Below are positions 1 through 64,000 of a stretch of 64,000 nucleotides of DNA, piece by piece (position 1 is the stretch's first letter; each line of letters opens with the position of its first letter). The notes below the pieces were generated by a model. It had not been told where the DNA came from. It worked only from the letters and a program-made list of their open reading frames with translations, and did not search any database. The DNA is from Syntrophobacterales bacterium (GTDB taxonomy: Bacteria > Desulfobacterota > Syntrophobacteria > BM002). The stretch lies in NCBI GenBank assembly GCA_050124835.1, contig JASFEM010000004.1, positions 3,588-67,587 of the forward strand. The letters run 5' to 3'. The translations under genes and the position numbers were made by a program.

Positions 1-32
1 GTAGACGCTTGGGGTTTATTGTGGAGTTCAGC

Positions 33-593
33 TCAGCCATTGTTCCTACTGGGTCGGCGTGTCTGGGTCCGTTCGTTACTTTTCTTTTCCCTCACCTGCC
101 TTTTTTGGCCTGTCAAGTTAAGCGTCAAGTAGATGTGTTGTTGTGGTTGGCCGAAGCCCATCTTCCGGAAAAAGTGAAGGGCCGCCAGGTTGTCTGCCTC
201 AGTGTCTGTCAGTAGCATCCGGACGCCGCTATCCAACATGAGTTCCTGAAAATGTTTGAACAGCTTCAGCGCAACACCTTGCCTTTGGAATTCGGGTTCT
301 ATGCCCAACCAGACGAGATGACCGTACTTCCAGGCGGAGTGGCTTTTCTCTATTGTGGTGCCAAGAAGGAAGCCCACTATCTGTTCATCAGACTCTGCCA
401 CTATGCAGAATTCAGGATCACTCTGGAATAAACTGACAACCTCGTACTCATCCCAGGTGCGGTAGAGGTTCGGCACCTCGCGGGCCGTAAAAATTTTCTC
501 GCCGAGATGAAACACATCGGCGATATCGTCAATCTCCATCTCCCGAATAACCAAATTGCTTCGTTTCTTTTTATTGGGATCATCTTCATTCAT
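33..593 (-). CDS. GNAT family N-acetyltransferase
   Basis: 186-aa ORF whose fold pattern (acetyl-CoA binding core RQGVALKL...) fits GNAT acetyltransferases. The start is at 593 and the stop at 33. Confidence 0.65.
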   Translation of the reverse strand: MNEDDPNKKKRSNLVIREMEIDDIADVFHLGEKIFTAREVPNLYRTWDEYEVVSLFQSDPEFCIVAESDEQIVGFLLGTTIEKSHSAWKYGHLVWLGIEPEFQRQGVALKLFKHFQELMLDSGVRMLLTDTEADNLAALHFFRKMGFGQPQQHIYLTLNLTGQKRQVREKKSNERTQTRRPSRNNG

Positions 594-951
594 AATGCTT
601 GAGCCCTCATCTGCGGGTCGACCGCAATCCTTTTTGCCTTTTTGGCCCGCCCCGGATTGCGAATGAGAATGGGTTCCACTGAATATTATTATGCCTATTT
701 GGAGTCATCGTCAAGAATTCCAGACGCGTTCCAATTCTTTTCCAATCTCCTGAAAGAAAGCGCCTCCCCCCGGCGGTCAGTGCGTCATCCCGGCGACCGC
801 TTCAGGGTGATTCTGTGATAGCAATTTTTCAATTACTTCTTCGCAGTCCTTTTTTACCATGAACAATACGGGCGGGATGTTCATTCTTACTGCACAAGTT
901 GTGCCCAAAATCATAGTAAAGGTGACGAGTGATCTCTACAGGGTGTCTCTT

Positions 952-1542
952 TCAGTGCCTAGTAGCAACAGCCGGCTTCCGGCAGACAATCTGCGCTATC
1001 GCGCGGGTGGGGTTTTCCCTGATGCCTTCGAAATAATGGTGCACCTCCCAATCTCCAAACATCTCATGCAACTCTCCTTGAGTAAGAAGGAAATTCGGAT
1101 TATGTGGCTTTCCATAGCGGGGCTGCTTAACCGTGAAGGTCTCGTATACCAGCAGCCCACCGTTTCTTAGTCCCTTTCTGATGCAGGGTATTAATGGCCG
1201 ATGCAAGTAACGAAAGACCAGGATTGCACCGTAATAGTCCTCGGCCAGTGGGTTGACTCCTTCACGTTCCAGGTCCACCTGCCATACCTCAATATTGGCA
1301 CCGCACTCCGTTGCATGTTTCTTGGCCTGCTCAAGCGCCTGTGGGGATCTGTCGCAACAGATTACTTTAAGCTGCTCCCGGGCGAGAAAAATTCCATTCC
1401 GTCCGTCGCCACAGGCGAGATCCAGTACTGGACCGGGCAGGCTCTCCTCTAAAAAGAGCCTCATGTGTTCCAACAGAAGCTGAGCTGGTTTCAGTGTGCT
1501 TTGACTGGGAGTCAAGGAAACACCTCTTGCACTTGTCGCCAA
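952..1542 (-). CDS. class I SAM-dependent methyltransferase (TehB-like)
   Basis: Motif I VLDLACGDGRNG and an acidic loop are typical of SAM methyltransferases. The ORF is 196 aa. Confidence 0.65.
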   Translation of the reverse strand: MATSARGVSLTPSQSTLKPAQLLLEHMRLFLEESLPGPVLDLACGDGRNGIFLAREQLKVICCDRSPQALEQAKKHATECGANIEVWQVDLEREGVNPLAEDYYGAILVFRYLHRPLIPCIRKGLRNGGLLVYETFTVKQPRYGKPHNPNFLLTQGELHEMFGDWEVHHYFEGIRENPTRAIAQIVCRKPAVATRH

Positions 1543-1808
1543 TAATCTGTTAAGCTCGATTATATAGAAGGAGTCCTACCAAATTTCAAGCTCCCTTGGT
1601 ATTGAGGCCATCTGGTACACACATTTTTGGTTGGAGGTATACGCTCCCTTACAGATATGGGCTGTATGATGAGCCAATTTAAGTGGTCATTTGGCGATTT
1701 TCTAACGGCATTCTCCCTCGAAAGTACACTATTGTTCCGACAACATCTGTTTTTGACATGGCGCTCCAGGATCCGTTCACATAAACGCTAAAAGAAAGGA
1801 GAACCATA

Positions 1809-3452
1809 ATGAAGAGTAAGATCGGCGCATTGCTATGTGTTTTCGCGTTGGTGTTTGGCGTGACCGCATGTGAGAAAAAAGAGCCCGAAAAAGCGGAAGC
1901 CCCGGCTCCGGCAGCAATAAAAGAGGGTGGCACATTGGTCTTCGGGCGTGGTGGCGACAGTGTGGGACTGGATCCGGCTTATGAAACCGACGGAAATTCT
2001 TTCATGATCTGTGACAACATCTATGAGGCCTTGGTGTTTTACCAAGACGAGTCCACAGCACTAGAGCCAGGTTTGGCAGAGTCGTGGGAGATTTCTCCAG
2101 ATGGTAAAACGTACACATTCCACCTGAGGAAAGGGGTCACTTTTCATGACGGGACTCCATTCAATGCTGACGCTGTAGTTTTCTCTATCGGTCGAATGAT
2201 GAAAGACAGGAAGCTTAAATTCCACAGTCAGGACAGGGATGTCCCGCCGCAGGAGCGTCCCCCCGAGTACTGGGTCTCCATGGAAATGGATGACACCATC
2301 GATGCCATTGAAGCGGTGGATGACCACACCGTTGTCTTCAAGCTTAAACGGGTCGAGGCTCCCTTCCTGGCCAACATGGGCATGGACTTTGCCGATATCA
2401 TCAGTCCCACTGCCTTCATGAAAAATCCCAAGGAGTTCCTCCGCAATCCTGTAGGGACCGGTCCATTTAAGTTTGTTGAGTGGATTAAAGACGACAGAAT
2501 CGTCCTGGAGAAAAACGAGAATTACTGGGATAAATCGGCCGGCCCTTACCTGGATAAGGTCATCTTTAGAGCCATTCCGGAGAACTCGGTACGTTTTCTA
2601 GAACTTAAGGCAGGGAACATCCACATCTGTCAGTTTCCCAACCCCGCAGATATTCCTCTGGCTGAAAAAGATCCCAATCTCAAGCTGGTATCCCAGCCCG
2701 GGATGAACATCGGTTACCTCTCTTTCAACCATACCAAGAAACTCTGGCAGAATATCCATATGCGAAATGCAATAGCCCATGCCATCAACCGCAAGGCCAT
2801 AGTGGATAACATCTACCAGGGTATGGGACAGGTGGCCAAGAACCCCATCCCACCCACCATGTGGGGCTATAACGACGAGATTGAGGATTTTCCGTACGAT
2901 CCAGAAAAGGCCAAATTGGAACTAGCCGAGGCCGGCTATCCGGGTGGTCAAGACTTACCGGAGATTACTTTATGGTCCATGCCGGTTCCAAGACCTTATA
3001 ATCCCGAAGGGTTAAAAGTAGGGGTCGCCATGATCTCAGATCTGGCCAAAGTAGGCATCAGAGCTAGAATCGTTAGTTACGACTGGGGAACCTATTTGAA
3101 AAGGCAGAGAGAGCAGCCCAAGGATATGGATCTGTTCCAGTTGGGTTGGACCGGTGACAACGGTGACCCGGACAACTTCCTTGCCGTGCTTTTTGATGGA
3201 CTTGCCTCACCCGCCATCAGAACTCAGTGGCAGAACAAAGAGTATCACAGGCTCATGCTGATGGGGAAGCAGACCATTGACCAGGCAAAAAGGGCCGAGA
3301 TCTACAAGCAAGCACTAAAGGTTTTCCATGATGAGGTGGCAGCGATCTGCGTGGCCCACTCCACCGTGATTTGGCCTATGAGAAACAACGTTATGAACTT
3401 CAAGCTCCATCCCACGGCTTCCGTGAGGATGAAGAATGTTCGACTTGAGTAG
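1809..3452 (+). CDS. peptide/nickel ABC transporter substrate-binding lipoprotein (family 5 SBP, DppA/OppA-like)
   Basis: 547 aa with a signal peptide and a lipobox (ALVFGVTAC). Length and conserved blocks match SBP_bac_5, and it is the first gene of an ABC operon. Confidence 0.8.
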   Translation: MKSKIGALLCVFALVFGVTACEKKEPEKAEAPAPAAIKEGGTLVFGRGGDSVGLDPAYETDGNSFMICDNIYEALVFYQDESTALEPGLAESWEISPDGKTYTFHLRKGVTFHDGTPFNADAVVFSIGRMMKDRKLKFHSQDRDVPPQERPPEYWVSMEMDDTIDAIEAVDDHTVVFKLKRVEAPFLANMGMDFADIISPTAFMKNPKEFLRNPVGTGPFKFVEWIKDDRIVLEKNENYWDKSAGPYLDKVIFRAIPENSVRFLELKAGNIHICQFPNPADIPLAEKDPNLKLVSQPGMNIGYLSFNHTKKLWQNIHMRNAIAHAINRKAIVDNIYQGMGQVAKNPIPPTMWGYNDEIEDFPYDPEKAKLELAEAGYPGGQDLPEITLWSMPVPRPYNPEGLKVGVAMISDLAKVGIRARIVSYDWGTYLKRQREQPKDMDLFQLGWTGDNGDPDNFLAVLFDGLASPAIRTQWQNKEYHRLMLMGKQTIDQAKRAEIYKQALKVFHDEVAAICVAHSTVIWPMRNNVMNFKLHPTASVRMKNVRLE

Positions 3453-3474
3453 GAAAACGCTCCACTAGCTGCAT

Positions 3475-3513
3475 AGTGAGGGGGAGCGGGGCAATCGCCC
3501 ACTCCCCCTCACT
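3475..3513 (+). terminator. strong stem-loop between the SBP and permease genes (possible intra-operon attenuator)
   Basis: Perfect 12-bp inverted repeat AGTGAGGGGGAG...CTCCCCCTCACT with a GC-rich loop, 23 nt after the stop at 3452. No clean T-run follows, so it is likely a partial terminator or mRNA stabiliser. Confidence 0.4.
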
Positions 3514-3619
3514 CATGTGTAAACTTGTCTGTTTCCCTGCGAAAGGTTATATCTTTCAACTCAAGGTCTCAACCTCTTTGTCATAACCTGCTACTTTCTT
3601 TAAGCAAGAATTACACTCC

Positions 3620-4624
3620 ATGCTTGCCTACATTATTAGACGAATACTATTGCTCATTCCCACCCTTTTAGGGATATCCATCATCATTTTTCTCATGATG
3701 CACATAACCCCCGGTGACCCAGCAGAACTTCTCCTCGGGGAGCGAGCCACCGAAAAGGCCCTGGAAGCACTGAGAGAGCACCTTGGCCTTAACGAACCGC
3801 TCCACGTTCAGTACGGCATGTTTTTGAAGAGGTTGGTGAAGGGGGATTTGGGAGAGACCATTTGGACGAGGCAGAAGGTCTGGATAGAGGTAAAACAGCG
3901 CTTCCCAGCCACCATAGAGTTGTCAATAGCCGCCATGCTCATCAGTAGTTTTTTGGGCATCATCCTTGGCATCATCTCCGCTACCAAGCAGTATTCCGTT
4001 TTCGACTACATAAGTATGCTCGGAGCCCTCGTGGGGGTCAGTATGCCCATATTTTGGCTAGGGCTGGTATTGATGCTGATCTTCTCCCTCCACCTGGGCT
4101 GGTTCCCCATGTCTGGAAGGCTCAGTGTGGGTATCGACTTGGATACTATCACCAATTTTTATATCTTGGATGCTTTGCTGACCAAGAACTGGGCAGCATT
4201 CAAAGACGTTCTCTGGCACCTCACCTTGCCCGCCATTACCTTGAGCACGATCCCCATGGCCATTGTCGCCCGCATGACTCGCTCAAGCATGCTGGAGGTT
4301 TTGCGCCAGGATTACATCAAGACTGCCAAGGCCAAGGGGCTCTCGCCTGGGATTGTTGTAATGAAACATGCCTTGCGTAACGCGCTCATCCCAGTGATCA
4401 CAGTCATTGGACTGATGTTCGGCATTCTCCTGGCAGGCGCCATCCTTACCGAGACCATCTTTGCCTGGCCTGGAGTAGGGAAATGGCTCTATGACGCCGT
4501 ACTGCAGAGGGACTATATGGTCATTCAGGGAGGAACGCTCTTCGTAGCCGGCATATTTGTAATTATCAACGTGGTTGTTGATGTCCTGTACGCCGTGATC
4601 AACCCGAAGATAAGCGTGCAATAG
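3620..4624 (+). CDS. ABC transporter permease (DppB/OppB family)
   Basis: 334 aa with multiple TM segments and the BPD_transp_1 signature region. It lies in operon position after the SBP. Confidence 0.8.
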   Translation: MLAYIIRRILLLIPTLLGISIIIFLMMHITPGDPAELLLGERATEKALEALREHLGLNEPLHVQYGMFLKRLVKGDLGETIWTRQKVWIEVKQRFPATIELSIAAMLISSFLGIILGIISATKQYSVFDYISMLGALVGVSMPIFWLGLVLMLIFSLHLGWFPMSGRLSVGIDLDTITNFYILDALLTKNWAAFKDVLWHLTLPAITLSTIPMAIVARMTRSSMLEVLRQDYIKTAKAKGLSPGIVVMKHALRNALIPVITVIGLMFGILLAGAILTETIFAWPGVGKWLYDAVLQRDYMVIQGGTLFVAGIFVIINVVVDVLYAVINPKISVQ

Positions 4625-4629
4625 TAAAC

Positions 4630-5526
4630 ATGGTCTCAAGGAAAAAACGGACAAAACATCCCGAAGATCGACACCCCTTCTTCGATCAGCTGGAACAGCT
4701 TTGGCGCAACAAGACTGCAGTGGCCGGGATGGTTGCCATAACTTTTTTCGCTTTGACTGGCATTCTGGCGCCGGTCATGAGTCCCCACAACCCCATTGAT
4801 GCTTCCTTGTATGATCAGATTAAACCGCCAATCTGGTCAGAGGGGGGAAGCCTGAAGAACATTCTCGGCACCGATGACCTGGGCCGGGACATCCTTTCCC
4901 GCCTTATTTATGGCGCACGGGTATCGCTGCTCGTTGCCGTCGCCACCGTCGGAATCGGTGTTGTGTTCGGATCTTTCCTTGGTGCAATTGCCGGCTATTA
5001 CAAGGGTTTTTTGGACAATGTCATCATGCGTTTCATGGACATACTCCTGGCCTTCCCCCACATCCTCTTGGCCATTGTCATCATGGCCTATCTCGGGCCC
5101 GGGTTAACAAACGCTATGATTGCAATCGGTATAATCTATATACCTCGCTTTGCCCGTATAGTTCGGGCCTCTGTTCTGGAGGAGTGTGAGAAAGATTACG
5201 TTACCGCATCCAGGGCCGTTGGTGCGAGGGACTGGAGAATAATTTTCGTGTCCATTTTCCCTAACTGCCTTGCCCCTCTCATTGTTCAGACTACCCTTGG
5301 TTTTGCATCTGCGATTCTAGATGCCGCAGCCCTAGGTTTTCTGGGGCTTGGCGCCCAACCACCCACACCCGAGTGGGGCGCTATGATTGCCATGGGACGG
5401 TCCCACATCCTTAGGGCCTGGTGGGTGATGACCTTCCCCGGCATAGCTATCCTGCTTGCGGTTCTGGGATTCAACCTCTTTGGCGATGGTCTCAGGGATG
5501 CTTTGGACCCGAGGCTTAGGGATTAA
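4630..5526 (+). CDS. ABC transporter permease (DppC/OppC family)
   Basis: 298 aa with an N-terminal OppC-type region and TM helices. It is adjacent to the first permease. Confidence 0.8.
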   Translation: MVSRKKRTKHPEDRHPFFDQLEQLWRNKTAVAGMVAITFFALTGILAPVMSPHNPIDASLYDQIKPPIWSEGGSLKNILGTDDLGRDILSRLIYGARVSLLVAVATVGIGVVFGSFLGAIAGYYKGFLDNVIMRFMDILLAFPHILLAIVIMAYLGPGLTNAMIAIGIIYIPRFARIVRASVLEECEKDYVTASRAVGARDWRIIFVSIFPNCLAPLIVQTTLGFASAILDAAALGFLGLGAQPPTPEWGAMIAMGRSHILRAWWVMTFPGIAILLAVLGFNLFGDGLRDALDPRLRD

Positions 5527-5558
5527 ATTGAGTGTAAACTGGCCTGGGGCTTTGCCCC

Positions 5559-5677
5559 GATTGGAATATTGGAACAATGGAATACTGGAATGATGGATCA
5601 CAAGGGAAAAACATTAATATGATTCTTTGTAGTTTTGTCACCCAAGATTCCATGATTCCAACATTCCACTATTCCAA
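5559..5677. repeat. inverted pair of 8-nt tandem arrays (NNNTGGAA)x4, spacer, (TTCCANNN)x4, inside the ABC operon between the second permease and the first ATPase
   Basis: Forward array TATTGGAA CAATGGAA TACTGGAA TGATGG at 5559-5596. Its reverse complement TTCCATGA TTCCAACA TTCCACTA TTCCAA lies at 5648-5677. A short GGGGC-TTT-GCCCC hairpin sits just upstream. Confidence 0.75.
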
Positions 5678-5811
5678 ACGCAGCGCAATTAGAAGCGTCG
5701 TAAAAAAGACTCAAACCTCATTAAATTGTCGTGTTTCAGATACGTTTACGATGAATAAACTATTATTAATAGCGTTCAATTGCGCATTATCGCGCAATTG
5801 AGGGTCTACAA

Positions 5812-6792
5812 ATGAGCGACAATCACAACTTACTGGAAATAGAAAATCTGCGTACCTATTTCTATGTCCGTGGTCACGTTGCTAAAGCCGTTGATGACGT
5901 CGATCTGACCATCGCATCAGGTCAGACCCTCGGATTGGTAGGTGAATCCGGTTGTGGTAAGAGTGTCACCGCCCATTCCATCATCGGTCTTATCCCCGAC
6001 CCACCTGGCAAGATAGTGGGCGGCAGGATCCTCTTTGAAGGTGCAGATCTGCTCGGACTACCTGAAACAAAAATGAGAAAGATACGGGGTAATCAAATTT
6101 CCATGATTTTCCAGGAACCCATGACCTCGCTAAACCCAGTCTATTCTGTAGGCGACCAGGTAGCAGAGGTTATAAGGCTTCACCAGAACTTGTCCCGAAG
6201 CGAAATTCGCAACCGAGTTATCGAGATTTTCCGATTGGTGGGTATCCCCGCAGCTGAAAAGCGTATCAAAAACTATCCTCACCAGATGAGTGGCGGTATG
6301 CGCCAGCGGGTGATGATCGCCATGGCCCTGGCATGCAACCCCAAACTGATGATCGCCGATGAGCCCACAACCGCTTTAGATGTGACCATTCAAGCGCAAA
6401 TCTTGGATCTGATGAACAAATTGAAACAAGAAACTGGGGCTGCTATCCTATTCATTACGCACGACCTTGGTGTGATCGCCGAAATGGCCCAGCATGTGGC
6501 AGTGATGTACGCCGGCAAGGTCATGGAGTACGCTGAAGTGAAAACCCTCTTTGCTGAGGCCAAACACCCTTACACAGTAGGACTGTTGCAGTCTATCCCG
6601 GTTGTCGGGCGGGGCCGTCCGGACCGAAGGCTCAATGCCATCGCCGGCGTGGTGCCCTCCCTGCTCAACCTCCCCCCAGGCTGTTTGTTTAGTGACCGGT
6701 GTCAGGATGTTTTTCCTGACTGCCGTACTAGTGAGCCTCAGATGTACCAGGTTGGTGACAACCACTTCGCCCGGTGTTTGAAATATGTTTGA
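5812..6792 (+). CDS. ABC transporter ATP-binding protein (DppD/OppD family)
   Basis: Walker A GESGCGKS, signature MSGGMRQR, Walker [13 protein letters not shown] and a C-terminal oligopeptide-transporter extension are present. Confidence 0.85.
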
Positions 6793-7786
6793 TGGGAACA
6801 TGATAGAAAAGAACCTGGTTCAAGTGAGGGATCTGGTCAAACATTTCCCCATCCGGGGTGGCGTTTTTTTTAAGGAGGTTGATTCAGTCAAGGCTGTTGA
6901 TGGGGTGAGCCTTGAAATACGTGAGGGTGAGACGCTGGGGTTGGTGGGCGAGTCAGGATGCGGCAAGACCACTCTTGGGCGACTTATTCTGCGTCTTGAG
7001 GAACCAACTTCAGGTGACATCTTTTTTCACGGAGAAAACATTCTTACATATGACAAGGAGAGGATGCGAAATCTGCGAAGAGATATGCAGATCATCTTCC
7101 AAGACCCTTTCTCGTCTCTGAACCCGCGGAAGACCGTCTCAAATATTGTCGGCGAACCTCTACTGGTTCACGGCATGCGCAGACGGCAGGAAAGGGAAGT
7201 CAGGGTACTGGAAATACTCAGGATTGTGGGCTTGCGACGGGAACACATGCGCCGTTACCCACACCAGTTCTCCGGCGGCCAGAGGCAAAGAATCTGTGTG
7301 GCCAGGGCCCTGGCGCTTCATCCCAAGCTGATTATTTGCGATGAGGCAGTGTCAGCCCTGGATGTCTCCATCCAAGCGCAAGTAATCAATTTGCTCAAGG
7401 AGCTGCAGGAGGAATTCCAGCTCACCTATCTCTTTATTTCCCATGACTTGGGCGTGGTGGAGCACGTCAGCAATCGGCTTGCGGTTATGTACCTCGGAAA
7501 AATAGTGGAACTAGCTGACAGCAAGATGATATACCAGGCGCCTCTTCATCCTTATACTCAAGCCTTACTTTCAGCCTCACCTATTCCCGATCCTACTCTT
7601 GAAAGGGACAGGGTAATCCTTAGAGGAGATGTCCCTAGCCCCATCGATCCTCCAAGTGGCTGCCGCTTCCACACTCGCTGCCTTTATGCAGAGGAGATTT
7701 GTAGTCGTAAAGAACCCCAACTCGAGGAAGTGAAGGAGAATCACTTAACTGCCTGTTTTTTTGCTGGTTCTGTGGGGTTGCACTGA
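6785..7786 (+). CDS. ABC transporter ATP-binding protein (DppF/OppF family)
   Basis: Walker [10 protein letters not shown], signature FSGGQRQR and Walker [11 protein letters not shown] are present. There is an 8-nt overlap with the upstream ATPase, suggesting translational coupling. Confidence 0.85.
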
Positions 7787-7834
7787 AGATCGGACTGGTG
7801 GAGTGATGGGAAAATCCTTCTGGAGAACTAATCT

Positions 7835-8977
7835 ATGAAACCAATTTACTTAGACTACAACGCCACAACCCCCATCGACCCGGAGGTTGCCGAGGCCATG
7901 CGTCCCTATCTCTTTGAGCACTTCGGCAATCCCTCAAGTTCTCACTGGTACGGTAGCCAGACCAAGAAGGCCGTTGATGAATCCCGCCGCCAAGTGGCAG
8001 ACCTCTTGAATTGCAAGCCGGATGAGATCGTCTTTACCAGTGGCGGCAGCGAATCCAACAATTACGCCATCAAGGGCACAACGTTTGCCAATCGTGAAAA
8101 GGGTAATCATATCATTACCTCAGCCATCGAACATCCTGCTGTAATCGAGGTATGCAAATTCCTGGCAGAACGAGGCCTCCAGGTAACCTACCTGGACGTT
8201 GATAAATTCGGCCTGGTGGATCCACTGAAACTGGAAGAGGCCATCACACCGCAGACCATATTGATCACCATCATGCACGCCAACAATGAAGTGGGCACCA
8301 TCCAGCCCATAGCCGAGATAGGCAAAATTACCAAGAAACACGGTATCGTTTTCCATACGGACGCCGCCCAGTCTGTAGGCAAAATACCCACAGAGGTTGA
8401 CGAGTTGGGTGTGGATCTTCTCACTATTGCCGGCCACAAGCTTTACGCGCCAAAAGGAATCGGAGCTCTTTACATTCGACGAGGGACGCGACTGGAGAAA
8501 TTAATTCACGGGGCCGATCACGAGCAAGGCTTGCGGGCGGGAACCGAGAATGTCCTCGAAATTGTTGGCTTGGGCAAGGCCTGCGAGATTGCCAAGCGTG
8601 ATCTAGAAAAAAATATGGAACACATGCAAAAAATGCGGGACCTTATTTTCGATGGGTTTCGGAAGCAGTGGGATGAGATTAGATTGAATGGCCATCCAGA
8701 AAGACGGCTGCCCAACACCCTGAGTGTGAGCTTCAGGGGAATCGAAGCCAACAAGCTCTTGTCAAAAATCAAGGATGTTGCCGCCTCTGCCGGTGCAGCC
8801 TGCCACGCCGATTCCGTGACTATCTCCTCGGTGCTAAAGGCGATGAAGGTACCGCTGGAGTATGGTATGGGCACCATTCGTTTCTCCACCGGCAAAATGA
8901 CCACCAAGGAAGAGGTCGATCGGGCTGTAGAAATCTTCCTTCAGACTGCTCAGCGCTTGCAGCTTCGCAAGGATTAG
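7835..8977 (+). CDS. cysteine desulfurase (NifS/IscS family, class V aminotransferase)
   Basis: 380 aa with the PLP-lysine region HKLYAPKGIGALYIRRG and the catalytic-loop region SAGAACHA, plus a NifS-like N-terminus. Confidence 0.8.
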   Translation: MKPIYLDYNATTPIDPEVAEAMRPYLFEHFGNPSSSHWYGSQTKKAVDESRRQVADLLNCKPDEIVFTSGGSESNNYAIKGTTFANREKGNHIITSAIEHPAVIEVCKFLAERGLQVTYLDVDKFGLVDPLKLEEAITPQTILITIMHANNEVGTIQPIAEIGKITKKHGIVFHTDAAQSVGKIPTEVDELGVDLLTIAGHKLYAPKGIGALYIRRGTRLEKLIHGADHEQGLRAGTENVLEIVGLGKACEIAKRDLEKNMEHMQKMRDLIFDGFRKQWDEIRLNGHPERRLPNTLSVSFRGIEANKLLSKIKDVAASAGAACHADSVTISSVLKAMKVPLEYGMGTIRFSTGKMTTKEEVDRAVEIFLQTAQRLQLRKD

Positions 8978-9362
8978 CAGTTAATGGAGAAGGCAAGTAG
9001 AAGGGCATGTGCTCAATTCGGTATGGACGAGCAGCCAAACGTGCCAAGATTTTAGGTTCGATAGCGCATTATTTTCAATTGAGATTTATTGGGCACCGGC
9101 CTGATTTCCGCTGCCCAGGTACCCACCAGATCGATGGAAGTCTCATCTCCGGTTCGGTCTTGCTTTTGATCAAATCCTCTTGCGAGTCCATTCCAGGCAT
9201 ATTTTCACCTACCTCCAGGCTAAAAATGGTAATTTTTTTCCTATTCTCTGGCAATAATTTCTCAATTCCCAAGATCCATTCTCCCATTCAGTACAGGATA
9301 AATATTTGAAATATCTACTATATATTATAATAATTCAATTTGGCATGATCTTTTAATAACAA

Positions 9363-9902
9363 ATGCCGTTGCCCCTTAAACTTTGCCCTGGCCGACCGCA
9401 CATAAACAAATCCAGGGGCAGTAACGCAGACCACTCCCATACGACGTGGTTTTTAACGGTAAAGTATATCTCTGGTGACCCTATGACAGACAAATCCGGC
9501 CCTTTCCATGACCGCAGAAAAAGGGGAGATAGGAGATCCGGTATAGACAGGCGATCCGGCAAAGACAGGCGAAGTGGCGCTGACCGAAGAAGTGGAGAAG
9601 ATAGAAGGGTCGGTTGGGAGCAGATAAAAGATCAAAGGTTTCAAGGCGTCTTGAGGACAACGGAAACCGTCTCTCACCTATTCAGCCAACCTTTAACGGT
9701 AATCATGGGATATGTTGATTTATTGAAGTCGAGCACCGGGGAAGAAGACACCAAAGAGAAATTGACAATTATCAAGAGCCAGCTGGAGTTAATCAGCAAA
9801 TACTTACAGAATCTCAGGAATGTCCAAGAGTACAAAACAGTGGATTTCGCCGGTGTAACTTTGCTGGATATCGAAAAAACAAAGAATGAGGAGGATAATT
9901 GA
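9363..9902 (+). CDS. small protein with a (DRRSGx)4-5 tandem repeat and an orphan HisKA-like dimerisation/phosphoacceptor helix
   Basis: Peptide GDRRSGIDRRSGKDRRSGADRRSGEDRR is encoded by an 18-nt DNA period. It is followed by HLFSQPLTVIMGYVDLL, which resembles the HisKA H-box, with no ATPase domain. The true start may be the internal Met at 9483. An AT-rich promoter-like stretch lies at 9290-9360. Confidence 0.45.
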   Translation: MPLPLKLCPGRPHINKSRGSNADHSHTTWFLTVKYISGDPMTDKSGPFHDRRKRGDRRSGIDRRSGKDRRSGADRRSGEDRRVGWEQIKDQRFQGVLRTTETVSHLFSQPLTVIMGYVDLLKSSTGEEDTKEKLTIIKSQLELISKYLQNLRNVQEYKTVDFAGVTLLDIEKTKNEEDN

Positions 9903-10070
9903 CCCTTGGCAAGAAAAATCCCACCCACATGGAACCATATTTGCCTTTCCACTTAAATTCCTGTTTGTTTTGAAACCTTGAGCGATTTGCCGCCACCTCC
10001 TTGGTCTGGTTCTTGCACCTGATGTTGGCTTGCCCGTCTTAACTCTTTTGCGAAACACGGGGGCACGAGA

Positions 10071-11225
10071 ATGACCCTACCCGTTACCGGGCCCATTCGC
10101 ATTCTTGTTGTGGATGATGACCTGCAAATCTTGATGCTATACAAGAAAACCCTCTGTCCTGAACCCAGTGCTAACAACTTCGATCTCACCCTTTGCCAGC
10201 AGGCAGAGGAGGCTGTTGAGGCTGTCCGAGCCGCTGTTGAGGGTGAAAACCCTTTCGCCGTGGCTTTCCTCGATGTAAGAATGCCTCCGGGTCCTGATGG
10301 TGTGTGGGTGGCAGAGCAAATCCGGGCGTTAGATCCCTACACAGAAATAGTGATGGTAACAGGCTATTCAGATACCACACCGGATGAAATCGCTGGCCGT
10401 GTTCCACCAGCTGATAAGTTGCTTTATTTACAAAAGCCCTTCCACAATCACGAAATCCACCACTTTGCCTCGGCACTGGGCTCCAAATGGCGTGGGGAGC
10501 GAGAGTTGCGAAAAATTTACAGCAATTTGGAAGGACTGTTTGAACAAAGAACAAGGGACTTGATTAAGCTCAACGAGCAATTAAAAACCGATATCACCAA
10601 GCGCGAAAATGCTGAAGAAGAGGTGCAAACTACTTTGGCAAAACTGCGAAGGGCCATGGGAGGGGTCATCCAAGCCATGGCATTGACAGTGGAGAGGAGG
10701 GATCCTTACACTGCAGGGCACCAACGTCGCGTGGCTGATCTCGCTCGCGGCGTGGCCGCCGAAATGGGGCTGCCAACCCACCAGATCGACGGCATTCGCA
10801 TGGCCGGCTTGATTCATGATCTTGGCAAGATCTGTGTCCCAGCCGAGATTCTGAGTAAGCCCGGCAGACTGACTGAAATCGAACACACTTTGATCAAGGA
10901 TCATCCCCAGGTCGGCTTCGACATATTGAAGGAAATAGAGTTTCCCTGGCCTGTTGCTCAAATCGTTCTTCAACATCACGAAAGGATTGATGGTTCAGGA
11001 TATCCGTCAGGTCTGACTGCAAATGACATTATACTGGAGGCAAAGACTTTAGCGGTAGCTGACGTGGTTGAGGCCATGGCTTCCCACAGACCCTACCGAC
11101 CGACTTTGGGACGAGAGATGGCCCTCAAGGAAATTTCAAAAAATAGAGGCGTGTTGTATGATCCAGATGTGGTAGATGCCTGCTTGAGACTATTGAAAGA
11201 GAAAGGTTTTCAGTTCAGGCAATAG
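10071..11225 (+). CDS. response regulator with HD-GYP phosphodiesterase output (REC, coiled coil, HD-GYP)
   Basis: Receiver aspartate context is AFLDVRMPP. The HD-GYP motifs HDLGKI and HHERIDGSGYP are present. Confidence 0.85.
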   Translation: MTLPVTGPIRILVVDDDLQILMLYKKTLCPEPSANNFDLTLCQQAEEAVEAVRAAVEGENPFAVAFLDVRMPPGPDGVWVAEQIRALDPYTEIVMVTGYSDTTPDEIAGRVPPADKLLYLQKPFHNHEIHHFASALGSKWRGERELRKIYSNLEGLFEQRTRDLIKLNEQLKTDITKRENAEEEVQTTLAKLRRAMGGVIQAMALTVERRDPYTAGHQRRVADLARGVAAEMGLPTHQIDGIRMAGLIHDLGKICVPAEILSKPGRLTEIEHTLIKDHPQVGFDILKEIEFPWPVAQIVLQHHERIDGSGYPSGLTANDIILEAKTLAVADVVEAMASHRPYRPTLGREMALKEISKNRGVLYDPDVVDACLRLLKEKGFQFRQ

Positions 11226-11519
11226 CAAAGCGGTTCCACCAGCCGCAACAGACAGCTGGCAGGGACCTTAGAGTAAAGCACCATACTATCTTTGCTTATG
11301 ATCATATTTTAGATTATTCTCTTTTACCCCAGAAATATTCGCGCTCGATTTCCGCCCACTCCCCACCGGTAGCAAGTTTTGTTTTGCTCAAGCAAACCTT
11401 TTTTGTATTAAGCAAACAAGAGTTGGTGTAAAATTAAGTGTGATGTTACCGTATAGGTAGGTTCGCCAATGGAGCTGGGAACCTTTGGCTCATAACCCCT
11501 TGTGATGTGAGGAGAAAAG

Positions 11520-12122
11520 ATGAGGCGGTCTCAAGATGACATTACTTTGGATGTCAAGGCTCTCAAACTGGGCACCAAGGTTCGAGAACTGCGGCAAAAA
11601 AAGCACTATACCCTGCAGGATGTTGCTGGCAAGACAGGCTTGTCCAAACCTTTTCTGTCACAGATCGAAAATGATCACGTGGTTCCTCCCGTGGCTACCC
11701 TGCTCAAGCTAGCCAGGGCCTTTAATGTGGGTCTGGCCCACTTCTTTCAAGATGAGGTGGGGATCGACAAAATATCTATCACCAGGCGCAAAGAAAGGGT
11801 CAGAGTGGAAAAGCGGCCTCACCACCGCAAAGGCGAAGTGAATTATGTGTATGAGGCCCTGGACACCAAAAAGACCAACAAACAGATGGAACCTTTCCTG
11901 GTGGAATTTCCTGTGCAGGACACCAGTGAAATGGTCTTCGTAAACCATGAGGGAGAGGAATTCCTGCACGTGCTCGATGGCACGCTAGAATTTCGCAGCG
12001 TAGATCGGGTGGAAGTACTCGAAGCTGGGGATAGTATCTACTTTGAATCGGAACTGAGTCACAGCTTTCGTTGCCTCGGGGAAAAACCAGCTAGAGCTAT
12101 CGTGGTGGTCTGGAACGGTTAG
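11520..12122 (+). CDS. XRE-family HTH transcriptional regulator with C-terminal cupin domain
   Basis: HTH region YTLQDVAGKTGLSKPFLSQIEN, with a cupin-like beta region in the C-terminal half. Confidence 0.7.
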   Translation: MRRSQDDITLDVKALKLGTKVRELRQKKHYTLQDVAGKTGLSKPFLSQIENDHVVPPVATLLKLARAFNVGLAHFFQDEVGIDKISITRRKERVRVEKRPHHRKGEVNYVYEALDTKKTNKQMEPFLVEFPVQDTSEMVFVNHEGEEFLHVLDGTLEFRSVDRVEVLEAGDSIYFESELSHSFRCLGEKPARAIVVVWNG

Positions 12123-12214
12123 GTATTGGGTATGCGTTTTGCAACCCATACTGGCTGAAGTCCAATGGCAATATCGACCGGTTTGTTTTTACCCATTAAC
12201 AGGACTAGACCTTC

Positions 12215-12778
12215 ATGATAGAAATCCGCTTCCATGGACGTGGCGGTCAGGGCACGGTCGTGGCCACAATTCTCCTGGCAAAAGCCTTTTTCCAGGACGG
12301 TTACTACGTGCAAAGTTTTCCTCTCTTTGGGGTTGAGAGGCGCGGGGCTCCGGTTGAGGCCTATCTGCGACTTGATCGCAAAGAGATCCTGATTAGGACC
12401 AACGTCTACACCCCAGACCATGTGGTTGTGCTCGATGATACCCTCCTTGAAGGTGTTGACGTCACCTTTGGGTTGAAACCAGGTGGTTGGATTTTGCTTA
12501 ACAAGCCATCTCCTCCGGCCGATCTGGAACCATTCGCCGGCTTTAAGCTCGCCTTTGTTGACGCCACTCAAATCGCCCTAAAAAATGTGCTGGGAACTCG
12601 TACCCATCCCATTGTCAATACAGCGATGATGGGTGGTCTTGCCCGCGTTTTGGGCATGCCCGCAATGACTGCCATAGCGGGGGCCATCCGTAATGAGGTG
12701 CCAAGTAAGCCGAAAGCAAACATAAAGGCAGCTGAGATGGCTTACAAGCGAGTCAGGGTGCTGGAGGCTAGCGAATAG
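12215..12778 (+). CDS. porG: pyruvate:ferredoxin oxidoreductase gamma subunit
   Basis: The N-terminus IEIRFHGRGGQGTVVATILLAKAFF is diagnostic for PorG. Confidence 0.8.
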   Translation: MIEIRFHGRGGQGTVVATILLAKAFFQDGYYVQSFPLFGVERRGAPVEAYLRLDRKEILIRTNVYTPDHVVVLDDTLLEGVDVTFGLKPGGWILLNKPSPPADLEPFAGFKLAFVDATQIALKNVLGTRTHPIVNTAMMGGLARVLGMPAMTAIAGAIRNEVPSKPKANIKAAEMAYKRVRVLEASE

Positions 12779-12792
12779 CGAGAATAAAAAAT

Positions 12793-14562
12793 ATGGCCAC
12801 ACAAAAAGCACAGACGAACACTGCTCCTTTGCTCATTCCATGTTCCTATCTCACTACTGAGAGCAACAAGACTGGAACCTGGCGGTTTCTCAGGCCGCAG
12901 TATGAAGAAAAAACCGCCCCCTGTAGCGCTGCGTGTCCGGCTGGCGTGGATATCCCTCGCGTTGAGATGCTGACAGCACAGGGCTTATTTAAAGAGGCTT
13001 GGGAGACTATTTTGGCCGAAAACCCGTTTCCCGGTATTTGCGGGCGTGTCTGTTACCACCCGTGTGAACAATACTGCAACAGAAAAGAATTTGACGAACC
13101 TGTTGCAATTCATACTCTGGAACGTTTTCTCGCAGATACAGCACATCGCTACGAACTGAAGCCTACTCTGGAGAAGCTTCCGGAAAAAAGACAAAAGCTC
13201 GCTATCATAGGTTCTGGCCCCAGTGGTCTTGCAGCTGCCTATTTCCTGGCTCGGCTGGGTTACCAAGCTGACATATTTGAGGCCTTGACCGAGCCGGGCG
13301 GTGTTCTCCGCTGGGGTATCCCCGTCTACCGACTGCCAGTTGACATCTTGGAGAAGGAGATCGTGCAAATCCAGGAACTCGGAGTCCGCATCCGCTGCGG
13401 CAAATTTGTCTCTCAACAATTTATCGAAGAATTAAAGGATGACTACGACGGCATTTTTCTGGGATGTGGTCATGCCCAAAGTCTTCCTCTCAGCATTCCC
13501 GGCGATGATTTGCATGGGGTGGAAGACGGCCTCCAATTCCTCGGGAAGATCCGCCGGGGTCAGGTTCCGCAGTTGCACGGTACCGCAGCCGTCATTGGCG
13601 GAGGTAATACCGCCATAGATACCGCCCGTTCGGCGGCCCGACTGGGTGTTAAGGTCCTTCTGATCTACCGGAGGAGGCGCCAGGACATGCCTGCCTTCCA
13701 TGAAGAGGTGGAAATGGCCCAGGAAGAGGGTGTCGAAATCTGGGAATTGCAGACACCTGTTGAGATAGAACCCAAGGACGGGGATCTTCTCGTCACTTTA
13801 CAAAGGATGCGGACCATCGAAGAGGACTCCCAGGGGAGAGCCCGAATTCAACCTGACTCCAACAAGAGGCAAGAGATTCGTGTCCAGCATCTCTTCAAAG
13901 CGATCGGCGCGTCAGCCGCGGAACGCTGGTACGACCCTCCAAAAAAAGGGCGTGGCGTGCTGCGGTTGAGCAATTGCGTCCTGGTTCCCCAATCCAAGTC
14001 CGCCGTTCTTGTCTATGGGGGTGATCTGGTGGCGAATATCAAGAGCGTGGTGCACGCGGTCGCTTCAGGTAAACAGGCTGCCGTGGCTTTCGACACCCTT
14101 TTCAAGGACGGTGTGGCTAGTATTGAATCCACGCTTCAGGCAGGGTTTGTGGGTGAGGGGCCAGCAATTTCCATGGAGATCCACCTGGGTGGACCTCGCT
14201 CCCAACGCAACCATCGTACCGTCCACTACGAGGACCTAAACAGCGACTACTTCAGATTCTCTCCCAGAATTATCGAGCCCCGCCTGTTGCGTGAGGAACG
14301 TCTTCAGTCCTTCGGAGAAATCAATCTCAAGATTGGCGCCAGTCTGGCTATTCGTGAAGCAGAACGTTGCTTCAATTGCGGCATCTGCAACCAGTGCGAT
14401 AACTGTAGACTCTTCTGTCCGGACATCGCCGTAATGCGCGATGACAATCCCAAAGGTCGTCATATCAACTATGACTATTGCAAGGGGTGTGGTCTTTGTG
14501 TAGTGGAATGTCCTCGCAATGCCATGACGTTAGGGGAGGAACGGCTATGCAACAAGTCCTAG
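12793..14562 (+). CDS. fusion protein: GltD-like NAD(P)H/FAD oxidoreductase plus PorD-type 2x[4Fe-4S] ferredoxin (delta subunit)
   Basis: The N-terminal Cys-rich region (CSAACPAGVD..., CGRVCYHPCEQYC) and the dinucleotide fold LAIIGSGPSGLAAAYFL plus a second GGGNTAID match the glutamate-synthase small-chain family. The C-terminal CFNCGICNQCDNCRLFCP...CKGCGLCVVECP gives two ferredoxin CxxCxxCxxxCP motifs as in PorD. Confidence 0.7.
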   Translation: MATQKAQTNTAPLLIPCSYLTTESNKTGTWRFLRPQYEEKTAPCSAACPAGVDIPRVEMLTAQGLFKEAWETILAENPFPGICGRVCYHPCEQYCNRKEFDEPVAIHTLERFLADTAHRYELKPTLEKLPEKRQKLAIIGSGPSGLAAAYFLARLGYQADIFEALTEPGGVLRWGIPVYRLPVDILEKEIVQIQELGVRIRCGKFVSQQFIEELKDDYDGIFLGCGHAQSLPLSIPGDDLHGVEDGLQFLGKIRRGQVPQLHGTAAVIGGGNTAIDTARSAARLGVKVLLIYRRRRQDMPAFHEEVEMAQEEGVEIWELQTPVEIEPKDGDLLVTLQRMRTIEEDSQGRARIQPDSNKRQEIRVQHLFKAIGASAAERWYDPPKKGRGVLRLSNCVLVPQSKSAVLVYGGDLVANIKSVVHAVASGKQAAVAFDTLFKDGVASIESTLQAGFVGEGPAISMEIHLGGPRSQRNHRTVHYEDLNSDYFRFSPRIIEPRLLREERLQSFGEINLKIGASLAIREAERCFNCGICNQCDNCRLFCPDIAVMRDDNPKGRHINYDYCKGCGLCVVECPRNAMTLGEERLCNKS

Positions 14563-15728
14563 AGGGAAGCCACGCCGTCGCAGAAGCGGTGCGCTTGGCC
14601 AGAGCTCAGGTGATATCCGCTTACCCCATAACCCCACAGACCCATATTGTGGAGCGGCTCTCAGAATACTGTGCTGACGGCACCTTGGATGCGAGGTACT
14701 TGCGGGTGGAGAGTGAACATTCAGCCTTGGCTGCTCTAATAGGTGCCGCCAGCAGTGGGGTGAGGACCTTTACCGCCACTTCATCCCAGGGGTTGGCCTT
14801 GATGCATGAACTTCTCCACTGGGCCTCGGGAGCAAGACTTCCCATTGTCATGGCGGAAGTGAACCGAGCCATGGCCCCAGGCTGGAATATTTGGGCCGAC
14901 CAGACCGATAGTCTGGCCCAGCGCGACACAGGCTGGATCCAGCTATACTGTGAAGACGGCCAGGAGGTTCTGGACACCACCATCCAGGCTTATCGCCTGG
15001 CCGAATGGGTTAACTTGCCAGTCATGGTAGTCCTGGATGCCTTCTTCCTCTCCCACACCTATGAACCTGTGGATGTCCCTGATCAAGAAGCCGCCGACCG
15101 GTTCCTACCGCCCTATCAACCCAGGTTTATGCTGGATCTTGAAAATCCCTGCGCTTTCAGCCAGCTGGCTCCTCCCAACATTTATATGGAAATGCGCTAC
15201 AACATTCAAACAGCCATGGATGAATCCTTGGCCTACTTCGACCAGATGGAAACTGAATTCGAGGGGATTTTCGGCCGGCGTCACGGTGCGGTTGAGGCAA
15301 TCCAGTGCGAGGACGCAGAGGTCATTCTGATTACCTCCGGAACGGTGACCAGTACCAGTCGGCAGGTCGTCGCTGATCTACGCCACAAAGGTGAAAAGGT
15401 TGGACTCTTGAAAATCAAACTTTTCCGCCCTTTTCCACTGAGTCGAATCAGGGAGCTTACTGGGACCGCCAGTAAACTTGCGGTCATCGACCGCAATTTT
15501 TCCTTCGGTGCCAGCGGCATCTTTGCCCAGGAAATACGGGCGGCTCTTTGTAATCTTCCCGCACACCCCCCAGTCTATGGTTACATTGCAGGACTTGGTG
15601 GTCGTGATGTTACCACAGAGGTCATAGAGAATATTTATTACCTCACGAAGAACAGTACGGCTCCCCAACAGGAGAGCGTCTGGGTGGGGCTCCACGAGGT
15701 AAATCATGCAATTGGACACCCTAGATAG
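14547..15728 (+). CDS. porA: pyruvate:ferredoxin oxidoreductase alpha subunit
   Basis: MQQVLEGSHAVAEAVRLARAQVISAYPITPQT is the canonical PorA start. GGGGAGGA at 14532-14539 is a good RBS for the ATG at 14547, 16 nt inside the upstream gene. The ORF track extends further upstream in frame. Confidence 0.8.
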   Translation: MQQVLEGSHAVAEAVRLARAQVISAYPITPQTHIVERLSEYCADGTLDARYLRVESEHSALAALIGAASSGVRTFTATSSQGLALMHELLHWASGARLPIVMAEVNRAMAPGWNIWADQTDSLAQRDTGWIQLYCEDGQEVLDTTIQAYRLAEWVNLPVMVVLDAFFLSHTYEPVDVPDQEAADRFLPPYQPRFMLDLENPCAFSQLAPPNIYMEMRYNIQTAMDESLAYFDQMETEFEGIFGRRHGAVEAIQCEDAEVILITSGTVTSTSRQVVADLRHKGEKVGLLKIKLFRPFPLSRIRELTGTASKLAVIDRNFSFGASGIFAQEIRAALCNLPAHPPVYGYIAGLGGRDVTTEVIENIYYLTKNSTAPQQESVWVGLHEVNHAIGHPR

Positions 15729-16596
15729 AGAATACATGTATTCGGGACATGTCGGCTGCCCAGGCTGCGGTGCCGCCATCGCCATGCGCTTCCTTCTTAA
15801 AGCTCTCGGTGATAAGACAATCATGATCATTCCAGCCTGCTGCTGGTCCATCATTGCCGGGCCCTACCCCCAGTCGACTCTAAAAATTCCGGTGCTCCAC
15901 ACCGCCTTTGAAACCGGGGGTGCCGTAGCCAGCGGCGTTCGGGCTGCCCAGGATGTTAAAGGGGACACTGAGACCACCGTGGTCACTTGGGCAGGAGATG
16001 GCGGCACCTTCGATATCGGGTTCCAAGCACTGAGTGGCGCCGTTGAACGCAACGAGAACTTCATCTACGTCTGCTATGACAACGAAGCCTATATGAATAC
16101 GGGCGTGCAACGCAGCTCCTCTACCCCCTACGGCGCCTGGACCACCACTACACCGGGCCAGCACTGGAAAAGATTGCGCAAGAAAAATATCGTCGAAGCC
16201 CTGGGGGCTCACCGTATTCCTTACGCCGCCACGGCTTCCATCGCCTTCCCGGAAGATCTGGTTCGCAAGACCCAGAAGGCAAAGGGTATGACCGGGTCCA
16301 GATTCATTCATATCTTTTCCAGCTGCCCCACCGGCTGGGGTATGCCATCGGAGATGTCAGTCAAGATTGCACGAATGGCGGTTCAGACGAACATCTTTCC
16401 CCTCTATGAGGTTGAGAAAGGCACTCGCTATACCATAAATTACACCCCAAAAGGTTATCTGGTGAACGAATACTTCCGTCTCCAGGGCCGCTTCAAACAT
16501 TTGACCGAGGAGGATCTTGAAGAGATTCAGCAGATGGTCGATGAGGACTGGAAGCTGCTGCTCCGAAAGGCGGGGGTTTCACCAGAGATGATTTGA
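15706..16596 (+). CDS. porB: pyruvate:ferredoxin oxidoreductase beta subunit (TPP-binding)
   Basis: The cluster-ligand cysteines GHVGCPGCGAA and the TPP-binding GDG motif (WAGDGGTFDIGF) are present. Confidence 0.8.
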   Translation: MQLDTLDREYMYSGHVGCPGCGAAIAMRFLLKALGDKTIMIIPACCWSIIAGPYPQSTLKIPVLHTAFETGGAVASGVRAAQDVKGDTETTVVTWAGDGGTFDIGFQALSGAVERNENFIYVCYDNEAYMNTGVQRSSSTPYGAWTTTTPGQHWKRLRKKNIVEALGAHRIPYAATASIAFPEDLVRKTQKAKGMTGSRFIHIFSSCPTGWGMPSEMSVKIARMAVQTNIFPLYEVEKGTRYTINYTPKGYLVNEYFRLQGRFKHLTEEDLEEIQQMVDEDWKLLLRKAGVSPEMI

Positions 16597-16727
16597 TTTA
16601 CGCTGGTCTTGGCTGTCGCATACTATGCCAAGTGTTTTGGAAGTGATTTGCTCACTTAGAGAAAATAATTTATGATTGATCTCTCTGGCTATCACGTTTT
16701 AGATCTGCTTTGGTGAATGGACGTGAC

Positions 16728-17174
16728 ATGAAACGAACGCGTATTTCCACTTTCTTGTTTTTTCCCCTCGTGATGCTACCCCTTTTATTGCCAACAAGCT
16801 CGGGTGCAGAGGATCCCATGAGGGGGCCCTGGGATTGGCCAACAAAAAGGCCAGCCGCCGAAAGAAAACAAGTAAAACCGACTGCAGCTGCAAGCTTTTT
16901 CACATCCATGCTCACCTTTTTTCAGACGGTGATTTCCCCAGTGGACGGGGATCGCTGCCCGAGCTATCCCACCTGCGCTGCCTATAGCAAGGAAGCTTAC
17001 GAAAAGCATGGGGCACTTATCGGCACGTTTATGACCGTGGACCGACTTTTCCATGAGGCCTCTGAGGCTGAGTTCTCACCGACGGTGGAGGTCTACGGCG
17101 TACCCCGTATCTATGATCCGGTATCAGCCAATGAATACTGGAAAAAGGACCGCAAGGAACAACCGGCTAAATAG
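16728..17174 (+). CDS. YidD-like (DUF37) membrane protein insertion efficiency factor homolog with N-terminal signal/TM segment
   Basis: FFQTVISPVDGDRCPSYPTCAAYSKEAYEKHGALIG parallels the YidD core (FYQ..ISP..CRFTPTCSEYA..HG). The start is taken at MKRTRIS. Confidence 0.5.
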   Translation: MKRTRISTFLFFPLVMLPLLLPTSSGAEDPMRGPWDWPTKRPAAERKQVKPTAAASFFTSMLTFFQTVISPVDGDRCPSYPTCAAYSKEAYEKHGALIGTFMTVDRLFHEASEAEFSPTVEVYGVPRIYDPVSANEYWKKDRKEQPAK

Positions 17175-17260
17175 ACTCACTCCAGAAACCCGTTGCTCTA
17201 TTCTCCCCAACCATCAATCAGCTTTTCTTTGCCCAAATAAATACTTTCCTCTGTGTTTAG

Positions 17261-17289
17261 TTGACATTGATGCAATTCAGTTGCATAAT
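17261..17289 (+). promoter_or_regulatory. sigma-70-type promoter TTGACA-N17-CATAAT with overlapping palindrome TGCAA-N5-TTGCA (candidate Zur operator) upstream of znuA
   Basis: TTGACA at 17261-17266, a 17-nt spacer, then CATAAT at 17284-17289. The inverted repeat TGCAATTCAGTTGCA at 17271-17285 spans the spacer and the -10 element. Confidence 0.45.
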
Positions 17290-17388
17290 TTAATCTAACT
17301 CAGTTGCTTCCTTTAAATCGCGGATCTTCTAGAACTCTAGCCCATTTGGACTTTGTCAACTATTGGCAGCATCAAATCTCTACACTCT

Positions 17389-18273
17389 ATGAAAAAGCTT
17401 CTTTCTTTAGGACTAATATCTCTGCTTCTCTTTGTTGCACAGTTAGCTTCCGCTGAACCAATAGAGGTATATGTGTCTATTCTGCCCCAGAAATACTTCG
17501 TAAATAAGATTGGCGCAGATCTGGTTGAAGTTTCCGTCATGGTTGAGCCCGGTGCCAGCCCGGCAACCTATGAGCCAAAACCTAAACAAATGGTCACACT
17601 AACAAAAGCCAAGATCTATTATGCTGTCGGGGTTCCATTCGAGAATGTTTGGTTGGCCAAAATTGCTGCCGCCAATCCTGAAATGATCATTGTTCACACC
17701 GAGACTGGCATCGAAAAAATGGTCATGAAATCACCTGGTCGTCATCTAGAAGGAGAGCACCAACAAGGGAATCACCACCATGGAATCAAGGATCCGCATG
17801 TGTGGCTTTCTCCTCCGCTCGTTATGCAGCAAGCAAGAAACATCCTTGACGGGCTGGTGGCGATAGATCCGGTTCACCAATCCATCTACGAAACCAATTA
17901 CAAAAAATTCATAATGGAGCTCGTTGACCTTGATTTAGAGCTTAAAAAAATATTTGCGGGTAGGGATAAGCAGATAGAATTCATGGTGTTCCACCCCTCC
18001 TGGGGCTATTTTGCTCGCGCTTATGGACTTGAGCAGATTCCAATTGAAGTGGAAGGGAAAGAACCCAAGCCTGCGGAACTTAAGGATCTCATCGATTACG
18101 CCAAAAAACGAGACATTAAGGTGATCTTTGTCCAACCTCAGTTCTCGCGGCAAGCTGCCCAAACAATCGCTCGATCGATAGGTGGACAGATTGCTTTTTT
18201 GGACCCGCTTGCTCCCGACTGGCCCCGTAACCTGCGTGAAGCAGCAAATAAGTTCAAAGCCGATTTGAGGTGA
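17389..18273 (+). CDS. znuA: zinc ABC transporter substrate-binding protein
   Basis: Signal peptide MKKLLSLGLISLLLFVAQLASA and a His-rich metal loop EGEHQQGNHHHGIKDPHVW, with the cluster-9 SBP fold pattern. Confidence 0.8.
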   Translation: MKKLLSLGLISLLLFVAQLASAEPIEVYVSILPQKYFVNKIGADLVEVSVMVEPGASPATYEPKPKQMVTLTKAKIYYAVGVPFENVWLAKIAAANPEMIIVHTETGIEKMVMKSPGRHLEGEHQQGNHHHGIKDPHVWLSPPLVMQQARNILDGLVAIDPVHQSIYETNYKKFIMELVDLDLELKKIFAGRDKQIEFMVFHPSWGYFARAYGLEQIPIEVEGKEPKPAELKDLIDYAKKRDIKVIFVQPQFSRQAAQTIARSIGGQIAFLDPLAPDWPRNLREAANKFKADLR

Positions 18274-18281
18274 GGTGTTCC

Positions 18282-19046
18282 ATGAGTGACCCAGTAATTG
18301 AGATCAAAGATCTCTGGTTTTCTTTCAACGCAATTCCAGTCCTGAAAGAGGTTAACCTCAGGGTGAATAGAGGGGATTTTGTGGCCCTTCTCGGGCCCAA
18401 TGGTGGTGGCAAGACCACCCTTCTCAAACTGATGCTTGGTCTCTTGAAGCCTGACCGGGGGAGCATACTTGTTTTTGGTGAGCCTCCGGGGGAAACTTCC
18501 CATCGCATCGGCTATACGCCCCAGCACGTCCATTTCAACCAGAGCTTTCCCATATCGGTCCTGGATGCGGTTCTCATGGGAAGGCTGCGGCCAGGAAGGG
18601 GCTGGTCCCGGTATACCCGGAAAGACAAAATGGCAGCTCAAAAGGCCCTAGAGCGGGTGGAAATGTGGGAATACCGAAATCGACGGATCGGGGAGCTTTC
18701 TGGAGGGCAGGCTCAGCGGATATTTATCGCCAGGGCGCTGGTGGATGAGCCAGAGGCTCTCTTCTTGGACGAACCAACCGCCAGTGTGGACACGAAGCAT
18801 CAGACCGATCTTTTTGATATTCTCAAAGAACTCAACGAGACCGTAACCATTCTTGTGGTCAGCCACGACGTCGGGATTGTTTCCACCCACGTCAAATCTG
18901 TTGCTTGTGTCAACCAGCAGGTCTTTAGTCACGACGACTCGGAAATCACCAAGGAGATGCTCGAGATGGCATATCAGTGCTGTCCAGTGGAACTGGTGGC
19001 GCACGGGCTACCCCATCGGGTCCTGCAAAAACATGAAGAAGAGTGA
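18282..19046 (+). CDS. znuC: zinc ABC transporter ATP-binding protein
   Basis: Walker A GPNGGGKTT, signature LSGGQAQR and Walker B LFLDEPTASVD. A GAGGTG RBS precedes it, and it abuts the znuA stop. Confidence 0.8.
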   Translation: MSDPVIEIKDLWFSFNAIPVLKEVNLRVNRGDFVALLGPNGGGKTTLLKLMLGLLKPDRGSILVFGEPPGETSHRIGYTPQHVHFNQSFPISVLDAVLMGRLRPGRGWSRYTRKDKMAAQKALERVEMWEYRNRRIGELSGGQAQRIFIARALVDEPEALFLDEPTASVDTKHQTDLFDILKELNETVTILVVSHDVGIVSTHVKSVACVNQQVFSHDDSEITKEMLEMAYQCCPVELVAHGLPHRVLQKHEEE

Positions 19047-19050
19047 GAGA

Positions 19051-19083
19051 GATTTGAGATTGCAGATTGCAGATTGCGGAGTT
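19051..19083. repeat. heptamer tandem array (AGATTGC)x4 in the znuC-znuB intergenic spacer
   Basis: The sequence reads AGATTTG AGATTGC AGATTGC AGATTGC GG. Confidence 0.8.
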
Positions 19084-19099
19084 TAAAGGATTTTATCAT

Positions 19100-19921
19100 A
19101 TGCTGGAACTGCTTCAGTTTGAGTTCATGAGAAATGCTCTTTTAGCCGGTCTTCTGGCAAGCATCGCTTGTGGGATCATCGGCACCTTCGTTGTCGTGAA
19201 TCGTATAGTATTCCTTTCTGGCGGCATCGCCCATGCTGCCTATGGCGGCATCGGTCTCGCATTCTTTTTTGGACTGCCCTACGTGGTGGGGACCATGGGT
19301 TTTGCCCTTCTCGTCGCCGTGGTGATGGCAACTGTCACCCTAAAAGCGAGACATCGCTCTGACACGATTATCGGGGTGCTCTGGGCTGTGGGGATGGCAC
19401 TTGGAGTCATTCTGCTCGATCTAGCGCCTGGATACAATGTGGATTTGATGAGCTTTCTCTTCGGCAGCATACTCACCGTACCCACGGTTGATCTTTGGTT
19501 CATGCTAGCCTTGGACAGTGTGATTCTCTTTGCGGTAGGTTACTTCTACAATGATTTTCTAGCCCTCTCCTACGACGAGGATTTTGCACAAGTTAGGGGT
19601 GTCCGCGTCAGGCTGCTATATTTTCTCCTCCTGGCCATGGTCGCTCTTTCCGTGGTAATGCTCATTCGGATCGTCGGGCTAATTCTAGTTATAGCGCTGC
19701 TGACAATTCCACCTTACATCGCAGAGAAGTACTGTGGATCGCTGAAAATTATGATGTCCATCTCTTTCATCCTGAGCGCCTCTTTTACCCTGGTCGGGCT
19801 GTACCTTTCTTACAAGTTCAATCTGACCTCGGGAGCGACCATCATCATCGTGGCAGGGGCGTGTTTTTTTATTTCCTTACTGGTGGAGTTTTTGAAGTCA
19901 AAAAGGCCGTTTTCCGCATGA
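19100..19921 (+). CDS. znuB: zinc ABC transporter permease
   Basis: Hydrophobic multi-TM protein of about 270 aa in the ABC-3 family, in operon context with znuAC. The start is taken at MLELLQFEF. Confidence 0.75.
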   Translation: MLELLQFEFMRNALLAGLLASIACGIIGTFVVVNRIVFLSGGIAHAAYGGIGLAFFFGLPYVVGTMGFALLVAVVMATVTLKARHRSDTIIGVLWAVGMALGVILLDLAPGYNVDLMSFLFGSILTVPTVDLWFMLALDSVILFAVGYFYNDFLALSYDEDFAQVRGVRVRLLYFLLLAMVALSVVMLIRIVGLILVIALLTIPPYIAEKYCGSLKIMMSISFILSASFTLVGLYLSYKFNLTSGATIIIVAGACFFISLLVEFLKSKRPFSA

Positions 19922-19994
19922 GAAGTGGCGCGAAATTCAGTAGCATTAAGTATAAACAGTAAGTCGTTAGGAGGCACCTACCACAAACGTACAT

Positions 19995-20023
19995 GGCGCA
20001 AGGCACAAGGCACAAGGAGTCAG
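19995..20023. repeat. heptamer tandem array (AAGGCAC)x3-4
   Basis: The sequence reads GGCGCAA GGCACAA GGCACAA GGAGTCA. Confidence 0.7.
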
Positions 20024-20132
20024 AATTTAGAAGATAAGAGCTGAAACGAGTCTCTCCCCTGGCTACTGACTACTTGCCTTGATCTGGTCGACAGGTCTCG
20101 TCGCAGGGCCGACTACTGGATTCTTTGAAATA

Positions 20133-20164
20133 GCCTTACGCCCTGGGCCTTGAGCCTTATGCCC
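20133..20164. repeat. heptamer tandem array (GCCTTAN/CCTTRNG)x4, the same family as 56767-56801
   Basis: GCCTTACG CCCTGGG CCTTGAG CCTTATG CCC, near-identical in pattern to the array upstream of the gene at 56881. Confidence 0.7.
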
Positions 20165-20234
20165 AAGTTACAAAATATCTACCGTTTGGAACTCGAATTT
20201 CGCGCTCAACGATAGTGGCTAATAGGAGAATATT

Positions 20235-20666
20235 ATGTGCGATCAGTGTGACTACCTTGGTCTCCTTGAAAATAGTGGTTTGGGCCATACTGCCAATCGA
20301 CTCAGTGTCCTGGAAATCATCGGAAACAGTCCCCACCCGCTGAGTGCCCAAGAAATTATTGAAAGATTGAACCGAACCCAAGGGATAAACAGAGTTACCG
20401 TTTACCGTAACCTCGACCTTTTGGTGGAGAATAGACTGGTTGAGCGCATTAGCGCCGGTGACCGCTCCTTCCGTTACGGTCTGGCTCCAAATATTAATCA
20501 TGAACCTCATTCCCACTTTTATTGTACAGAATGTGGCGAAATGGAATGCATCAAACCCGAATTTGTTTATCTGAACATGGAATCGCTCGAGCGCACTTTT
20601 CTTGGATTGATTGAAAGAGTGGAAGTCCGCTTTGATGGCATCTGCGAGGATTGTCGAAGGGGGTAA
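20235..20666 (+). CDS. zur: Fur-family metalloregulator, likely zinc uptake regulator
   Basis: 143 aa with a winged-helix N-terminus, HxH/CxxC metal sites (HEPHSHFYCTECG ... CEDC), and a position immediately after znuACB. Confidence 0.7.
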   Translation: MCDQCDYLGLLENSGLGHTANRLSVLEIIGNSPHPLSAQEIIERLNRTQGINRVTVYRNLDLLVENRLVERISAGDRSFRYGLAPNINHEPHSHFYCTECGEMECIKPEFVYLNMESLERTFLGLIERVEVRFDGICEDCRRG

Positions 20667-20670
20667 CTTT

Positions 20671-20746
20671 AGATTGTGGATTGTAGATTGCGGATTGCAG
20701 ATTGTAGATTGTGGATTGCAGATTGTAGATTGTGGATTGCAGATGC
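20671..20746. repeat. long heptamer tandem array (RGATTGY)x about 11 between the convergent zur and GAF-HD-GYP genes
   Basis: AGATTGT GGATTGT AGATTGC GGATTGC AGATTGT AGATTGT GGATTGC ... Its translation on the minus strand produces the artefactual ICNPQSTICNPQST ORF. Confidence 0.85.
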
Positions 20747-20770
20747 GAAAGATAAAGGAAATTGTGCAGG

Positions 20771-22069
20771 TCAAATTAAAATTGGTGGGAAAGAAGGATC
20801 TTCATCGCAACCTGCATACTCTTCGTTATCAGGATAGCGATGCTGAATAGAGCGGAAAACATCCAAAGAGGAAAAGAAGACCTCGATGAGGTTGGGATCG
20901 AACTGTTGCCCTGCCCCTTGCTCCATGGTCGTAAGGATATCAGCCTCGGCCCAGGCTTCCTTATACGCCCTCTTGGTGGAGAGGGCGTCGTAAACGTCCG
21001 CAATAGCGACAATCCTACCGAAAAGAGGGATCTCATCGGCCCTTTTTCCGCGTGGCTCGAGTTGTTGCACAGAGAAACTTAACCCCGGTCCTGTGGCCGC
21101 CAGATCCACGTGGCCGGGATAACCTTTGCCATTCCACCACTCATGATGGTTAAGGGCAACTTCTGCTGCGGCCTCGTCAAAATCTGATTTCCGGTCAATG
21201 AAGAGTCTTGCCCCAAAAAAGGTGTGATGTTTCATAATCTCATATTCTTCTTCAGTGAGCCGTCCAGGTTTCTTCAATATTTGATCTGATATTGCAATCT
21301 TGCCCACATCGTGGAGCATGGCTGCCATACGCAGCACATCTCGCTTCGACCGGATCTCTTCCGCGGGAATGGAATTCTCTTCTGCCCAGCGCTCGTATAT
21401 CTCCACAGAATATGATGCAACCCGGTTGACGTGAGCGCCCGTCTCCTTGGGATCCCGCAACTCAGCCATTTTGATCATCCGTAGGATGAGGGTTCGGGTC
21501 ATCTGTGCTCTTTCCAGGGCCATGGTGGCCATGCTCGCAAAGTGATCCATCATCCTTTCGTCTTCTTTTGAAAATGGTATGATACCGCCCTGTTCATCTT
21601 GGGAGTTGATCACCTGGAGCACACCGATGACCTCCTCCCTCAGGGTTTTGAGTGGGATAGCCAATACCGAGTGCGTCTTATAGCCAGAAGTCTCATCAAA
21701 TTGTCGACTGAAGCTGTATGGGACTGCGTTGTCAAGGTTGTAGACATCGGGGATATTCAACGTCTTACCGGTGATGGCCGAATAACCTGCTATACTGCTC
21801 TCATCCGCTGGAATGGCAAAAGTGTTGTAGATGAGTTTTACTCCCCTGGGCAGCCTCTTTTGGAGGGTGGCATTCTGGGTGTAGGTGAAGTGCAGTTGAC
21901 TCTTGTCTCGGATATATATTGATCCCGCATCGGCGTTCACAACTCGGCGGGCCTCCGTAAGAATGTGCTCCATGAGGATATCGAGGTCTTTGACCTGATT
22001 CAGCTCCGTTCCCAGGTTGGTCAAAACCTCGAGTTTTTGTTTCTCAGTAAGCATCCTGCCACTCAACAA
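20771..22069 (-). CDS. GAF domain / HD-GYP domain c-di-GMP phosphodiesterase
   Basis: An N-terminal GAF-like region is followed by HD-GYP motifs HDVGKIAISD and HHEWWNGKGYPG. Confidence 0.8.
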   Translation of the reverse strand: MLSGRMLTEKQKLEVLTNLGTELNQVKDLDILMEHILTEARRVVNADAGSIYIRDKSQLHFTYTQNATLQKRLPRGVKLIYNTFAIPADESSIAGYSAITGKTLNIPDVYNLDNAVPYSFSRQFDETSGYKTHSVLAIPLKTLREEVIGVLQVINSQDEQGGIIPFSKEDERMMDHFASMATMALERAQMTRTLILRMIKMAELRDPKETGAHVNRVASYSVEIYERWAEENSIPAEEIRSKRDVLRMAAMLHDVGKIAISDQILKKPGRLTEEEYEIMKHHTFFGARLFIDRKSDFDEAAAEVALNHHEWWNGKGYPGHVDLAATGPGLSFSVQQLEPRGKRADEIPLFGRIVAIADVYDALSTKRAYKEAWAEADILTTMEQGAGQQFDPNLIEVFFSSLDVFRSIQHRYPDNEEYAGCDEDPSFPPILI

Positions 22070-22441
22070 AGAAAATAGATCAGTCCCCCAAGAAGACCCC
22101 TATGATGACCCCAAAGTGAAACCAGGCCATTGAGGCAGAAGTCTTCTCCAGTATATGATATGGCCTGTTTCCGAGCCACAATTAAACCCCAAGACTCAGC
22201 AGTATGATGCGGATTTGGGGCCAAAGATCTCCAATTTCCGCCTACATACGTGCAAGAATCATTCCCCGCCCTGAAGTGGAAAGAGAGTGTCCAAACAAAC
22301 ATGGTGCTAGCCATTTGCACTTCGCCCGCCAACGATATTGGTCGCTTTCAAAAAGGTAGCGAACTTACCAATCGTTCAGCGAAAAATTGATGGCGTCAAA
22401 ACAAGTTATCAGTCTGCTTGTGGTATGGCAGGTATGCAACA

Positions 22442-22831
22442 CTAGGGTTGAGATTTCTTTCTCGTCCACTTAATTTGTGGCCGGTTCTTGAACCTAAAGG
22501 TGCCACCCTTTTCTGAAGAATAGTAGATGGGGAACTCGTATTTTAGCCCCTCGGGGATGACGTAATAGAGGACGTACAAAGTGTTTCCCGTATCGTCCAC
22601 GGTTCTGTCTATCCCCACGATGGGGTATGTGACAAAGTCAAAGTATCCTTCTCCCTGTTCAAAGACGATCGTATCCTTGGTAATTTGAATATCCCGGTTG
22701 GTATACCCTGGATATGTTGTCTCCCAAATCCCAACCAACTCATCCGGAACAATTACCTCTTTCTTACACTGCGTGGATAAAAGCAATGCTATGACAACGA
22801 ACAGTAATATGGTCTTTGATCTCATACGCAT
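22442..22831 (-). CDS. small lipoprotein, hypothetical
   Basis: Signal peptide with lipobox LLSTQC and a beta-rich mature part. No recognisable family. Confidence 0.45.
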   Translation of the reverse strand: MRMRSKTILLFVVIALLLSTQCKKEVIVPDELVGIWETTYPGYTNRDIQITKDTIVFEQGEGYFDFVTYPIVGIDRTVDDTGNTLYVLYYVIPEGLKYEFPIYYSSEKGGTFRFKNRPQIKWTRKKSQP

Positions 22832-22885
22832 TTTACAACTGGTGCCGTGGGAGTTTCATTTATCGCAAAAACATCACGCCTATTA

Positions 22886-25051
22886 TCACGAGGCAGTATG
22901 CATGCCAGCTTCTTTCACCTCTTCTTCGAGCTCACTGTCTTCCTTAGCCATGACTTCAAGAAAGGCATCCACCACCTTGGGGTCGAACTTGCTGCCAATC
23001 CCTTCCTTGATGAATTCAATGACCGTGTCACGGGCCAGCCCTTCACGGTAGGGACGATCTGAGATCAGGGCATCGTAGTGGTCGGATACAGTAAATATGC
23101 GGGCTCCAAGACTGATATCTTCACCACCGACTCCGTCCGGATACCCACTGCCGTCAAAATACTCGTGGTGTTGCAATACGATGGGTATGACGCCAGCATA
23201 GGCATCAATTGGTTCCAGTATACGCGCACCTATACGCACATGTTCGCGCATGAACTGATATTCATCATCAGTCAACTTGCCAGGCTTATCGAGAATTTCT
23301 GGAGGAATGCCTATCTTGCCAATGTCGTGAAGCAGGCCCCCTCTATGGAGGTCATCCAGTTCTTTTTGATTGAGTCCCATAACCTGGCCGATCCTCAAGG
23401 CGAGCTGGGTTACCCGCTCGGAGTGACCCGCCGTCCAGGCAGATTTGGCATCTATAGCCCTGGCCAAAGCGTAGAGGGTACCCCAGTTTAGTTCGTCCAA
23501 CTCCTCAATCAACCGGGCATTTGACATTGCCACCGCCACCTGATCCGCCAACTGACGAGCCTGGACCGCATCCTCCTCGTTGTACATCTCTGGGTCAAGG
23601 TAGCCCACGGCGATCAAACCTGAAAGCCTCTCACTAACAAACATGGGAAGAGCGAAAAATAACTCTATCCCCATCCCCGCCAGAGAGGCAAGATAGTGGG
23701 GATATTCCTCTGTCGCCTCTATCAGTAATTGTTCAGGATTATCGTTGAGCTTTTGCACCTCTTCAACCGTCAGGGTAACGGGAACCAGCCAGTTTTCACT
23801 CTCCGCGTCGCCGTACTGGATATGCATTAGCCCGGCATTAGGAGATTCAGAGTCGAGCAGGGCCACACCCACACAATCACAGGGTAGCAACTCGCGCATT
23901 CGCGTAAGCACCGTGTCTACGATTTTTCGCGTGTCCAAAGCAGAAAGGATGGCCCGATCTATTTCATTCATGGTAGTAAGGGCGTTGAACTGTCTGTCCA
24001 ATCTATTGGCCATGATATTGAACGACGCCGCCAATTCCTGAAACTCATCACCGCTGGTGACTGTCACCTGAGTCGTAAAATCCCTCTCGGCGATCCTCCT
24101 TGTCCCCTCTTGCAGTTTTTCTAGCGGGATCAGACTCCTCCTAATCTGGCTGATGCTGAGTAGCAGCACCACCCATAAAGACAGAAGGATGACGAGGGGA
24201 AAGATTTTCTTGAATCTGGCCATGGGTGCGAGCACATGCGCTTTGGATTCGCTCAGTACCAGGGTCCAACTCGGCGAAAAAAATCTGAATTTAAGAAATA
24301 TCGACCGGTAGCTCGCTGTATATGTTTTGTCCTCATGTTGCCACTCGAATTGTCCCGCCTTGGCCCCGGTCATCTGGGAGACCACCTCCTCCGTGAACGA
24401 CACCGGGTGGGAGAGGGTTGAAAAGATCATCTGATTATCAGGGTCTAGAACACAAAGCTCGGTCATCGGGGGCAGCGTACTTTCGTCGGGAGTACCCCAC
24501 AGGTAGGTTGGCTTGACCTCTGCCAACAGAATTCCCCGAGTCGGCAACTGCGGATCAAACATTCTTTGCATCAGAATGCGAGCGGGGCTATGCGGGCGAC
24601 TCTCAGTAAAAAGGAGGGTTCTGCCGGAACGTATGTGCTCCTGTTGTGCGGGGCTCAATTGCGGCGGCACCTCCTCTTGGCCCAGAAGAACCGTGGTGCT
24701 TCCCGAATCTTTGATCAGGACAAAGGTCCTGAATCGCTGGTCCAAGCGATCGCGCAGCTCTTGGAAGCCGTGGTTGGTGGTACTGACCGGGCCGCTTAAC
24801 AGCGTCGAAGCGACCATCCGCATTTCGGCATCCAGAAATAGCAGCCGTTCGGAGATGGTGTAGTTCATGGCCTTGGCCGCCTGATGCAGCCGTCTCTGGC
24901 TTTGCTCGGTAAGTTGTTTGGTCACGTGGGTAAAAGAGAGGATGGCGAGAGCGGTGATGGGAAGGAGGGCACAGGTGACGAAAAGCAGAAAAATCCTGCG
25001 CGCCACCTTGCTCCGAAGGAATGTCGAGTCAATTTTCATGATCCGCACCAA
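22886..25051 (-). CDS. membrane sensor protein: periplasmic sensing domain, HAMP, GAF, HD-GYP
   Basis: Two TM segments flank an extracytoplasmic region of about 270 aa, followed by a HAMP-like helix after TM2. The HD-GYP motifs HDIGKIGIPPEIL and HHEYFDGSGYPDG are present. Confidence 0.8.
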   Translation of the reverse strand: MVRIMKIDSTFLRSKVARRIFLLFVTCALLPITALAILSFTHVTKQLTEQSQRRLHQAAKAMNYTISERLLFLDAEMRMVASTLLSGPVSTTNHGFQELRDRLDQRFRTFVLIKDSGSTTVLLGQEEVPPQLSPAQQEHIRSGRTLLFTESRPHSPARILMQRMFDPQLPTRGILLAEVKPTYLWGTPDESTLPPMTELCVLDPDNQMIFSTLSHPVSFTEEVVSQMTGAKAGQFEWQHEDKTYTASYRSIFLKFRFFSPSWTLVLSESKAHVLAPMARFKKIFPLVILLSLWVVLLLSISQIRRSLIPLEKLQEGTRRIAERDFTTQVTVTSGDEFQELAASFNIMANRLDRQFNALTTMNEIDRAILSALDTRKIVDTVLTRMRELLPCDCVGVALLDSESPNAGLMHIQYGDAESENWLVPVTLTVEEVQKLNDNPEQLLIEATEEYPHYLASLAGMGIELFFALPMFVSERLSGLIAVGYLDPEMYNEEDAVQARQLADQVAVAMSNARLIEELDELNWGTLYALARAIDAKSAWTAGHSERVTQLALRIGQVMGLNQKELDDLHRGGLLHDIGKIGIPPEILDKPGKLTDDEYQFMREHVRIGARILEPIDAYAGVIPIVLQHHEYFDGSGYPDGVGGEDISLGARIFTVSDHYDALISDRPYREGLARDTVIEFIKEGIGSKFDPKVVDAFLEVMAKEDSELEEEVKEAGMHTAS

Positions 25052-25054
25052 TAG

Positions 25055-25558
25055 TCAAAATTTATAAGCGAGCCCAATGTATCTGCCATCATTGGCCCGG
25101 ATAATGTCATCATAACTTTGCTCGTTTAAGAGCCCCAATTTGGTTTGCCCGTCTTTTCCCCTGCTGTAGAGATCGTAGTCTGTGTTTATCGGATGATCAC
25201 TCCCGTCCTTGCGCGCGTTTGCTGGCTTTCGATCCGTGGGCGGTCCAGTCATGGTATCTGTGGCGAAATCGAGGTACTCATATGGCCTTCCCCAGGGGTC
25301 GTTAATATAGATCCAGGGGGTCTCCGACGGGACATTATTATCAGGTTCCCTGCCGTTCTCTGCTGCAAACGCAGCGATCTCCGATTGGATGGTATGAATA
25401 TCCCCTATGGCATGGGTAACGTTTGCCCGGTACTTATATTCCTCCAGCATCGGTAACGCAATAGCGAACAGGGTCGCCACTATGGCAACGCTGACCAACA
25501 CCTCCACCAATGTGAAGCCTTGGCAAGATCCTTTCCTCCTTGGATTGAAGGATATCAT
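25055..25558 (-). CDS. prepilin-type N-terminal cleavage/methylation domain protein (type IV pilin or T2SS pseudopilin-like)
   Basis: G|FTLVEVLVSVAIVATLFAIALP is a classic class III signal with Glu at +5. The start is taken at MISFNPRRKGSCQG, while the ORF track extends to 25624. Confidence 0.6.
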   Translation of the reverse strand: MISFNPRRKGSCQGFTLVEVLVSVAIVATLFAIALPMLEEYKYRANVTHAIGDIHTIQSEIAAFAAENGREPDNNVPSETPWIYINDPWGRPYEYLDFATDTMTGPPTDRKPANARKDGSDHPINTDYDLYSRGKDGQTKLGLLNEQSYDDIIRANDGRYIGLAYKF

Positions 25559-25954
25559 CGCATCAATGTGCGATTGCAGCACAGGTGAACATACAGACGA
25601 GCGCTTTAATCCGTGTTTGTCCATACGTTTTCACATGGTGCCGCAGGCTTCTACAATTAGGTTGTCGGTTAGCCTCTGATATCCGACTAATGAATGCTAG
25701 CCGGTGCCGACCTGCCCTGACCGGTAGCGGCACAATATGGGCGGCCGAGAACTTTAATGAACGTCTCAGCCTGGCAGCGCTATTTGAGCAGCCCATCCTC
25801 TCCGTCTAAAAGTACCTTTTATTCCTCTCCGATACGCTATGCCGGTTTTCAGCTCTTAGGGTTAAAAACAGCAAGAACCATACCATTCCATCCATCGCCT
25901 GTCTACCCCGGCAGCGGTAACCTATCCTCCCCCAAAGGGGTGATGCTAAATTCA

Positions 25955-26098
25955 ATTGGAATGGTGGAATAATGGAACAAAGGAATGATGGGAAAAGAGC
26001 GAAAAACTTCACAACTCATGATGCTCAACCGCTCCGTACATTCGATCTACGTACTTAAACCCATTATTCCAACATTCCAGCATTCCAGCATTCCAATA
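25955..26098. repeat. inverted pair of 8-nt tandem arrays (NNNTGGAA)x4-5, about 70-nt spacer, (NNNTTCCA)x4, same family as 5559-5677
   Basis: Forward array ATTGGAA TGGTGGAA TAATGGAA CAAAGGAA TGATGGG at 25955-25992. Reverse array TTATTCCA ACATTCCA GCATTCCA GCATTCCA at 26063-26094. Confidence 0.75.
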
Positions 26099-26396
26099 GC
26101 CCTAGGCTTGTGTTTGCAGCCAAGCCCACAACCTGCGGGACCGACCGGCTCAGAGTGACCAGGTTCTCCATGACTGATTAACTCCAAGAGATTCCGAATA
26201 TTTCGTGGAGTACCCAGACCAAATATCACTTTTTCTCTTGCCAGTTTTTCCGCCTTCTTGTAGCCTGAAATTAGCCCATTTTTTGCTCGCCAGCGCGAAT
26301 TTCATCCTGATTTTCTTTTGCTCTGATGGGCCTGCAATCCAGCATCTTGGACATTTTGGGCAACAAGTTTTAGTGTCCCTTTATGAGGACAACGAA

Positions 26397-28082
26397 ATGA
26401 AAGGCGAAGACAGGAAAAAGGAGCAACTCGAGGGGAAATCGGTGGAGTTGGTCCAGCATCCTGTGAAATCGGAGCACCCGAAAAGTGGATCCATGCAGGC
26501 TAATGAGCCGATTGCCAGCGCCAAAGACGAGTGGGAGCGAACCTTTAACATTATACCGGATCCAATAGCAATCATAGACCGGGACTATCGGATTACATGG
26601 GTAAACAGGGCAATGGCCGAGAGGTTGGGCATTGTTCCCCACGAGGCCGTAGGAATGACCTGTTACCAAAACATCCATGGAATGGAAAAACCGCCATCAT
26701 TCTGTCCCCACACCAAGTTGCTGGCCGACGGTAAGGAGCATACGGCTGAGATTCATGAAACGCGTTTGGGCGGTGATTTCCGCGTTAGTGTCTCGCCTCT
26801 CCGCACCCCTGATGGAAGCATTATCGGGAGTATCCATCTTGCCCGCGATATCACCGAAAGCAAGCAGGTGGAGGAGGAGTTGCGGAGGAGGAGTCACGAT
26901 CTTGGCGAGCGCCTAAAGGAATTGCATTGCCTTTTTGACGTTTCTAGACTGATCGAAAGGCAAGAAATAGCCCGGAGCGAGATATTTCAGGGGATCGTCA
27001 ACCTGATTCCCCCTGCCTGGCAATATCCGGAGATTACTTGTGCTCGTGTCATCCTGGGGGAACAGGAATTCAGAACTGCAAATTTCAGAGAAACCAATTG
27101 GAAACAAGTCAGAGACATTACTGTGCACGGTGAAGTACAGGGATCCTTGGAGGTCTGTTATCTGGATGAGAAACCAGAATGCGAAGAAGGGCCCTTCATG
27201 AAGGAGGAAAGGAGCCTGCTAAATGCCATTGCCGAGCGATTCGGAAGACTCATTGAGCGCGAGGAAGCAGAGGAGGCGCTCCAAGAAGCTTATGATCATT
27301 TAGAGATGCAGGTTGAACGACGTACCGCAGAGCTAGCAAAGGCTAATGAAGAGTTGCAGGTCGAAATAAATGAGCGCAAGCGAGTGGAAGAGGCTTTAAG
27401 AAAGAGTTCGGAAAAACTGGAATCTTTCGCTTACTCGGTTATGCACGACCTCAAGAGTCCCTCTGTTGGAATATATGGGCTTACAGAGCTTCTTAATAAA
27501 CACTACAAGGATGTTTTGGACGAAAGGGGCAGGAACTATTGCGAGCAAATCTTAAAGTCTGCGGTGCACCTTGCCGCTCTCATCGAAAAAATCAATGTTT
27601 ACATCACAACGAAAGAAGCTCCCTTAAATCTTGTGAAAAACAATGTAAAAGAGATTCTTGAGATCGTTAGAGACGAATTCTCACCGCGGCTGGCTGTTCG
27701 TCAAATTGAGTGGCATGAACCTGAAATTGTCCCGGAGGTCAAGGTAGACAAATTGTCGATGATAAGGGTTTTTAGAAATTTTGTGGACAATGCCCTGAAA
27801 TATGGTGGAGAAGATCTAAGCGAGATCAGAATTGGTCATCAAGAATTCGAAGATTTCCACGTTTTTTCTGTGAGCGATAACGGAGCTGGGCTCAAAGGGA
27901 CAGATTATGAAAGGCTTTTTGCACCTTTTCGCAGAGACGACGCCTCTAAAGTGATCGATGGGGCTGGCCTTGGGTTAGCCATTGTAAGTGAGATAGCGGA
28001 GCGCCATAGAGGCAGCGTCTGGGCGGAGCCTGGTGAGGTTAAGGGAACGACATTTCACATATCAGTGTCTAAGGATCTTTAA
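26397..28082 (+). CDS. PAS-domain sensor histidine kinase
   Basis: A PAS region (IAIIDRDYRITWVNRAMAERLG...) is followed by a middle sensory/coiled-coil region. HisKA H-box MHDLKSPSVGIYGLTELL and HATPase_c G-boxes ([15 protein letters not shown]) are present. The start is taken at MKGEDRKK with a GAGGA RBS. Confidence 0.75.
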   Translation: MKGEDRKKEQLEGKSVELVQHPVKSEHPKSGSMQANEPIASAKDEWERTFNIIPDPIAIIDRDYRITWVNRAMAERLGIVPHEAVGMTCYQNIHGMEKPPSFCPHTKLLADGKEHTAEIHETRLGGDFRVSVSPLRTPDGSIIGSIHLARDITESKQVEEELRRRSHDLGERLKELHCLFDVSRLIERQEIARSEIFQGIVNLIPPAWQYPEITCARVILGEQEFRTANFRETNWKQVRDITVHGEVQGSLEVCYLDEKPECEEGPFMKEERSLLNAIAERFGRLIEREEAEEALQEAYDHLEMQVERRTAELAKANEELQVEINERKRVEEALRKSSEKLESFAYSVMHDLKSPSVGIYGLTELLNKHYKDVLDERGRNYCEQILKSAVHLAALIEKINVYITTKEAPLNLVKNNVKEILEIVRDEFSPRLAVRQIEWHEPEIVPEVKVDKLSMIRVFRNFVDNALKYGGEDLSEIRIGHQEFEDFHVFSVSDNGAGLKGTDYERLFAPFRRDDASKVIDGAGLGLAIVSEIAERHRGSVWAEPGEVKGTTFHISVSKDL

Positions 28083-28110
28083 ATATTCTTAACCCCAACC
28101 CCTATCACAT

Positions 28111-28767
28111 CTATCTAGTGATCAATCCCCTTTCCATGGCGTAGGCTGTGAGAGCTGATGCGCTATGGAGATCAAGTTTTTTCATGAGGTTGGCTCGGTG
28201 TTTTTCTACTGTTTTTACACTGATATACAGATAGTCCGCGATCTCCTTGTTCTTATGTCCCTCGGCAATGAGTTTGAGGATTTCGCGCTCACGTTTGGTA
28301 AGGGTATCCCATGGTGAGCCAGACTCAAATCCCTTCTTCCCATCCAAATATCCCTCTATCACCATTTGGCTAACCGAAGGACTTATATAACGCTTTCCCC
28401 CAAGTATACTTCTTATGGCCATCATCAGTTCAACTGAGGAGGCATCCTTCAAAAGGTAACCATCTGCCCCAGCCTGCAGGACCTCGAGAATGAACTCCTC
28501 CGTCTTGTGAACGGTCAGTGCCAATATCCTTGTTTCGGGGCTTCGCTTTTTGATCTCTCTGATGGCCTCAATACCGTTCATCTTTGGCATAGAGAGATCC
28601 ATCAGAATGAGGTCAGGCCCAAGTTGCTCAACACATTGCACGGCCTCGCGGCCGTCTTCCGCTTCTCCCACCACGGTACAGTCCGGATCGGAAGATAACA
28701 AGGCCCGCAGTCCCTCTCTTAATATAGTGTGGTCTTCGGCGATAACAATTTTGTGTTTTTCTCGCAC
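28111..28767 (-). CDS. LuxR/NarL-family response regulator (REC plus HTH_LuxR)
   Basis: Receiver ILMDLSMPKMNG and a C-terminal LuxR HTH (LTKREREILKLIAEGHKNKEIADYLYISVKTVEKH). Confidence 0.85.
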   Translation of the reverse strand: MREKHKIVIAEDHTILREGLRALLSSDPDCTVVGEAEDGREAVQCVEQLGPDLILMDLSMPKMNGIEAIREIKKRSPETRILALTVHKTEEFILEVLQAGADGYLLKDASSVELMMAIRSILGGKRYISPSVSQMVIEGYLDGKKGFESGSPWDTLTKREREILKLIAEGHKNKEIADYLYISVKTVEKHRANLMKKLDLHSASALTAYAMERGLITR

Positions 28768-29009
28768 GGCATCACCAACTATGGTCTGACCATTTCCGTC
28801 TAGAATACAGTCAGAAGTCGCAACTGTAAAGCGCTTCGCCTCAGTTTCGGCTCACCCCCCGACCCGTCGCCTTTTTAAAATACCGTGCAATATGAAAGTG
28901 TCTACCACATTCACCCCATTCTTGCGCGTGAGTCGATGCTTTAAAATGTTTTATCCCCTATAGGGTTATTGACCATGGCATTAGACAATACGGGAACGGG
29001 AAAAATCGC

Positions 29010-29408
29010 ATGCTCCATACCTTAATCGTTGAGGACAACGCTACATTTAGAGAATCGCTCAAGGAGATATTGTGCGACCGATTCCCCTCTCTGGTTGTGG
29101 AAGAAGCTGGGGACGGTAAGGAGGCGCTAGAGAAAATTGAGACCTTTGTGCCGCACCTCGTCTTTATGGACATAAGACTGCCTGGAGCAAGCGGCCTTGA
29201 AATAACCGGCAAAATAAAGGCACGCCACACTCAGATTGTCGTCATAATTCTTACTAGCTATGATCTTCCAGAGTATCGACAGGCAGCAGAACAATTCGGA
29301 GCCGATTACTTCCTTTCAAAAGGGGCAACGAGTGCTAAGGAGATTTTGGCGTTGGTGGGTGATATCTCCACTCGAATAGGTTTCGATTTAAATGGTCCGA
29401 ACCGCTAA
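29010..29408 (+). CDS. single-domain response regulator (CheY-like)
   Basis: 132 aa with receiver fold only. The phospho-aspartate context is VFMDIRLPGASG. Confidence 0.75.
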   Translation: MLHTLIVEDNATFRESLKEILCDRFPSLVVEEAGDGKEALEKIETFVPHLVFMDIRLPGASGLEITGKIKARHTQIVVIILTSYDLPEYRQAAEQFGADYFLSKGATSAKEILALVGDISTRIGFDLNGPNR

Positions 29409-29649
29409 CCCATACGGAAAAGACGCGAGCTCTAATGATTCACCCGGAAGTCTACACTCCATTATTTGCAGAAATACAGTATTTCTCCGCACGATCTACT
29501 CAATTCACCTGATTTACATCTAATTCATCATCAGTAACCTAGGGGTCATATTTACATTCCTACACCCCGAAACCTCAGATAAGAGTCCGTTTCAAGAGAA
29601 TATACGAATGCGGCTCAAGCCGCCGCTCACTCTTTTTAGGAGTACAACC

Positions 29650-30918
29650 ATGCCAGTATCTCTCGATCATGAGTCCTTTAGCTTGACTATTCAAGATTTG
29701 GGCTTTGAGTATGTTTTGGACGGTGCGGAATCCTTTTCTGGGATAGAGCTCAACCCCACTGCAGCAGACCCAGCATTGGATGAGTTCAACAAAAACCAGG
29801 GTCATGCGGGGAAGATTGATCTGCCGAAATCCCACACACCTCCGCAAGCTGAGGAAGAAGAACAGTTTCAAAAAAATCTTATCAGTTTCTATCTGAGAGA
29901 TGTCTCTCAATTTTCTCTGCTAACTCCTGAGCGCGAGATTGAATTGGCCAAGACCATAAAAGAAAGCCAAGAACTGCTCGTGAACCTTGTTGTCCACAAT
30001 TGTGCTGCTGAAAACCACTTCCCCCATCTTCGTCAGAAGATCCTTAATTGGCAAAGCGACGTAGAATCTTATCCAGGATTGCGCGAGAAGATGGTGGTCT
30101 ATATTGTATCCACCCTGGAAAAAGCTGCGGCTCAAGAGGGAGCTTCTGAAATATGCCAAGAATTGAACGCTCGGGTTCGAGACATTGTTGCCAGAATCAA
30201 CTCAGCTAAGGATGAAATGGTTAAAGCTAACCTCCGACTGGTTTTAAGCATTGCCAAGCGGTATCGCGGCCGAGGCCTGAGCTTTCTCGATCTTGTCCAG
30301 GAGGGCAACATGGGGCTGCTCAAAGCGGTTGTTCGATATGACTATACCAAGGGGAACCGTTTCAGCACTTATGCTACTTGGTGGGTACGGCAGTCCATTA
30401 TCCGAGCCATCTATGAGAAGACCAACACCATTAGGCTCCCGGTGCATGTTGTTGAGATGAAAACTTTCTTTTCTAAGATCACTTCAGAACTTACAGAGGA
30501 ACTGGACCGCGCGCCCAGTCCCTTGGAGATTGCCGAACGCTGTGGATACCCTCTTGAAAAAGTCACGATGCTCGCCCAGCTCTCTAATCGACCAGCCTCT
30601 CTCGAAGCGCCGGTTGGACAGATGGAGCAGCGGCTTACTGACGTCATAGAAGACAAGACTATTCCCTCGCCTCTTGAAGGGATCAGCCAACAGGAGCTTG
30701 TGGATGTCATCCGCAAGGTTCTGGCCTCGCTATCTCCCCGGGAGGAGGGAGTGCTCAAGTCACGTTTCGGTATCGATGGCAAGCCCTCACAGACACTCAA
30801 GACTATTGGTGGGCGGTTAGGTGTATCAAAGGAACGCATCCGCCAGATAGAGAAAAGGGCCATCAATAAACTGCGACAAAACTCGCGCTCCGAGCAACTC
30901 AGGTGTTTTGTTGAATAG
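29650..30918 (+). CDS. RNA polymerase sigma-70 family factor, group 2-like (RpoD/RpoS-related) with an N-terminal extension of about 190 aa
   Basis: Region 2 DLVQEGNMGLLKAVVRYDYTKGNRFSTYATWWVRQSIIRAI is near-identical to the RpoD consensus. Regions 3 and 4.2 (LGVSKERIRQIEKRAINKL) are present. At 423 aa it is too short for a primary sigma. An AGGAG RBS precedes the ATG at 29650. Confidence 0.75.
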   Translation: MPVSLDHESFSLTIQDLGFEYVLDGAESFSGIELNPTAADPALDEFNKNQGHAGKIDLPKSHTPPQAEEEEQFQKNLISFYLRDVSQFSLLTPEREIELAKTIKESQELLVNLVVHNCAAENHFPHLRQKILNWQSDVESYPGLREKMVVYIVSTLEKAAAQEGASEICQELNARVRDIVARINSAKDEMVKANLRLVLSIAKRYRGRGLSFLDLVQEGNMGLLKAVVRYDYTKGNRFSTYATWWVRQSIIRAIYEKTNTIRLPVHVVEMKTFFSKITSELTEELDRAPSPLEIAERCGYPLEKVTMLAQLSNRPASLEAPVGQMEQRLTDVIEDKTIPSPLEGISQQELVDVIRKVLASLSPREEGVLKSRFGIDGKPSQTLKTIGGRLGVSKERIRQIEKRAINKLRQNSRSEQLRCFVE

Positions 30919-31020
30919 GGTTATACCGGCCCAATGAATGGATCGGCTTATAGAACCTGATAAATTTAGGCAATTTCAGAGAAGGTGTTTCGCATGTTTT
31001 GGAAAACGGTTATAAACTTT

Positions 31021-31222
31021 GCTCCGCAACTGCTATTGAGGGCTGAGTCATTCCCTCCGCTTACGCTCAGTCTGCTACCTCGCGGGGGGAAGTCCTTCGG
31101 AGCGGAGGCAGAGGCAGCCTGAGCTGCGGATGTGCCAGCCTTTGCTGTTTTGCTTGGGTAGAGTTGTCTCCTTTAAAAGACAAAGGCTGGCCACATACGC
31201 CGCTTCGGGAATATGCCAGCCC
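31021..31222 (-). repeat. copy C (reverse orientation) of an approximately 200-bp dispersed element with terminal inverted repeats
   Basis: Reverse complement aligns to 44346-44552 over both ends (CTCCGC..TTGAGGGCTGAG.CATTCCC ... GGGAATATGCCAGCCC). This copy carries an internal 11-bp-stem hairpin GCCAGCCTTTG...CAAAGGCTGGC. Confidence 0.7.
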
Positions 31223-31330
31223 ACATCTATACGGAGTTAAGTACATAGGCGTTTTCTAAATATACGGCCCCGCTATTATCTTAGCGGTGTGGAATGAAGT
31301 GGCTGCAACATTGGGGTAAGGAGGAAAACC

Positions 31331-31531
31331 ATGCATATTTGTAATCAGTGTGAGAGAAGATTCGCTGAGAGTAAACCTAATATGATCGTTTGTAGCGGTA
31401 AGGAGATCTGTTTTTTCTGCAGTGCAAGCTGTAGGGATGAATGGATGTTCCCTAAGTTATTGCTTGAATGGGTGCGCACCACTGTTCCAAATAGCGAGTT
31501 GGATCGAGCGCTGCAACCATTAAAATCGTGA
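31331..31531 (+). CDS. small TRASH-domain (C-X2-C-X22-C-X3-C) metal-binding protein
   Basis: 66 aa with Cys4, Cys7, Cys30 and Cys34 in TRASH/YHS spacing. A strong AAGGAGG RBS lies 7 nt upstream. Confidence 0.55.
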   Translation: MHICNQCERRFAESKPNMIVCSGKEICFFCSASCRDEWMFPKLLLEWVRTTVPNSELDRALQPLKS

Positions 31532-31544
31532 AGAATAAAGGGAC

Positions 31545-31583
31545 ACGCCTTGGGCTGCCCCCCCAAGGGGGCTTTAGGCGTCT
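31545..31583 (+). terminator. rho-independent terminator-like nested hairpin after the TRASH gene
   Basis: ACGCCTTGGGCTGCCCCCCCAAGGGGGCTTTAGGCGT followed by CTTT. Confidence 0.45.
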
Positions 31584-31630
31584 TTCCTGCACACGGTAGT
31601 CAGTTGGAGTAATGGAGCCCAACGACTTTA

Positions 31631-31738
31631 GATTTTAGAATGCAGATTTAAGATTTAAGAGCTTAGGACCTCATAGTAAGGAAAGCATGTAACCTCAATC
31701 TGGAATCTGCAATCTGAAGTCTGCAATCTGCAATCCTT
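31631..31738. repeat. composite element: forward heptamer array (AGATTNN)x4-5, 34-nt spacer, reverse array (CAATCTG)x6
   Basis: Forward AGATTTT AGAATGC AGATTTA AGATTTA at 31631-31663. Reverse CAATCTG GAATCTG CAATCTG AAGTCTG CAATCTG CAATCC at 31698-31738. It shares the left flank GTTGGAGTAATGGAG with the copy at 32684. Confidence 0.8.
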
Positions 31739-32248
31739 TAGGTCATCACTAGGGCGGTAATCGTTGACTTGTTTGAGCTCTAGTCATGACCCTTCCGCAT
31801 TACCAAGTCTCCGCCTTCCGCAGTGCCTCTTCTATCTCCTCGATCATCTTAAATCCATGGATCAATCCGTTCTCCGTTCACTTAAACGCCCTGCGCATTG
31901 CTGAAAATAGGAAAACCCCACCTCTGCGGCTCCATGCAGAGGTGGGGCGAATCCAGGGAGGTTTCAATAGGATAGAGTGTAAACGGGGAAAATTTATACC
32001 CTACCCGTCTGATAGTATAACCTGAAAATAAGGCAGAGGGAATATGGTGGTCCCGGAGTAAGCAAAAATGGAAGATTGATGCCCCATGAGTCCAAGTAGG
32101 TTAGCCTTTTCGGATAAAAACGGATCCCAAAAGAATCGCCACTAGTAAAAACTATCAAACGGAGTGAGAACAGGAGAATGAGGCTTCTTTACCTACTATT
32201 CTATGTAGTATATGGTTGTAAGAAAACGAAAGAGAGGAGGATACCGTT

Positions 32249-32584
32249 TTGGCATGGACCATCGACGATGCAGTTTCAGATAAGAATCTTAGAGATGCCA
32301 AGATTCATCTTCAAGAGGTGTCTTTTCGCCTCGGCGACCTTACTCCCAAAATTCGGATAAGACTTTTTAGATACCCAGGAGACAAAGAAGTCTACTTTGA
32401 GCAAAGCCACTTCATTCAAACACCCGGTCAAGAAAGTGTATTTTTTCCGGCGATGAAATCTGATAATAGTGAAGCCTATGCGTTGACCCATGCTGTTGAG
32501 GGTCTGACTCACACTTACGAAGCTGCCGTGGAACTGGGGCACGAGCCCTCTGACGTTTGGTTGGTGACTAATCCAGACTTCTGA
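32249..32584 (+). CDS. hypothetical protein
   Basis: 111-aa ORF with reasonable codon usage and no recognisable motifs. It lies between two repeat composites. Confidence 0.3.
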   Translation: MAWTIDDAVSDKNLRDAKIHLQEVSFRLGDLTPKIRIRLFRYPGDKEVYFEQSHFIQTPGQESVFFPAMKSDNSEAYALTHAVEGLTHTYEAAVELGHEPSDVWLVTNPDF

Positions 32585-32683
32585 GCAAAGAATCCAGAAC
32601 AGGGACCTTTCTTTGAGCTGCGTCCAGAGCTAGTCTTTCCTTGGGGCGAGAGTCTGTTGGTGTAATGGAGTAAGGATCATTTC

Positions 32684-32763
32684 AGATTTTAGAATGCAGA
32701 TTGCAGATTTTTTTAACGAATTAAAAACAGCAACTTTAAAACAAAATCTGAAATCTACAATCC
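32684..32763. repeat. second copy of the composite element: forward (AGATTNN)x4, AT-rich spacer, reverse (AAATCTR)x3
   Basis: AGATTTT AGAATGC AGATTGC AGATTTT ... AAATCTG AAATCTA CAATCC. The flanks GTAATGGAG upstream and CAATCCT downstream are shared with 31631-31738. Confidence 0.8.
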
Positions 32764-32775
32764 TCTGAGCTTTGG

Positions 32776-32811
32776 CCTGGCCCAAAGGACCAGGTTACCG
32801 GGACGCTAATG
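32776..32811 (+). promoter_or_regulatory. conserved leader motif CCTGGCCCAAAGGACCAGGTTACCGGGAC..AATGAG, shared with 56833-56880
   Basis: About 29 of 32 nt are identical between the two loci. It contains the imperfect palindrome TGGCCC-AAA-GGACCA. Here the AATGAG includes the annotated start codon of the radical SAM gene. Confidence 0.5.
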
Positions 32812-33816
32812 AGCTCTGAGAATGACCTAAAAGAGTGCACGCTTTGTGAGCACAGGTGCGGCGTGGACCGTGTGGCTGGCGAACTGGGCGTGTGCCGCAT
32901 CGCCGGTCCCATTGTCGCATCGAGAACCCTTCATCCAGCCCCTCCGGAAAGCTATACCATCTTCGTTGCGGGATGCAACTTCAAGTGCGTAGGCTGTCAA
33001 AATTGGACCATATCCCAGTTTCCTGATAATCGGATGCCCATAGAGGGTTATGTGGATCCCAAATCCCTCGCCCAGGAATCCGTAAAAATGCTGGAATCGA
33101 CCGCTGGAATTCTTATGGGCGCCGACAGGATATTCTTCTCTGGGGGTGAACCCACAATCCATCTTCCTTTCATAGAAGAGGTTGTAAAAGAGGCCAGACG
33201 GCTCAGGCCCTCTTTGAAGGTTAATTTTGATACCAATGGCTTTATGACGGAAGAATCTCTCAAAAGAATCTTGAATTTCACCACCTCCATGACTTTTGAC
33301 ATCAAAGCCTTCTATAACGACACCATGAGGGCTATTACCGGGGCCCCGGTTGAACCTGTCCTGAGAAATGCAGAAATAGTAGCTAGAACTGCCAGTGAAA
33401 AGCTGTGGGAATATAGAATAGTCGCAATACCCGAGGTAAACGAGGATGATATTGAACCTCTCTGCCGTTTCCTCGCCTCCATATCTAAAAATCTTCCTGT
33501 CTGTTTTCTCTCTTTCAGACCAAACTATGTTATGGATGAACACCCCGGGGCCACGCGGGAACTCATGAGGCAGTGCGTTGAGCAGGCCAGGCTTGCTGGT
33601 TTAAGAAATGTTACCTATGCCGGTACAACGAATATTCCGGGAAAGGTAGGAGTCCTCCAGAGAAAGGTGGAGGGGGATTATAGCAGAAGAGGGGCCAAGA
33701 TGGCCGCGTCTTACGCTCTTTCAAAAGGCTGTAATACACACCCCAGAGATTGCTCTAATTGTCCGTCTATGAGTACGTGCCCACTCAAGAAGTATTTACC
33801 CCTCAGGAGTTCCTAA
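32809..33816 (+). CDS. radical SAM enzyme (PFL-activase / AmmeMemoRadiSam-like)
   Basis: N-terminal Cys cluster CTLCEHRCGV...GVC, followed by the canonical CNFKCVGCQNW (CxxxCxxC) motif and a GGEPT glycine-rich SAM motif. Confidence 0.65.
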   Translation: MSSENDLKECTLCEHRCGVDRVAGELGVCRIAGPIVASRTLHPAPPESYTIFVAGCNFKCVGCQNWTISQFPDNRMPIEGYVDPKSLAQESVKMLESTAGILMGADRIFFSGGEPTIHLPFIEEVVKEARRLRPSLKVNFDTNGFMTEESLKRILNFTTSMTFDIKAFYNDTMRAITGAPVEPVLRNAEIVARTASEKLWEYRIVAIPEVNEDDIEPLCRFLASISKNLPVCFLSFRPNYVMDEHPGATRELMRQCVEQARLAGLRNVTYAGTTNIPGKVGVLQRKVEGDYSRRGAKMAASYALSKGCNTHPRDCSNCPSMSTCPLKKYLPLRSS

Positions 33817-33894
33817 CCGTCCGGATTCGCAAGTCAAGATTAGAAGGCGGCGCTGAGGCCGGTGGACTTTGGATCACGCGATGCAACTCTTGCC

Positions 33895-33927
33895 AAATGA
33901 CCATTGACTAATGACCAATGACTATCC
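33895..33927. repeat. heptamer tandem array (NAATGAC)x4 between the convergent radical SAM and glycoside hydrolase genes
   Basis: The sequence reads AAATGAC CATTGAC TAATGAC CAATGAC TATCC. Confidence 0.7.
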
Positions 33928-33946
33928 ACAAGCTGTAAGCTTCGGC

Positions 33947-36622
33947 CTAGCTCCGGCCTCCTGATTGCTGGATGAGCTTGGCCACCAGCCCGGTCCAACC
34001 CGTCTGATGGCTGGCCCCTAAGCCGGCACCATTGTCACCGTGAAAATATTCGTTGAACAAGATCAGATCGCGCCATAAGGGATCTCGCTGGAATTTTTCC
34101 AGTCCACCGTAAATCGGACGATCACCCTCGCCATTTATAAGAAAGAGACTCATCAGACGCCGGGACAACTCGGTGGCCACCTCCCACAGAGTCATCCACT
34201 GACCAGACCCGGTGGGACATTCGATTTTCAGGTCATCACCATAGTAGTGATGGAATTTCTGCAAAGACTCAATAATTAGGTAATTCATGGGAAACCAGAT
34301 GGGACCCCTCCAGTTGGAGTTGCCTCCGAACAGACCGCTCTCAGACTCGGCTGGTTGGTAATTGATCGTGTGGGGTTGCCCGTCAACGTGGAAGCTGTAA
34401 GGATGCGTCCAGTGATACTTCGAAACAGAGCGAATGCCATAATCGGAGAGAAACTCATTTTCATCCAGCATTTTCCCCAAAACCCGCACGAGCCGGTCCT
34501 GGGTCAAGATGGCTAGCAGCCGACGCTCGCCAATACCTGGCGTTTCGATACAGGCCAGATTTCCGCTCAAGTGAGGGCGATTGCTGTAGAACCACTGCAT
34601 TCGCCTCTCAAAAACCGGCATGGTTTCCAGGATTTCCGGTTCGATGGTGTCCACTGCAAACAAGGGAAGCAGTCCCACCATGGAGCGCACCTTCAAAGCA
34701 ACGACCCGATCGTCGGGCAGATGAAGCGCGTCGTAGAAGAAGCCGTCCTCCTCATCCCAGAGACTGTGCCCATGACCACCACAGTCGGTCATTGCATGAG
34801 CTATACGCAGAAAGTGCTCGAAAAATTTTGTGGCCACATCCTGATAAACAGGGTTCTCCTTGGCCAATTCTAGAGCTATTTTCAGCATGGACAAGCAGAA
34901 CGCGCCCATCCAGGCAGTGCCATCTGCTTGGTCTATGTGTCCACCTGTGGGTAGCGCTTGGCTGCGATCAAAAACACTGACGTTATCCATGCCAAGAAAA
35001 CCGCCCTGGAAAACGTTTCTGCCGTCTTCATCTTTGCGGTTGACCCACCAGGTGAAATTCAAAAGCAATTTGTGAAAAACTGATTCCAAGAAGTCACGGT
35101 CCGGTCGTCCCCATTGCTTCCCGTCAATTTTGTACACTCTCCAGGCAGCCCAGGCCGGAACCGGCGGATTAACGTCGCCAAAGGACCATTCATAGGCCGG
35201 CAACTGCCCGTTGGGATGCATGTACCACTCTCGGGTAATCAACTCCAGCTGCCGCTTGGCGAAATCGGGATCAACCAGGGTCAGAGGGATGCAGTGAAAG
35301 GCCAGATCCCAAGTGGCGTACCAGGGGTACTCCCATTTGTCCGGCATGGAGATGATGTCGAAGTTAACGAGATGATCCCAATCATGGTTACGCCCGTGCA
35401 TGCGAGATCGTGGTGGTGTCGGTTCGCCAGGATCGCCCTTTAACCATTGTTCTATGTCGTAGTAATAAAGTTGCTTGGACCAGAGCATTCCGGCCAGGGC
35501 TTGGCGCTGCACCCGTTTCTCATCTTCACTTAGATTGTGGGGTTGCACGGCCGCGTAAAACTCATCCGCTTCAGCCAGTCGCTGCCCGAAGATTGCATCG
35601 AAGTTCTGAAATGGCTCTTTGTGCGCCATCTTTGACAATCGTAGTCGGAGAGCGACTGATCCCTCAGGAGTGATGGTTTCCTTAAAGAGCGCGGCCGTTT
35701 TCGTACCCGTCCGCTCAGGGTTGACTGCAGTGGTTTCAGCGTCGATCACATACCGATGAAATGCGTCTTTGACATAGGGATTAGGGTTGGGAAGACCGTA
35801 GAGCCGTTCTGCGTTGGTCTCATTTTCCGTGAAGATCAGCTCCTCCGCCCCTTCGGCATAGAGAAAGTAGGTCCCGGCTGCCGGGTGGTCAACCTCCACC
35901 GTGGATACACCCGCAGTCCTTTCCAGCAGGTGCAGCTGGGGTTTACCCGGTGTGTCGGCCATGGGGCCGTCCTCGTAGCCCCAACTCCAGGTGTTCCTGA
36001 ACCAGAATGTCGGCAAAATATGACACTCGGCCGGTTCAGGCCCACGATTAACCACGGTAATTTTTACCAAAATATCTTCTCGGTCCGCTTTGGCGTACTC
36101 AACAAACACATCAAAGTAGCGATTATCTCCAAAAATTCCAGTATCGAGGAGCTCGTATTCTAAATCGTGGTATCCGCGCCGCCCATTTTCGGCGACCAGT
36201 TCTGCATAAGGAAACTCGCCCTGCGGGTACTTGTAGAGCATTTTCATGTAGCTGTGGGTAGGGGTGCTGTCGAGATAGAAGTAATACTCTTTCACGTCCT
36301 CACCGTGATTGCCTTGCGAGCCAGTGAGCCCAAACAGTCGTTCTTTTAAGATCGGGTCGCGACCATTCCAGAGAGCCAGCCCGAAGCAAAGATGCTGATT
36401 TCGGTCACTGATCCCTGCCAGGCCGTCCTCACCCCAACGGTAGGCTTTGCTGTGGGCATGATCGTGCGGGAAAAAGTCCCAGGCTTCTCCGTCCTCACTG
36501 TAATCCTCTCGTACCGTTCCCCAGGAGCGCTCACTGATATATGGCCCCCATTTTTTCCAATTCGACTTGCGCTCGCGGTATTCGGTCAACCGCTTATGTT
36601 CATCTGTTTGCTTCATGGACAT
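33947..36622 (-). CDS. large (alpha/alpha)6-barrel glycoside hydrolase (clan GH-G, GH63 / glucosidase or mannosylglycerate-hydrolase-like)
   Basis: 891 aa with aromatic/acidic blocks ([46 protein letters not shown]) typical of GH63/GH37-type six-hairpin enzymes. Glucokinase is adjacent. Confidence 0.55.
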
Positions 36623-36705
36623 TCCCCTGCGACCCTGAACTGCCAGGAGACTTGCTTAAGAAATCGCAAATCATTTCGAAAAACACATTTATTAACCTCA
36701 TCACA

Positions 36706-36840
36706 GGTTGGGCTTGAGGGCTGAGGTATTCCCGACGCGGCGTATGTTGCCAGCCTATGCAAACTTGAATGGTTAGGCCGTCCTGCATGTTGCTGCAGAG
36801 GATGGCAATCCCGCGTCTCGCGGGACTCGGGCTGCCAGCT
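36706..36840 (+). repeat. copy B (truncated) of the approximately 200-bp dispersed element
   Basis: GGTTGGGCTTGAGGGCTGAGGTATTCCCGACGCGGCGTATGTTGCCAGCCTATGCAAACTTGAATGGTTAGGCCGT matches copy A over its first 130 nt or so. It lies in the 270-bp gap between the glycoside hydrolase start and the glucokinase stop. Confidence 0.7.
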
Positions 36841-36891
36841 GTCTGCTGTCTGCTTAGAAGTGCTCTATGCTCTCTGCCCCATGCCCTATGC

Positions 36892-37899
36892 TTATTTCGA
36901 CAAGCGGCTAAGGGCACAATGTGCCGCCCCCAACAGGGCCGCCTGCTCGTTGAGAATCACCCGGACAGGTATTTTCTCTAACAATTCACTGAACCTGCCT
37001 TTGTTTGTAAATGCCTGCATAAACATAGATTCCTTCAGTTTAGGCAGGATTTTAGGTGGGATCCCACCACCCAGGTAAACACCTCCCGTCGTCATCGCGA
37101 TTAAGGCCAGGTTACCGGCAACTGCTCCAAATATGGAGACAAACATATTCAATGCCGCCACGCACACGGGATGTTTACCATCCAGTGCGGCTTCGGTAAT
37201 CGCCCTTGCCGGATCCATCTCTTCCATGTTCCTGGCTAACCAGGTAGGTATCCGATGGCGGCCGGTGTCTTTGAGCCATAGATAAATATTTACCAATCCG
37301 GGACCAGACAAGACCCTTTCTACGCTGACGTGCCCAAATCGTTTATGAAGGTAACGCCACAATTTGATTTCCGCTTCGGTGTTTGGAGAAAAATCGATGT
37401 GCCCCCCCTCAGAAGGTACAGGGACGTACTCCCCGTCTCGAAAAATAAGCAATGCCTTCCCCAGACCCGTGCCTGGAGCGACCAACGCAAGGTTTTGCCC
37501 TTTGCGACTTTTTGCCTTGTTCAAGCGAAAGAGCTCTCGACTGTTCAGAAGAGGAATGGCATGCGCCGTGGCTGTCAAGTCATTTATAAGAGAGACATGG
37601 GCCCACTCGAAGCGTTTTTTAATCTTATCTTCGGCGACGTACCACGGCAAATTGGTTGTTTGGCATCGCCCATTTATCACCGGACCCGCAATACCAAAGC
37701 ATGCACTCTGAACCGGCACCTGATGTTTGTCCAAAAATCGTGCGATGATCCACTCCAGATTCGGCGCCTCCCTGCTGGAATAAGTCTCAATTACCTTTGC
37801 AGCAGGACGGGTCCTTCCTTGACGGAAAAAGCCGAGGTTCGTCTTTGTCCCCCCAATATCACCGGCTAAAACAAAAAGATCACTCTCAGGATTTTTCAT
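36892..37899 (-). CDS. glk: glucokinase (Glk family)
   Basis: N-terminal ATP motif LAGDIGGTKTNLGFF, with length and downstream blocks consistent with bacterial Glk. Confidence 0.7.
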   Translation of the reverse strand: MKNPESDLFVLAGDIGGTKTNLGFFRQGRTRPAAKVIETYSSREAPNLEWIIARFLDKHQVPVQSACFGIAGPVINGRCQTTNLPWYVAEDKIKKRFEWAHVSLINDLTATAHAIPLLNSRELFRLNKAKSRKGQNLALVAPGTGLGKALLIFRDGEYVPVPSEGGHIDFSPNTEAEIKLWRYLHKRFGHVSVERVLSGPGLVNIYLWLKDTGRHRIPTWLARNMEEMDPARAITEAALDGKHPVCVAALNMFVSIFGAVAGNLALIAMTTGGVYLGGGIPPKILPKLKESMFMQAFTNKGRFSELLEKIPVRVILNEQAALLGAAHCALSRLSK

Positions 37900-38433
37900 T
37901 GGCTATCTCTCCTCAGAACGTTTGAGCCCAGTTTATCTTGATAATTCTCTCTTCTGAGCTTCATACAAATTAATATAAGACACTTGCTCACAATTTAAAG
38001 GAGGCTGACTCCATAATATTTTACCTTCGCACTTTGCCTGGTCGCCACTTTAAACAAGAAAACCCTGACCGCTTACTCAGAAGCTTGATCAGGGTATAAC
38101 AGTATTACGATGAGAATCGGAGTGTAAAAGTACTCTCGTATTTATACTTTTTGAATTCTTATATAGATCCTTTAAAAGAATATTAAACTGTCATATAAAG
38201 AGCTTTGAAAATGTATTTATGTTTCAAAAATTGTAGATAAAATATTATTGTTCTATTAGTACATTACATATTCTTAATTGATTATGGCATTTCTTATTAT
38301 TTATCCTGATATTTTGGTCAAATTGTGTATAAGATTTTTCAAAAATAAAGAATTTTGTATTTTTTTCTTGACAGATAAAAATTTTTTAGCTAAACACCTA
38401 TGCTAGATATAGTGTAATTTGAGCAAATTTTTG

Positions 38434-38907
38434 CTAAATATTAGCACATTTTTTCACACTAGCGGTTTTTATAAACATTATTGCTAGCTCTTGCTTCTCT
38501 TTTGTTAATCTTTTGATTCGACCACTTAGTTTAATTACATTAGTTCTTACTGGATCAGAAACCTTATCATCCGAGTATAGCTGTAAATCAACCTTTTCAT
38601 CTTGGGCGAAGTTCACCCAATCGTCTAGCTTGACAAGGGCACCGTTGATACTCACATCGACAATGGTGCCCTCAATGGCTTTTTTCGGTTTTTTGTTGGT
38701 GACTACAACCCTGAAAGGCCTGGTTATCCGCTTATACTTTCTTTTTTCATCATCGCATTTTTCGCAATGCTCACAGATTCTTTTTGCGGTTTCGATCTCG
38801 GAGGGTTCAAGTAGCTGGGGAATCAAATAGGCCTTGTCAATGGCTTGATTTTTTGGGCAATGCCCGCTACTGTAATACTGGCACTTTTCCCAGGCTGGCT
38901 CTTTCAT
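38434..38907 (-). CDS. PilZ-domain c-di-GMP receptor with N-terminal Cys-rich (C..C..CxxCxxC) module
   Basis: PilZ motifs RITRPFR (RxxxR) and DVSINGALV (D/NxSxxG). Cysteines at positions 9, 17, 45, 48 and 51. The gene sits in a low-GC islet. Confidence 0.65.
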   Translation of the reverse strand: MKEPAWEKCQYYSSGHCPKNQAIDKAYLIPQLLEPSEIETAKRICEHCEKCDDEKRKYKRITRPFRVVVTNKKPKKAIEGTIVDVSINGALVKLDDWVNFAQDEKVDLQLYSDDKVSDPVRTNVIKLSGRIKRLTKEKQELAIMFIKTASVKKCANI

Positions 38908-39173
38908 AGGACCACCTCCACATGGAGACTCTGGGTCCGGAGCTTAGGGGATCAGGCTGCTTGGTAAATATCAATGCTTGGAGAATAGCTAGGACCGAAA
39001 ATTTTGGATAAATACGTAACTCTTATATTTTGCTATTAAATTATGTTTCTTGTTGATTGTAAATACGAAAAATTCGTAGATTGTGAATTTTTTGTCAGTT
39101 TTTTGTTAATTATTTGTGAAGAATTGGTCATGGTGCATATAATAAGAAAGTAGCGATTTATTTTTTCTTCGAC

Positions 39174-39512
39174 TTGAAGGGCCACAAGATGGAGTCTTTC
39201 GAAAGACGGAAGTACACGAGAACCCTTAGAAGTTTCAGAATAAAGATCAAGCTCGCTCGTACTTCCAAAGAGGTAGACGGGGTCACCCAGGACTTGTCCC
39301 AAGGTGGTGCCTTTATCTCGAGCCCATCCTGGCCTACCTTCCATCAGAATGATCAAGCGGAAATGCGAGTTTATTTACCTCCTGAATTTACCGGACAAAA
39401 CAACACTTTAGTTCTCACTGGCCCGGCGTTAGTCAAGAGGATAGAGAAGGAAAGACAAGGGGTAGCCGTTGAGTTCTTAAGAGAATTAAGAACCTTCCAG
39501 CCTTCGTTGTAG
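39174..39512 (+). CDS. PilZ-domain protein
   Basis: Motifs RRKYTRTLR and DLSQGGAFIS. It is divergent from the other PilZ gene across an AT-rich 266-bp spacer. The start may be the Met at 39189. Confidence 0.6.
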   Translation: MKGHKMESFERRKYTRTLRSFRIKIKLARTSKEVDGVTQDLSQGGAFISSPSWPTFHQNDQAEMRVYLPPEFTGQNNTLVLTGPALVKRIEKERQGVAVEFLRELRTFQPSL

Positions 39513-39593
39513 ATGGGTCACAGTTGTTGGCTCTTTCACCCTCGATGGTATGTCAGAAAACTTTTCCTGGTTTTGGTTCGGTTTACATCAAAC

Positions 39594-40022
39594 CTACTGC
39601 CGACTCTTCTCAAGTTCCTTTATATAAGCCACAGCTCTTTCCAGTTCATCGGTTAGGTAGCGTGTACGGAGAATCGACTTCACCCGGATTGCCAGCTCCA
39701 CCAAGTCAATGGGTTTGTTGACGAAATCATCGGCTCCCACTTCAATCGCAGCTATCTTGTTTTCATCGTATCCCGTTATCATTATGATGGGTATGTACTG
39801 CGTTTTCGGATCAGTCTTTAATCTCTTGCAGACTTCTATCCCATCAATACCGGGCATCCTAACATCCAGCAAGATTACATGTGGAGTCTCTCCTTTTGCC
39901 AACTCTATGGCCTCTTCTCCGGCTGAAGCCAGAAGCACGTCGTAGCCTTCTTGCTGTAGAACCTCGCTGAGCAAATCCCTTATTTCAAGTTCATCATCCA
40001 CCACCAAAACCTTCTCCTCCAT
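39594..40022 (-). CDS. single-domain response regulator with short C-terminal helix
   Basis: Receiver motifs VLVVDDE, ILLDVRMPGIDG and a conserved K in NKP. Confidence 0.8.
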   Translation of the reverse strand: MEEKVLVVDDELEIRDLLSEVLQQEGYDVLLASAGEEAIELAKGETPHVILLDVRMPGIDGIEVCKRLKTDPKTQYIPIIMITGYDENKIAAIEVGADDFVNKPIDLVELAIRVKSILRTRYLTDELERAVAYIKELEKSRQ

Positions 40023-40628
40023 GGTACCCCTCCCTTCCTGGATGTCAAAATTATCGGATAAATGATTTTTCCGCTTTCAGGCGCCTGAGATTGGACAAAG
40101 TAGACCCTCCAAGACTTCAGTGATGAGCCTCCCGTATCGGACCGCCCAATTTCTCATCATTAATCCAGTTTGGGCTTACGATGACTTGGTTGAATCTGGA
40201 TGTTTGTATGCTAACGCATAGCTTCGTGTGAACTTACCTATCGAGGTCATGCGCCTTTGGTAGGTTCAACGCTTACAGTCTCAGAGGGCTTGCGGTTTGT
40301 CAAGGAGTTAGTTAAAGGGCCACCGCAATGCTGCCAGCGTCAAGAGTTACATTCCCATAGTTAATCGTTTTCTTGGGGGAGATAGAAAGCGGATTTAAGT
40401 AGGGACGTGGTGGATGTGATGCCGTCCTGCCACGGTAGGTAGATTTCTGCCATTTCCGAAAAAATAGCAGTTTCCTATTCTTGATTAGACTCAAGATATC
40501 GTGGCAGAATCTTAAAGGGCAAAGTTTAGATTAAAATATGAAATGCAAACTCCCAGGAAAAAGGTAGGAGAGCTTACATGCTGGCGATTTCACTTCTGTC
40601 TGCCCGTACTAGCAGATAAATCGGTGAC

Positions 40629-41249
40629 CTACTTTTCTAGGTTTTTGATCTTGCCCCTCAGAATCTTTTTGTATTTTCTACAAGCCACAGGAATGGTTAT
40701 AGCGCCAAAAGGATACTTCGAATAGTCTTTCTCGGGATCGAAACATTCGGGTTTGCCACCATCTAATCCCCATTTATTTGGATTATAAGTATTTGAAATA
40801 TATGCTCCCCCACCATGCGTTTTGACAAGCCCAAAGTGGAGATGTTGATAACCATTATGTGACTCACCAGAAAGACCGATTAATTGTCCCCTTTGTACTG
40901 TTTGAAAGTAGGAAACAAAGACCTCAGACAGGTGTGCATATACAGAATAATATGGTTTGGAGACTTCATCGTAATGTTCAAGAAACACATAGAATCCGCC
41001 CTTACCAGGGTCAGTCGGATCATTACGTTCTCTGATCGATACAACCTTTCCGTCAGAACACGCAATAATGGGAGTCCCTTTAGGAATGGAGTAGTCAAGC
41101 CCTGGATGTCTACCTTCTCCGTATTTAACAGGTGCGCCATACCCAACGCCAATGCGAGGTCTACCTTCTTTGATGGCACTACACGACAAATTCAAGGAGG
41201 CAACGAGGGCCAAAAGGATGAGCACCGAGAAGCGTTTAGTTTTTGCCAT
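40629..41249 (-). CDS. M23-family (LytM) metallopeptidase lipoprotein
   Basis: Signal peptide plus lipobox NLSCSA. Catalytic motifs HPGLDYSIP (HxxxD) and HLHFGL (HxH). Confidence 0.7.
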   Translation of the reverse strand: MAKTKRFSVLILLALVASLNLSCSAIKEGRPRIGVGYGAPVKYGEGRHPGLDYSIPKGTPIIACSDGKVVSIRERNDPTDPGKGGFYVFLEHYDEVSKPYYSVYAHLSEVFVSYFQTVQRGQLIGLSGESHNGYQHLHFGLVKTHGGGAYISNTYNPNKWGLDGGKPECFDPEKDYSKYPFGAITIPVACRKYKKILRGKIKNLEK

Positions 41250-41739
41250 TTTTCCCTCCTTTGCCTGTCGGCAGGTGGGAAGCCTTTGACTCCAGTGGTT
41301 AGTGTTTGTCCTCGGTGAAACTCAGGAGAGCAGGAAGGTCTCTCGATGTTCAACTAGCGAGGGAACGTGAGCTACTTTCAGAATAGGACGTTCAGGTAAT
41401 TCACGTCAATACGCAATGTCAGGCTTTCGGGATTCCTCGGTTGGCTCGAAAAGGCAAGCGCGCACTGTGCCTTCCATCCCTTAATTAACACTCGTGTGGA
41501 GATTACTCTGGTCCAATATGTTGAGAAATGAGGTTACTCGTTACCAATAAAGAACGGTAATCTTCTCCAGCTCAGGCAGATAGGGAGCCCCTCCGAGAGG
41601 TGGCAGCCTCATATTCTCACATTCAGATCGAAATATATCGCTGCCAGTAAATAGAAACAGTAGCTAGATCTGATCGAGACACATCCTCATACAGACGATG
41701 CTTTGTCACAATGGAAGAGGGCAGACCGAAGCGGTTACA

Positions 41740-42132
41740 CTAGTCTTTCACAAGAAGCTTCACATTATGGATGAGTTCTTCTGGCTCGATGGGCTTTTCC
41801 ATGAAGATATCCGCATGAATCCAGTCCAAATCCTCATCTAACGTTCGGCCATATCCCTTTTCCACCGGCGGCCTGGCAGAAACGATGAGTATGGGCACTC
41901 CGAAAACGCCATCGTTCTTTTTGACTTCGGTGGCAAAGTTTAACCCCTCATCCATGGTTTCCATCATGATGTCGAGGATGAGTAGATCCGGACGAGTGTC
42001 AGAAAAGAGCTGGAAACCTTTGCGTGTATCCAGGGCAGTAAAAACCTGATAGCCATACTGGGAGAGAATTTGGCTCAGCGCATCACAAATTTCCGGATCA
42101 TCATCGATGATTACAATTCTCTTTGCACTCAT
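41740..42132 (-). CDS. single-domain response regulator
   Basis: Receiver motifs IVIIDDD, LLILDIMM and SARPP. It is 130 aa. Confidence 0.75.
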   Translation of the reverse strand: MSAKRIVIIDDDPEICDALSQILSQYGYQVFTALDTRKGFQLFSDTRPDLLILDIMMETMDEGLNFATEVKKNDGVFGVPILIVSARPPVEKGYGRTLDEDLDWIHADIFMEKPIEPEELIHNVKLLVKD

Positions 42133-42506
42133 AGATGAATCCCTCCTTGCCCAAGTCCAGGGCCTATTAATGTTACGCTTCCAAAAATTTTCTCTGGATT
42201 AAAACTACTATGGTAATGAAGATGGGCTATACAGATGGTGGCAATGTTGAGGCAAGAGATATCCCCAAGGATAAAAAATCCGAACAGCGCAGTACTTGCA
42301 CCTTAACACAAACAAGGTTCCCAATGTCAAGCTAAAAAACCACGAACTTGATAGGGAATAGCGAGGTCAGGAGGAGAATGCGGATCTAGATAATGATGAG
42401 GTATACCATAACTGATCTCGAGCACCGTGACAGTTCAGTTGTTAAGCCAGTGGGGGCATCCCTGATTGAGGGGCACTAAAAGGCAAGGCGCAGAAGAGGA
42501 GAATTT

Positions 42507-43268
42507 TCAGGCTTCGTGCTTAATCCTCTTTATAATCTTCGGAATAAGAAATGAAAATATGAAGAGGCCTATTGAAAAAAAGACCTTGAAAGAAATCAAC
42601 TCGCCCCAGTTGCCAGAAACCCAGACATCCTTCAGGGTCCCTATGAAAAAGGTGAAGATAAAAGTCCCCACGATAATGCCCAGGCCAGTGCCGAAAAAGT
42701 AGTCCCAAAATCGCACCTTGGTAAGGCCCATGCCGAAATTCATCGGTGTGAAAGGAAAATACACAAGACGCAAGTAGAGAACGGTTGCAAAACCATTTCG
42801 CTCAATGGCATCATCGTACTTCTTGAGTTTGTCTCCAATCAGTGAAGCCGCGAACTCTCTGCCAAGGGTGCGCCCGATCCAAAAGGCTGCACTTGCACCA
42901 GCCATTGCGCCAATCCACACGTATAGAAAGCCCCAGTAGGCTCCAAAAATGGCGGCGCCAAGACCCGTTAGCAAAGTCCCGGGCAGGAATAAGCATATCC
43001 CTGCAGTATAAACAACAATAAAAACCAGGGGTGCCCAAAACCCTGCACTGTCTAGAAAACTCCCGAGTGCTTCAGCTGTGAGATACCCTTTTACTGGTGT
43101 AAACCGAAAAATGTAAATGGCTATAGCAACAAAAGCCAGAAGCATCGACGCCTTTATCACGGCTTTTTTCCGATTTGCTGTTGGCGCCTGTATGACATCT
43201 CCCATGCTTTCCCCCCCGACCTTGGTGTCAGTTTCCAGCGATTTGTTGTCCGTTGAAGAATTTGTCAT
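42507..43268 (-). CDS. TVP38/TMEM64 (DedA-like) family membrane protein
   Basis: A multi-TM protein with the family core FLPGTLLTGLGAAIFG...GRTLGR. Confidence 0.6.
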   Translation of the reverse strand: MTNSSTDNKSLETDTKVGGESMGDVIQAPTANRKKAVIKASMLLAFVAIAIYIFRFTPVKGYLTAEALGSFLDSAGFWAPLVFIVVYTAGICLFLPGTLLTGLGAAIFGAYWGFLYVWIGAMAGASAAFWIGRTLGREFAASLIGDKLKKYDDAIERNGFATVLYLRLVYFPFTPMNFGMGLTKVRFWDYFFGTGLGIIVGTFIFTFFIGTLKDVWVSGNWGELISFKVFFSIGLFIFSFLIPKIIKRIKHEA

Positions 43269-43292
43269 TGGTCATTCGCTATTGGTGATGAG
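43265..43292. repeat. heptamer tandem array (TCATTSG)x3-4 immediately upstream of the DedA-like gene start
   Basis: TCATTGG TCATTCG CTATTGG TGATGAG. It is related to the array at 33895 (CATTGAC). Confidence 0.6.
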
Positions 43293-43369
43293 TCGGAGGA
43301 ACGGCAAATAAATTACAATCTGTCGATAATAGACATCGAATGTCTAGAAAATAACCGGCTTAACCGGCT

Positions 43370-44281
43370 CTATTCATCCTTGGCTGTCTTAACCGCGTGA
43401 CCGCCAAATTCCCTCCGCAGGGCCGCAAGAACCCTGTCCTCGAAAGCATTCTCTTGCCTGGATCTGAATCTTCTAAAAAGCGACAAGGCTATAACTGGAG
43501 CGGATACGCCACTTTCAACTGCCTGTTGCACAGTCCAGCGCCCTTCCCCCGAGTCTTCCACATATCCGCGAATTTCTGTGAGCCTTTCATCCTTGGCAAA
43601 GGCTGTCTCCAAGAGCTCCAGAAGCCACGAACGTACCACACTTCCCTGATTCCACAGGTGCGCCACTTTGGAGTAATCAAGGGATTCTGCGTAAGGAGAG
43701 CCCTCCAAAATGGCAAACCCTTCCCCGTAGGCCTGCATCATTCCATACTCGATACCGTTATGAACCATTTTGACAAAGTGACCAGCGCCAATGGGACCGC
43801 AATGGAGATAGCCATCCTCGGGTGCCAGTGTCTTGAAAATTGGCTCGAGATATTCATAGATCTGGCGGTCTCCGCCCATCATCATGCAATACCCTACCTG
43901 GAGTCCCCAGATGCCCCCGCTCACACCAACATCCATAAACTTAATTCCGGCCTCAGCCAGCATCTCGGAGCGGCGGATGTCATCTTTATAGTAGGTGTTA
44001 CCTCCATCAATGATGATGTCGTCAACAGACAGCAAGTCTTTAAGCTGCTCGAGGTGATCATCGACGGGCTTGCCAGCAGGAAGCATAAGCCAGACGACTC
44101 GTGGCGGTTCCAACTTCTCAACCAGTTCGGTTAAAGAAAAGCTCCCTATTGCGCCCTCCTTGACAATTTCCTCTGTCTTGTTGGGCGTTCGATTGAAGGC
44201 TACCACCTCATGCCCCCCCTGAAGCAGCCGCTTCGCCATATTCATTCCCATGCGGCCCAAGCCAATCATAGCCAATTTCAT
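43370..44281 (-). CDS. 6-phosphogluconate dehydrogenase (decarboxylating)-like, short YqeC-type
   Basis: N-terminal Rossmann motif MIGLGRMGMNMAKRL, a length of about 300 aa and a Gnd-family C-terminal domain. Confidence 0.7.
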   Translation of the reverse strand: MKLAMIGLGRMGMNMAKRLLQGGHEVVAFNRTPNKTEEIVKEGAIGSFSLTELVEKLEPPRVVWLMLPAGKPVDDHLEQLKDLLSVDDIIIDGGNTYYKDDIRRSEMLAEAGIKFMDVGVSGGIWGLQVGYCMMMGGDRQIYEYLEPIFKTLAPEDGYLHCGPIGAGHFVKMVHNGIEYGMMQAYGEGFAILEGSPYAESLDYSKVAHLWNQGSVVRSWLLELLETAFAKDERLTEIRGYVEDSGEGRWTVQQAVESGVSAPVIALSLFRRFRSRQENAFEDRVLAALRREFGGHAVKTAKDE

Positions 44282-44345
44282 TTCATAACCTCCAAATTGC
44301 CAATTAGAGAATTTCGCAATACGTACATAAATTTAACCTAGCATA

Positions 44346-44552
44346 GGTTGGGCTTGAGGGCTGAGTTATTCCCAAAGCGGCGTATGTTGTAAGCCTATGC
44401 AAGCTTCAATGGTTAGGCCGTGCTGCCTTTAGCTGCAGAGGCTGGCGACATCCGCAGCTCGGGCTGCCATTGCCTCCGGTCCGAAGCACTTCCCCCCGCA
44501 AGTGTAGCAGACCGAGCGTAAGCGGAGGGAATGGCTTAGCGCTCAAGCCTTT
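44346..44552 (+). repeat. copy A (full length) of the approximately 200-bp dispersed element with terminal inverted repeats
   Basis: 5-prime end GGTTGGGCTTGAGGGCTGAGTTATTCCC. 3-prime end GGGAATGGCTTAGCGCTCAAGCC. These are imperfect reverse complements of each other. Confidence 0.7.
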
Positions 44553-44587
44553 GAGCGGAGCTAAGACAAGAGGCATATTTTCGAATT

Positions 44588-46045
44588 CTAGCTCTCTTCG
44601 CCGCAGGCCCTTCCTTTCAGATTGAAAAAGAGTTTTAATCCCTTCTTTACTCTATCGGAGAATATCTTGGGAGAAAAGAATGTCCCTGCGACCCTTTTGT
44701 TGATTTCACCCAGGGTCGGATATGGATGCACCGCCGAGGCAAGCGTGGAGAGTTTCACCTTTCCATTTAACACAGCTACCCATTCACCCAGTAATTCTCC
44801 TGCTTGTGGACCCAATATCTGAACCCCAATTGGCTTTTCTTTTTCATCAAGGATCATTTTGATCTTTCCGACTTTTTCACCCTCTGCCAGACTTCTGTCG
44901 TTATCTTTAAACTCTTCAGTCCACACAGCATACTGGATTCCGGCAGCCTCGGCTGCTTTTTCATTCATACCAATGCTAGCGAGTTCAGGGTCAGTATAGG
45001 TGCACCACGGCAAGAAGGTGTAGTCTACCTTTCTCGGGAGATGAAAAATCGCATTGGTGAACACGACACCGCCCTCGTAACCGGCAGCATGAGTGAACTG
45101 ATACTCACCGGTGACATCTCCTGCTGCATATATGTGCTTTTGTTTTGTTCTCAAGCGCTTGTCTACCTGTATGCCTTTCCCACTAAACTCTATGCCCAAC
45201 TCTTCCAGCCCTAAACCTTCCACGTTGGCTTCTCGACCCATGGCAACCAGGATTTTTTCGCCCCTAAGCTGGATCGTTTTGTTCGCGCCATTCTTAAGAA
45301 CCACCTCTCTCTCGTTCCCCAGGTCCCGAACAGCCACCACAGAGGAGTTGAGATAAAATGTGACCCCCTCAGCTTGCAAAACCTCCTTGACTGCGTCGGC
45401 CATATCTTTGTCTTCTTTGCTCAAGATCTGATTACTCCGCTGAACCACAGAGACCTTCGCACCAAGGCGGCAGAATGCCTGTGCCATCTCTATGGCTATG
45501 GGTCCAGCTCCAAGAATTATCAAGGATTTTGGCAGATGATCGAGGGAAAAGATTTCCTTGTTGGTGATATAAGGGGTTTTATCCAACCCCTCTATTTGAG
45601 GTATGGCAGGAGAGGAACCTGTAGAAAGTACCCAGGCTTTGGCTGAGAAGGTCGCTCCATTCAGACGGATGGTGTGCTCATCGGTAAAGGTTGGATCACC
45701 AAATTCCACCCTGGCGCCGAGCTTGCAGAATCTTTCCACTGAATCGTGCTCTTGAATGGTATTGATAACCGATTGAATTCTATTTGCCACCTCACGATAA
45801 TCAACAGGTGGAAGCTCAACCCCCGGAAGTCCGTATTCTCTTGAGCTTTTCATCAGATGGTAGACGTGAGCTGTTCTGATCAGGGTTTTGCTCGGCACGC
45901 ACCCGTAGTGCAGGCAGTCGCCCCCAAGTTCTTTTTCCTTTTCAACCAGCAGAGTCTTGGCACCAGCTTGGGCAGCTCCAGCCGTCACGGTTAAACCTGC
46001 TGCGCCACCGCCAATTACACCTATGTCAAAATCATAATCAGCCAT
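44588..46045 (-). CDS. class I pyridine nucleotide-disulfide oxidoreductase (dihydrolipoyl dehydrogenase / mercuric reductase-like core)
   Basis: FAD motif GVIGGGAAG. Redox-active disulfide GGDCLHYGCVPSK, a second Rossmann fold and the interface domain. No HMA domain and no C-terminal Cys pair. Confidence 0.7.
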   Translation of the reverse strand: MADYDFDIGVIGGGAAGLTVTAGAAQAGAKTLLVEKEKELGGDCLHYGCVPSKTLIRTAHVYHLMKSSREYGLPGVELPPVDYREVANRIQSVINTIQEHDSVERFCKLGARVEFGDPTFTDEHTIRLNGATFSAKAWVLSTGSSPAIPQIEGLDKTPYITNKEIFSLDHLPKSLIILGAGPIAIEMAQAFCRLGAKVSVVQRSNQILSKEDKDMADAVKEVLQAEGVTFYLNSSVVAVRDLGNEREVVLKNGANKTIQLRGEKILVAMGREANVEGLGLEELGIEFSGKGIQVDKRLRTKQKHIYAAGDVTGEYQFTHAAGYEGGVVFTNAIFHLPRKVDYTFLPWCTYTDPELASIGMNEKAAEAAGIQYAVWTEEFKDNDRSLAEGEKVGKIKMILDEKEKPIGVQILGPQAGELLGEWVAVLNGKVKLSTLASAVHPYPTLGEINKRVAGTFFSPKIFSDRVKKGLKLFFNLKGRACGEES

Positions 46046-46447
46046 AGCCCTCTCCTTGTCTTTTCTCTGTACTTAGTTCCCCTGCGAGCGCCAGCGATAG
46101 GACGCTTAAGCTTATGTGAACAAACTGCACCAAGTTTTGTCGTCTCCCTTTTTTGGATCGGAAGGCAATAAGAAGCTCATGCGGAACTCTACCCTGCTTG
46201 TTATCTAAGCAAACTAAGACATCTAACGGGAATATCAAGAGAGAATTCCTCCAAGAGTTTCCCCAATAGTCGTGATTAGCCCGACTATCTTACCGCTGGA
46301 TTCGGGTTTTTGCATTGGAATATTTGCGGATTTTCTTTGTTACAGTCGGAAACTGCTTGACACCACTAAGAATAATTCAGAAATTGAGAATTAGAGATCA
46401 GTTCTGGAGTATTGAAATAATGTAATTAAGAGACGCAAGAAACTGCC

Positions 46448-48109
46448 GTGAGTTCAATGACTGTAAAAAACTCGGAGAAACTCAAGTGGTGGGGCTGGGG
46501 ACCAGAAGGCCAGAGTTACGCTCTGCCCGATCCGCAGGGTTTCTGGTCATTTCTTGAAAACAGCCTGGGCCCACTTCAAAAGAGCTCGCGGGTTGCTTCC
46601 CCGAATGACATCCATTTGCCGCCTTCTCGTCTGGCCTCCGCGGACCTTGAAGAACTCACAAAGTTACTCGGTGACAACGGGGTGACCACTGGACCATCGG
46701 ACCGGTTAGTTCACGCTCTGGGGAAATCCTACGTTGATCTTCTCCAGATACGTCAAGGGCATGTATCCGCTGCACCAGATGGAGTTATTTTCCCAGAGAA
46801 AGAGGAACATGTTCAGGCTGTATTGGAACTAGCCCACCAAAAGAACTGGGCTATTATCCCCTTCGGCGGGGGGACTTCGGTAGTGGGTGGCGTGGAACCC
46901 ATGCCTGATAGTCAGGTAGTGCTCACGCTTGATCTGGAACGCATGAACCGCGTCCTTGAAATAGATCCCGTCTCCAACACCGCAAGAATCCAGAGTGGTA
47001 TCCGGGGACCAGAACTGGAGGCACAGCTTTATGCTAATGGCTTTACCTTGGGACATTTCCCCCAATCTTTTGAATTCTCGACACTAGGTGGCTGGATTGC
47101 GACGCGCTCGGCAGGGCAGAATTCCACCAAGTATGGGAAGATCGAGCACATGGTGGTCAGCCTGAGGATAATCACACCAACCGGTATTTTGGATTCCCCA
47201 GTGGTACCGGCAGATGCAGTGGGGCCTTCCCTGCTTCAATGTCTGATTGGTTCAGAGGGCACTTTAGGGGTAATCACCCAAGCTGTAGTCCGTCTTCATC
47301 CTATCCCCCAGCACAGGGTTTTCGCTACATACCTTTTTCCGGATTTCGCTGAAGGCGTCTCTGCTGTGCGTCAAATGTTGCAAGCAGATCTGCGGCCAGC
47401 GGTGCTCAGGCTTTCTGACCCTGACGAGACCGCAATGGCTGTGTTGCTTGGTAAATCGCCGCGCTCATCTTTCAAGGAATTCCTAGGCCATTGGTATATC
47501 CGCTTTCGGGGATTTGACCTCCAGCGGTCCGCTCTCCTTATCTTGATTTTCGAGGGAACTCGCAATCTGGTTTCGGCGGCGAGACGCGAAACGCACCGCT
47601 TCTTGCGATCGGGACTTTATCTGGGGGGCCACCCTGCCAGGGAGTGGATGAAATCTCGCTTTCACCATCCGTATCTCCGGGATGACCTGCTGGATCGCTC
47701 GGTAATGGTGGACACTTTGGAGACTGCCGCACCCTGGGAGAGACTGCCAACGCTTTATGCAGCGGTACGCCAGACACTCTCCGAATCGATCCTTAGCACT
47801 GCCCCGGGCGCGTTGGTGTTCAGCCATCTATCCCACGCCTATCCGGATGGTGCCTCCCTGTATTTTACCTTTATGGCCCGGCAGCAAGCCGGACGTGAGT
47901 TGGAGCAATGGCAGTTGATTAAAGAAGCGGCCACCGAAGCGATAATCAAGCATGGCGGTGCCCTTAGCCATCACCATGGTATCGGTAGCATGCACAAACC
48001 CTGGGTTCAGTCTTATCTGGGGCCTGGAGCTCTGGCATTTCTCGAGCAGCTGAAAAGAAAAATAGACCCAGAGAACATCATGAATCCCGGAAAACTATTG
48101 GGAACTTAA
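46448..48109 (+). CDS. FAD-linked oxidase, alkyl-dihydroxyacetonephosphate synthase (AGPS)-like
   Basis: N-terminal KWWGWG tryptophan/glycine motif as in AGPS. PCMH-type FAD-binding region (VIFPEKEEHVQAVLELAHQKNWAIIPFGGGTSVVGG). The C-terminal HHHGIG motif is typical of the FAD-oxidase_C family. Confidence 0.6.
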   Translation: MSSMTVKNSEKLKWWGWGPEGQSYALPDPQGFWSFLENSLGPLQKSSRVASPNDIHLPPSRLASADLEELTKLLGDNGVTTGPSDRLVHALGKSYVDLLQIRQGHVSAAPDGVIFPEKEEHVQAVLELAHQKNWAIIPFGGGTSVVGGVEPMPDSQVVLTLDLERMNRVLEIDPVSNTARIQSGIRGPELEAQLYANGFTLGHFPQSFEFSTLGGWIATRSAGQNSTKYGKIEHMVVSLRIITPTGILDSPVVPADAVGPSLLQCLIGSEGTLGVITQAVVRLHPIPQHRVFATYLFPDFAEGVSAVRQMLQADLRPAVLRLSDPDETAMAVLLGKSPRSSFKEFLGHWYIRFRGFDLQRSALLILIFEGTRNLVSAARRETHRFLRSGLYLGGHPAREWMKSRFHHPYLRDDLLDRSVMVDTLETAAPWERLPTLYAAVRQTLSESILSTAPGALVFSHLSHAYPDGASLYFTFMARQQAGRELEQWQLIKEAATEAIIKHGGALSHHHGIGSMHKPWVQSYLGPGALAFLEQLKRKIDPENIMNPGKLLGT

Positions 48110-49786
48110 ATGTTTCGTCCACAACCCAAATCGTACGGTGGAACCTTCTCTTACAGAACCCGGATCGCCAACCTTAAAAGGATGCAGGAGGAGGAGTTTG
48201 ACCTCGTCGTGATTGGCGGGGGTGTTACAGGTGCTGCTATCGCAAGGGACGCGGCCATGCGCGGCATGAAAGTGGCACTCATTGAAAAGATAGATTTTGC
48301 CAGTGGTACCAGCAGCAAGTCTTCAAGGATGATCCACGGGGGACTGCGCTACCTGAAACAGCTAGATATCGGTCTGGTGAAGGAATCGCTGTCTGAACGG
48401 GAGAAACTTCTTCATCTGGCACCCCACCTGGTTCACCCGGCCCCTTACTTAATCCCCATCTATTCAGGCTGGCTAGGGCGTCTTGAGCTGCACATAGGGA
48501 TGCACGGCTACGATTTATTGGCCCGCGACAGTTCTCTGGGACGCCACCGCAACCTGTCGCCCCAGGAAGTCTTGCACGAAGAACCCCTGCTTCGTGAGGA
48601 AAACCTCTCTGGGGGCTTCATTTATTATGACTGCCTGGTAAACGATTCTCGGCTCACCCTTGCTATTGTGAAATCCGCACACGAAAACGGCGCGGTGGTG
48701 GCCAATTACACCCAGGCTATTGGTTTCGGCCTGGATAAAAAACCCCTTCGCGAGGTGAGATTTCGCGAGATCTTGAAGGGTAAGGAGGGGGTAATTCGCA
48801 CCCGAGTGGTGGTGGTTGCGGCAGGGCACTGGACCGATGAACTCCTTCAACGTCATGACCACCCAGGACCCACCCTCCGCCCCACCAAGGGTGTCCACCT
48901 GGTCTTTCCCAAAAATCGACTTAAGGTGAACAAGATTGTCGTGGTGCCCACTGCGGACAAACGCATGATCTTCGTAGTTCCCCTGGGTGAATACGCCTAT
49001 GTTGGAACGACCGACACCGACTATACAGGCTCACTCGATACTGTGCTTGTGGATGATACTGATGTAACTTACCTTCTAGACGCGATAAATCAATGTTTTC
49101 CATCGCTGAATTTGCGCCCCACCGACATCGTCTCTTCCTGGGCCGGACTCCGGCCCCTCACTAAAGAGGAAGGTGCCCCCTCTAAGGTGAGCCGCGACTA
49201 TCACGTTGACTTATACGACGATGGGCTTGCACTCATCACCGGGGGCAAACTGACCACCCATCGCACCATGGCCAAAAGTCTCGTTGACCAGGTACTGAAG
49301 CGCTACGACGACCTCCTAGAGGGTGACTTCAGCCCGTGCAGTACGGCAGAGACTCCCCTCGTGGGCGGGGAGATGGCCGATTTTCCCTCTTATCTCAAAG
49401 CGCAATCCCTAGGTCTAAAGGACCGGTGGGGTCTCTCTCAAATCAATGTGGAGCATCTGATTCATAGCTACGGCCGAAATCATATGGATATTCTTGCCCT
49501 GGGACTCAGAAATCGAAAGCTGCTGGAACCATTGGGTCCGGGCTGCCGGGTGATTAGAGCACAGGTAATCTATGCCGTTGAAGACGAAATGGCCCTCACC
49601 CTAGAGGATTTTATGAGCAGGAGAACAAGCCTCATCTATTTCAATGGTCAGCAAGATCTTGCTTCGACCGCAGCCAAACTCATGGGCAGAGTGCTGGGTT
49701 GGAACCGCACCCGCCGGTTAGCTGAAATTCGCAAATACCGAGAAACAGTTCAACAGATGTTCAACTTCAGATCAGCGTTAGCATAA
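48110..49786 (+). CDS. FAD-dependent glycerol-3-phosphate dehydrogenase (GlpA/GlpD family)
   Basis: DLVVIGGGVTGAAIARDAAMRGMKVALIEKIDFASGTSSKSSRMIHGGLRYL is the GlpD signature N-terminus. The start codon abuts the stop of the upstream gene. Confidence 0.8.
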   Translation: MFRPQPKSYGGTFSYRTRIANLKRMQEEEFDLVVIGGGVTGAAIARDAAMRGMKVALIEKIDFASGTSSKSSRMIHGGLRYLKQLDIGLVKESLSEREKLLHLAPHLVHPAPYLIPIYSGWLGRLELHIGMHGYDLLARDSSLGRHRNLSPQEVLHEEPLLREENLSGGFIYYDCLVNDSRLTLAIVKSAHENGAVVANYTQAIGFGLDKKPLREVRFREILKGKEGVIRTRVVVVAAGHWTDELLQRHDHPGPTLRPTKGVHLVFPKNRLKVNKIVVVPTADKRMIFVVPLGEYAYVGTTDTDYTGSLDTVLVDDTDVTYLLDAINQCFPSLNLRPTDIVSSWAGLRPLTKEEGAPSKVSRDYHVDLYDDGLALITGGKLTTHRTMAKSLVDQVLKRYDDLLEGDFSPCSTAETPLVGGEMADFPSYLKAQSLGLKDRWGLSQINVEHLIHSYGRNHMDILALGLRNRKLLEPLGPGCRVIRAQVIYAVEDEMALTLEDFMSRRTSLIYFNGQQDLASTAAKLMGRVLGWNRTRRLAEIRKYRETVQQMFNFRSALA

Positions 49787-49982
49787 CTTGTATCACAAAA
49801 ATATCTATGTCTTTTATCTCTCACAGAGATCACAACCGGCTTATAATCCATTGTTTACCAATAACTAGGCAGTAGGCACATAAAACTTGCCTCTTAGAGC
49901 TAGTCTGTTACTCTAGAGCTTTCGGCATTTGCGCCTGACAATTTCTTTCAAACAGTAAACAAATAGTTGTTTGTATTTTTTT

Positions 49983-50014
49983 GTGCTTAGTGCTTAGTGT
50001 TTAGTGGTTAGTTA
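49983..50014. repeat. heptamer tandem array (GCTTAGT/TTAGTGN)x4
   Basis: The sequence reads GTGCTTA GTGCTTA GTGTTTA GTGGTTA GTTA. Confidence 0.75.
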
Positions 50015-50099
50015 TCGAGCGACCCGGAGATCGCCGAAGCAAAGAGTGGGCGAGAGGATAGATAATAATAACAGAACATAGGTCTTGTGATCTGGTGGT

Positions 50100-51074
50100 A
50101 TGAATAGTCGACAGAGATTCTTAGAAACGATGCGTTATGGCAAGCCCGACCGGGTGCCCTACTTCGAGGAGGGCATACGGAAAGATGTCCTCAAAGCATG
50201 GCGGCGCCAGGGCTTACCGGCTCAGGCTGATCTTGCTCAAATGTTTCCTTCCGACAGGCGTGAGGTGATAGAGGCAGACTTGGATCCCCGTCCCAAGCTT
50301 AAGAAGTGGCCCACCTCACGGTCCGAAATCAACACACTGCGGAAACACCTCGATCCATACACTCGAGGCCGTTTGCCCTGGGGCTGGTCCAAGCGGGTTC
50401 GCGGTTGGCAGAATCGTGAGCATGTACTGATGCTGCGGGTTCACCGTGGCTTTTTCCTTTCCATGGGTGTGTATGACTGGCGCAGATTCGACGAGTTGAT
50501 GGACCTGCTCATAGATGATCCTGAATTTGTGCGTGAAGCCATGGCCGTCCAGGGTGAATTCGCCGCTGGTCTCACGGAACGGGTGCTGCGGGACGTTGAA
50601 ATCGATGCGGCTTTGTTCAGTGAACCCATCGGAGGAAATGACCAACCCTTGATCGGGCCCCAGATGTATGAAGAGCTCGTGCTGACCAGCTATGAGCCGG
50701 TTCTGGCGGTATTGAAGAAATATGGGGTGGAAAACATAGTCTTTGTGACTTACGCCAATGCCCGAATATTGCTGCCGAGCATTCTAAAGTGGGGGTTTAA
50801 CTGCCTCTGGGCCTGCGAGGTGAATATAGAGGCAATGGACTATCGCGATCTGCGCCGGGAGTTCGGTGGTGATCTCCGGTTGATCGGGGGTATAGATCTG
50901 GACGCACTTCGGCGTGATAAGGATGCAATCAAACGTGAAGTCGAGCAGAAAGTACCCCCCCTCCTTGCCGACGGTGGCTACGTGCCTCTGGCAGATGGCA
51001 GGGTTCGGGCGGATGTGCCTTATGAAAATTACGTCTACTATCGGCAGTTATTGGAGCAGGTGACAAGGGCGTAA
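50100..51074 (+). CDS. uroporphyrinogen decarboxylase (URO-D) family protein
   Basis: The N-terminus RFLETMRYGKPDRVPYF and overall length match the URO-D/MtaA-like superfamily. The specific substrate is not inferable. Confidence 0.55.
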   Translation: MNSRQRFLETMRYGKPDRVPYFEEGIRKDVLKAWRRQGLPAQADLAQMFPSDRREVIEADLDPRPKLKKWPTSRSEINTLRKHLDPYTRGRLPWGWSKRVRGWQNREHVLMLRVHRGFFLSMGVYDWRRFDELMDLLIDDPEFVREAMAVQGEFAAGLTERVLRDVEIDAALFSEPIGGNDQPLIGPQMYEELVLTSYEPVLAVLKKYGVENIVFVTYANARILLPSILKWGFNCLWACEVNIEAMDYRDLRREFGGDLRLIGGIDLDALRRDKDAIKREVEQKVPPLLADGGYVPLADGRVRADVPYENYVYYRQLLEQVTRA

Positions 51075-51263
51075 TCCCGGTCGCAGCGAGAGGATCACCA
51101 GGCACTGGGGGGCAACGCGGTGAAACGGCGAGACGGAGACGCGGCGAAAATGCCAGCAAATTGAGAGGGATTCAGTTTTGATGGCTTTTCCCCTGACTAC
51201 TGGATTCTGACTCCTGGCTCCTTCCGCTATGAAACTCTACCGACTGAATAAGACTGATTAAGA

Positions 51264-52085
51264 ATGTGGACACCTATGAACACCACAGATGGTTTATTGA
51301 CAGAGGAATATTATATTAAAGCGGCCGGACATCGGCTTCGTGTGCGAAAGCTTTTGCACCCCAACAGTGATAAAAAGAATGCAGGCCCAACTTTGGTGTT
51401 TCTCCACGAGGCATTGGGTTCTATTGAACAGTGGCGAGACTTTCCCTCTATCCTGGTGGAGGCAACAGGCTTCGATGCATTGTTATATGACCGCTGGGGC
51501 CATGGAAAATCTGATCCGCTCGATGCAAAAAGAACGCTCCGCTATGTCCATGATGAAGCCTTGGACAGTCTGCCTGAAGTTCTGAAAAAATCCAACGTCC
51601 ATGATGCGATCCTCATCGGTCACAGCGATGGTGGCTCCATTGCCCTGATATTCGCGGCAGATTATCCACAGCTAGCCCGCGGTGTCGTTTCTGAGGCCGC
51701 ACATGTTTTTGTGGAAGAGATTACCTTGGAAGGAATTAAAGACGTCGTCAACAAATACGAAACGACGAACTTGGTTGAAAGGCTGTCACGTTATCACGGT
51801 GATAATACAGAAAAGATTTTTAGAGCTTGGCATGAGACCTGGCTCTCTGCTGAATTCAAACGTTGGAATATTGAGAATTGTCTTCCCCGAATCAAGTGTC
51901 CAGTATTGGTAATACAAGGTGAAGACGACCAATATGGCACTGAAGCTCAGGTTGAAGCCATCGCATCACAGGTATCCGGACCGTCCAAGTCTTTGCTAAT
52001 TCCAAATTGTTCTCACATACCTCACAAACAAGCCAAAGACATAGTTGTTCAAGAAATGACAGATTTCATTCTCAAGATCCTTTAG
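51264..52085 (+). CDS. alpha/beta-fold hydrolase
   Basis: Nucleophile elbow GHSDGG, with the acid in GEDDQYG and the His in SHIP. Confidence 0.7.
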   Translation: MWTPMNTTDGLLTEEYYIKAAGHRLRVRKLLHPNSDKKNAGPTLVFLHEALGSIEQWRDFPSILVEATGFDALLYDRWGHGKSDPLDAKRTLRYVHDEALDSLPEVLKKSNVHDAILIGHSDGGSIALIFAADYPQLARGVVSEAAHVFVEEITLEGIKDVVNKYETTNLVERLSRYHGDNTEKIFRAWHETWLSAEFKRWNIENCLPRIKCPVLVIQGEDDQYGTEAQVEAIASQVSGPSKSLLIPNCSHIPHKQAKDIVVQEMTDFILKIL

Positions 52086-52092
52086 GAACCAT

Positions 52093-52153
52093 TAAGGAAT
52101 TGAGGGATTGGGGGATTACGGAATTAATCAGTCAAGACTCTAATTCCTTAATT
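52093..52153. repeat. degenerate 8-nt array (NNGGRATT)x4 plus short inverted partner
   Basis: AAGGAATT GAGGGATT GGGGGATT ACGGAATT, then AATTCCTTAATT. It lies between the hydrolase and fabH. Confidence 0.55.
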
Positions 52154-52170
52154 AGAGTGGAAGGAAAGCT

Positions 52171-53175
52171 ATGAGACGGGCAAGAATTTTGGGTGTAGGC
52201 ATGTACCTGCCGGAACGGCAGGTCCCCAACATGGAACTTGAAAACATCAAAGAACTCGAGACCTCCGATGAATGGATTCGACAACGCACCGGCATCAACT
52301 TTCGGCACTTCGTCTCTGAGGGTGAATCTGGCACTGACCTTGCCGTACACGCCTCAAAGCAAGCCATTATAGAAGCTGCACTGACCCCGGAGGACATTGA
52401 CTTCATTATCTATGCCACTCTAAGCCCGGACTACTTTTTCCCCGGCAACGGCTGTTTTTTGCAGGACAGGCTTTTTCCCGATAGAACCATCGGTGCCATG
52501 GACGTCCGCACCCAGTGTTGCGGCTTCATTTATAGCCTTGCCATGGCAGACAGCTTAATCAAGAGTGGCCATTATGATCACATTCTTGTGGTTGGTACGG
52601 AGGTCCACTCCACAGCCTTGGACTTTACTTCTAGAGGTCGGGATGTAACTGTACTTTTCGGCGATGGGGCGGGAGCAGTGGTGGTTGGCCCGGCCCCGGA
52701 TGGCCATCCAGGCATACTCACCACCGCCATGCACTCGGAGGGGAAATATGCCAGAGAACTCTGGACAGAGTATCCGGCCAGCGCACACAATCCGAGGCTC
52801 AGCCATGAAGCGCTGGAACAAGGCAGGCATTACCCTAAAATGAACGGACGCATGGTCTTTAAGCATGCGGTCACCAGGATGGTAGAAGTCAGTCATGAGG
52901 TCTTAGCAAAAGCGGGTCGAACGGTGGATGATATCGACCTGTTTCTGCCCCACCAGGCGAACCTCCGTATCAACCAGATGGTAGCTTCTCAGCTGGGCAT
53001 TCAGGAGGAGAAGATGGTAAACACCATCTCCTGGACCGGCAACACCACAGCTGCCACCATTCCCATTTGTATGCATGAAGCACTAAGGCAGGATAAATTG
53101 GCAGAAAACAATCTTGTCCTACTCACAGCCTTCGGGGCTGGCTTTACGTGGGCAGCCTCGCTATTGCACTGGTAA
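52171..53175 (+). CDS. fabH: 3-oxoacyl-ACP synthase III
   Basis: The N-terminus RILGVGMYLPERQV, an active-site Cys region (MDVRTQCCGF) and an H/N catalytic region (HQANLRIN ... WTGNTTAATIP). Confidence 0.8.
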   Translation: MRRARILGVGMYLPERQVPNMELENIKELETSDEWIRQRTGINFRHFVSEGESGTDLAVHASKQAIIEAALTPEDIDFIIYATLSPDYFFPGNGCFLQDRLFPDRTIGAMDVRTQCCGFIYSLAMADSLIKSGHYDHILVVGTEVHSTALDFTSRGRDVTVLFGDGAGAVVVGPAPDGHPGILTTAMHSEGKYARELWTEYPASAHNPRLSHEALEQGRHYPKMNGRMVFKHAVTRMVEVSHEVLAKAGRTVDDIDLFLPHQANLRINQMVASQLGIQEEKMVNTISWTGNTTAATIPICMHEALRQDKLAENNLVLLTAFGAGFTWAASLLHW

Positions 53176-53250
53176 TAAACTCGCTCGCTTATCACGAAGC
53201 GGTTTATTCCTTATACCTTGTGCCTTGCACCTTATATCTAGTACCGTACT

Positions 53251-55404
53251 TTGCACCGAAGTTGGAGACGCTCGATGAGCATCCGGTGGAAATTTTTGAT
53301 TATTCTCCTGGTTTTCAGTCTTACGCCTTTACTCTTGGTCACTGCCGTGAGTCAGAAGGTCACAATCAACCTGGGTGAGACCATCTCCAATTTGGCGAAG
53401 CGTACCCGCACCGAAATCGTCAGTAAAGAGCTGCAGCAGACCGCCAGAGACCATGCCAAGATACTGGGTCGCGAAAAGGAAATCTTGGAGCTTACCCTGA
53501 GGATTATAGCCAGAGATGCCAAACGTGTTTTGTCCGAGAAACCAAAAGCCACTCCCAGAGTCTATTTCGCCGATGACTATGACAATTCTCGTAGGGCCCC
53601 CGGTGATCTGAGCCGCTCGCCACAACATCTTAGGGAAGCGTCAGGTGGTGGCACCGAACCCATGCCCGTAAGCATGGGGCATCAGGTCTTCTGGCTTCCC
53701 TCCAACCTCGATAGAAGGGTCGTGGCAAAAGACATTGCCAGACTGGCACAGTTGCTTCCTCTGCACCAAGAATTCGAACGTCGGTATGGAGACATTCTCT
53801 ATTGGCAATACGTTAGCCTCAATAGCGGTGTTCACGCCGCTTTCCCTGGTCATGGGGGTTATTCGCCGGACTATACCCCACAGAGGCGACCGTGGTTCAT
53901 TCTCGCCAAGGAAAGAAAAGAGTTGGCTTGGTCCACCCCTTACATCGACGCCACTTCCCACCAGGTTATTATGACCGCTTCAATACCCGTTCATCACCCA
54001 GACGGCACCTTTGCCGGAGTTGCCGCCATTGACGTGCTCGTTTCTAAAATTTTGCAAGTCCATGAGCTCTCTTCCCAGTGGTCGCCGGCCATGCGCTCTT
54101 TTCTCGTCTGGTCGGGCATAAACAGCAAAACCGGCGAATCCGGCCTTTGGGTTCTCGCCCAGAAAGATTACGTTGAGCATGCAGCTGCTTGGACCGGCGT
54201 TACCCAGCTGGAGCGGTTGGCCTCTTCAGACGCTCAAAAGATGAGTCGACTCTCTAGTGGGATTGAAACCAGGACATCTGGCTATCTGGACATGCCGTAT
54301 TATGGGGTGGACTCCATCTGGGCATACGCTCACGCGGTCGAGGATGTAAGTCTAGTACTCATCGTTCCACACAAGATAATCCTGGAACAGGTTAAACAAA
54401 TTCGAGAAGCCGTGCTGTCCTTGGCCAAAAGACACTGGCTGATTACGGGGATAACCGCCACCGCTGTAATTCTCTTTCTGATCCTAGCGGCTTTTTGGTT
54501 TTCCCGAGCAATGATCAGGCCTATGTTCGTCATGGTTGAGGCGGTCAGAAAACTTGCTGTGGGCGACTTTTCCGCACGGATGCATATAGCCACCGGAGAT
54601 GAGCGAGACCTGGTAGCCGATACCTTCAACGAAATGGTCCCTAAGCTCGAAGATAGAATGCATATCCGCAAAGCCCTCGAAGTCGCCCAGGAGGTGCAAC
54701 AGAACCTCCTGCCCGAAGAAATTCCCAAAGTGCCAGGCTTTGACATCTCGGCGAAAAGTGTTTATTGCGACGAAACGGGCGGAGATTACTTTGACTTCTT
54801 CCCTAGTGGAGATGAGGACTCTGCTCGCACCGGCGTTTTGGTGGGTGACGTAACCGGCCACGGTATTGGGGCGGCTTTACTCATGGCTACAGCCCGAGCG
54901 CTCATAAGAGGTCTTGCCAGCAAGCAACAAAATCTAGCCGAGTGTGTCAGCCAGGTCAACAGGCTCCTAACTGCTGACGTCCGTCAGAGTGGCAATTTCA
55001 TGACCCTGTTTTTTCTCGAGCTTGAGGTGGGATCACGCCTTGTCAGGTGGGTTAGGGCAGGACACGACCCTGCTATCTTATACGATCCAGCAACCGAGTC
55101 CTTCGAAGAGCTCAAGGGATCCGGTCTGGTCTTGGGAGTTGACGAAGACTATTCATACCAACAGATCGAAAAGACCATCGAGACCGCCGGAACCATCATA
55201 CTCGTCGGCACGGACGGCATCTGGGAGGCTCATAACGGAGATGGAGAGATGTTCGGTAAAGCCCGCCTTTATGAAATAATCCGGATAAATGCTCGCAAGA
55301 CCGCTGAGGAAATTCAAGACGCGGTGTTGGAAGCACTCAGCGATTTTCGTGGGGATGTCGCCCAGGAAGATGATGTTACCATTGTGGTGATCAAGGTACT
55401 TTAG
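53251..55404 (+). CDS. membrane sensor with extracytoplasmic Cache-like domain, HAMP and PP2C/SpoIIE-type Ser/Thr phosphatase domain
   Basis: Two TM segments bracket a region of about 330 aa. HAMP-like AVRKLAVGDFSARM. The C-terminal PP2C motifs GGDYFDFF and GDVTGHGIGAAL...GTDGIWEA. Confidence 0.7.
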   Translation: MHRSWRRSMSIRWKFLIILLVFSLTPLLLVTAVSQKVTINLGETISNLAKRTRTEIVSKELQQTARDHAKILGREKEILELTLRIIARDAKRVLSEKPKATPRVYFADDYDNSRRAPGDLSRSPQHLREASGGGTEPMPVSMGHQVFWLPSNLDRRVVAKDIARLAQLLPLHQEFERRYGDILYWQYVSLNSGVHAAFPGHGGYSPDYTPQRRPWFILAKERKELAWSTPYIDATSHQVIMTASIPVHHPDGTFAGVAAIDVLVSKILQVHELSSQWSPAMRSFLVWSGINSKTGESGLWVLAQKDYVEHAAAWTGVTQLERLASSDAQKMSRLSSGIETRTSGYLDMPYYGVDSIWAYAHAVEDVSLVLIVPHKIILEQVKQIREAVLSLAKRHWLITGITATAVILFLILAAFWFSRAMIRPMFVMVEAVRKLAVGDFSARMHIATGDERDLVADTFNEMVPKLEDRMHIRKALEVAQEVQQNLLPEEIPKVPGFDISAKSVYCDETGGDYFDFFPSGDEDSARTGVLVGDVTGHGIGAALLMATARALIRGLASKQQNLAECVSQVNRLLTADVRQSGNFMTLFFLELEVGSRLVRWVRAGHDPAILYDPATESFEELKGSGLVLGVDEDYSYQQIEKTIETAGTIILVGTDGIWEAHNGDGEMFGKARLYEIIRINARKTAEEIQDAVLEALSDFRGDVAQEDDVTIVVIKVL

Positions 55405-55420
55405 ACGAGGCATAAAGTTG

Positions 55421-55445
55421 GTAGTCAGTAGCCAGTAGCCAGCAG
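55421..55445. repeat. heptamer tandem array (GTAGYCA)x3
   Basis: GTAGTCA GTAGCCA GTAGCCA GCAG. A second GCTGCCT-type 7-nt periodicity follows at 55534-55570, overlapping the 3-prime end of the next ORF. Confidence 0.6.
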
Positions 55446-55533
55446 AAAAAACTTCTTACTGATCCCTTATCACTGATCCTAGTGACCATTTCTTTCTCTT
55501 TTCGCCGGGTCCCCGTGTCGCTGGGTCACCGCG

Positions 55534-56151
55534 TCACTGCCTTGGCTGCCTGCTGCTGGCTGCCATCTGCCTGCTCATAATTCCCTTCTCCGTCTGCTGA
55601 AATGCTTCGCTGCTCCTTTCTCGCAGCCGACTCAATCTTCTCTGGTATTCACCCTTCCTGGAATAATCGGCCATCACCAGCAGATTTGCCTGGGCAATCC
55701 GATAAGCCCCAAGATTTGCGGCCTGGAGGAGATCGCAGACAACCAGTAGGTCCGAAAGTAGGTGGCCCTTGCAATGTTTCCCCACCTGGGAGACCGAGCT
55801 CAGACAGTGTTGGGCCGCCTCCATGATCTTCATGGGGCATTCGATTGCCTCCTCCAGGGCAGCAATGACCTCCCTTTCTCCGTCTCCAGAGTTTCGTGCT
55901 TCAGCGAAACGCAAGTAGGCGGCTCCGTCTTCCTCACGAAGTTGGAGGAAAACTTTTGCCGAGGTCCTTACCTCCTCGAGCAAATCACCCCATTTTGCGT
56001 TAGCCTCAGAACCGTCTCGTTGACGCTGACCCTCCACCCGAACTATTTTCTCGAGAAGCGCAAGCCCCAAGACGGCACCATGGGCCGCTGCGGCGCCGCC
56101 TCCTGGCACAACCTCAGGTTTCGCAAGAGCTTCTAGGAACGTGTCTTCCAT
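55534..56151 (-). CDS. formiminotransferase-cyclodeaminase C-terminal domain (cyclodeaminase / methenyl-THF cyclohydrolase-like) protein
   Basis: The PGGGAAAAHGAVLGLALLEKIV glycine-rich motif is the hallmark of FTCD_C. The C-terminal 20 aa or so are encoded by a heptamer-periodic stretch and may be artefactual. Confidence 0.6.
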   Translation of the reverse strand: MEDTFLEALAKPEVVPGGGAAAAHGAVLGLALLEKIVRVEGQRQRDGSEANAKWGDLLEEVRTSAKVFLQLREEDGAAYLRFAEARNSGDGEREVIAALEEAIECPMKIMEAAQHCLSSVSQVGKHCKGHLLSDLLVVCDLLQAANLGAYRIAQANLLVMADYSRKGEYQRRLSRLRERSSEAFQQTEKGIMSRQMAASSRQPRQ

Positions 56152-56766
56152 AAACGGTGCCTCGGGGGGAAAACCCCACCTTGCTTTTTAAAGGATTCGG
56201 TTTGCGGTTCCCCTTGGGAACCATACTAACAGTTAATTCTTAGTGATGTAACTCCCGGCAAAACTTTTGACTCCGTGTTGCATTCTTCCAACACCTGAGG
56301 TGATTACCCAACATTTTTTCACCCGGCCTTGAGTGCAAGCTAGACGGCACCAAGTAGACTAAGTCATTAAAAAATCTCAATAATTTTCCAAAAACAGTAA
56401 TTGGCATGTTTCTTGTTTTAGGAGCAGGGTCGTTTATTGGCTTCTACCAGTATGGGTTTGGATTGAAACGAAAGGAAATGCAGATGAAGACTGACCTGCA
56501 ACATATATTGAATCCTTTGAAACTATGGAGCCGATTTGGTGGCAATTTCACCCAAGTCTTTAAGCTATACGAAACCTACTGCTGGAAACCTTTCTTGAGG
56601 AGATGGCTCAGCAAAGACTTGAAGGCTTAGGGTCAATTTGTGAATAACGTCCATAACATAGGAGTAGAGAATCCAGGTCCAGATAACTTGACTTTGAGCT
56701 GCCCCAAGGGGAAGGCACAGGGCTCAAGGTACCTGCTAAAATGAATCTTGAATACTCTTTTCTTCC

Positions 56767-56801
56767 CTGCGCCTTACGCCTTCAGCCTTATGCCTTGAAT
56801 C
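56767..56801. repeat. heptamer tandem array (GCCTTAN)x5
   Basis: CTGCGCC TTACGCC TTCAGCC TTATGCC TTGAATC. Same family as 20133-20164. Confidence 0.7.
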
Positions 56802-56832
56802 TCTTCTACCGGCAAAGCCATTGAAACTTGAC

Positions 56833-56880
56833 CTGGCCCAAAGGACCAGGTTTCCAGGACTACAATGAGGTGAGAGTATC
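56833..56880 (+). promoter_or_regulatory. second copy of the conserved leader motif CCTGGCCCAAAGGACCAGGTTTCCAGGAC..AATGAG
   Basis: Near-identical to 32776-32811. Here the AATGAG opens a 2-codon uORF (ATG AGG TGA) 16 nt upstream of the main ATG at 56881. Confidence 0.5.
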
Positions 56881-59259
56881 ATGGCAGACTTTAGTCCGTT
56901 CGCCATTTCTTTAGGCAGGCTGGGAATAAAGGCTCTGGAGAGGCTTTCCAAGGCTTCAGTACATATCCACGGCACAGAAAACATTCCGGATGGGGTGACC
57001 ATTTTTGCGGTGAACCACTTCACCCGATTGGAAACACTGTTACTTTTCTCCGAATTCCATCGACTTACCGGTAAGCCGGTGATGTCCCTCGCCTATCACG
57101 GGTTGTTTACCGGCGTGCTCGGCGCCGTTCTTGAGAAGGTGGGTGCGGTATCCACTAAAGACCCTAATCGTTACAAGATCATCATCCGTTCCCTACTCAC
57201 TGGTGATCACTCCTGGTTGATTTTCCCGGAAGGCGTCATGGTCAAAGACAAAAAAATTATTGAGAACGGTGAATTACTCATCAATGGTGCTGAGGGCACT
57301 CTACGGCCGCCACACACTGGCGCTGCGGCCCTGGCCTTGCGCGCCGAGTTCTATCGTCAGCGAATTCTTCACTTACAACGCACCGACGCCGCGTTACTCC
57401 GACAGCAACTAGATTTTTTTGATCTCACCTCCATTGAGCAGGTGAGCGAGCAGGAGACGTTCCTGGTACCGGTCAACGTGAGCTATTATCCCATTCGTTC
57501 TCAGCAAAACGGCTTTGAAAAACTTGCCTCCTACTTGGTGAAGGATATTCCCGAACGCGCACTGGAGGAACTGCGAACCGAGGGAACCATGCTCTTGTCA
57601 GGTGTGGACATGGATATTAGTTTCGGCAAACCCTTAGACGTTAAACAATGGCTCAAGAAACCCAGTATTCAAGAAGATATCGTCACCCCAAACCGCATCT
57701 CACCCAAGCAGGTGCTCCCCTCCAGACCTCTGATGCGACGGATTGCTAAAGACTTGACCGAGGAGGTTATGACCTCCATTTACCGCAATACCATGGTCAA
57801 TTACGACCACCTGGCCGGTTACATCTTGAAGTATTATCCCGGCCAATGTCTGAGCTTTTCTGATTTGGCCGAGCGAGTTTACCTTGCTGCGGAGATGGCA
57901 TCCCAAATGAAGTCAATTCGGTTCCACCCTGCCCTGCATCAAGATCAGAATGGCCACTTTTGGGGCCAATTCCAACACAAATTGGCTGATTTTCTCCAGA
58001 TGGCACAGAAAAGCGGCGTGGTGGAGATAGTAGGAGATACCATACACCAGAAAAAACTGAAGACAATAAAACCTTTCAATTTCCACACTATCCGGAGTGA
58101 AAACCCCTTTCAGGTTATTCTAAATGAGGTGGAATTTCTCCGTCCCCTCACCAGGCGGTTACGTCGCATCGCCTGGTATCCCAGACGGCTTAATCAGCTA
58201 CGGTTGAAAGGTCATTCCAGCCGTTTGTCTCAATTGAAATTCGCCACCGACAACAACGGTTCGAAGCGCGTTCAGTCAAGCGGCGCTCCACGTTTTCGGG
58301 TTTTGCCCAAGCTCTCGGCTCTAAACGGGACGTTCAAGCTTGCTCATCTCTCTGACCTGCATTTGACATCCCCCAACGACTTCAGGACGCAGGAATTGCT
58401 AAATAAGCGGGCGTACGGGTATCTGAGTTGGCGGTTGCGGCGGCGTGCTGAGCACAGTGGCGAGGTGCTTGAGGCTCTGCTCCGTGACCTCAAATTTACC
58501 AAACCCGATCACATCGTCATCACGGGCGACCTGACTCATCTAAGTTTGCCCAGTGAGTTTCAAGAAGTTGAACAATGGCTGCAATCAATGGGGGCGCCCT
58601 CCCAGGTTACCATAATACCAGGAAACCACGACGCTTATGTCAATACCGCCTGGGACCAGACCTTTGTCCTCTGGAAAGACTACATGACATCTGATGCAGC
58701 CTACCTTGATAACGGGTCGGACGCAAATTTGCAGACCACCTTTCCCAGCTTGCGGGTACGGGGTAAAACCGCCCTAATCGGAGTCTCCTCGGCCCGACCC
58801 ACCGCACCATTTCTTGCCGTCGGCACTATTGGGCAAGCACAGCTGCACAAGCTGGAAAAGATTCTGGAGGAGACGGGGCGGCAGGGTTTATTCAGGGTGG
58901 TTCTCATTCACCATCCACCCGGACCGAACACCGTTAGCTGGCGCAAGAGGCTTACGGATGGCAAGGCTTTCCGTTCGGTGTTGGCGCGATACGGTGCAGA
59001 GTTGGTCCTACACGGCCACGCGCATCGCAGTGCCATGTCAGAACTTGAGACGTCGGCGGGCTCGGTTCCTTCCATCGGCGTCCCTTCCGCATCATCCCTA
59101 GGTCGGAACCCCTGGCGCCGGGCTCGATACCATATCTACGAATTATCTCGAAACGGCAATGACTGGAGGGTGCAACTCTCAGAGCGCGGCTATTCGGTGT
59201 CGGAAGATCGTTTTATTGCAGATGGTGAAAAACAGCTGACCCTGCCACGCACTGTATGA
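56881..59259 (+). CDS. bifunctional-looking protein: N-terminal PlsC-type acyltransferase domain plus C-terminal calcineurin-like metallophosphoesterase domain
   Basis: N-terminal block NHFTRLET (HX4D/E-like) with FPEG. C-terminal GDLTH, GNHD and GHAHR metallophosphoesterase motifs. The ORF is 792 aa. Confidence 0.55.
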   Translation: MADFSPFAISLGRLGIKALERLSKASVHIHGTENIPDGVTIFAVNHFTRLETLLLFSEFHRLTGKPVMSLAYHGLFTGVLGAVLEKVGAVSTKDPNRYKIIIRSLLTGDHSWLIFPEGVMVKDKKIIENGELLINGAEGTLRPPHTGAAALALRAEFYRQRILHLQRTDAALLRQQLDFFDLTSIEQVSEQETFLVPVNVSYYPIRSQQNGFEKLASYLVKDIPERALEELRTEGTMLLSGVDMDISFGKPLDVKQWLKKPSIQEDIVTPNRISPKQVLPSRPLMRRIAKDLTEEVMTSIYRNTMVNYDHLAGYILKYYPGQCLSFSDLAERVYLAAEMASQMKSIRFHPALHQDQNGHFWGQFQHKLADFLQMAQKSGVVEIVGDTIHQKKLKTIKPFNFHTIRSENPFQVILNEVEFLRPLTRRLRRIAWYPRRLNQLRLKGHSSRLSQLKFATDNNGSKRVQSSGAPRFRVLPKLSALNGTFKLAHLSDLHLTSPNDFRTQELLNKRAYGYLSWRLRRRAEHSGEVLEALLRDLKFTKPDHIVITGDLTHLSLPSEFQEVEQWLQSMGAPSQVTIIPGNHDAYVNTAWDQTFVLWKDYMTSDAAYLDNGSDANLQTTFPSLRVRGKTALIGVSSARPTAPFLAVGTIGQAQLHKLEKILEETGRQGLFRVVLIHHPPGPNTVSWRKRLTDGKAFRSVLARYGAELVLHGHAHRSAMSELETSAGSVPSIGVPSASSLGRNPWRRARYHIYELSRNGNDWRVQLSERGYSVSEDRFIADGEKQLTLPRTV

Positions 59260-59759
59260 GAAAGGAGTCAGATCGGTAAAAAATAAACGGTGAACGGATC
59301 AGTCCATGGATTTAATACTGCTCGCTGCTCACCGTTTACCCCGTTTGATGCTTTAGATTATTTTTTGCTTATCTTTGTGCGCTTTGTGGTGAAACACTAG
59401 CGCATAGAGACAAAGCCGGTCTGGGCAACAGCCCCTCAAGACCTGACCCCGTTTTGTTGCTCGGCCTTCTCTTCTCTCCTTATTATCTGTATATCCTTCT
59501 GCGTCTCTTCTTGACCAAACGTTTTATAGCTTTTTCGTGTTTCAGCCTGCTTCTCTCGCCTTTACTCAAATAGTAACGATGTCTTTTTATGGAGGGTCCG
59601 ACATTCCTCTGAAAGTCTTTCTTGAGTCGCTTTAGCCTCTTTTCAAAAGTATGCAAGTCGTGCCACCTTTCGTTAATGCAAATCTAGGCAAAGGAATTAT
59701 GCTGGGACTGGTTTCTTCCGTCTGACTGAAAGATGCCCATAATAATGGTGTCGTCGCCT

Positions 59760-59960
59760 CTAAATCTTCGTCACGTTCTGTGCTGCGGGGCCCTTTTTGC
59801 CCTCTCCCACATCAAAGCTCACCCGCTCACCTTCAGAAAGAGTCTTAAAACCTTCCATGTTGATCTCCGAGTGGTGTACAAATATATCCCCACCCTCATC
59901 TTGCTCGATAAAGCCATAGCCTTTCTGTTCACTGAACCATTTAACCGTTCCTTCTGCCAT
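59760..59960 (-). CDS. cspA: cold-shock protein (CspA family)
   Basis: [31 protein letters not shown] carries the RNP1 and RNP2 motifs. An AGGAGG RBS is present. The ORF track extends 16 codons upstream, but the RBS supports the shorter start. Confidence 0.85.
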
Positions 59961-60565
59961 ACTCCTAACCTCCTTGAATGATGTCCTATTGTGATCTAAA
60001 TCGTCCATTTGCTGGACTTGCGAAACAAAACCAACCCTCGAATATAAACGGGGCCTCCATTAAAAACCGTTTTTGTTACAGGGGTACATTTCGCCACATG
60101 GGTGCGGAAATGAGAACCTCCAATCATCCAGCATCCGGGTTTCTAGTGGTGCAGCAGCAAAGGTGGGTTAGATCGCTGAAGTATTCCTTAAAAGTGGTGA
60201 ACAAAAGCAAAGAAATGTCGAGAATGACAAACCGCTCAATTTACTGCAGTAGCTAAAATCTTAGGGTATTAAAAATTCCCCGTCGATCATTTCCTCTGTA
60301 GTGACCGAATCGCACTTTTTGGGGCACTTCTTCCCACAATCTATAACTGCCTCAACCTCATCTTTTCACGGAGCCTAACAACAATCAGCCCAACAATCAA
60401 TACTAAATCGCATCTTGAGGATTGGGGACGTCCATTGATTTATTGATAGTTATCATCATCTCAACAGACGTCCCCCTTTTTCTCAGGAGAATCTGATTTG
60501 CGGTTGTGATATAAGTACAGTTGCTTTACTTCAGGCGAAAACTCAACAATTGAAGGGGAATCAAT

Positions 60566-61786
60566 ATGGATCTAGACCTCCTTTCTTCGTTAGCCGTTCA
60601 GAACGATACGAAAGTCTTATTACTGGTTTTAGACGGTGTGGGTGGTTTGGCTGGGCCGCAGGGAAAAACTTCACTGGAGGCTGCCCACACCCCGAACCTG
60701 GATGACCTGGCCAAATCCGGTGTCTGTGGGTTTCACGATCCAGTGGCCCCGGGGATCACACCAGGATCGGGACCGGCGCATATCGGACTATTCGGCTACG
60801 ACCCGTTCCGGTATCTCATCGGGCGGGGCGTGCTGGATACGGCTGGCACACCGTTCGTTTTCGCGAAGGGTGATCTGGCCAGTCGGCTGAACTTTGCTAC
60901 CCTTGCAGCCGATGGCACAATTTCCGACCGACGCGCGGGACGCATCCCCGATGAAGAGGGCCAGCGGGTGACCGATTTACTTGCCAAAGAGATAAAGGAA
61001 ATTGAAGGAGTGCAGGTGCTTCTTCAGCATGTCAAGGAGTATCGGGCGGCGGCTATTTTCCGGGGGAAGCGGCTGGATGGAGACCTCTGCGACAGCGATC
61101 CCCAAAAAGTCGGTTTGAAGCCGCTGGATGTAGCACCCACGCAGAAAAACCCGACGGTTGAGGCCAAGGAAGCTGCACGCCTCGCCAATACTTTTATCGG
61201 AAGGGCAAAAGAGATACTGGCAGGAGAAGCGAAGGCCAATTTCGTCATGATGCGTGGCTTCGATGTCTACGAACCCCTGCCGGATTTTTGTGAGCTTTAC
61301 AAGTGGCAGGCATGCGCGGTGGCTGGTTACCCAATGTACAAGGGCGTGGCCAAGTTGGCCGGTATGCGGGTGATCGAGGAGGGACAATCCTCGGTTGAGG
61401 AGGAGATCGATTTGGTTATACGCGAGCTACCAAACACTGACTTTCTTTTCCTCCATGTCAAGAAAACCGATTCCAAGGGTGAAGACGGAGACTTCGAGGG
61501 AAAGGTGGAGGTGATCGAGCATTTCGATCGGTTGTTGCCCCGCCTTGTGGATCTGAAACCGGATGTCTTTTGTGTCACCGGCGACCACTCTACGCCGTGC
61601 AGCCTTCGCAGCCACTCATGGCACCCGGTCCCCATCTGCATTGCTGCTGAGACTGCACGGGTGGACGCGTGCCAGACGTTTAGCGAGACCTCTTTTCTCA
61701 CCGGGGGACTGGGCCGCATTCACAGTACCGATGTGGTTCCGCTGCTATTAGCTCATGCAGAGCGACTGCAAAAATACGGAGCTTAA
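60566..61786 (+). CDS. apgM: cofactor-independent phosphoglycerate mutase, archaeal type
   Basis: The N-terminus KVLLLVLDGVGG matches the metalloenzyme superfamily. Length and internal blocks (GDHSTP) match ApgM. Confidence 0.7.
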   Translation: MDLDLLSSLAVQNDTKVLLLVLDGVGGLAGPQGKTSLEAAHTPNLDDLAKSGVCGFHDPVAPGITPGSGPAHIGLFGYDPFRYLIGRGVLDTAGTPFVFAKGDLASRLNFATLAADGTISDRRAGRIPDEEGQRVTDLLAKEIKEIEGVQVLLQHVKEYRAAAIFRGKRLDGDLCDSDPQKVGLKPLDVAPTQKNPTVEAKEAARLANTFIGRAKEILAGEAKANFVMMRGFDVYEPLPDFCELYKWQACAVAGYPMYKGVAKLAGMRVIEEGQSSVEEEIDLVIRELPNTDFLFLHVKKTDSKGEDGDFEGKVEVIEHFDRLLPRLVDLKPDVFCVTGDHSTPCSLRSHSWHPVPICIAAETARVDACQTFSETSFLTGGLGRIHSTDVVPLLLAHAERLQKYGA

Positions 61787-61825
61787 AGTAAAGATTAGAG
61801 GACTTATCTGTCCCCATAGGGGTTT

Positions 61826-61850
61826 CGGATTTTAGATTGCAGATTTTTCT
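61826..61850. repeat. heptamer array (AGATTNN)x3, same family as 19051 and 20671
   Basis: GGATTTT AGATTGC AGATTTT, 20 nt upstream of the next gene. Confidence 0.65.
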
Positions 61851-61869
61851 GAAGAAAGAAAGAGACTGA

Positions 61870-62724
61870 TTGACAATGAGACCAGTTTGCGATGTTTCCG
61901 CGCTGGACAGGCCAGAGGTACTGGAGCGTCTTTTTCATCCTCGGCAAGATGACGCCGAGAGCAAACCCGAGGGTGCCATAGATCTGTTTTTTGCGGTGGA
62001 AGAAACCGTGCATCTCGGTGCCCGATTTTTCCCGAGCGATCCGTCCGGATCCCATATTCTGTTTTTTCACGGAAACGGCGAGATTGCCAGCGATTACAAT
62101 ACCATTGCTCCAGCCTACAACAGCTACGGTATGAGCTTTCTTGTTGCTGATTATCGGGGTTACGGGCACAGTGGCGGCAATCCCACCGCCACTTCCTTGC
62201 TATCCGACGCCCACACTGTTTTCACCGAAACGAGAGGTTGGTTGGAGAGCCAGAATCGAACCGGACTCCTTATCGTAATGGGCAGGTCTCTGGGTAGCGT
62301 TTCTGCTATCGAGATAGCATCCAGCTATCAAGATGAAATCGATGCTCTTATTATCGACAGTGGGTTCGCCAGGACCATGCCCCTTCTCAATCGCCTCGGC
62401 GTGCCAACGGACAGCTTGGGCATTTCGGAAACGGATGGTTTTGCCAACTTTGGCAAGATGAGGGCTGTGGGCAAGCCCACCCTGATTATTCACGGCCAGA
62501 GGGACGAGATCATCCCCCCCGAAGAAGCTGACATTCTAATGGCAAATTCAGCAACCATGAGAAAGCAGCTTATGCTCGCGGCAGGTTGTGGCCACAACAA
62601 CATCTTGCTCCGTTGTAGAGATGCGTATTTTCAGACAATTAGCAATTTCGTCGAGATGGTTGAACGAATCAAAAAGAGAAACGCTATGAGCCGAGGCTTC
62701 GACAGGAGATATCCGAGAAGATAG
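61870..62724 (+). CDS. alpha/beta-fold hydrolase (S9/S33-like)
   Basis: Nucleophile elbow GRSLGS, HGxxD, and a His in GCGHNN. Confidence 0.6.
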   Translation: MTMRPVCDVSALDRPEVLERLFHPRQDDAESKPEGAIDLFFAVEETVHLGARFFPSDPSGSHILFFHGNGEIASDYNTIAPAYNSYGMSFLVADYRGYGHSGGNPTATSLLSDAHTVFTETRGWLESQNRTGLLIVMGRSLGSVSAIEIASSYQDEIDALIIDSGFARTMPLLNRLGVPTDSLGISETDGFANFGKMRAVGKPTLIIHGQRDEIIPPEEADILMANSATMRKQLMLAAGCGHNNILLRCRDAYFQTISNFVEMVERIKKRNAMSRGFDRRYPRR

Positions 62725-62899
62725 CAGGCAGCGGACAGCGGGCACTAGGCACTCTGGTAATTGCGGATTTTGAAATTATCAGGCGTGATATCCGATCTCT
62801 GTTATCTGTCCTCTAGTCTCCGTCTCGCCGTTTCTCCGCGCCTGCCCGCCATCGGCTTCGCCTTCAGGCGAGGCGGGCGGGTCCCCGCGTCGTCCTCCT

Positions 62900-62930
62900 G
62901 TGCCTAGTCCCTAGTGTTTAGTGCTAGTAA
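62900..62930. repeat. heptamer array (YCTAGTN)x4
   Basis: GTGCCTA GTCCCTA GTGTTTA GTGCTAG. A related 2-unit GCACTAG GCACTCT lies at 62737-62752. A GC-rich hairpin at about 62825-62885 precedes it. Confidence 0.6.
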
Positions 62931-62946
62931 AAATGCTGCCTGCTGG

Positions 62947-64000
62947 TTAGGCGGTTGGTGCTTCCTGCTTTGTGAATTTAGCTTTCAGTTCTCCAAACAG
63001 ATTTGTCAGATCTTCCAGAATCATGTAGCCGCAAGGAACCAAGAGCAGCGTAATGCCGGTGGCAAACAGAACGCCGAAACCAAGGCTAATGGCCATGGGG
63101 ATAAGAAATTGAGCCTGAAGGCTCCGTTCCAAGAGCATGGGTGTGAGACCAGCAAAGGTGGTCAAAGAGGTGAGAATGATGGCTCTGAATCGTAAGGCCC
63201 CAGCGGTACTGATGGCGTCATGAGCGTTCAGCCCCTGCCGACGGAACCGATTGGTGGCGTGCACCAATACCAGCGAGTCATTGACCACCACACCGGCCAG
63301 GCCGACAACCCCGAACATGCTCAAAAGGCTGAGGTTGTGACCCATGATAAGATGCCCAACTACTGCCCCGACTATACCAAATGGAATGGCCGCCATCACC
63401 ACAAAGGGTTGGAAAAATGATCTGAAAGGAATGGCCAATAGGGCATAAATGGCGAACAGGGCAATGATGAAACCTCTGATGACATCGGCCATGGACTCCT
63501 TCTGCTCTTTTCCTTCCCCTTCCATGGTGTATCTCAAACCGGGGTAGCGCAGCTGAAGTTGCGGCAGAAACCTGCTCTCCAGATCAACACGCACCTCGTT
63601 GGCGTTTGTGACTGTCTCATCCACATCGGCTGTGACTTTGATCACCCTGAAACGTTGAGCCCGCTCGATCGCGGCGTAGCCTTGCTCCATTCTTATCTTA
63701 GCCACCTCACTGAACGGAACCTCAGAGCCGTCCGGCGTCCGAATGCGCATATCTTCCACATGACCCAGGGACTTTCTCTCTGATTCCGGATAGCGAACCA
63801 TAACCTTGACTTCATCTTGATCACGCTGCAAGCGCAGTGCCTCGGCCCCGTAGAAGGCATGCCGCACCTGCTGGGCCAAATCGTCCAAAGTCAATCCCAA
63901 ACTGCGGGCAGCCAGCTTGAGCTTGAGCTGCATTTCCTCTTTGCCCGGAAAGAAACTGTCGCTCACATCGAATACCCCGGGATAGCCTTTCAGTTCCTCC
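62947..64000 (-). CDS. RND efflux transporter (AcrB/HAE1 family), C-terminal portion; the gene continues beyond the window end
   Basis: A periplasmic loop and the TM7-12 bundle are present (LLAIPFRSFFQPFVVMAAIPFGIVGAVVGHLIMG). The reading frame stays open to nt 64000. Confidence 0.75.
   Translation of the reverse strand, partial: EELKGYPGVFDVSDSFFPGKEEMQLKLKLAARSLGLTLDDLAQQVRHAFYGAEALRLQRDQDEVKVMVRYPESERKSLGHVEDMRIRTPDGSEVPFSEVAKIRMEQGYAAIERAQRFRVIKVTADVDETVTNANEVRVDLESRFLPQLQLRYPGLRYTMEGEGKEQKESMADVIRGFIIALFAIYALLAIPFRSFFQPFVVMAAIPFGIVGAVVGHLIMGHNLSLLSMFGVVGLAGVVVNDSLVLVHATNRFRRQGLNAHDAISTAGALRFRAIILTSLTTFAGLTPMLLERSLQAQFLIPMAISLGFGVLFATGITLLLVPCGYMILEDLTNLFGELKAKFTKQEAPTA

Follow-up and report, generated by a model that had tools for sequence, protein, structure and literature searches.

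Intergenic imperfect palindromes of 100-160 bp that fold as one long hairpin are found in several bacterial groups, e.g. Correia in Neisseria, ERIC in enterobacteria and bcr1 in the Bacillus cereus group. They are present inside operons in either orientation and display size variants through internal insertions and deletions; Correia duplicates a TA and bcr1 a 5-bp site. Chunjie is a MITE of the deltaproteobacterium Geobacter uraniireducens and is inserted in an operon. REP/REPIN and IS200/IS605-derived elements are short hairpin units without terminal inverted repeats (TIRs) or target duplications. The IS families listed by ISfinder with 9-bp duplications are IS4/IS10/IS50, the IS903 group of IS5, IS1 and ISLre2, and of these types IS10, as well as Tn5, prefers a symmetric target.

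Bacterial MITEs are defined as elements of ~50-600 bp that have TIRs and have lost the transposase (PMC6382973). MITEAba12 of Acinetobacter is 113 bp long with 78% A+T and 16-bp TIRs, and its candidate parent is ISAba12 (PMC6382973).

Reported here is a repeat family found in a stretch of 64,000 nt (the window) from contig JASFEM010000004.1 of a Syntrophobacterales bacterium. The repeats are considered to be copies of a MITE, i.e. a non-coding, non-autonomous DNA transposon of ~246-258 bp, with a probability of roughly 0.85. The element resembles Correia, ERIC and bcr1 in being an intergenic imperfect palindrome with size variants, found in either orientation; it is larger than these three, has a 9-bp target-site duplication (TSD) and a non-palindromic core, and is not known to share sequence similarity with them. 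The 9-bp staggered cut proposed for it is that of the IS families with duplications of this length and the symmetric target is like that of IS10 and Tn5, but the ACGCCTAT termini have been matched to no family and no transposase has been found. In common with MITEAba12 the element is non-coding, multicopy and mostly intergenic, shows TIRs, 9-bp TSDs, an AT-rich target preference and subgroups, and would be mobilised in trans (PMC6382973). It differs from MITEAba12 in its length (~255 bp), its 53% G+C, its ~50-bp arms and a core that is better conserved than the arms; a parent has not been found, and the hosts are uncultured Desulfobacterota-type bacteria.

Results

Repeat copies in the window

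One repeat family is present in the window, with two full copies (A and C) and one truncated copy (B) (Table 1). The first-pass annotation had described three copies in 14 kb, and repeat searches bear this out. There is a direct repeat of 122 nt with 84% identity (36685-36806 and 44325-44446), and inverted matches of 55 nt (89%) and 43 nt (91%) relate 31036-31133 to 44448-44546. A pattern scan of the window for a 21-nt core pattern yields 3 occurrences vs 0.02 expected. The window copies are far beyond chance expectation. The copies were placed correctly in that annotation, but its coordinates cover only their inner part; with boundaries set by conservation and TSDs, the element gains about 25-30 bp at either end. 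The two ends quoted as reverse complements of one another do pair at 19 of 23 positions, the remaining positions being mismatched. The left-hand end so quoted is the inner part of the copy A right arm and the right-hand end is the inner part of the left arm.

The whole element is 246-258 bp long (roughly 255 bp) and carries no conserved open reading frame. With 69% identity, copies A and C resemble one another less than they do copies from other genomes, to which they are 88-91% identical. Both types of apical module are present in the window, one in copies A and B and the other in copy C. All three copies are located between genes and adjoin no transposase gene, which agrees with the earlier description.

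Copy A occupies the spacer between the stop codon of a 485-aa Pyr_redox open reading frame (TAG, 44588-44590) and the start codon of a 303-aa 6-phosphogluconate-dehydrogenase-like open reading frame (ATG, 44279-44281). The left TSD directly adjoins the stop codon of the upstream gene. The apparent operon around copy A is left undisrupted by the insertion, and in this respect copy A is similar to the Chunjie MITE of a related phylum, a resemblance that is a lead only.

Copy C is flanked by a sigma-70 gene (stop at 30918) and a 66-aa open reading frame (start at 31331). The element with ~10 nt of flanking sequence on each side is identical to a segment of the metagenome contig WOR8_10014707 (L094), which places the source of the window in sediment of the White Oak River (WOR) estuary. 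A hairpin with an 11-bp stem, annotated previously as an extra feature of this copy, proves to be the homologous inner stem (GCCAGCCTTTG/CAAAGGCTGGC) topped by a subfamily-specific apical module.

Copy B is found between a glucokinase gene and a GH63-like gene. It had been read as an element that diverges past its first part, but it is truncated: the right part of the core, the inner palindrome and the right arm remain, and heptamer repeats (CATAGGG, GCAGACA) stand where the left arm and left core would be. The partner of its flanking 9-mer is gone along with the left end. Copy B also carries an optional hairpin insert. The same or a similar hairpin is present at this site in L014, L015 and L021, and a TCCGCC...GGCGGA variant in L017, L134 and L100.

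Table 1. Positions in the window of the repeat copies, their parts and flanking duplications, and of tandem short-unit arrays.
Feature	Position	Strand	Evidence or remark
Copy A, full-length, 258 bp	44321..44578	-	nhmmer 246.9, profile positions 2-263
Copy A, minus-strand reading ATATGCCTCTTGTC...TTATGTACGT	44321..44578	-	
Copy A left inverted arm, terminus ATATGCC to ...CATTCCC	44527..44578	-	arm pairing
Copy A asymmetric core	44374..44526	-	best-conserved part of the family
Copy A core, order of parts: TCCGCTTACGCTCGGTCTGCT..., GGCAGCCCGAGCTGCGGATG, inner palindrome with variable apical module, then ACATACGCCGCTT	44374..44526	-	
Copy A right inverted arm, GGGAATAACTCAGCCC to terminus ...TGTACGT	44321..44373	-	
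Copy A left TSD (element sense), AATTCGAAA	44579..44587	-	7/9 vs right TSD
Copy A right TSD (element sense), ATTGCGAAA	44312..44320	-	7/9 vs left TSD
Copy C, full-length, 246 bp, orientation opposite to A, other apical module	31006..31251	+	nhmmer 258.6
Copy C left TSD, TTTTGGAAA	30997..31005	+	7/9 vs 31252-31260; fits target consensus TTTNNNAAA
Copy C right TSD, TTTTCTAAA	31252..31260	+	boundary uncertain by 1 nt
Copy B, truncated	36683..36838	-	nhmmer 107.5, profile positions 112-262
Copy B optional hairpin insert, 17 nt, TCCCGCG-AGA-CGCGGGA	36809..36825	-	alignments
Copy B right flanking 9-mer, TTTTCGAAA	36674..36682	-	fits target consensus
Tandem 7-/8-nt arrays	20656-20753, 19049-19083, 31622-31736, 32676-32710		window
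Tandem 7-/8-nt arrays	5642-5676, 26061-26103, 49982-50006, about 36845-36900		window

Some other repeats are also seen in the window. A conserved motif of ~40 nt, TTGRCCTGGCCCAAAGGACCAGGTTWCCRGGAC, with the hairpin CCTGG-N9-CCAGG, is found at 32775-32810 and 56829-56865, 15-25 nt upstream of the start codons of a radical SAM open reading frame (32809) and a 792-aa open reading frame (56881). It has no Rfam match and may be a cis-regulatory element. A 25-nt inverted repeat, CGCGGTGAAACGGCGAGACGGAGAC, has arms that are 96% complementary and 11.7 kb apart (51116-51140 and 62816-62840). An inverted match of 35 nt (83%), TTAAATCCATGGATCAATCCGTTCTCCGTTCACTT, is present in distant intergenic or open reading frame-poor regions (31849-31883 and 59281-59315) and may be a further dispersed repeat.

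Termini and target-site duplications

Conserved 8-bp termini (ACGCCTAT...ATAGGCGT) tip imperfect inverted arms of ~50 bp, which enclose the asymmetric core of ~150 bp. The arms do not pair perfectly (helix 4 shows 87.5% and helix 2 shows 74% pairing in 60 copies).

Both conserved termini are abutted, at fixed profile offsets, by 9-bp direct repeats whose sequence varies from locus to locus. Target-site duplications, which the first-pass annotation had suggested looking for, are thus present. Perfect 9/9 duplications are found at L103 (TATTTCCGT), L134 (ATATTGATA), L066 (TTTAAAAAT), L110 (TTTACGCAA), L061 (TAACCTGAT) and L050 (TTCATGAAA), and five further loci show 8/9 matches at the same offsets. 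In an anchored test of 38 copies the TSD is perfect in six and is 8/9 or better in 10 (26%), vs 0.9% for mismatched flanks. The two flanks of one copy match at 6.66 of 9 positions on average, vs 4.91 of 9 when left and right flanks are taken from different copies (p = 3e-12). The duplications of copy A are degenerate and share their profile offsets with the perfect ones of other loci, and its predicted empty site reads GAGAGCTAG-AATTCGAAA-TTCTCTAATTGG.

The flank profile shows that the target is symmetric, palindromic and AT-rich, AA|TTTNNNAAA|TT. The palindrome of the element appears to extend past its termini (GAATTTCGGAAA...), and this extension is accounted for by the palindromic target and its duplication. 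The TIRs together with the 9-bp duplications set the element apart from REP/REPIN and IS200/IS605-derived palindromic elements.

Distribution in other genomes and metagenomes

A genome scan with the pattern ACATACGCCGCNNNGGGAATA showed 12 true copies in four Deltaproteobacteria/Desulfobacteraceae MAGs; six other matches were due to chance. At least seven of the 12 are found in the complete 3.2-Mb chromosome CP070735.1; CP070689.1 and GCA_964346905.1 bear the family as well. Since the pattern is present in only about one third of unbiased copies, the seven seen suggest by extrapolation ~20 copies in this chromosome. Metagenomes were scanned with an independent core pattern, and the matches listed are a lower bound. 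With an nhmmer profile, at least 87 copies are found in the collected loci, which are from related Desulfobacterota-type MAGs and sediment metagenomes. Of these, 64 are close to full length, and the 60 unique ones among them have a mean identity of 69%. The family is scattered over genomes of the sediment sulfate-reducer type. A count of copies beyond the window had been proposed at the outset, and many further ones have come to light. Many are located at contig ends, as expected of multicopy repeats that break assemblies.

Copies inside one genome are 59-86% identical, and the nearest copies in other genomes show 88-92% identity. Because the nearest relatives of copies are found in other genomes, the family consists of old subfamilies common to several species.

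Nearly all copies are intergenic and almost none overlaps a long open reading frame. Their neighbours are unrelated housekeeping genes, e.g. hisS/aspS, ftsH, gnd-like and glk. The core carries indels of 1-2 nt, which are not multiples of three, and no open reading frame is conserved. The G+C content of the element is 53-55%.

A different arrangement is seen in L136, L041, L130, L092, L057 and L073 (PVMK01 and related contigs). There the repeated unit is ~400 nt long, with ~75 nt of conserved sequence past each MITE end, and its outer ends display no obvious inverted repeats. In these contigs the MITE appears to be embedded in a larger repeat that was amplified as a whole.

Orientation, deleted copies and the orthologous spacer

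The orientation of copies is random with respect to neighbouring genes. Relative to the downstream open reading frame, which could be called for 67 of the 87 copies, 34 are in the same and 33 in the opposite orientation; for the upstream open reading frame the numbers are 35 and 43. Internally deleted copies (L026, L093, L065 and L047) retain both ends and their duplications, and one-sided truncations such as that of window copy B occur among the further copies. The L079 copy holds a second small repeat of ~180 nt (about 1420-1600) that recurs in L064 (94-294), a case of one mobile element family nested within another.

The Pyr_redox/6PGD spacer was compared between relatives. In the window lineage it is 306 nt long with the element present. 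In relatives with 88-89% protein identity (L144 and L146) the orthologous spacer is 108-119 nt long without the element, and one of these relatives has the family elsewhere. In L157 and L158, with 96% protein identity, the flanking coding DNA aligns nearly perfectly with the window; the spacer consists of ~216 nt of unrelated heptamer-rich sequence and no element is present. An exact empty site with a single 9-mer was not recovered at these orthologous spacers because they are too diverged to align.

The same spacer in a more distant relative (L149 2190-2500, L150 1-330) contains 311 nt of an unrelated repeat rich in GTCATT/AATGAC. This spacer was colonised independently there. Tandem arrays of 7- or 8-nt units (GATTGYR, CCAnnATT, CATAGGG and others) occupy many intergenic spacers of the window, and the orthologous spacers of close relatives bear other heptamers (CATAGCG x4 in L144, the CACTAGG type in L157). 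As the heptamers differ between close relatives whose flanking genes are 95% identical, these spacers turn over very fast.

Discussion

Mobility and the parent element

The family displays TSDs, a target preference, random orientation, multicopy dispersal, deletion derivatives that retain both ends, and presence or absence at an orthologous locus, all of which are marks of mobility. Of the two candidates offered in the first-pass annotation, a non-autonomous MITE and a family of structured small RNAs, it is the former that these data favor.

The mobilising transposase most likely acts in trans and is of the DDE type. A transposase encoded elsewhere would bind both ends of the element, make a 9-bp staggered cut at the AT-rich palindromic target and join the element in; repair of the stagger would then produce the 9-bp direct duplication. 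The conserved core may be needed for propagation, e.g. by providing internal transposase-binding sites or a fold-back structure.

Several observations fit a MITE less well. The TSDs of the window's own copies are degenerate (7/9 in two copies, with one end missing in the third), a precise empty site was not recovered, the G+C content is not that of an AT-rich element, and conservation is higher in the internal core than in the arms. In addition, neither the 64-kb window nor ~0.9 Mb of related loci yielded an autonomous parent IS with matching ends. The plasmid collection gave no match to the family, and it is absent from the viral collection, where six pattern matches in viral contigs were all due to chance. 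Matches of nhmmer to the arms only, considered as a possible parent IS, are remnants. The gene between two copies in L126, considered as a transposase, is hisS. Proteins that recur among the loci seem, from inspection of their sequences, to belong to housekeeping families.

Conservation and folding of the core

The core (TTCCCTCCGCTTACGCTCGGTCTGCT, GGCAGCCCGAGCTGCGGATG, ACATACGCCGCTTCGGGAA) displays a conservation of 0.85-0.98 per column, vs 0.62-0.76 in the outer arms. The difference holds also in sequence sets that were unselected on the region in question, and the core of close copies at different loci has about half the differences per site that their outer arms have. The signal of concerted evolution in these arms is weak, with a self-complementarity of 0.55 vs 0.51 between copies. 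Conservation of the core over the arms is atypical for a MITE. The core of the source copies is probably under constraint, e.g. through internal sites for transposase binding or a need to fold back, and a function at the level of the host is conceivable as well.

The element folds strongly. The consensus sequence has a folding energy of -150 kcal/mol, the means for the two strands are -110 and -113 kcal/mol, and z = -2.7 to -4.3 relative to shuffled sequences. RNAalifold on the MAFFT alignment was uninformative and pairs were therefore counted on the fold of the consensus sequence. The cells paired on this fold amount to 74.9%, vs 73.9% with shuffled partners. Deviations from consensus pairs are overwhelmingly disruptive, with 837 other, 371 A-C and 248 G-U combinations (1456 in all) vs 126 that are compensated. 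These counts rest on a sequence-based alignment and the test is not exhaustive; within that scope, the compensatory changes that the first-pass annotation had proposed looking for are negligible. In a count by pair, 29 pairs have more G-U than A-C and 36 have more A-C than G-U, so that there is no strand bias. An apparent excess of A-C by cells vanished at the level of pairs, since the changes are inherited within subfamilies. Given the absence of strand bias and the scarcity of covariation, the fold is a palindrome preserved by descent. There is no evidence for selection on the fold through transcription of one strand.

Among other readings of the family, the one that survives best retains the MITE but makes its conserved asymmetric core a functional module, so that the element would spread a function and not only itself. 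This is judged unlikely. As a structured RNA or a DNA site, the module might act on neighbouring genes, e.g. as a terminator, a stabiliser or a protein-binding site, or might aid transposition. The conservation figures, the low rate of core differences between close copies and the stable consensus fold are in line with it, as are the location of copy A within an apparent operon without disruption and the fact that the element plus its preferred target forms, whichever way it is read, a GC-based hairpin with TTT behind it. However, the disruptive pair deviations, pairing barely above the shuffled control, the lack of a strand bias by pair and the absence of a promoter, terminator or Rfam match argue against it, and the conservation may equally stem from constraints on the copies that are active as sources, for which internal sites of transposase binding are an example. 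A more specific proposal makes the strongly conserved, non-palindromic core of 150 nt a structured module under selection, as RNA or as single-stranded or cruciform DNA, which the MITE distributes between housekeeping genes. It might be a bidirectional terminator, a transcript-processing site or a cofactor for the element's own transposition; this proposal is regarded as quite doubtful.

It is very improbable that the copies are genes for structured small RNAs, each transcribed on its own, rather than mobile DNA. The strong folding and the conservation of unpaired blocks, with optional hairpin inserts at a fixed site, would suit such genes, and the element is similar to Rfam structured RNAs in having a large, stable fold. 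Unlike these, it reaches no gathering score. Searches with 4227 Rfam models at gathering and permissive thresholds, over the 64 kb, over 16 kb and over two stretches of ~300 nt, gave no family match. The only weak matches are of generic hairpins to microRNA-precursor models, including mir-Ro6-3, at 18.8-23.2 bits vs 79 required, and copy C gives such matches on both strands. No promoter or terminator was detected in the element. Small RNA genes would also not be expected to have 9-bp duplications of variable sequence abutting their ends, equal folding of both strands, no wobble-pair asymmetry and negligible covariation, truncated and internally deleted copies, and orthologous sites in close relatives that lack the element. 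The small RNA candidate of the first-pass annotation is for these reasons disfavoured. Two further readings were rejected on their own grounds. TGGCAG...GCTGC and TTGACT, taken as sigma-54 and sigma-70 promoters, have the wrong spacing on inspection, in line with the negative promoter search, and a tRNA origin was dismissed as ARAGORN found no tRNA.

A cis-regulatory leader (riboswitch or attenuator) of downstream genes is suggested only by the window, where the strand opposite to that of the first-pass annotation is the sense strand for both neighbours in all three copies, an agreement with a chance of 1 in 4; the even orientation count over 67 of the 87 copies refutes such a leader, the genes that follow the copies are not related to one another (6PGD, GH63, hisS, aspS, ftsH and others), and the reading is given next to no credence. 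Remnants of a local segmental duplication would explain three copies inside 14 kb and were to be considered if the repeat were confined to this region, but the flanks show no similarity, copies A and C are far less similar to each other than to copies in other genomes, and dozens of copies are located elsewhere, so that this reading is refuted and is just as improbable.

Significance of the family

The MITE reading settles the identity of the repeat. Literature searches found no description of this repeat family, and it appears to be a MITE family of sediment bacteria of the Desulfobacterota type that had not been described before, ordinary as a kind of element but unusual in its conservation profile. 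For annotators of sediment Desulfobacterota/Syntrophobacterales MAGs, the family is now a defined repeat whose ends, 9-bp duplication and target (AATTTNNNAAATT) are known. It breaks assemblies and occupies operon spacers, and its strongly folding intergenic blocks should not be called small RNAs or riboswitches. The wider interest is in a core that is better kept than the arms. Should this conservation be due to function, the family would exemplify a mobile element that spreads a structured module.

What the first reader, a model, noticed from the sequence alone, without database searches (positions are those of the whole stretch)
46448..49786. AGPS-like FAD oxidase translationally coupled to FAD-dependent glycerol-3-phosphate dehydrogenase: candidate ether-lipid or DHAP module
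The first ORF has the WWGWG N-terminal motif and PCMH FAD domain of alkyl-dihydroxyacetonephosphate synthase. Its stop codon abuts the ATG of a GlpA/GlpD-type dehydrogenase that makes DHAP from G3P. A DHAP-producing enzyme joined to an alkyl-DHAP-forming enzyme would be a compact ether-lipid entry route. Alkyl glycerol ether lipids are known in sulfate reducers and myxobacteria, but an operon like this is not a described pathway. FabH, an alpha/beta hydrolase and an acyltransferase-phosphoesterase fusion lie within 10 kb downstream.
Basis: inference. Interest (0 to 1): 0.55.

Follow-up and report, generated by a model that had tools for sequence, protein, structure and literature searches.

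The report
Coupled ether-lipid synthase and glycerol-phosphate dehydrogenase
Two abutting genes encode a bacterial relative of the enzyme that makes the ether bond of ether lipids and an ordinary glycerol-3-phosphate dehydrogenase; this pair is widespread, is often fused into one protein, was already noted in Pseudomonas aeruginosa, and has never been tested biochemically.

Summary
ORF 46448-48109 is an AGPS-family flavoprotein. It scores 396 bits against Dictyostelium AGPS and 118 bits against D-lactate dehydrogenase, and all catalytic residues are present. Its TAA stop abuts, in frame, the ATG of a canonical GlpD-type dehydrogenase (48110-49786).

The pairing is not chance. Among 72 informative metagenomic AGPS loci, 46 have GlpD directly downstream and one has GlpABC. 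At least 28 protein clusters are natural AGPS-GlpD fusions, falling in at least 4 clades. One fusion is predicted to be compact (pTM 0.89). A YegS/DagK lipid kinase is a frequent third gene.

A second AGPS clade instead carries acyltransferase and SDR neighbours, the classical pathway. FabH, the hydrolase and the acyltransferase-phosphoesterase are syntenic only in close relatives, so they are not part of the module.

The claim that the operon is undescribed is only partly right. P. aeruginosa PA3026-PA3023 was published in 2021 with the same in-silico pathway, and the mycobacterial Rv2249c-Rv2252 cluster appears to be the same module.

Function is untested. GlpD-fed alkyl-DHAP synthesis is my best guess (0.4). 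Ether-lipid breakdown and oxidation of a lipid-bound backbone remain open. An ether-cleaving PEG-carboxylate dehydrogenase probably belongs to the same protein family.

The parts
46046..46447 (.). 402-nt AT-rich divergent intergenic region between the pyridine-nucleotide-disulphide oxidoreductase gene (- strand) and the AGPS-like gene; presumed promoter region
   Evidence: GC is 0.42 here against 0.50 for the window. One weak sigma-70-like site lies at 46392-46421, no better than the shuffled control. No Rfam match. The role is inferred only.
46448..48109 (+). AGPS-family (alkyl-dihydroxyacetonephosphate synthase-like) FAD enzyme, 553 aa (alternative ATG start at 46457)
   Evidence: Pfam FAD_binding_4 + FAD-oxidase_C. 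Scores 396 bits against Dictyostelium AGPS 2uuu, 293 bits against guinea-pig AGPS and 118 bits against D-LDH. GlcD equivalog TIGR00387 scores 162 bits against a cut-off of 568. H203, T212, R321, R411, Y472 and H508-510 correspond to guinea-pig H300, T309, R419, R515, Y578 and H615-617. It shares 71 of the 77 columns that are invariant in eukaryotic plus clade-A AGPS.
48107..48112 (+). TAA-ATG junction: the stop of the AGPS-like gene abuts the start of glpD, in the same reading frame
   Evidence: Relatives have junctions of -20 to +2 nt. In natural fusions the spacing between the two enzymes (about 40 aa) equals that of the window with the stop codon removed.
48110..49786 (+). GlpD/GlpO-type FAD-dependent glycerol-3-phosphate dehydrogenase, 558 aa
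   Evidence: Pfam DAO + DAO_C. Scores 320 bits against B. halodurans GlpD 3da1, 310 bits against Streptococcus GlpO and 223 bits against E. coli GlpD. NCBIfam PRK12266 scores 344 bits against a cut-off of 360. The E. coli-numbered residues H50, R54, H233, T270, R317, R332 and K354 are all kept.

Best explanation
The two genes form a dedicated, physically coupled pair of flavoenzymes acting on the glycerol-phosphate backbone of lipids. GlpD, a quinone-linked membrane-surface dehydrogenase, oxidises sn-glycerol-3-phosphate to the 2-keto form (DHAP). An AGPS-type enzyme can only work on a DHAP backbone. [quoted passage not shown]

Shown here: the family membership of both proteins, conservation of the catalytic residues, coupling of the two genes across phyla, and repeated fusion into one compact polypeptide.

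Inferred: that GlpD's substrate is free G3P; that an unlinked acyltransferase makes acyl-DHAP; that a fatty alcohol is available; that the flow runs towards ether synthesis; and that a reductase then gives 1-alkyl-G3P.
For: AGPS identity:
- 396 bits against solved AGPS and 118 bits against D-LDH.
- The AF2 model of a natural fusion superposes on AGPS with TM 0.85-0.88.
- H300, R515, Y578 and H615-617 are invariant in 94 of 94 sequences and R419 in 89 of 94.
- Six AGPS-invariant positions, including R198 and R515, are kept in the GlpD-linked clade but lost in probable PEG-carboxylate dehydrogenases. I read these two arginines as possible phosphate binders; that is inference, not tested.

GlpD identity:
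- All substrate and catalytic residues are kept in 20 of 20 AGPS-linked GlpDs. Only one peripheral column separates them from five canonical GlpD/GlpO sequences.
- In locus L073, GlpABC lies between AGPS and GlpD, which shows AGPS linked to more than one kind of G3P dehydrogenase.

Coupling:
- 47 of 72 informative loci have GlpD or GlpABC directly downstream.
- In L013 the pair sits alone in an unrelated context.
- At least 28 fusion clusters fall in at least 4 clades.
- The modelled fusion has pTM 0.89 and pLDDT 90.

Lipid context of the family:
- Fusions or neighbours include PlsC-type acyltransferase, SDR, FAR, acyl-CoA synthetase and DagK.
- M. xanthus AGPS is experimentally implicated in ether-lipid synthesis (10.1101/2025.10.10.681575; PMC13159169).
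- Kotecka et al. proposed the same route for PA3026-PA3024 (PMC8151288).
Against: - No DHAP acyltransferase, fatty acyl-CoA reductase or alkyl-DHAP reductase is in the window. None recurs beside the module in 134 neighbouring ORFs.
- Under this model the two fused enzymes are not consecutive steps. The other AGPS fusions, with an acyltransferase or an SDR, would join enzymes of adjacent steps of the classical pathway.
- Acyltransferase linkage (clade A) and GlpD linkage (clade B) are complementary. This hints that GlpD replaces the acyltransferase rather than feeding it.
- DHAP is a central metabolite and should not need a dedicated supply.
- The same module occurs in P. aeruginosa and mycobacteria, which to my knowledge are not reported to make ether lipids. 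The PA3026-24 deletion had no phenotype (PMC8151288).
- Ether lipids of sulfate reducers are currently attributed to Ger, a modified PlsA (PMC13159169).
- The clade differs from classical AGPS at the otherwise invariant D303, which is Q here.
Confidence: 0.4

Rival explanations
1. Catabolic module: oxygen-independent breakdown of 1-O-alkyl glycerolipids. A YegS/DagK-type kinase phosphorylates alkylglycerol. The GlpD-type enzyme oxidises 1-alkyl-G3P to alkyl-DHAP. The AGPS-type enzyme runs its second half-reaction backwards, with water or a fatty acid as acceptor, releasing fatty alcohol plus DHAP or acyl-DHAP.
For: - The three recurrent genes (kinase, dehydrogenase, AGPS-like) would be consecutive and self-sufficient, matching the lack of any other recurrent neighbour.
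- A quinone-linked dehydrogenase suits the oxidative direction. The biosynthetic-looking clade A carries an SDR instead.
- Regulation is of the inducible kind. In P. aeruginosa an AraC-type activator also induces a phospholipase C (PMC8151288). In actinobacteria a TetR-family gene lies in the cluster.
- The module occurs in species that, to my knowledge, are not reported to make ether lipids.
- The fusion in L107 sits between thiolase-FadB-FadE-thioesterase-SDR-aldehyde dehydrogenase and a patatin lipase. Patatin genes also lie in L073 and L090.
- The same protein family probably contains a known ether-cleaving enzyme, PEG-carboxylate dehydrogenase (PMC7299911).
Against: - The GlpD partners show no active-site change that would accommodate an sn-1 alkyl chain.
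- Reverse ether cleavage by an AGPS has not been demonstrated, to my knowledge.
- The window itself has no kinase, lipase or beta-oxidation genes nearby.
- The L107 context is a single case. Other fusion contexts are neutral, and L110 has an acyltransferase + SDR 2.4 kb away, which looks anabolic.
Confidence: 0.2
2. Anabolic module in which the GlpD-type enzyme works on the lipid-bound backbone. It oxidises 1-acyl-G3P (lysophosphatidate) to acyl-DHAP, so no DHAP acyltransferase is needed. It may then return the electrons to alkyl-DHAP, giving 1-alkyl-G3P. The net reaction is redox-neutral: LPA + fatty alcohol gives alkyl-G3P + fatty acid. A close variant has the AGPS-like enzyme condense free DHAP directly with a fatty alcohol.
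For: - It makes the two fused enzymes consecutive steps and explains the fixed 1:1 coupling and compact fusion.
- It explains why GlpD linkage and acyltransferase/SDR linkage are mutually exclusive between clades.
- It explains why no acyltransferase or reductase recurs next to the module.
Against: - There is no sequence signature of altered GlpD specificity.
- GlpABC appears in the same operon as GlpD in L073.
- I know of no precedent for a GlpD acting on lysolipids or for reduction of a DHAP derivative by a GlpD-type flavin.
- A fatty-alcohol source is still missing.
Confidence: 0.15
3. The AGPS-like protein is not a lipid enzyme here. It is a flavoprotein dehydrogenase acting on a small phosphorylated glycerol or glycerone derivative, by analogy with PEG-carboxylate dehydrogenase. 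The pair would then simply be part of a glycerol/G3P catabolic operon.
For: - The family is functionally mixed. The window protein is 32-35% identical to probable PCDHs, against 33% to guinea-pig and 39% to Dictyostelium AGPS.
- The Tyr/HHH/Arg419 triad is also kept in the PCDH-like proteins, so it does not prove AGPS chemistry.
- Deep branching is unresolved.
- D303 is Q, as in the PCDH-like proteins.
- In some bacteria the module's GlpD and FGGY kinase are reported to be the only such genes (PMC8151288).
Against: - The recurrent partner is a lipid kinase (DAGK_cat/YegS), found in 20 of the 80 loci.
- Fusions exist with acyltransferase, SDR and DagK.
- The window shares 71 of 77 AGPS-invariant columns, against 45 for the PCDH-like proteins.
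- No GST or glycolate-oxidase neighbours occur, unlike the PCDH loci.
Confidence: 0.1
4. ORF1 is a D-lactate, glycolate or 2-hydroxyacid dehydrogenase (GlcD-like), and the adjacency to glpD has no functional meaning.
For: It shares the PCMH fold and the FAD_binding_4/FAD-oxidase_C domains with GlcD and D-LDH. NCBI's own name for the homologues is only 'FAD-binding oxidoreductase'.
Against: - 118 bits against D-LDH versus 396 bits against AGPS.
- GlcD equivalog at 162 bits against a cut-off of 568.
- A long branch separates a genuine GlcD from the whole AGPS-like family.
- Adjacency holds in 47 of 72 loci, and at least 28 fusion clusters exist.
Confidence: 0.02

Closest known systems
P. aeruginosa PA3026-PA3025-PA3024 operon with PA3023 (GliR/PA3027 regulon; Kotecka et al. 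2021, PMC8151288)
   Same: An FAD-binding oxidoreductase assigned to the acyl-to-alkyl-glycerone-phosphate step is followed directly by a GlpD homologue. The authors proposed the same in-silico pathway, from glycerol/G3P to DHAP to alkyl-DHAP. A YegS-type lipid kinase belongs to the cluster, as it does in 20 of the related metagenomic loci.
   Different: The window has only the two-gene core. It has no FGGY kinase, no YegS kinase and no AraC regulator. The host is an uncultured anaerobic 'Deltaproteobacteria'/Syntrophobacteria-type MAG. I took the PA3026 assignment from the paper and did not verify it by sequence. No biochemical function is known for either system.
Actinobacterial glpD1 / TetR / flavoprotein / Rv2252 lipid-kinase cluster (M. 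tuberculosis Rv2249c-Rv2252; Streptomyces and Tsukamurella plasmid copies)
   Same: An AGPS-like protein, 41% identical to the window protein with all catalytic residues kept, is clustered with a GlpD and a YegS/Rv2252-family lipid kinase. The genes are co-regulated in BCG (PMC4564863).
   Different: GlpD is transcribed divergently, behind a TetR gene, and is not translationally coupled. The actinobacterial GlpD forms a separate branch. That Rv2251 itself is AGPS-like rests on my memory plus the identical layout in Tsukamurella and Streptomyces.
Eukaryotic and myxobacterial AGPS (EC 2.5.1.26; Dictyostelium 2UUU, guinea pig 4BBY, M. xanthus MXAN_1676)
   Same: Same fold, FAD domains and N-terminal extension. 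The catalytic Tyr, HHH loop, Arg419 and Arg515 are kept. Identity is 39% to the Dictyostelium enzyme.
   Different: The classical enzymes work with a DHAP acyltransferase (GNPAT, or the FAR-GNPAT fusion MXAN_1675), a FAR and a reductase. The corresponding bacterial clade A has acyltransferase, SDR, HMG-CoA-reductase-like or FAR neighbours. The window's clade has GlpD with or without DagK instead, and Q in place of the otherwise invariant D303.
PEG-carboxylate dehydrogenase (PCDH) of Sphingopyxis (Somyoonsap 2008, cited in PMC7299911) and its homologue in the Xanthobacter dioxanivorans dioxane cluster
   Same: Same AGPS-like family: 32-35% identical to the window protein, with a similar N-terminal W-x-W-G motif and the Tyr/HHH/Arg419 residues kept. 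It also acts on an ether bond next to an activated carbon.
   Different: It cleaves ethers oxidatively on non-phosphorylated PEG-carboxylates. It lies next to a glutathione S-transferase and glycolate oxidase genes. It lacks R198, R515, D516 and three glycines that all AGPS clades keep. The identification of these plasmid genes as PCDH is my inference from gene context.
Ger / PlsA-PlsR (anaerobic ester-to-ether reductase; Sahonero-Canavesi 2022, PMC13159169)
   Same: It is the currently accepted route to alkyl glycerol ethers in sulfate reducers and other anaerobes, so it would yield the same kind of product in the same kind of organism.
   Different: It is an unrelated enzyme with different chemistry: reduction of an existing sn-1 ester, with no DHAP intermediate and no fatty alcohol. 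No Ger-like gene was seen in the window.

Membership tests
AGPS (alkyl-DHAP synthase, EC 2.5.1.26) | PCMH-type FAD-binding domain plus FAD-oxidase C-terminal (cap) domain with an N-terminal extension | tested here: met
   PF01565 (E 4.6e-38) and PF02913 (E 3e-43). The 100-residue N-terminal extension carries KWWGWG. The fusion homologue's model superposes on 2uuu and 4bby with TM 0.85-0.88.
AGPS (alkyl-DHAP synthase, EC 2.5.1.26) | Closer to characterised AGPS than to D-LDH, GlcD or D2HGDH | tested here: met
   396 and 293 bits against AGPS, versus 118 bits or less against D-LDH and glycolate oxidase. With a genuine GlcD as outgroup, the whole AGPS-like family sits on a long separate branch.
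AGPS (alkyl-DHAP synthase, EC 2.5.1.26) | Catalytic residues (guinea-pig numbering): Tyr578, His615-617 loop, Arg419; also H300, T309 and R515 | tested here: met
   The window has Y472, H508-510, R321, H203, T212 and R411. Caveat: the Tyr/HHH/Arg419 residues are also kept in probable PCDHs, so they are necessary but not sufficient.
AGPS (alkyl-DHAP synthase, EC 2.5.1.26) | Positions invariant in eukaryotic plus clade-A AGPS that distinguish them from PCDH-like relatives | tested here: inconclusive
   The window shares 71 of 77 invariant columns. R198, G299, G327, G497, R515 and D516 are kept. D303 is Q in the whole GlpD-linked clade, as in the PCDH-like proteins.
AGPS (alkyl-DHAP synthase, EC 2.5.1.26) | Works with a DHAP acyltransferase, a fatty acyl-CoA reductase and an acyl/alkyl-DHAP reductase (linked genes in M. 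xanthus and in clade A) | tested here: not met
   None of these is in the window, and none recurs next to clade-B modules. The PlsB/GPAT-like acyltransferase-phosphoesterase at 56881-59259 gives weak hits (PF01553 30.9 bits; GPAT_C 23 bits, below its cut-off). It is syntenic only in the 96%-identical genome L001.
AGPS (alkyl-DHAP synthase, EC 2.5.1.26) | Catalyses acyl-DHAP + fatty alcohol to alkyl-DHAP + fatty acid; the organism contains alkyl glycerol ethers | not testable with these tools
   Requires an enzyme assay and lipid analysis. The organism is an uncultured MAG.
GlpD/GlpO FAD-dependent glycerol-3-phosphate dehydrogenase | DAO domain plus DAO_C domain, with full-length similarity to solved GlpD/GlpO | tested here: met
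   PF01266 (E 2e-57) and PF16901 (E 4e-27). 320, 310 and 223 bits against 3da1, 2rgh and 2qcu.
GlpD/GlpO FAD-dependent glycerol-3-phosphate dehydrogenase | Substrate and catalytic residues (E. coli H50, R54, H233, T270, R317, R332, K354; the list is recalled from the E. coli GlpD structure paper) | tested here: met
   All are conserved in the window protein and in 20 of 20 AGPS-linked GlpDs.
GlpD/GlpO FAD-dependent glycerol-3-phosphate dehydrogenase | Reaches a curated equivalog cut-off | tested here: inconclusive
   NCBIfam PRK12266 scores 344.4 against a cut-off of 360, and PRK13369 scores 324.5 against 352, both just below. GlpO type 1 scores 392 against 840.
GlpD/GlpO FAD-dependent glycerol-3-phosphate dehydrogenase | Linked to the glycerol-uptake and kinase genes glpF/glpK (catabolic glp regulon) | tested here: not met
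   No glpK or glpF was identified in the window. The longer ORFs were scanned against Pfam.
PA3026-PA3023 / Rv2249c-Rv2252 type 'AGPS-like + GlpD + lipid kinase' cluster | AGPS-like gene clustered with a GlpD gene | tested here: met
   The genes abut in the window. The same pairing occurs in 47 of 72 informative related loci.
PA3026-PA3023 / Rv2249c-Rv2252 type 'AGPS-like + GlpD + lipid kinase' cluster | YegS/DagK-family lipid kinase (and, in Pseudomonas, an FGGY kinase) in the cluster | tested here: not met
   tblastn with a DagK from L012 finds nothing in the window. A DagK is present in 20 of the 80 related loci.
PA3026-PA3023 / Rv2249c-Rv2252 type 'AGPS-like + GlpD + lipid kinase' cluster | Dedicated AraC- or TetR-type regulator adjacent | tested here: not met
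   The divergent upstream gene is a pyridine-nucleotide-disulphide oxidoreductase, and no regulator is adjacent.
GlcD / D-lactate dehydrogenase | Reaches the GlcD equivalog score; partnered with GlcE/GlcF | tested here: not met
   TIGR00387 scores 162 against a cut-off of 568, and PRK11230 scores 100 against 897. No GlcE or GlcF neighbours.
PEG-carboxylate dehydrogenase-like ether-cleaving flavoproteins | Adjacent glutathione S-transferase; hydrophobic residues in place of the AGPS arginines R198 and R515 | tested here: not met
   No GST neighbour. R102 and R411 are retained.

The most novel reading that the evidence does not exclude
The GlpD-AGPS unit, with the YegS/DagK kinase where present, is a self-contained, oxygen-independent machine that exchanges the sn-1 substituent directly on glycerol-phosphate lipids, without a DHAP acyltransferase. 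In one version it breaks down 1-O-alkylglycerols: kinase, then dehydrogenase, then flavin-N5-mediated release of fatty alcohol and DHAP. This would be the first alkyl-ether cleavage route besides the O2- and tetrahydrobiopterin-dependent alkylglycerol monooxygenase. In the other version it converts lysophosphatidate or G3P plus a fatty alcohol into alkyl-G3P by a 'borrowed hydrogen' cycle between the two flavins.
Probability: 0.3. Interest if true: 0.85.

Novelty: new member of a known kind. Interest (0 to 1): 0.5.

Why it matters
The AGPS-like + GlpD module, with or without a lipid kinase, is widespread in metagenomes. It occurs in Thermodesulfobacteriota/'delta' MAGs, Dehalococcoidia, Anaerolineales, KSB1, Riflebacteria and Actinomycetota. 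By published report and by matching gene layout it also occurs in P. aeruginosa and mycobacteria. Not one member has a measured activity.

If it makes alkyl-DHAP, it is a second route to bacterial alkyl glycerol ethers, independent of Ger. These lipids are used as sediment biomarkers, so their source organisms would need re-examination.

If it cleaves alkyl ethers, it would be the first anaerobic ether-lipid degradation pathway. It would also give a function to an inducible lipid operon in two major pathogens.

The natural single-chain fusions, predicted to be compact, are ready-made constructs for the decisive assays.

Tried and rejected
1. Downstream genes as part of the module (URO-D/MtaA-like, alpha/beta hydrolase, FabH, SpoIIE phosphatase, acyltransferase-phosphoesterase): rejected. 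They are syntenic only in MAGs whose AGPS is 71-96% identical. They are absent at 61% identity (L013) and beyond.
2. GlcD/D-LDH identity: rejected.
3. Sequencing error splitting a single fused gene: rejected. Relatives have overlapping or offset junctions in different frames.
4. Horizontal-transfer signal: none. The pair has GC 0.536, like its neighbours.
5. Promoter/terminator scan around the pair: no more sites than in shuffled sequence. Rfam scan of 44000-52000: no match.
6. Specificity-determining positions in AGPS-linked GlpDs: only one peripheral column (V460A) was found. This gives no support for a changed substrate, but it cannot exclude one.
7. Monophyly of the GlpD-linked AGPS clade: seen in a first NJ tree. 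It was not supported once PCDH-like proteins and a GlcD outgroup were added, with low bootstraps. I therefore treat it as a grade. All trees are simple NJ only.
8. Pfam census of 134 neighbouring ORFs, to look for recurrent FAR, acyltransferase, SDR or beta-oxidation genes: only DAGK_cat/YegS_C recurs. Local tblastn with the L107 and L110 neighbours found patatin in three loci and nothing else recurrent.
9. The supplementary table of PMC13159169, which lists genomes with agps homologues, is not held.
10. The first bootstrap script timed out and was re-run with a faster distance routine.
As a result, genome-wide co-occurrence with Ger, FAR or a second GlpD could not be examined.
12. PA3026 and Rv2251 were not verified by sequence. 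The collections at hand do not hold those genomes.

Full report
**1. Observation**

The window holds two abutting + strand ORFs. The first runs 46448-48109 (553 aa, GTG start; the ATG at 46457 matches the homologues' N-termini better). The second runs 48110-49786 (558 aa). The TAA at 48107-48109 is followed directly by ATG, and both ORFs are in the same frame.

ORF1 has the FAD_binding_4 and FAD-oxidase_C domains. ORF2 has DAO and DAO_C. The KWWGWG motif is at residues 13-18.

**2. Organism**

The closest genome is an uncultured 'Deltaproteobacteria' MAG (CP070735.1), with 96% protein identity and the same gene order. Other close homologues are labelled Syntrophobacteria or Syntrophobacterales.

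The rest of the window looks like an anaerobe's housekeeping set. It includes 2-oxoacid:ferredoxin oxidoreductase, an oligopeptide ABC transporter, a zinc ABC transporter and many HD-GYP, GAF and PAS signalling proteins. There are no further lipid genes. The pair's GC content matches its neighbours.

**3. What ORF1 is**

- Against solved structures, ORF1 scores 396 bits to Dictyostelium AGPS and 293 bits to guinea-pig AGPS. The best non-AGPS hit, D-lactate dehydrogenase, scores 118 bits.
- It fails the GlcD equivalog models by a wide margin, 162 bits against a cut-off of 568.
- In the phmmer alignment, and in a 94-sequence alignment, the guinea-pig residues H300, R515, Y578 and H615-617 are invariant. 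R419 is kept in 89 of 94. The window has H203, R411, Y472, H508-510 and R321.
- With a genuine GlcD as outgroup, the whole AGPS-like family sits on a long separate branch.

ORF1 is AGPS-like.

**4. A caveat found on the way**

The AGPS-like family is not functionally uniform. Plasmid searches found relatives 32-35% identical to the window protein in two places. One is the PEG-degradation region of Sphingopyxis macrogoltabida (AraC, AMP-binding protein, MFS, X, GST). The other is a dioxane-degrader cluster of Xanthobacter dioxanivorans (aldehyde dehydrogenases, X, GST, GlcDEF).

From this context they are very probably PEG-carboxylate dehydrogenase, a known ether-cleaving flavoprotein (Somyoonsap 2008, as cited in PMC7299911). 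They keep the Tyr, HHH and Arg419 residues, so that triad alone does not prove AGPS chemistry.

For comparison, the window protein is 39% identical to Dictyostelium AGPS and 33% to guinea-pig AGPS. What separates AGPS proper from the PCDH-like proteins is six positions: R198, G299, G327, G497, R515 and D516. These are invariant in eukaryotic AGPS and in both bacterial AGPS groups, but changed in the PCDH-like proteins. I read the two arginines as possible phosphate binders; that is inference.

The window protein shares 71 of the 77 columns invariant in classical AGPS. The PCDH-like proteins share 45 and GlcD 38. One classical invariant, D303, is Q in the entire GlpD-linked group.

**5. What ORF2 is**

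ORF2 is a full-length GlpD/GlpO-type enzyme. It scores 320 bits to B. halodurans GlpD, 310 bits to Streptococcus GlpO and 223 bits to E. coli GlpD. It falls just under two NCBIfam GlpD cut-offs.

The residues I recall as forming the E. coli G3P site are H50, R54, H233, T270, R317, R332 and K354. All are conserved in the window protein and in 20 of 20 other AGPS-linked GlpDs. Only one peripheral column distinguishes these from five canonical GlpD/GlpO sequences. By sequence it is an ordinary G3P dehydrogenase.

**6. Is the pairing meaningful?**

Yes, strongly.

- *Close relatives.* In all 'delta' MAG relatives with enough downstream DNA, glpD follows with a junction of -20 to +2 nt, in varying frames.
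- *Wider sample.* A metagenome scan with an AGPS alignment gave 80 loci at 40-72% identity. Of these, 46 have GlpD and 1 has GlpABC directly downstream on the same strand, 25 have neither and 8 are too short.
- *Independent movement.* In L013/L014 (61% identity) the pair sits alone in an unrelated neighbourhood.
- *Other phyla.* The pair also occurs in Anaerolineales and Dehalococcoidia genomes.
- *Fusions.* Two loci (L053, L080) encode in-frame AGPS-GlpD fusions. A database search with one of them found at least 28 clusters of 1050-1146-aa fusions carrying all four Pfam domains, from Thermodesulfobacteriota, KSB1, Riflebacteria and Pseudomonadota.
- *Repeated origin.* The fusions fall in at least four clades interleaved with unfused genes. 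Their inter-enzyme spacing, about 40 residues, equals that of the window with the stop codon removed.
- *Structure.* AlphaFold2 on fusion P0124, with a 70-row alignment, gives mean pLDDT 90 and pTM 0.89 over 1104 residues. That implies one fixed arrangement rather than two tethered domains. The halves match AGPS and GlpD/GlpO structures. I could not inspect PAE or coordinates.
- *Co-inheritance.* The non-actinobacterial AGPS-linked GlpDs cluster together, with a topology that parallels the AGPS tree.

**7. The wider module and its alternative**

The only other recurrent neighbour is a DAGK_cat/YegS_C lipid kinase. It appears in 20 of the 80 loci, usually as the third gene and sometimes directly after AGPS with no GlpD. 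A Pfam census of 134 neighbouring ORFs found nothing else recurrent.

A second group of bacterial AGPS genes (clade A) never has GlpD. Instead:
- A PlsC-type acyltransferase lies directly upstream in 10 loci.
- An SDR lies downstream and an HMG-CoA-reductase-like gene upstream in seven loci.
- A FAR, an acyl-CoA synthetase or a desaturase appears in others.

This resembles the classical pathway: DHAP acyltransferase, AGPS, alkyl-DHAP reductase and a source of alcohol. It also resembles the M. xanthus MXAN_1676 operon (10.1101/2025.10.10.681575). AGPS fusions with an acyltransferase, an SDR and a DagK also exist. Acyltransferase/SDR linkage and GlpD/DagK linkage are thus complementary.

They do not belong to the module. 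The window itself has no DagK, FAR, clade-A-type acyltransferase or SDR.

**8. Prior art**

Bacterial agps is known from M. xanthus, and 'distant homologues' have been noted elsewhere. Ether lipids of sulfate reducers are attributed to Ger (PMC13159169; 10.64898/2026.06.23.733905).

Kotecka et al. 2021 (PMC8151288) described the P. aeruginosa cluster:
- PA3026 is an FAD-binding oxidoreductase, PA3025 a GlpD homologue and PA3024 an FGGY kinase. These three form an operon, with the YegS lipid kinase PA3023 alongside.
- The operon genes are induced more than 100-fold (PA3023 about 47-fold) by the AraC-type regulator GliR, together with a phospholipase C.
- From database mining, the authors proposed conversion of glycerol to alkylglycerone phosphate.
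- Deleting the operon gave no phenotype.

I did not check PA3026 by sequence.

In BCG, Rv2249c (glpD1), Rv2250c (regulator), Rv2251 (flavoprotein) and Rv2252 (DAG kinase) are co-regulated (PMC4564863). The identical layout, with a protein 41% identical to the window AGPS, occurs in Streptomyces and Tsukamurella.

The gene cluster and the same hypothesis are in print. The biochemistry is not.

**9. Mechanism**

What is shown: two flavoenzymes, one AGPS-type and one GlpD-type, are inherited, translated and often fused together.

An AGPS-type enzyme needs a 2-keto (DHAP) backbone, and GlpD makes exactly that from a G3P backbone. The canonical GlpD active site favours it. So does the GlpABC set found next to AGPS in L073.

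Against it:
- The fused enzymes would not be consecutive steps.
- No acyltransferase, FAR or reductase accompanies the module.
- GlpD linkage and acyltransferase linkage are mutually exclusive.
- DHAP is never scarce.
- The module occurs in P. aeruginosa and mycobacteria, which to my knowledge are not reported to make ether lipids.

Two rivals make the fused enzymes consecutive. In the catabolic route (0.2), a kinase makes alkyl-G3P, GlpD makes alkyl-DHAP, and AGPS-type cleavage gives fatty alcohol plus DHAP. This route needs no extra enzymes. It also fits the inducible regulators, the phospholipase C in the GliR regulon, the beta-oxidation/aldehyde-dehydrogenase/patatin context of the L107 fusion, and the ether-cleaving relative PCDH. 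In the lipid-backbone anabolic route (0.15), GlpD oxidises lysophosphatidate and may re-reduce alkyl-DHAP. Neither rival has sequence support from the GlpD active site.

A non-lipid role (0.1) is made unlikely by the lipid-kinase partner and by the acyltransferase, SDR and DagK fusions.

**10. Verdict**

This is a real, non-chance and well-conserved module.

It is a new member of a gene-cluster type already noted in P. aeruginosa and present in mycobacteria. It is not a new kind, and its claimed neighbours do not belong to it.

Its interest lies in three things: no member has been characterised, it is widespread and repeatedly fused, and the direction of the reaction (ether synthesis or ether cleavage) is open and directly testable with the natural fusions.

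Noticed in passing
L045, L059, L066-L069, L078 (for example L067:6048-10791): A second, GlpD-free AGPS operon type: HMG-CoA-reductase-family protein (346 bits to PF00368), PlsC-type acyltransferase, AGPS, then a short-chain dehydrogenase. The HMGR-like enzyme could be the acyl-thioester-to-alcohol reductase of a complete bacterial ether-lipid operon.
   Followed up: partly
L097:5971-8326 (Xanthobacter dioxanivorans plasmid) and L098:6968-9316 (Sphingopyxis macrogoltabida plasmid): AGPS-like flavoproteins lie next to a glutathione S-transferase inside 1,4-dioxane and PEG degradation clusters. They are probably PEG-carboxylate dehydrogenase, which would place a known ether-cleaving enzyme in the AGPS family. 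They keep the Tyr/HHH/Arg419 residues but lack R198 and R515.
   Followed up: partly
L107:1-13379: An AGPS-GlpD fusion (1146 aa) lies in one same-strand run after thiolase, FadB, FadE, a 4HBT thioesterase, an SDR and an aldehyde dehydrogenase. It is followed by an NAD-epimerase/NAD_binding_4 protein and a patatin lipase. The setting looks catabolic.
   Followed up: partly
Proteins P0166, P0167, P0180, P0211, P0237, P0222: Other AGPS fusions exist: with a PF01553 acyltransferase (801-851 aa), with an SDR (952 aa), with DAGK_cat/YegS_C (679 aa) and with CCG/Fer4 domains (888 aa).
   Followed up: no
L073:4414-12174: AGPS is followed by GlpA, GlpB and GlpC (the anaerobic G3P dehydrogenase) and then a GlpD. 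Two different G3P dehydrogenases therefore sit in one gene run.
   Followed up: partly
window 56881-59259 (+): A 792-aa fusion of an N-terminal acyltransferase with a C-terminal calcineurin-like metallophosphoesterase. The acyltransferase part hits PF01553 and, weakly, GPAT_C, the PlsB/GNPAT-type C-terminal region. No close solved relative exists. Function is unknown, and a DHAP acyltransferase role cannot be excluded.
   Followed up: partly
window 50100-51074 (+): A URO-D/MtaA-like protein (weak Pfam and NCBIfam hits only) is conserved immediately downstream of glpD in all closely related 'delta' MAGs. It is followed by an alpha/beta hydrolase and FabH. Its role is unknown.
   Followed up: no
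window 12215-16596 (+): A 2-oxoacid:ferredoxin oxidoreductase cluster (gamma, alpha and beta subunits) has a 589-aa GltD/SudA-like Fer4_20 + Pyr_redox_2 + ferredoxin protein inserted between gamma and alpha.
   Followed up: no
window 10071-11225, 20771-22069, 22886-25051: Three HD-GYP-type (HD_5) signalling proteins carry receiver, GAF or HAMP-GAF inputs. There is also a PilZ protein at 38434-38907 and a Cache-HAMP-SpoIIE phosphatase at 53251-55404, giving a dense signalling content.
   Followed up: no
window 33947-37899 (-): An 891-aa GH63/mannosylglycerate-hydrolase-like glycosidase lies next to a glucokinase. This may relate to compatible-solute or glucosylglycerate turnover.
   Followed up: no
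L106:7293-7988, L109:7191-7907, L080:2624-3310: A Lactamase_B/ODP-type metallo-hydrolase is conserved directly upstream of one clade of AGPS-GlpD fusions.
   Followed up: no
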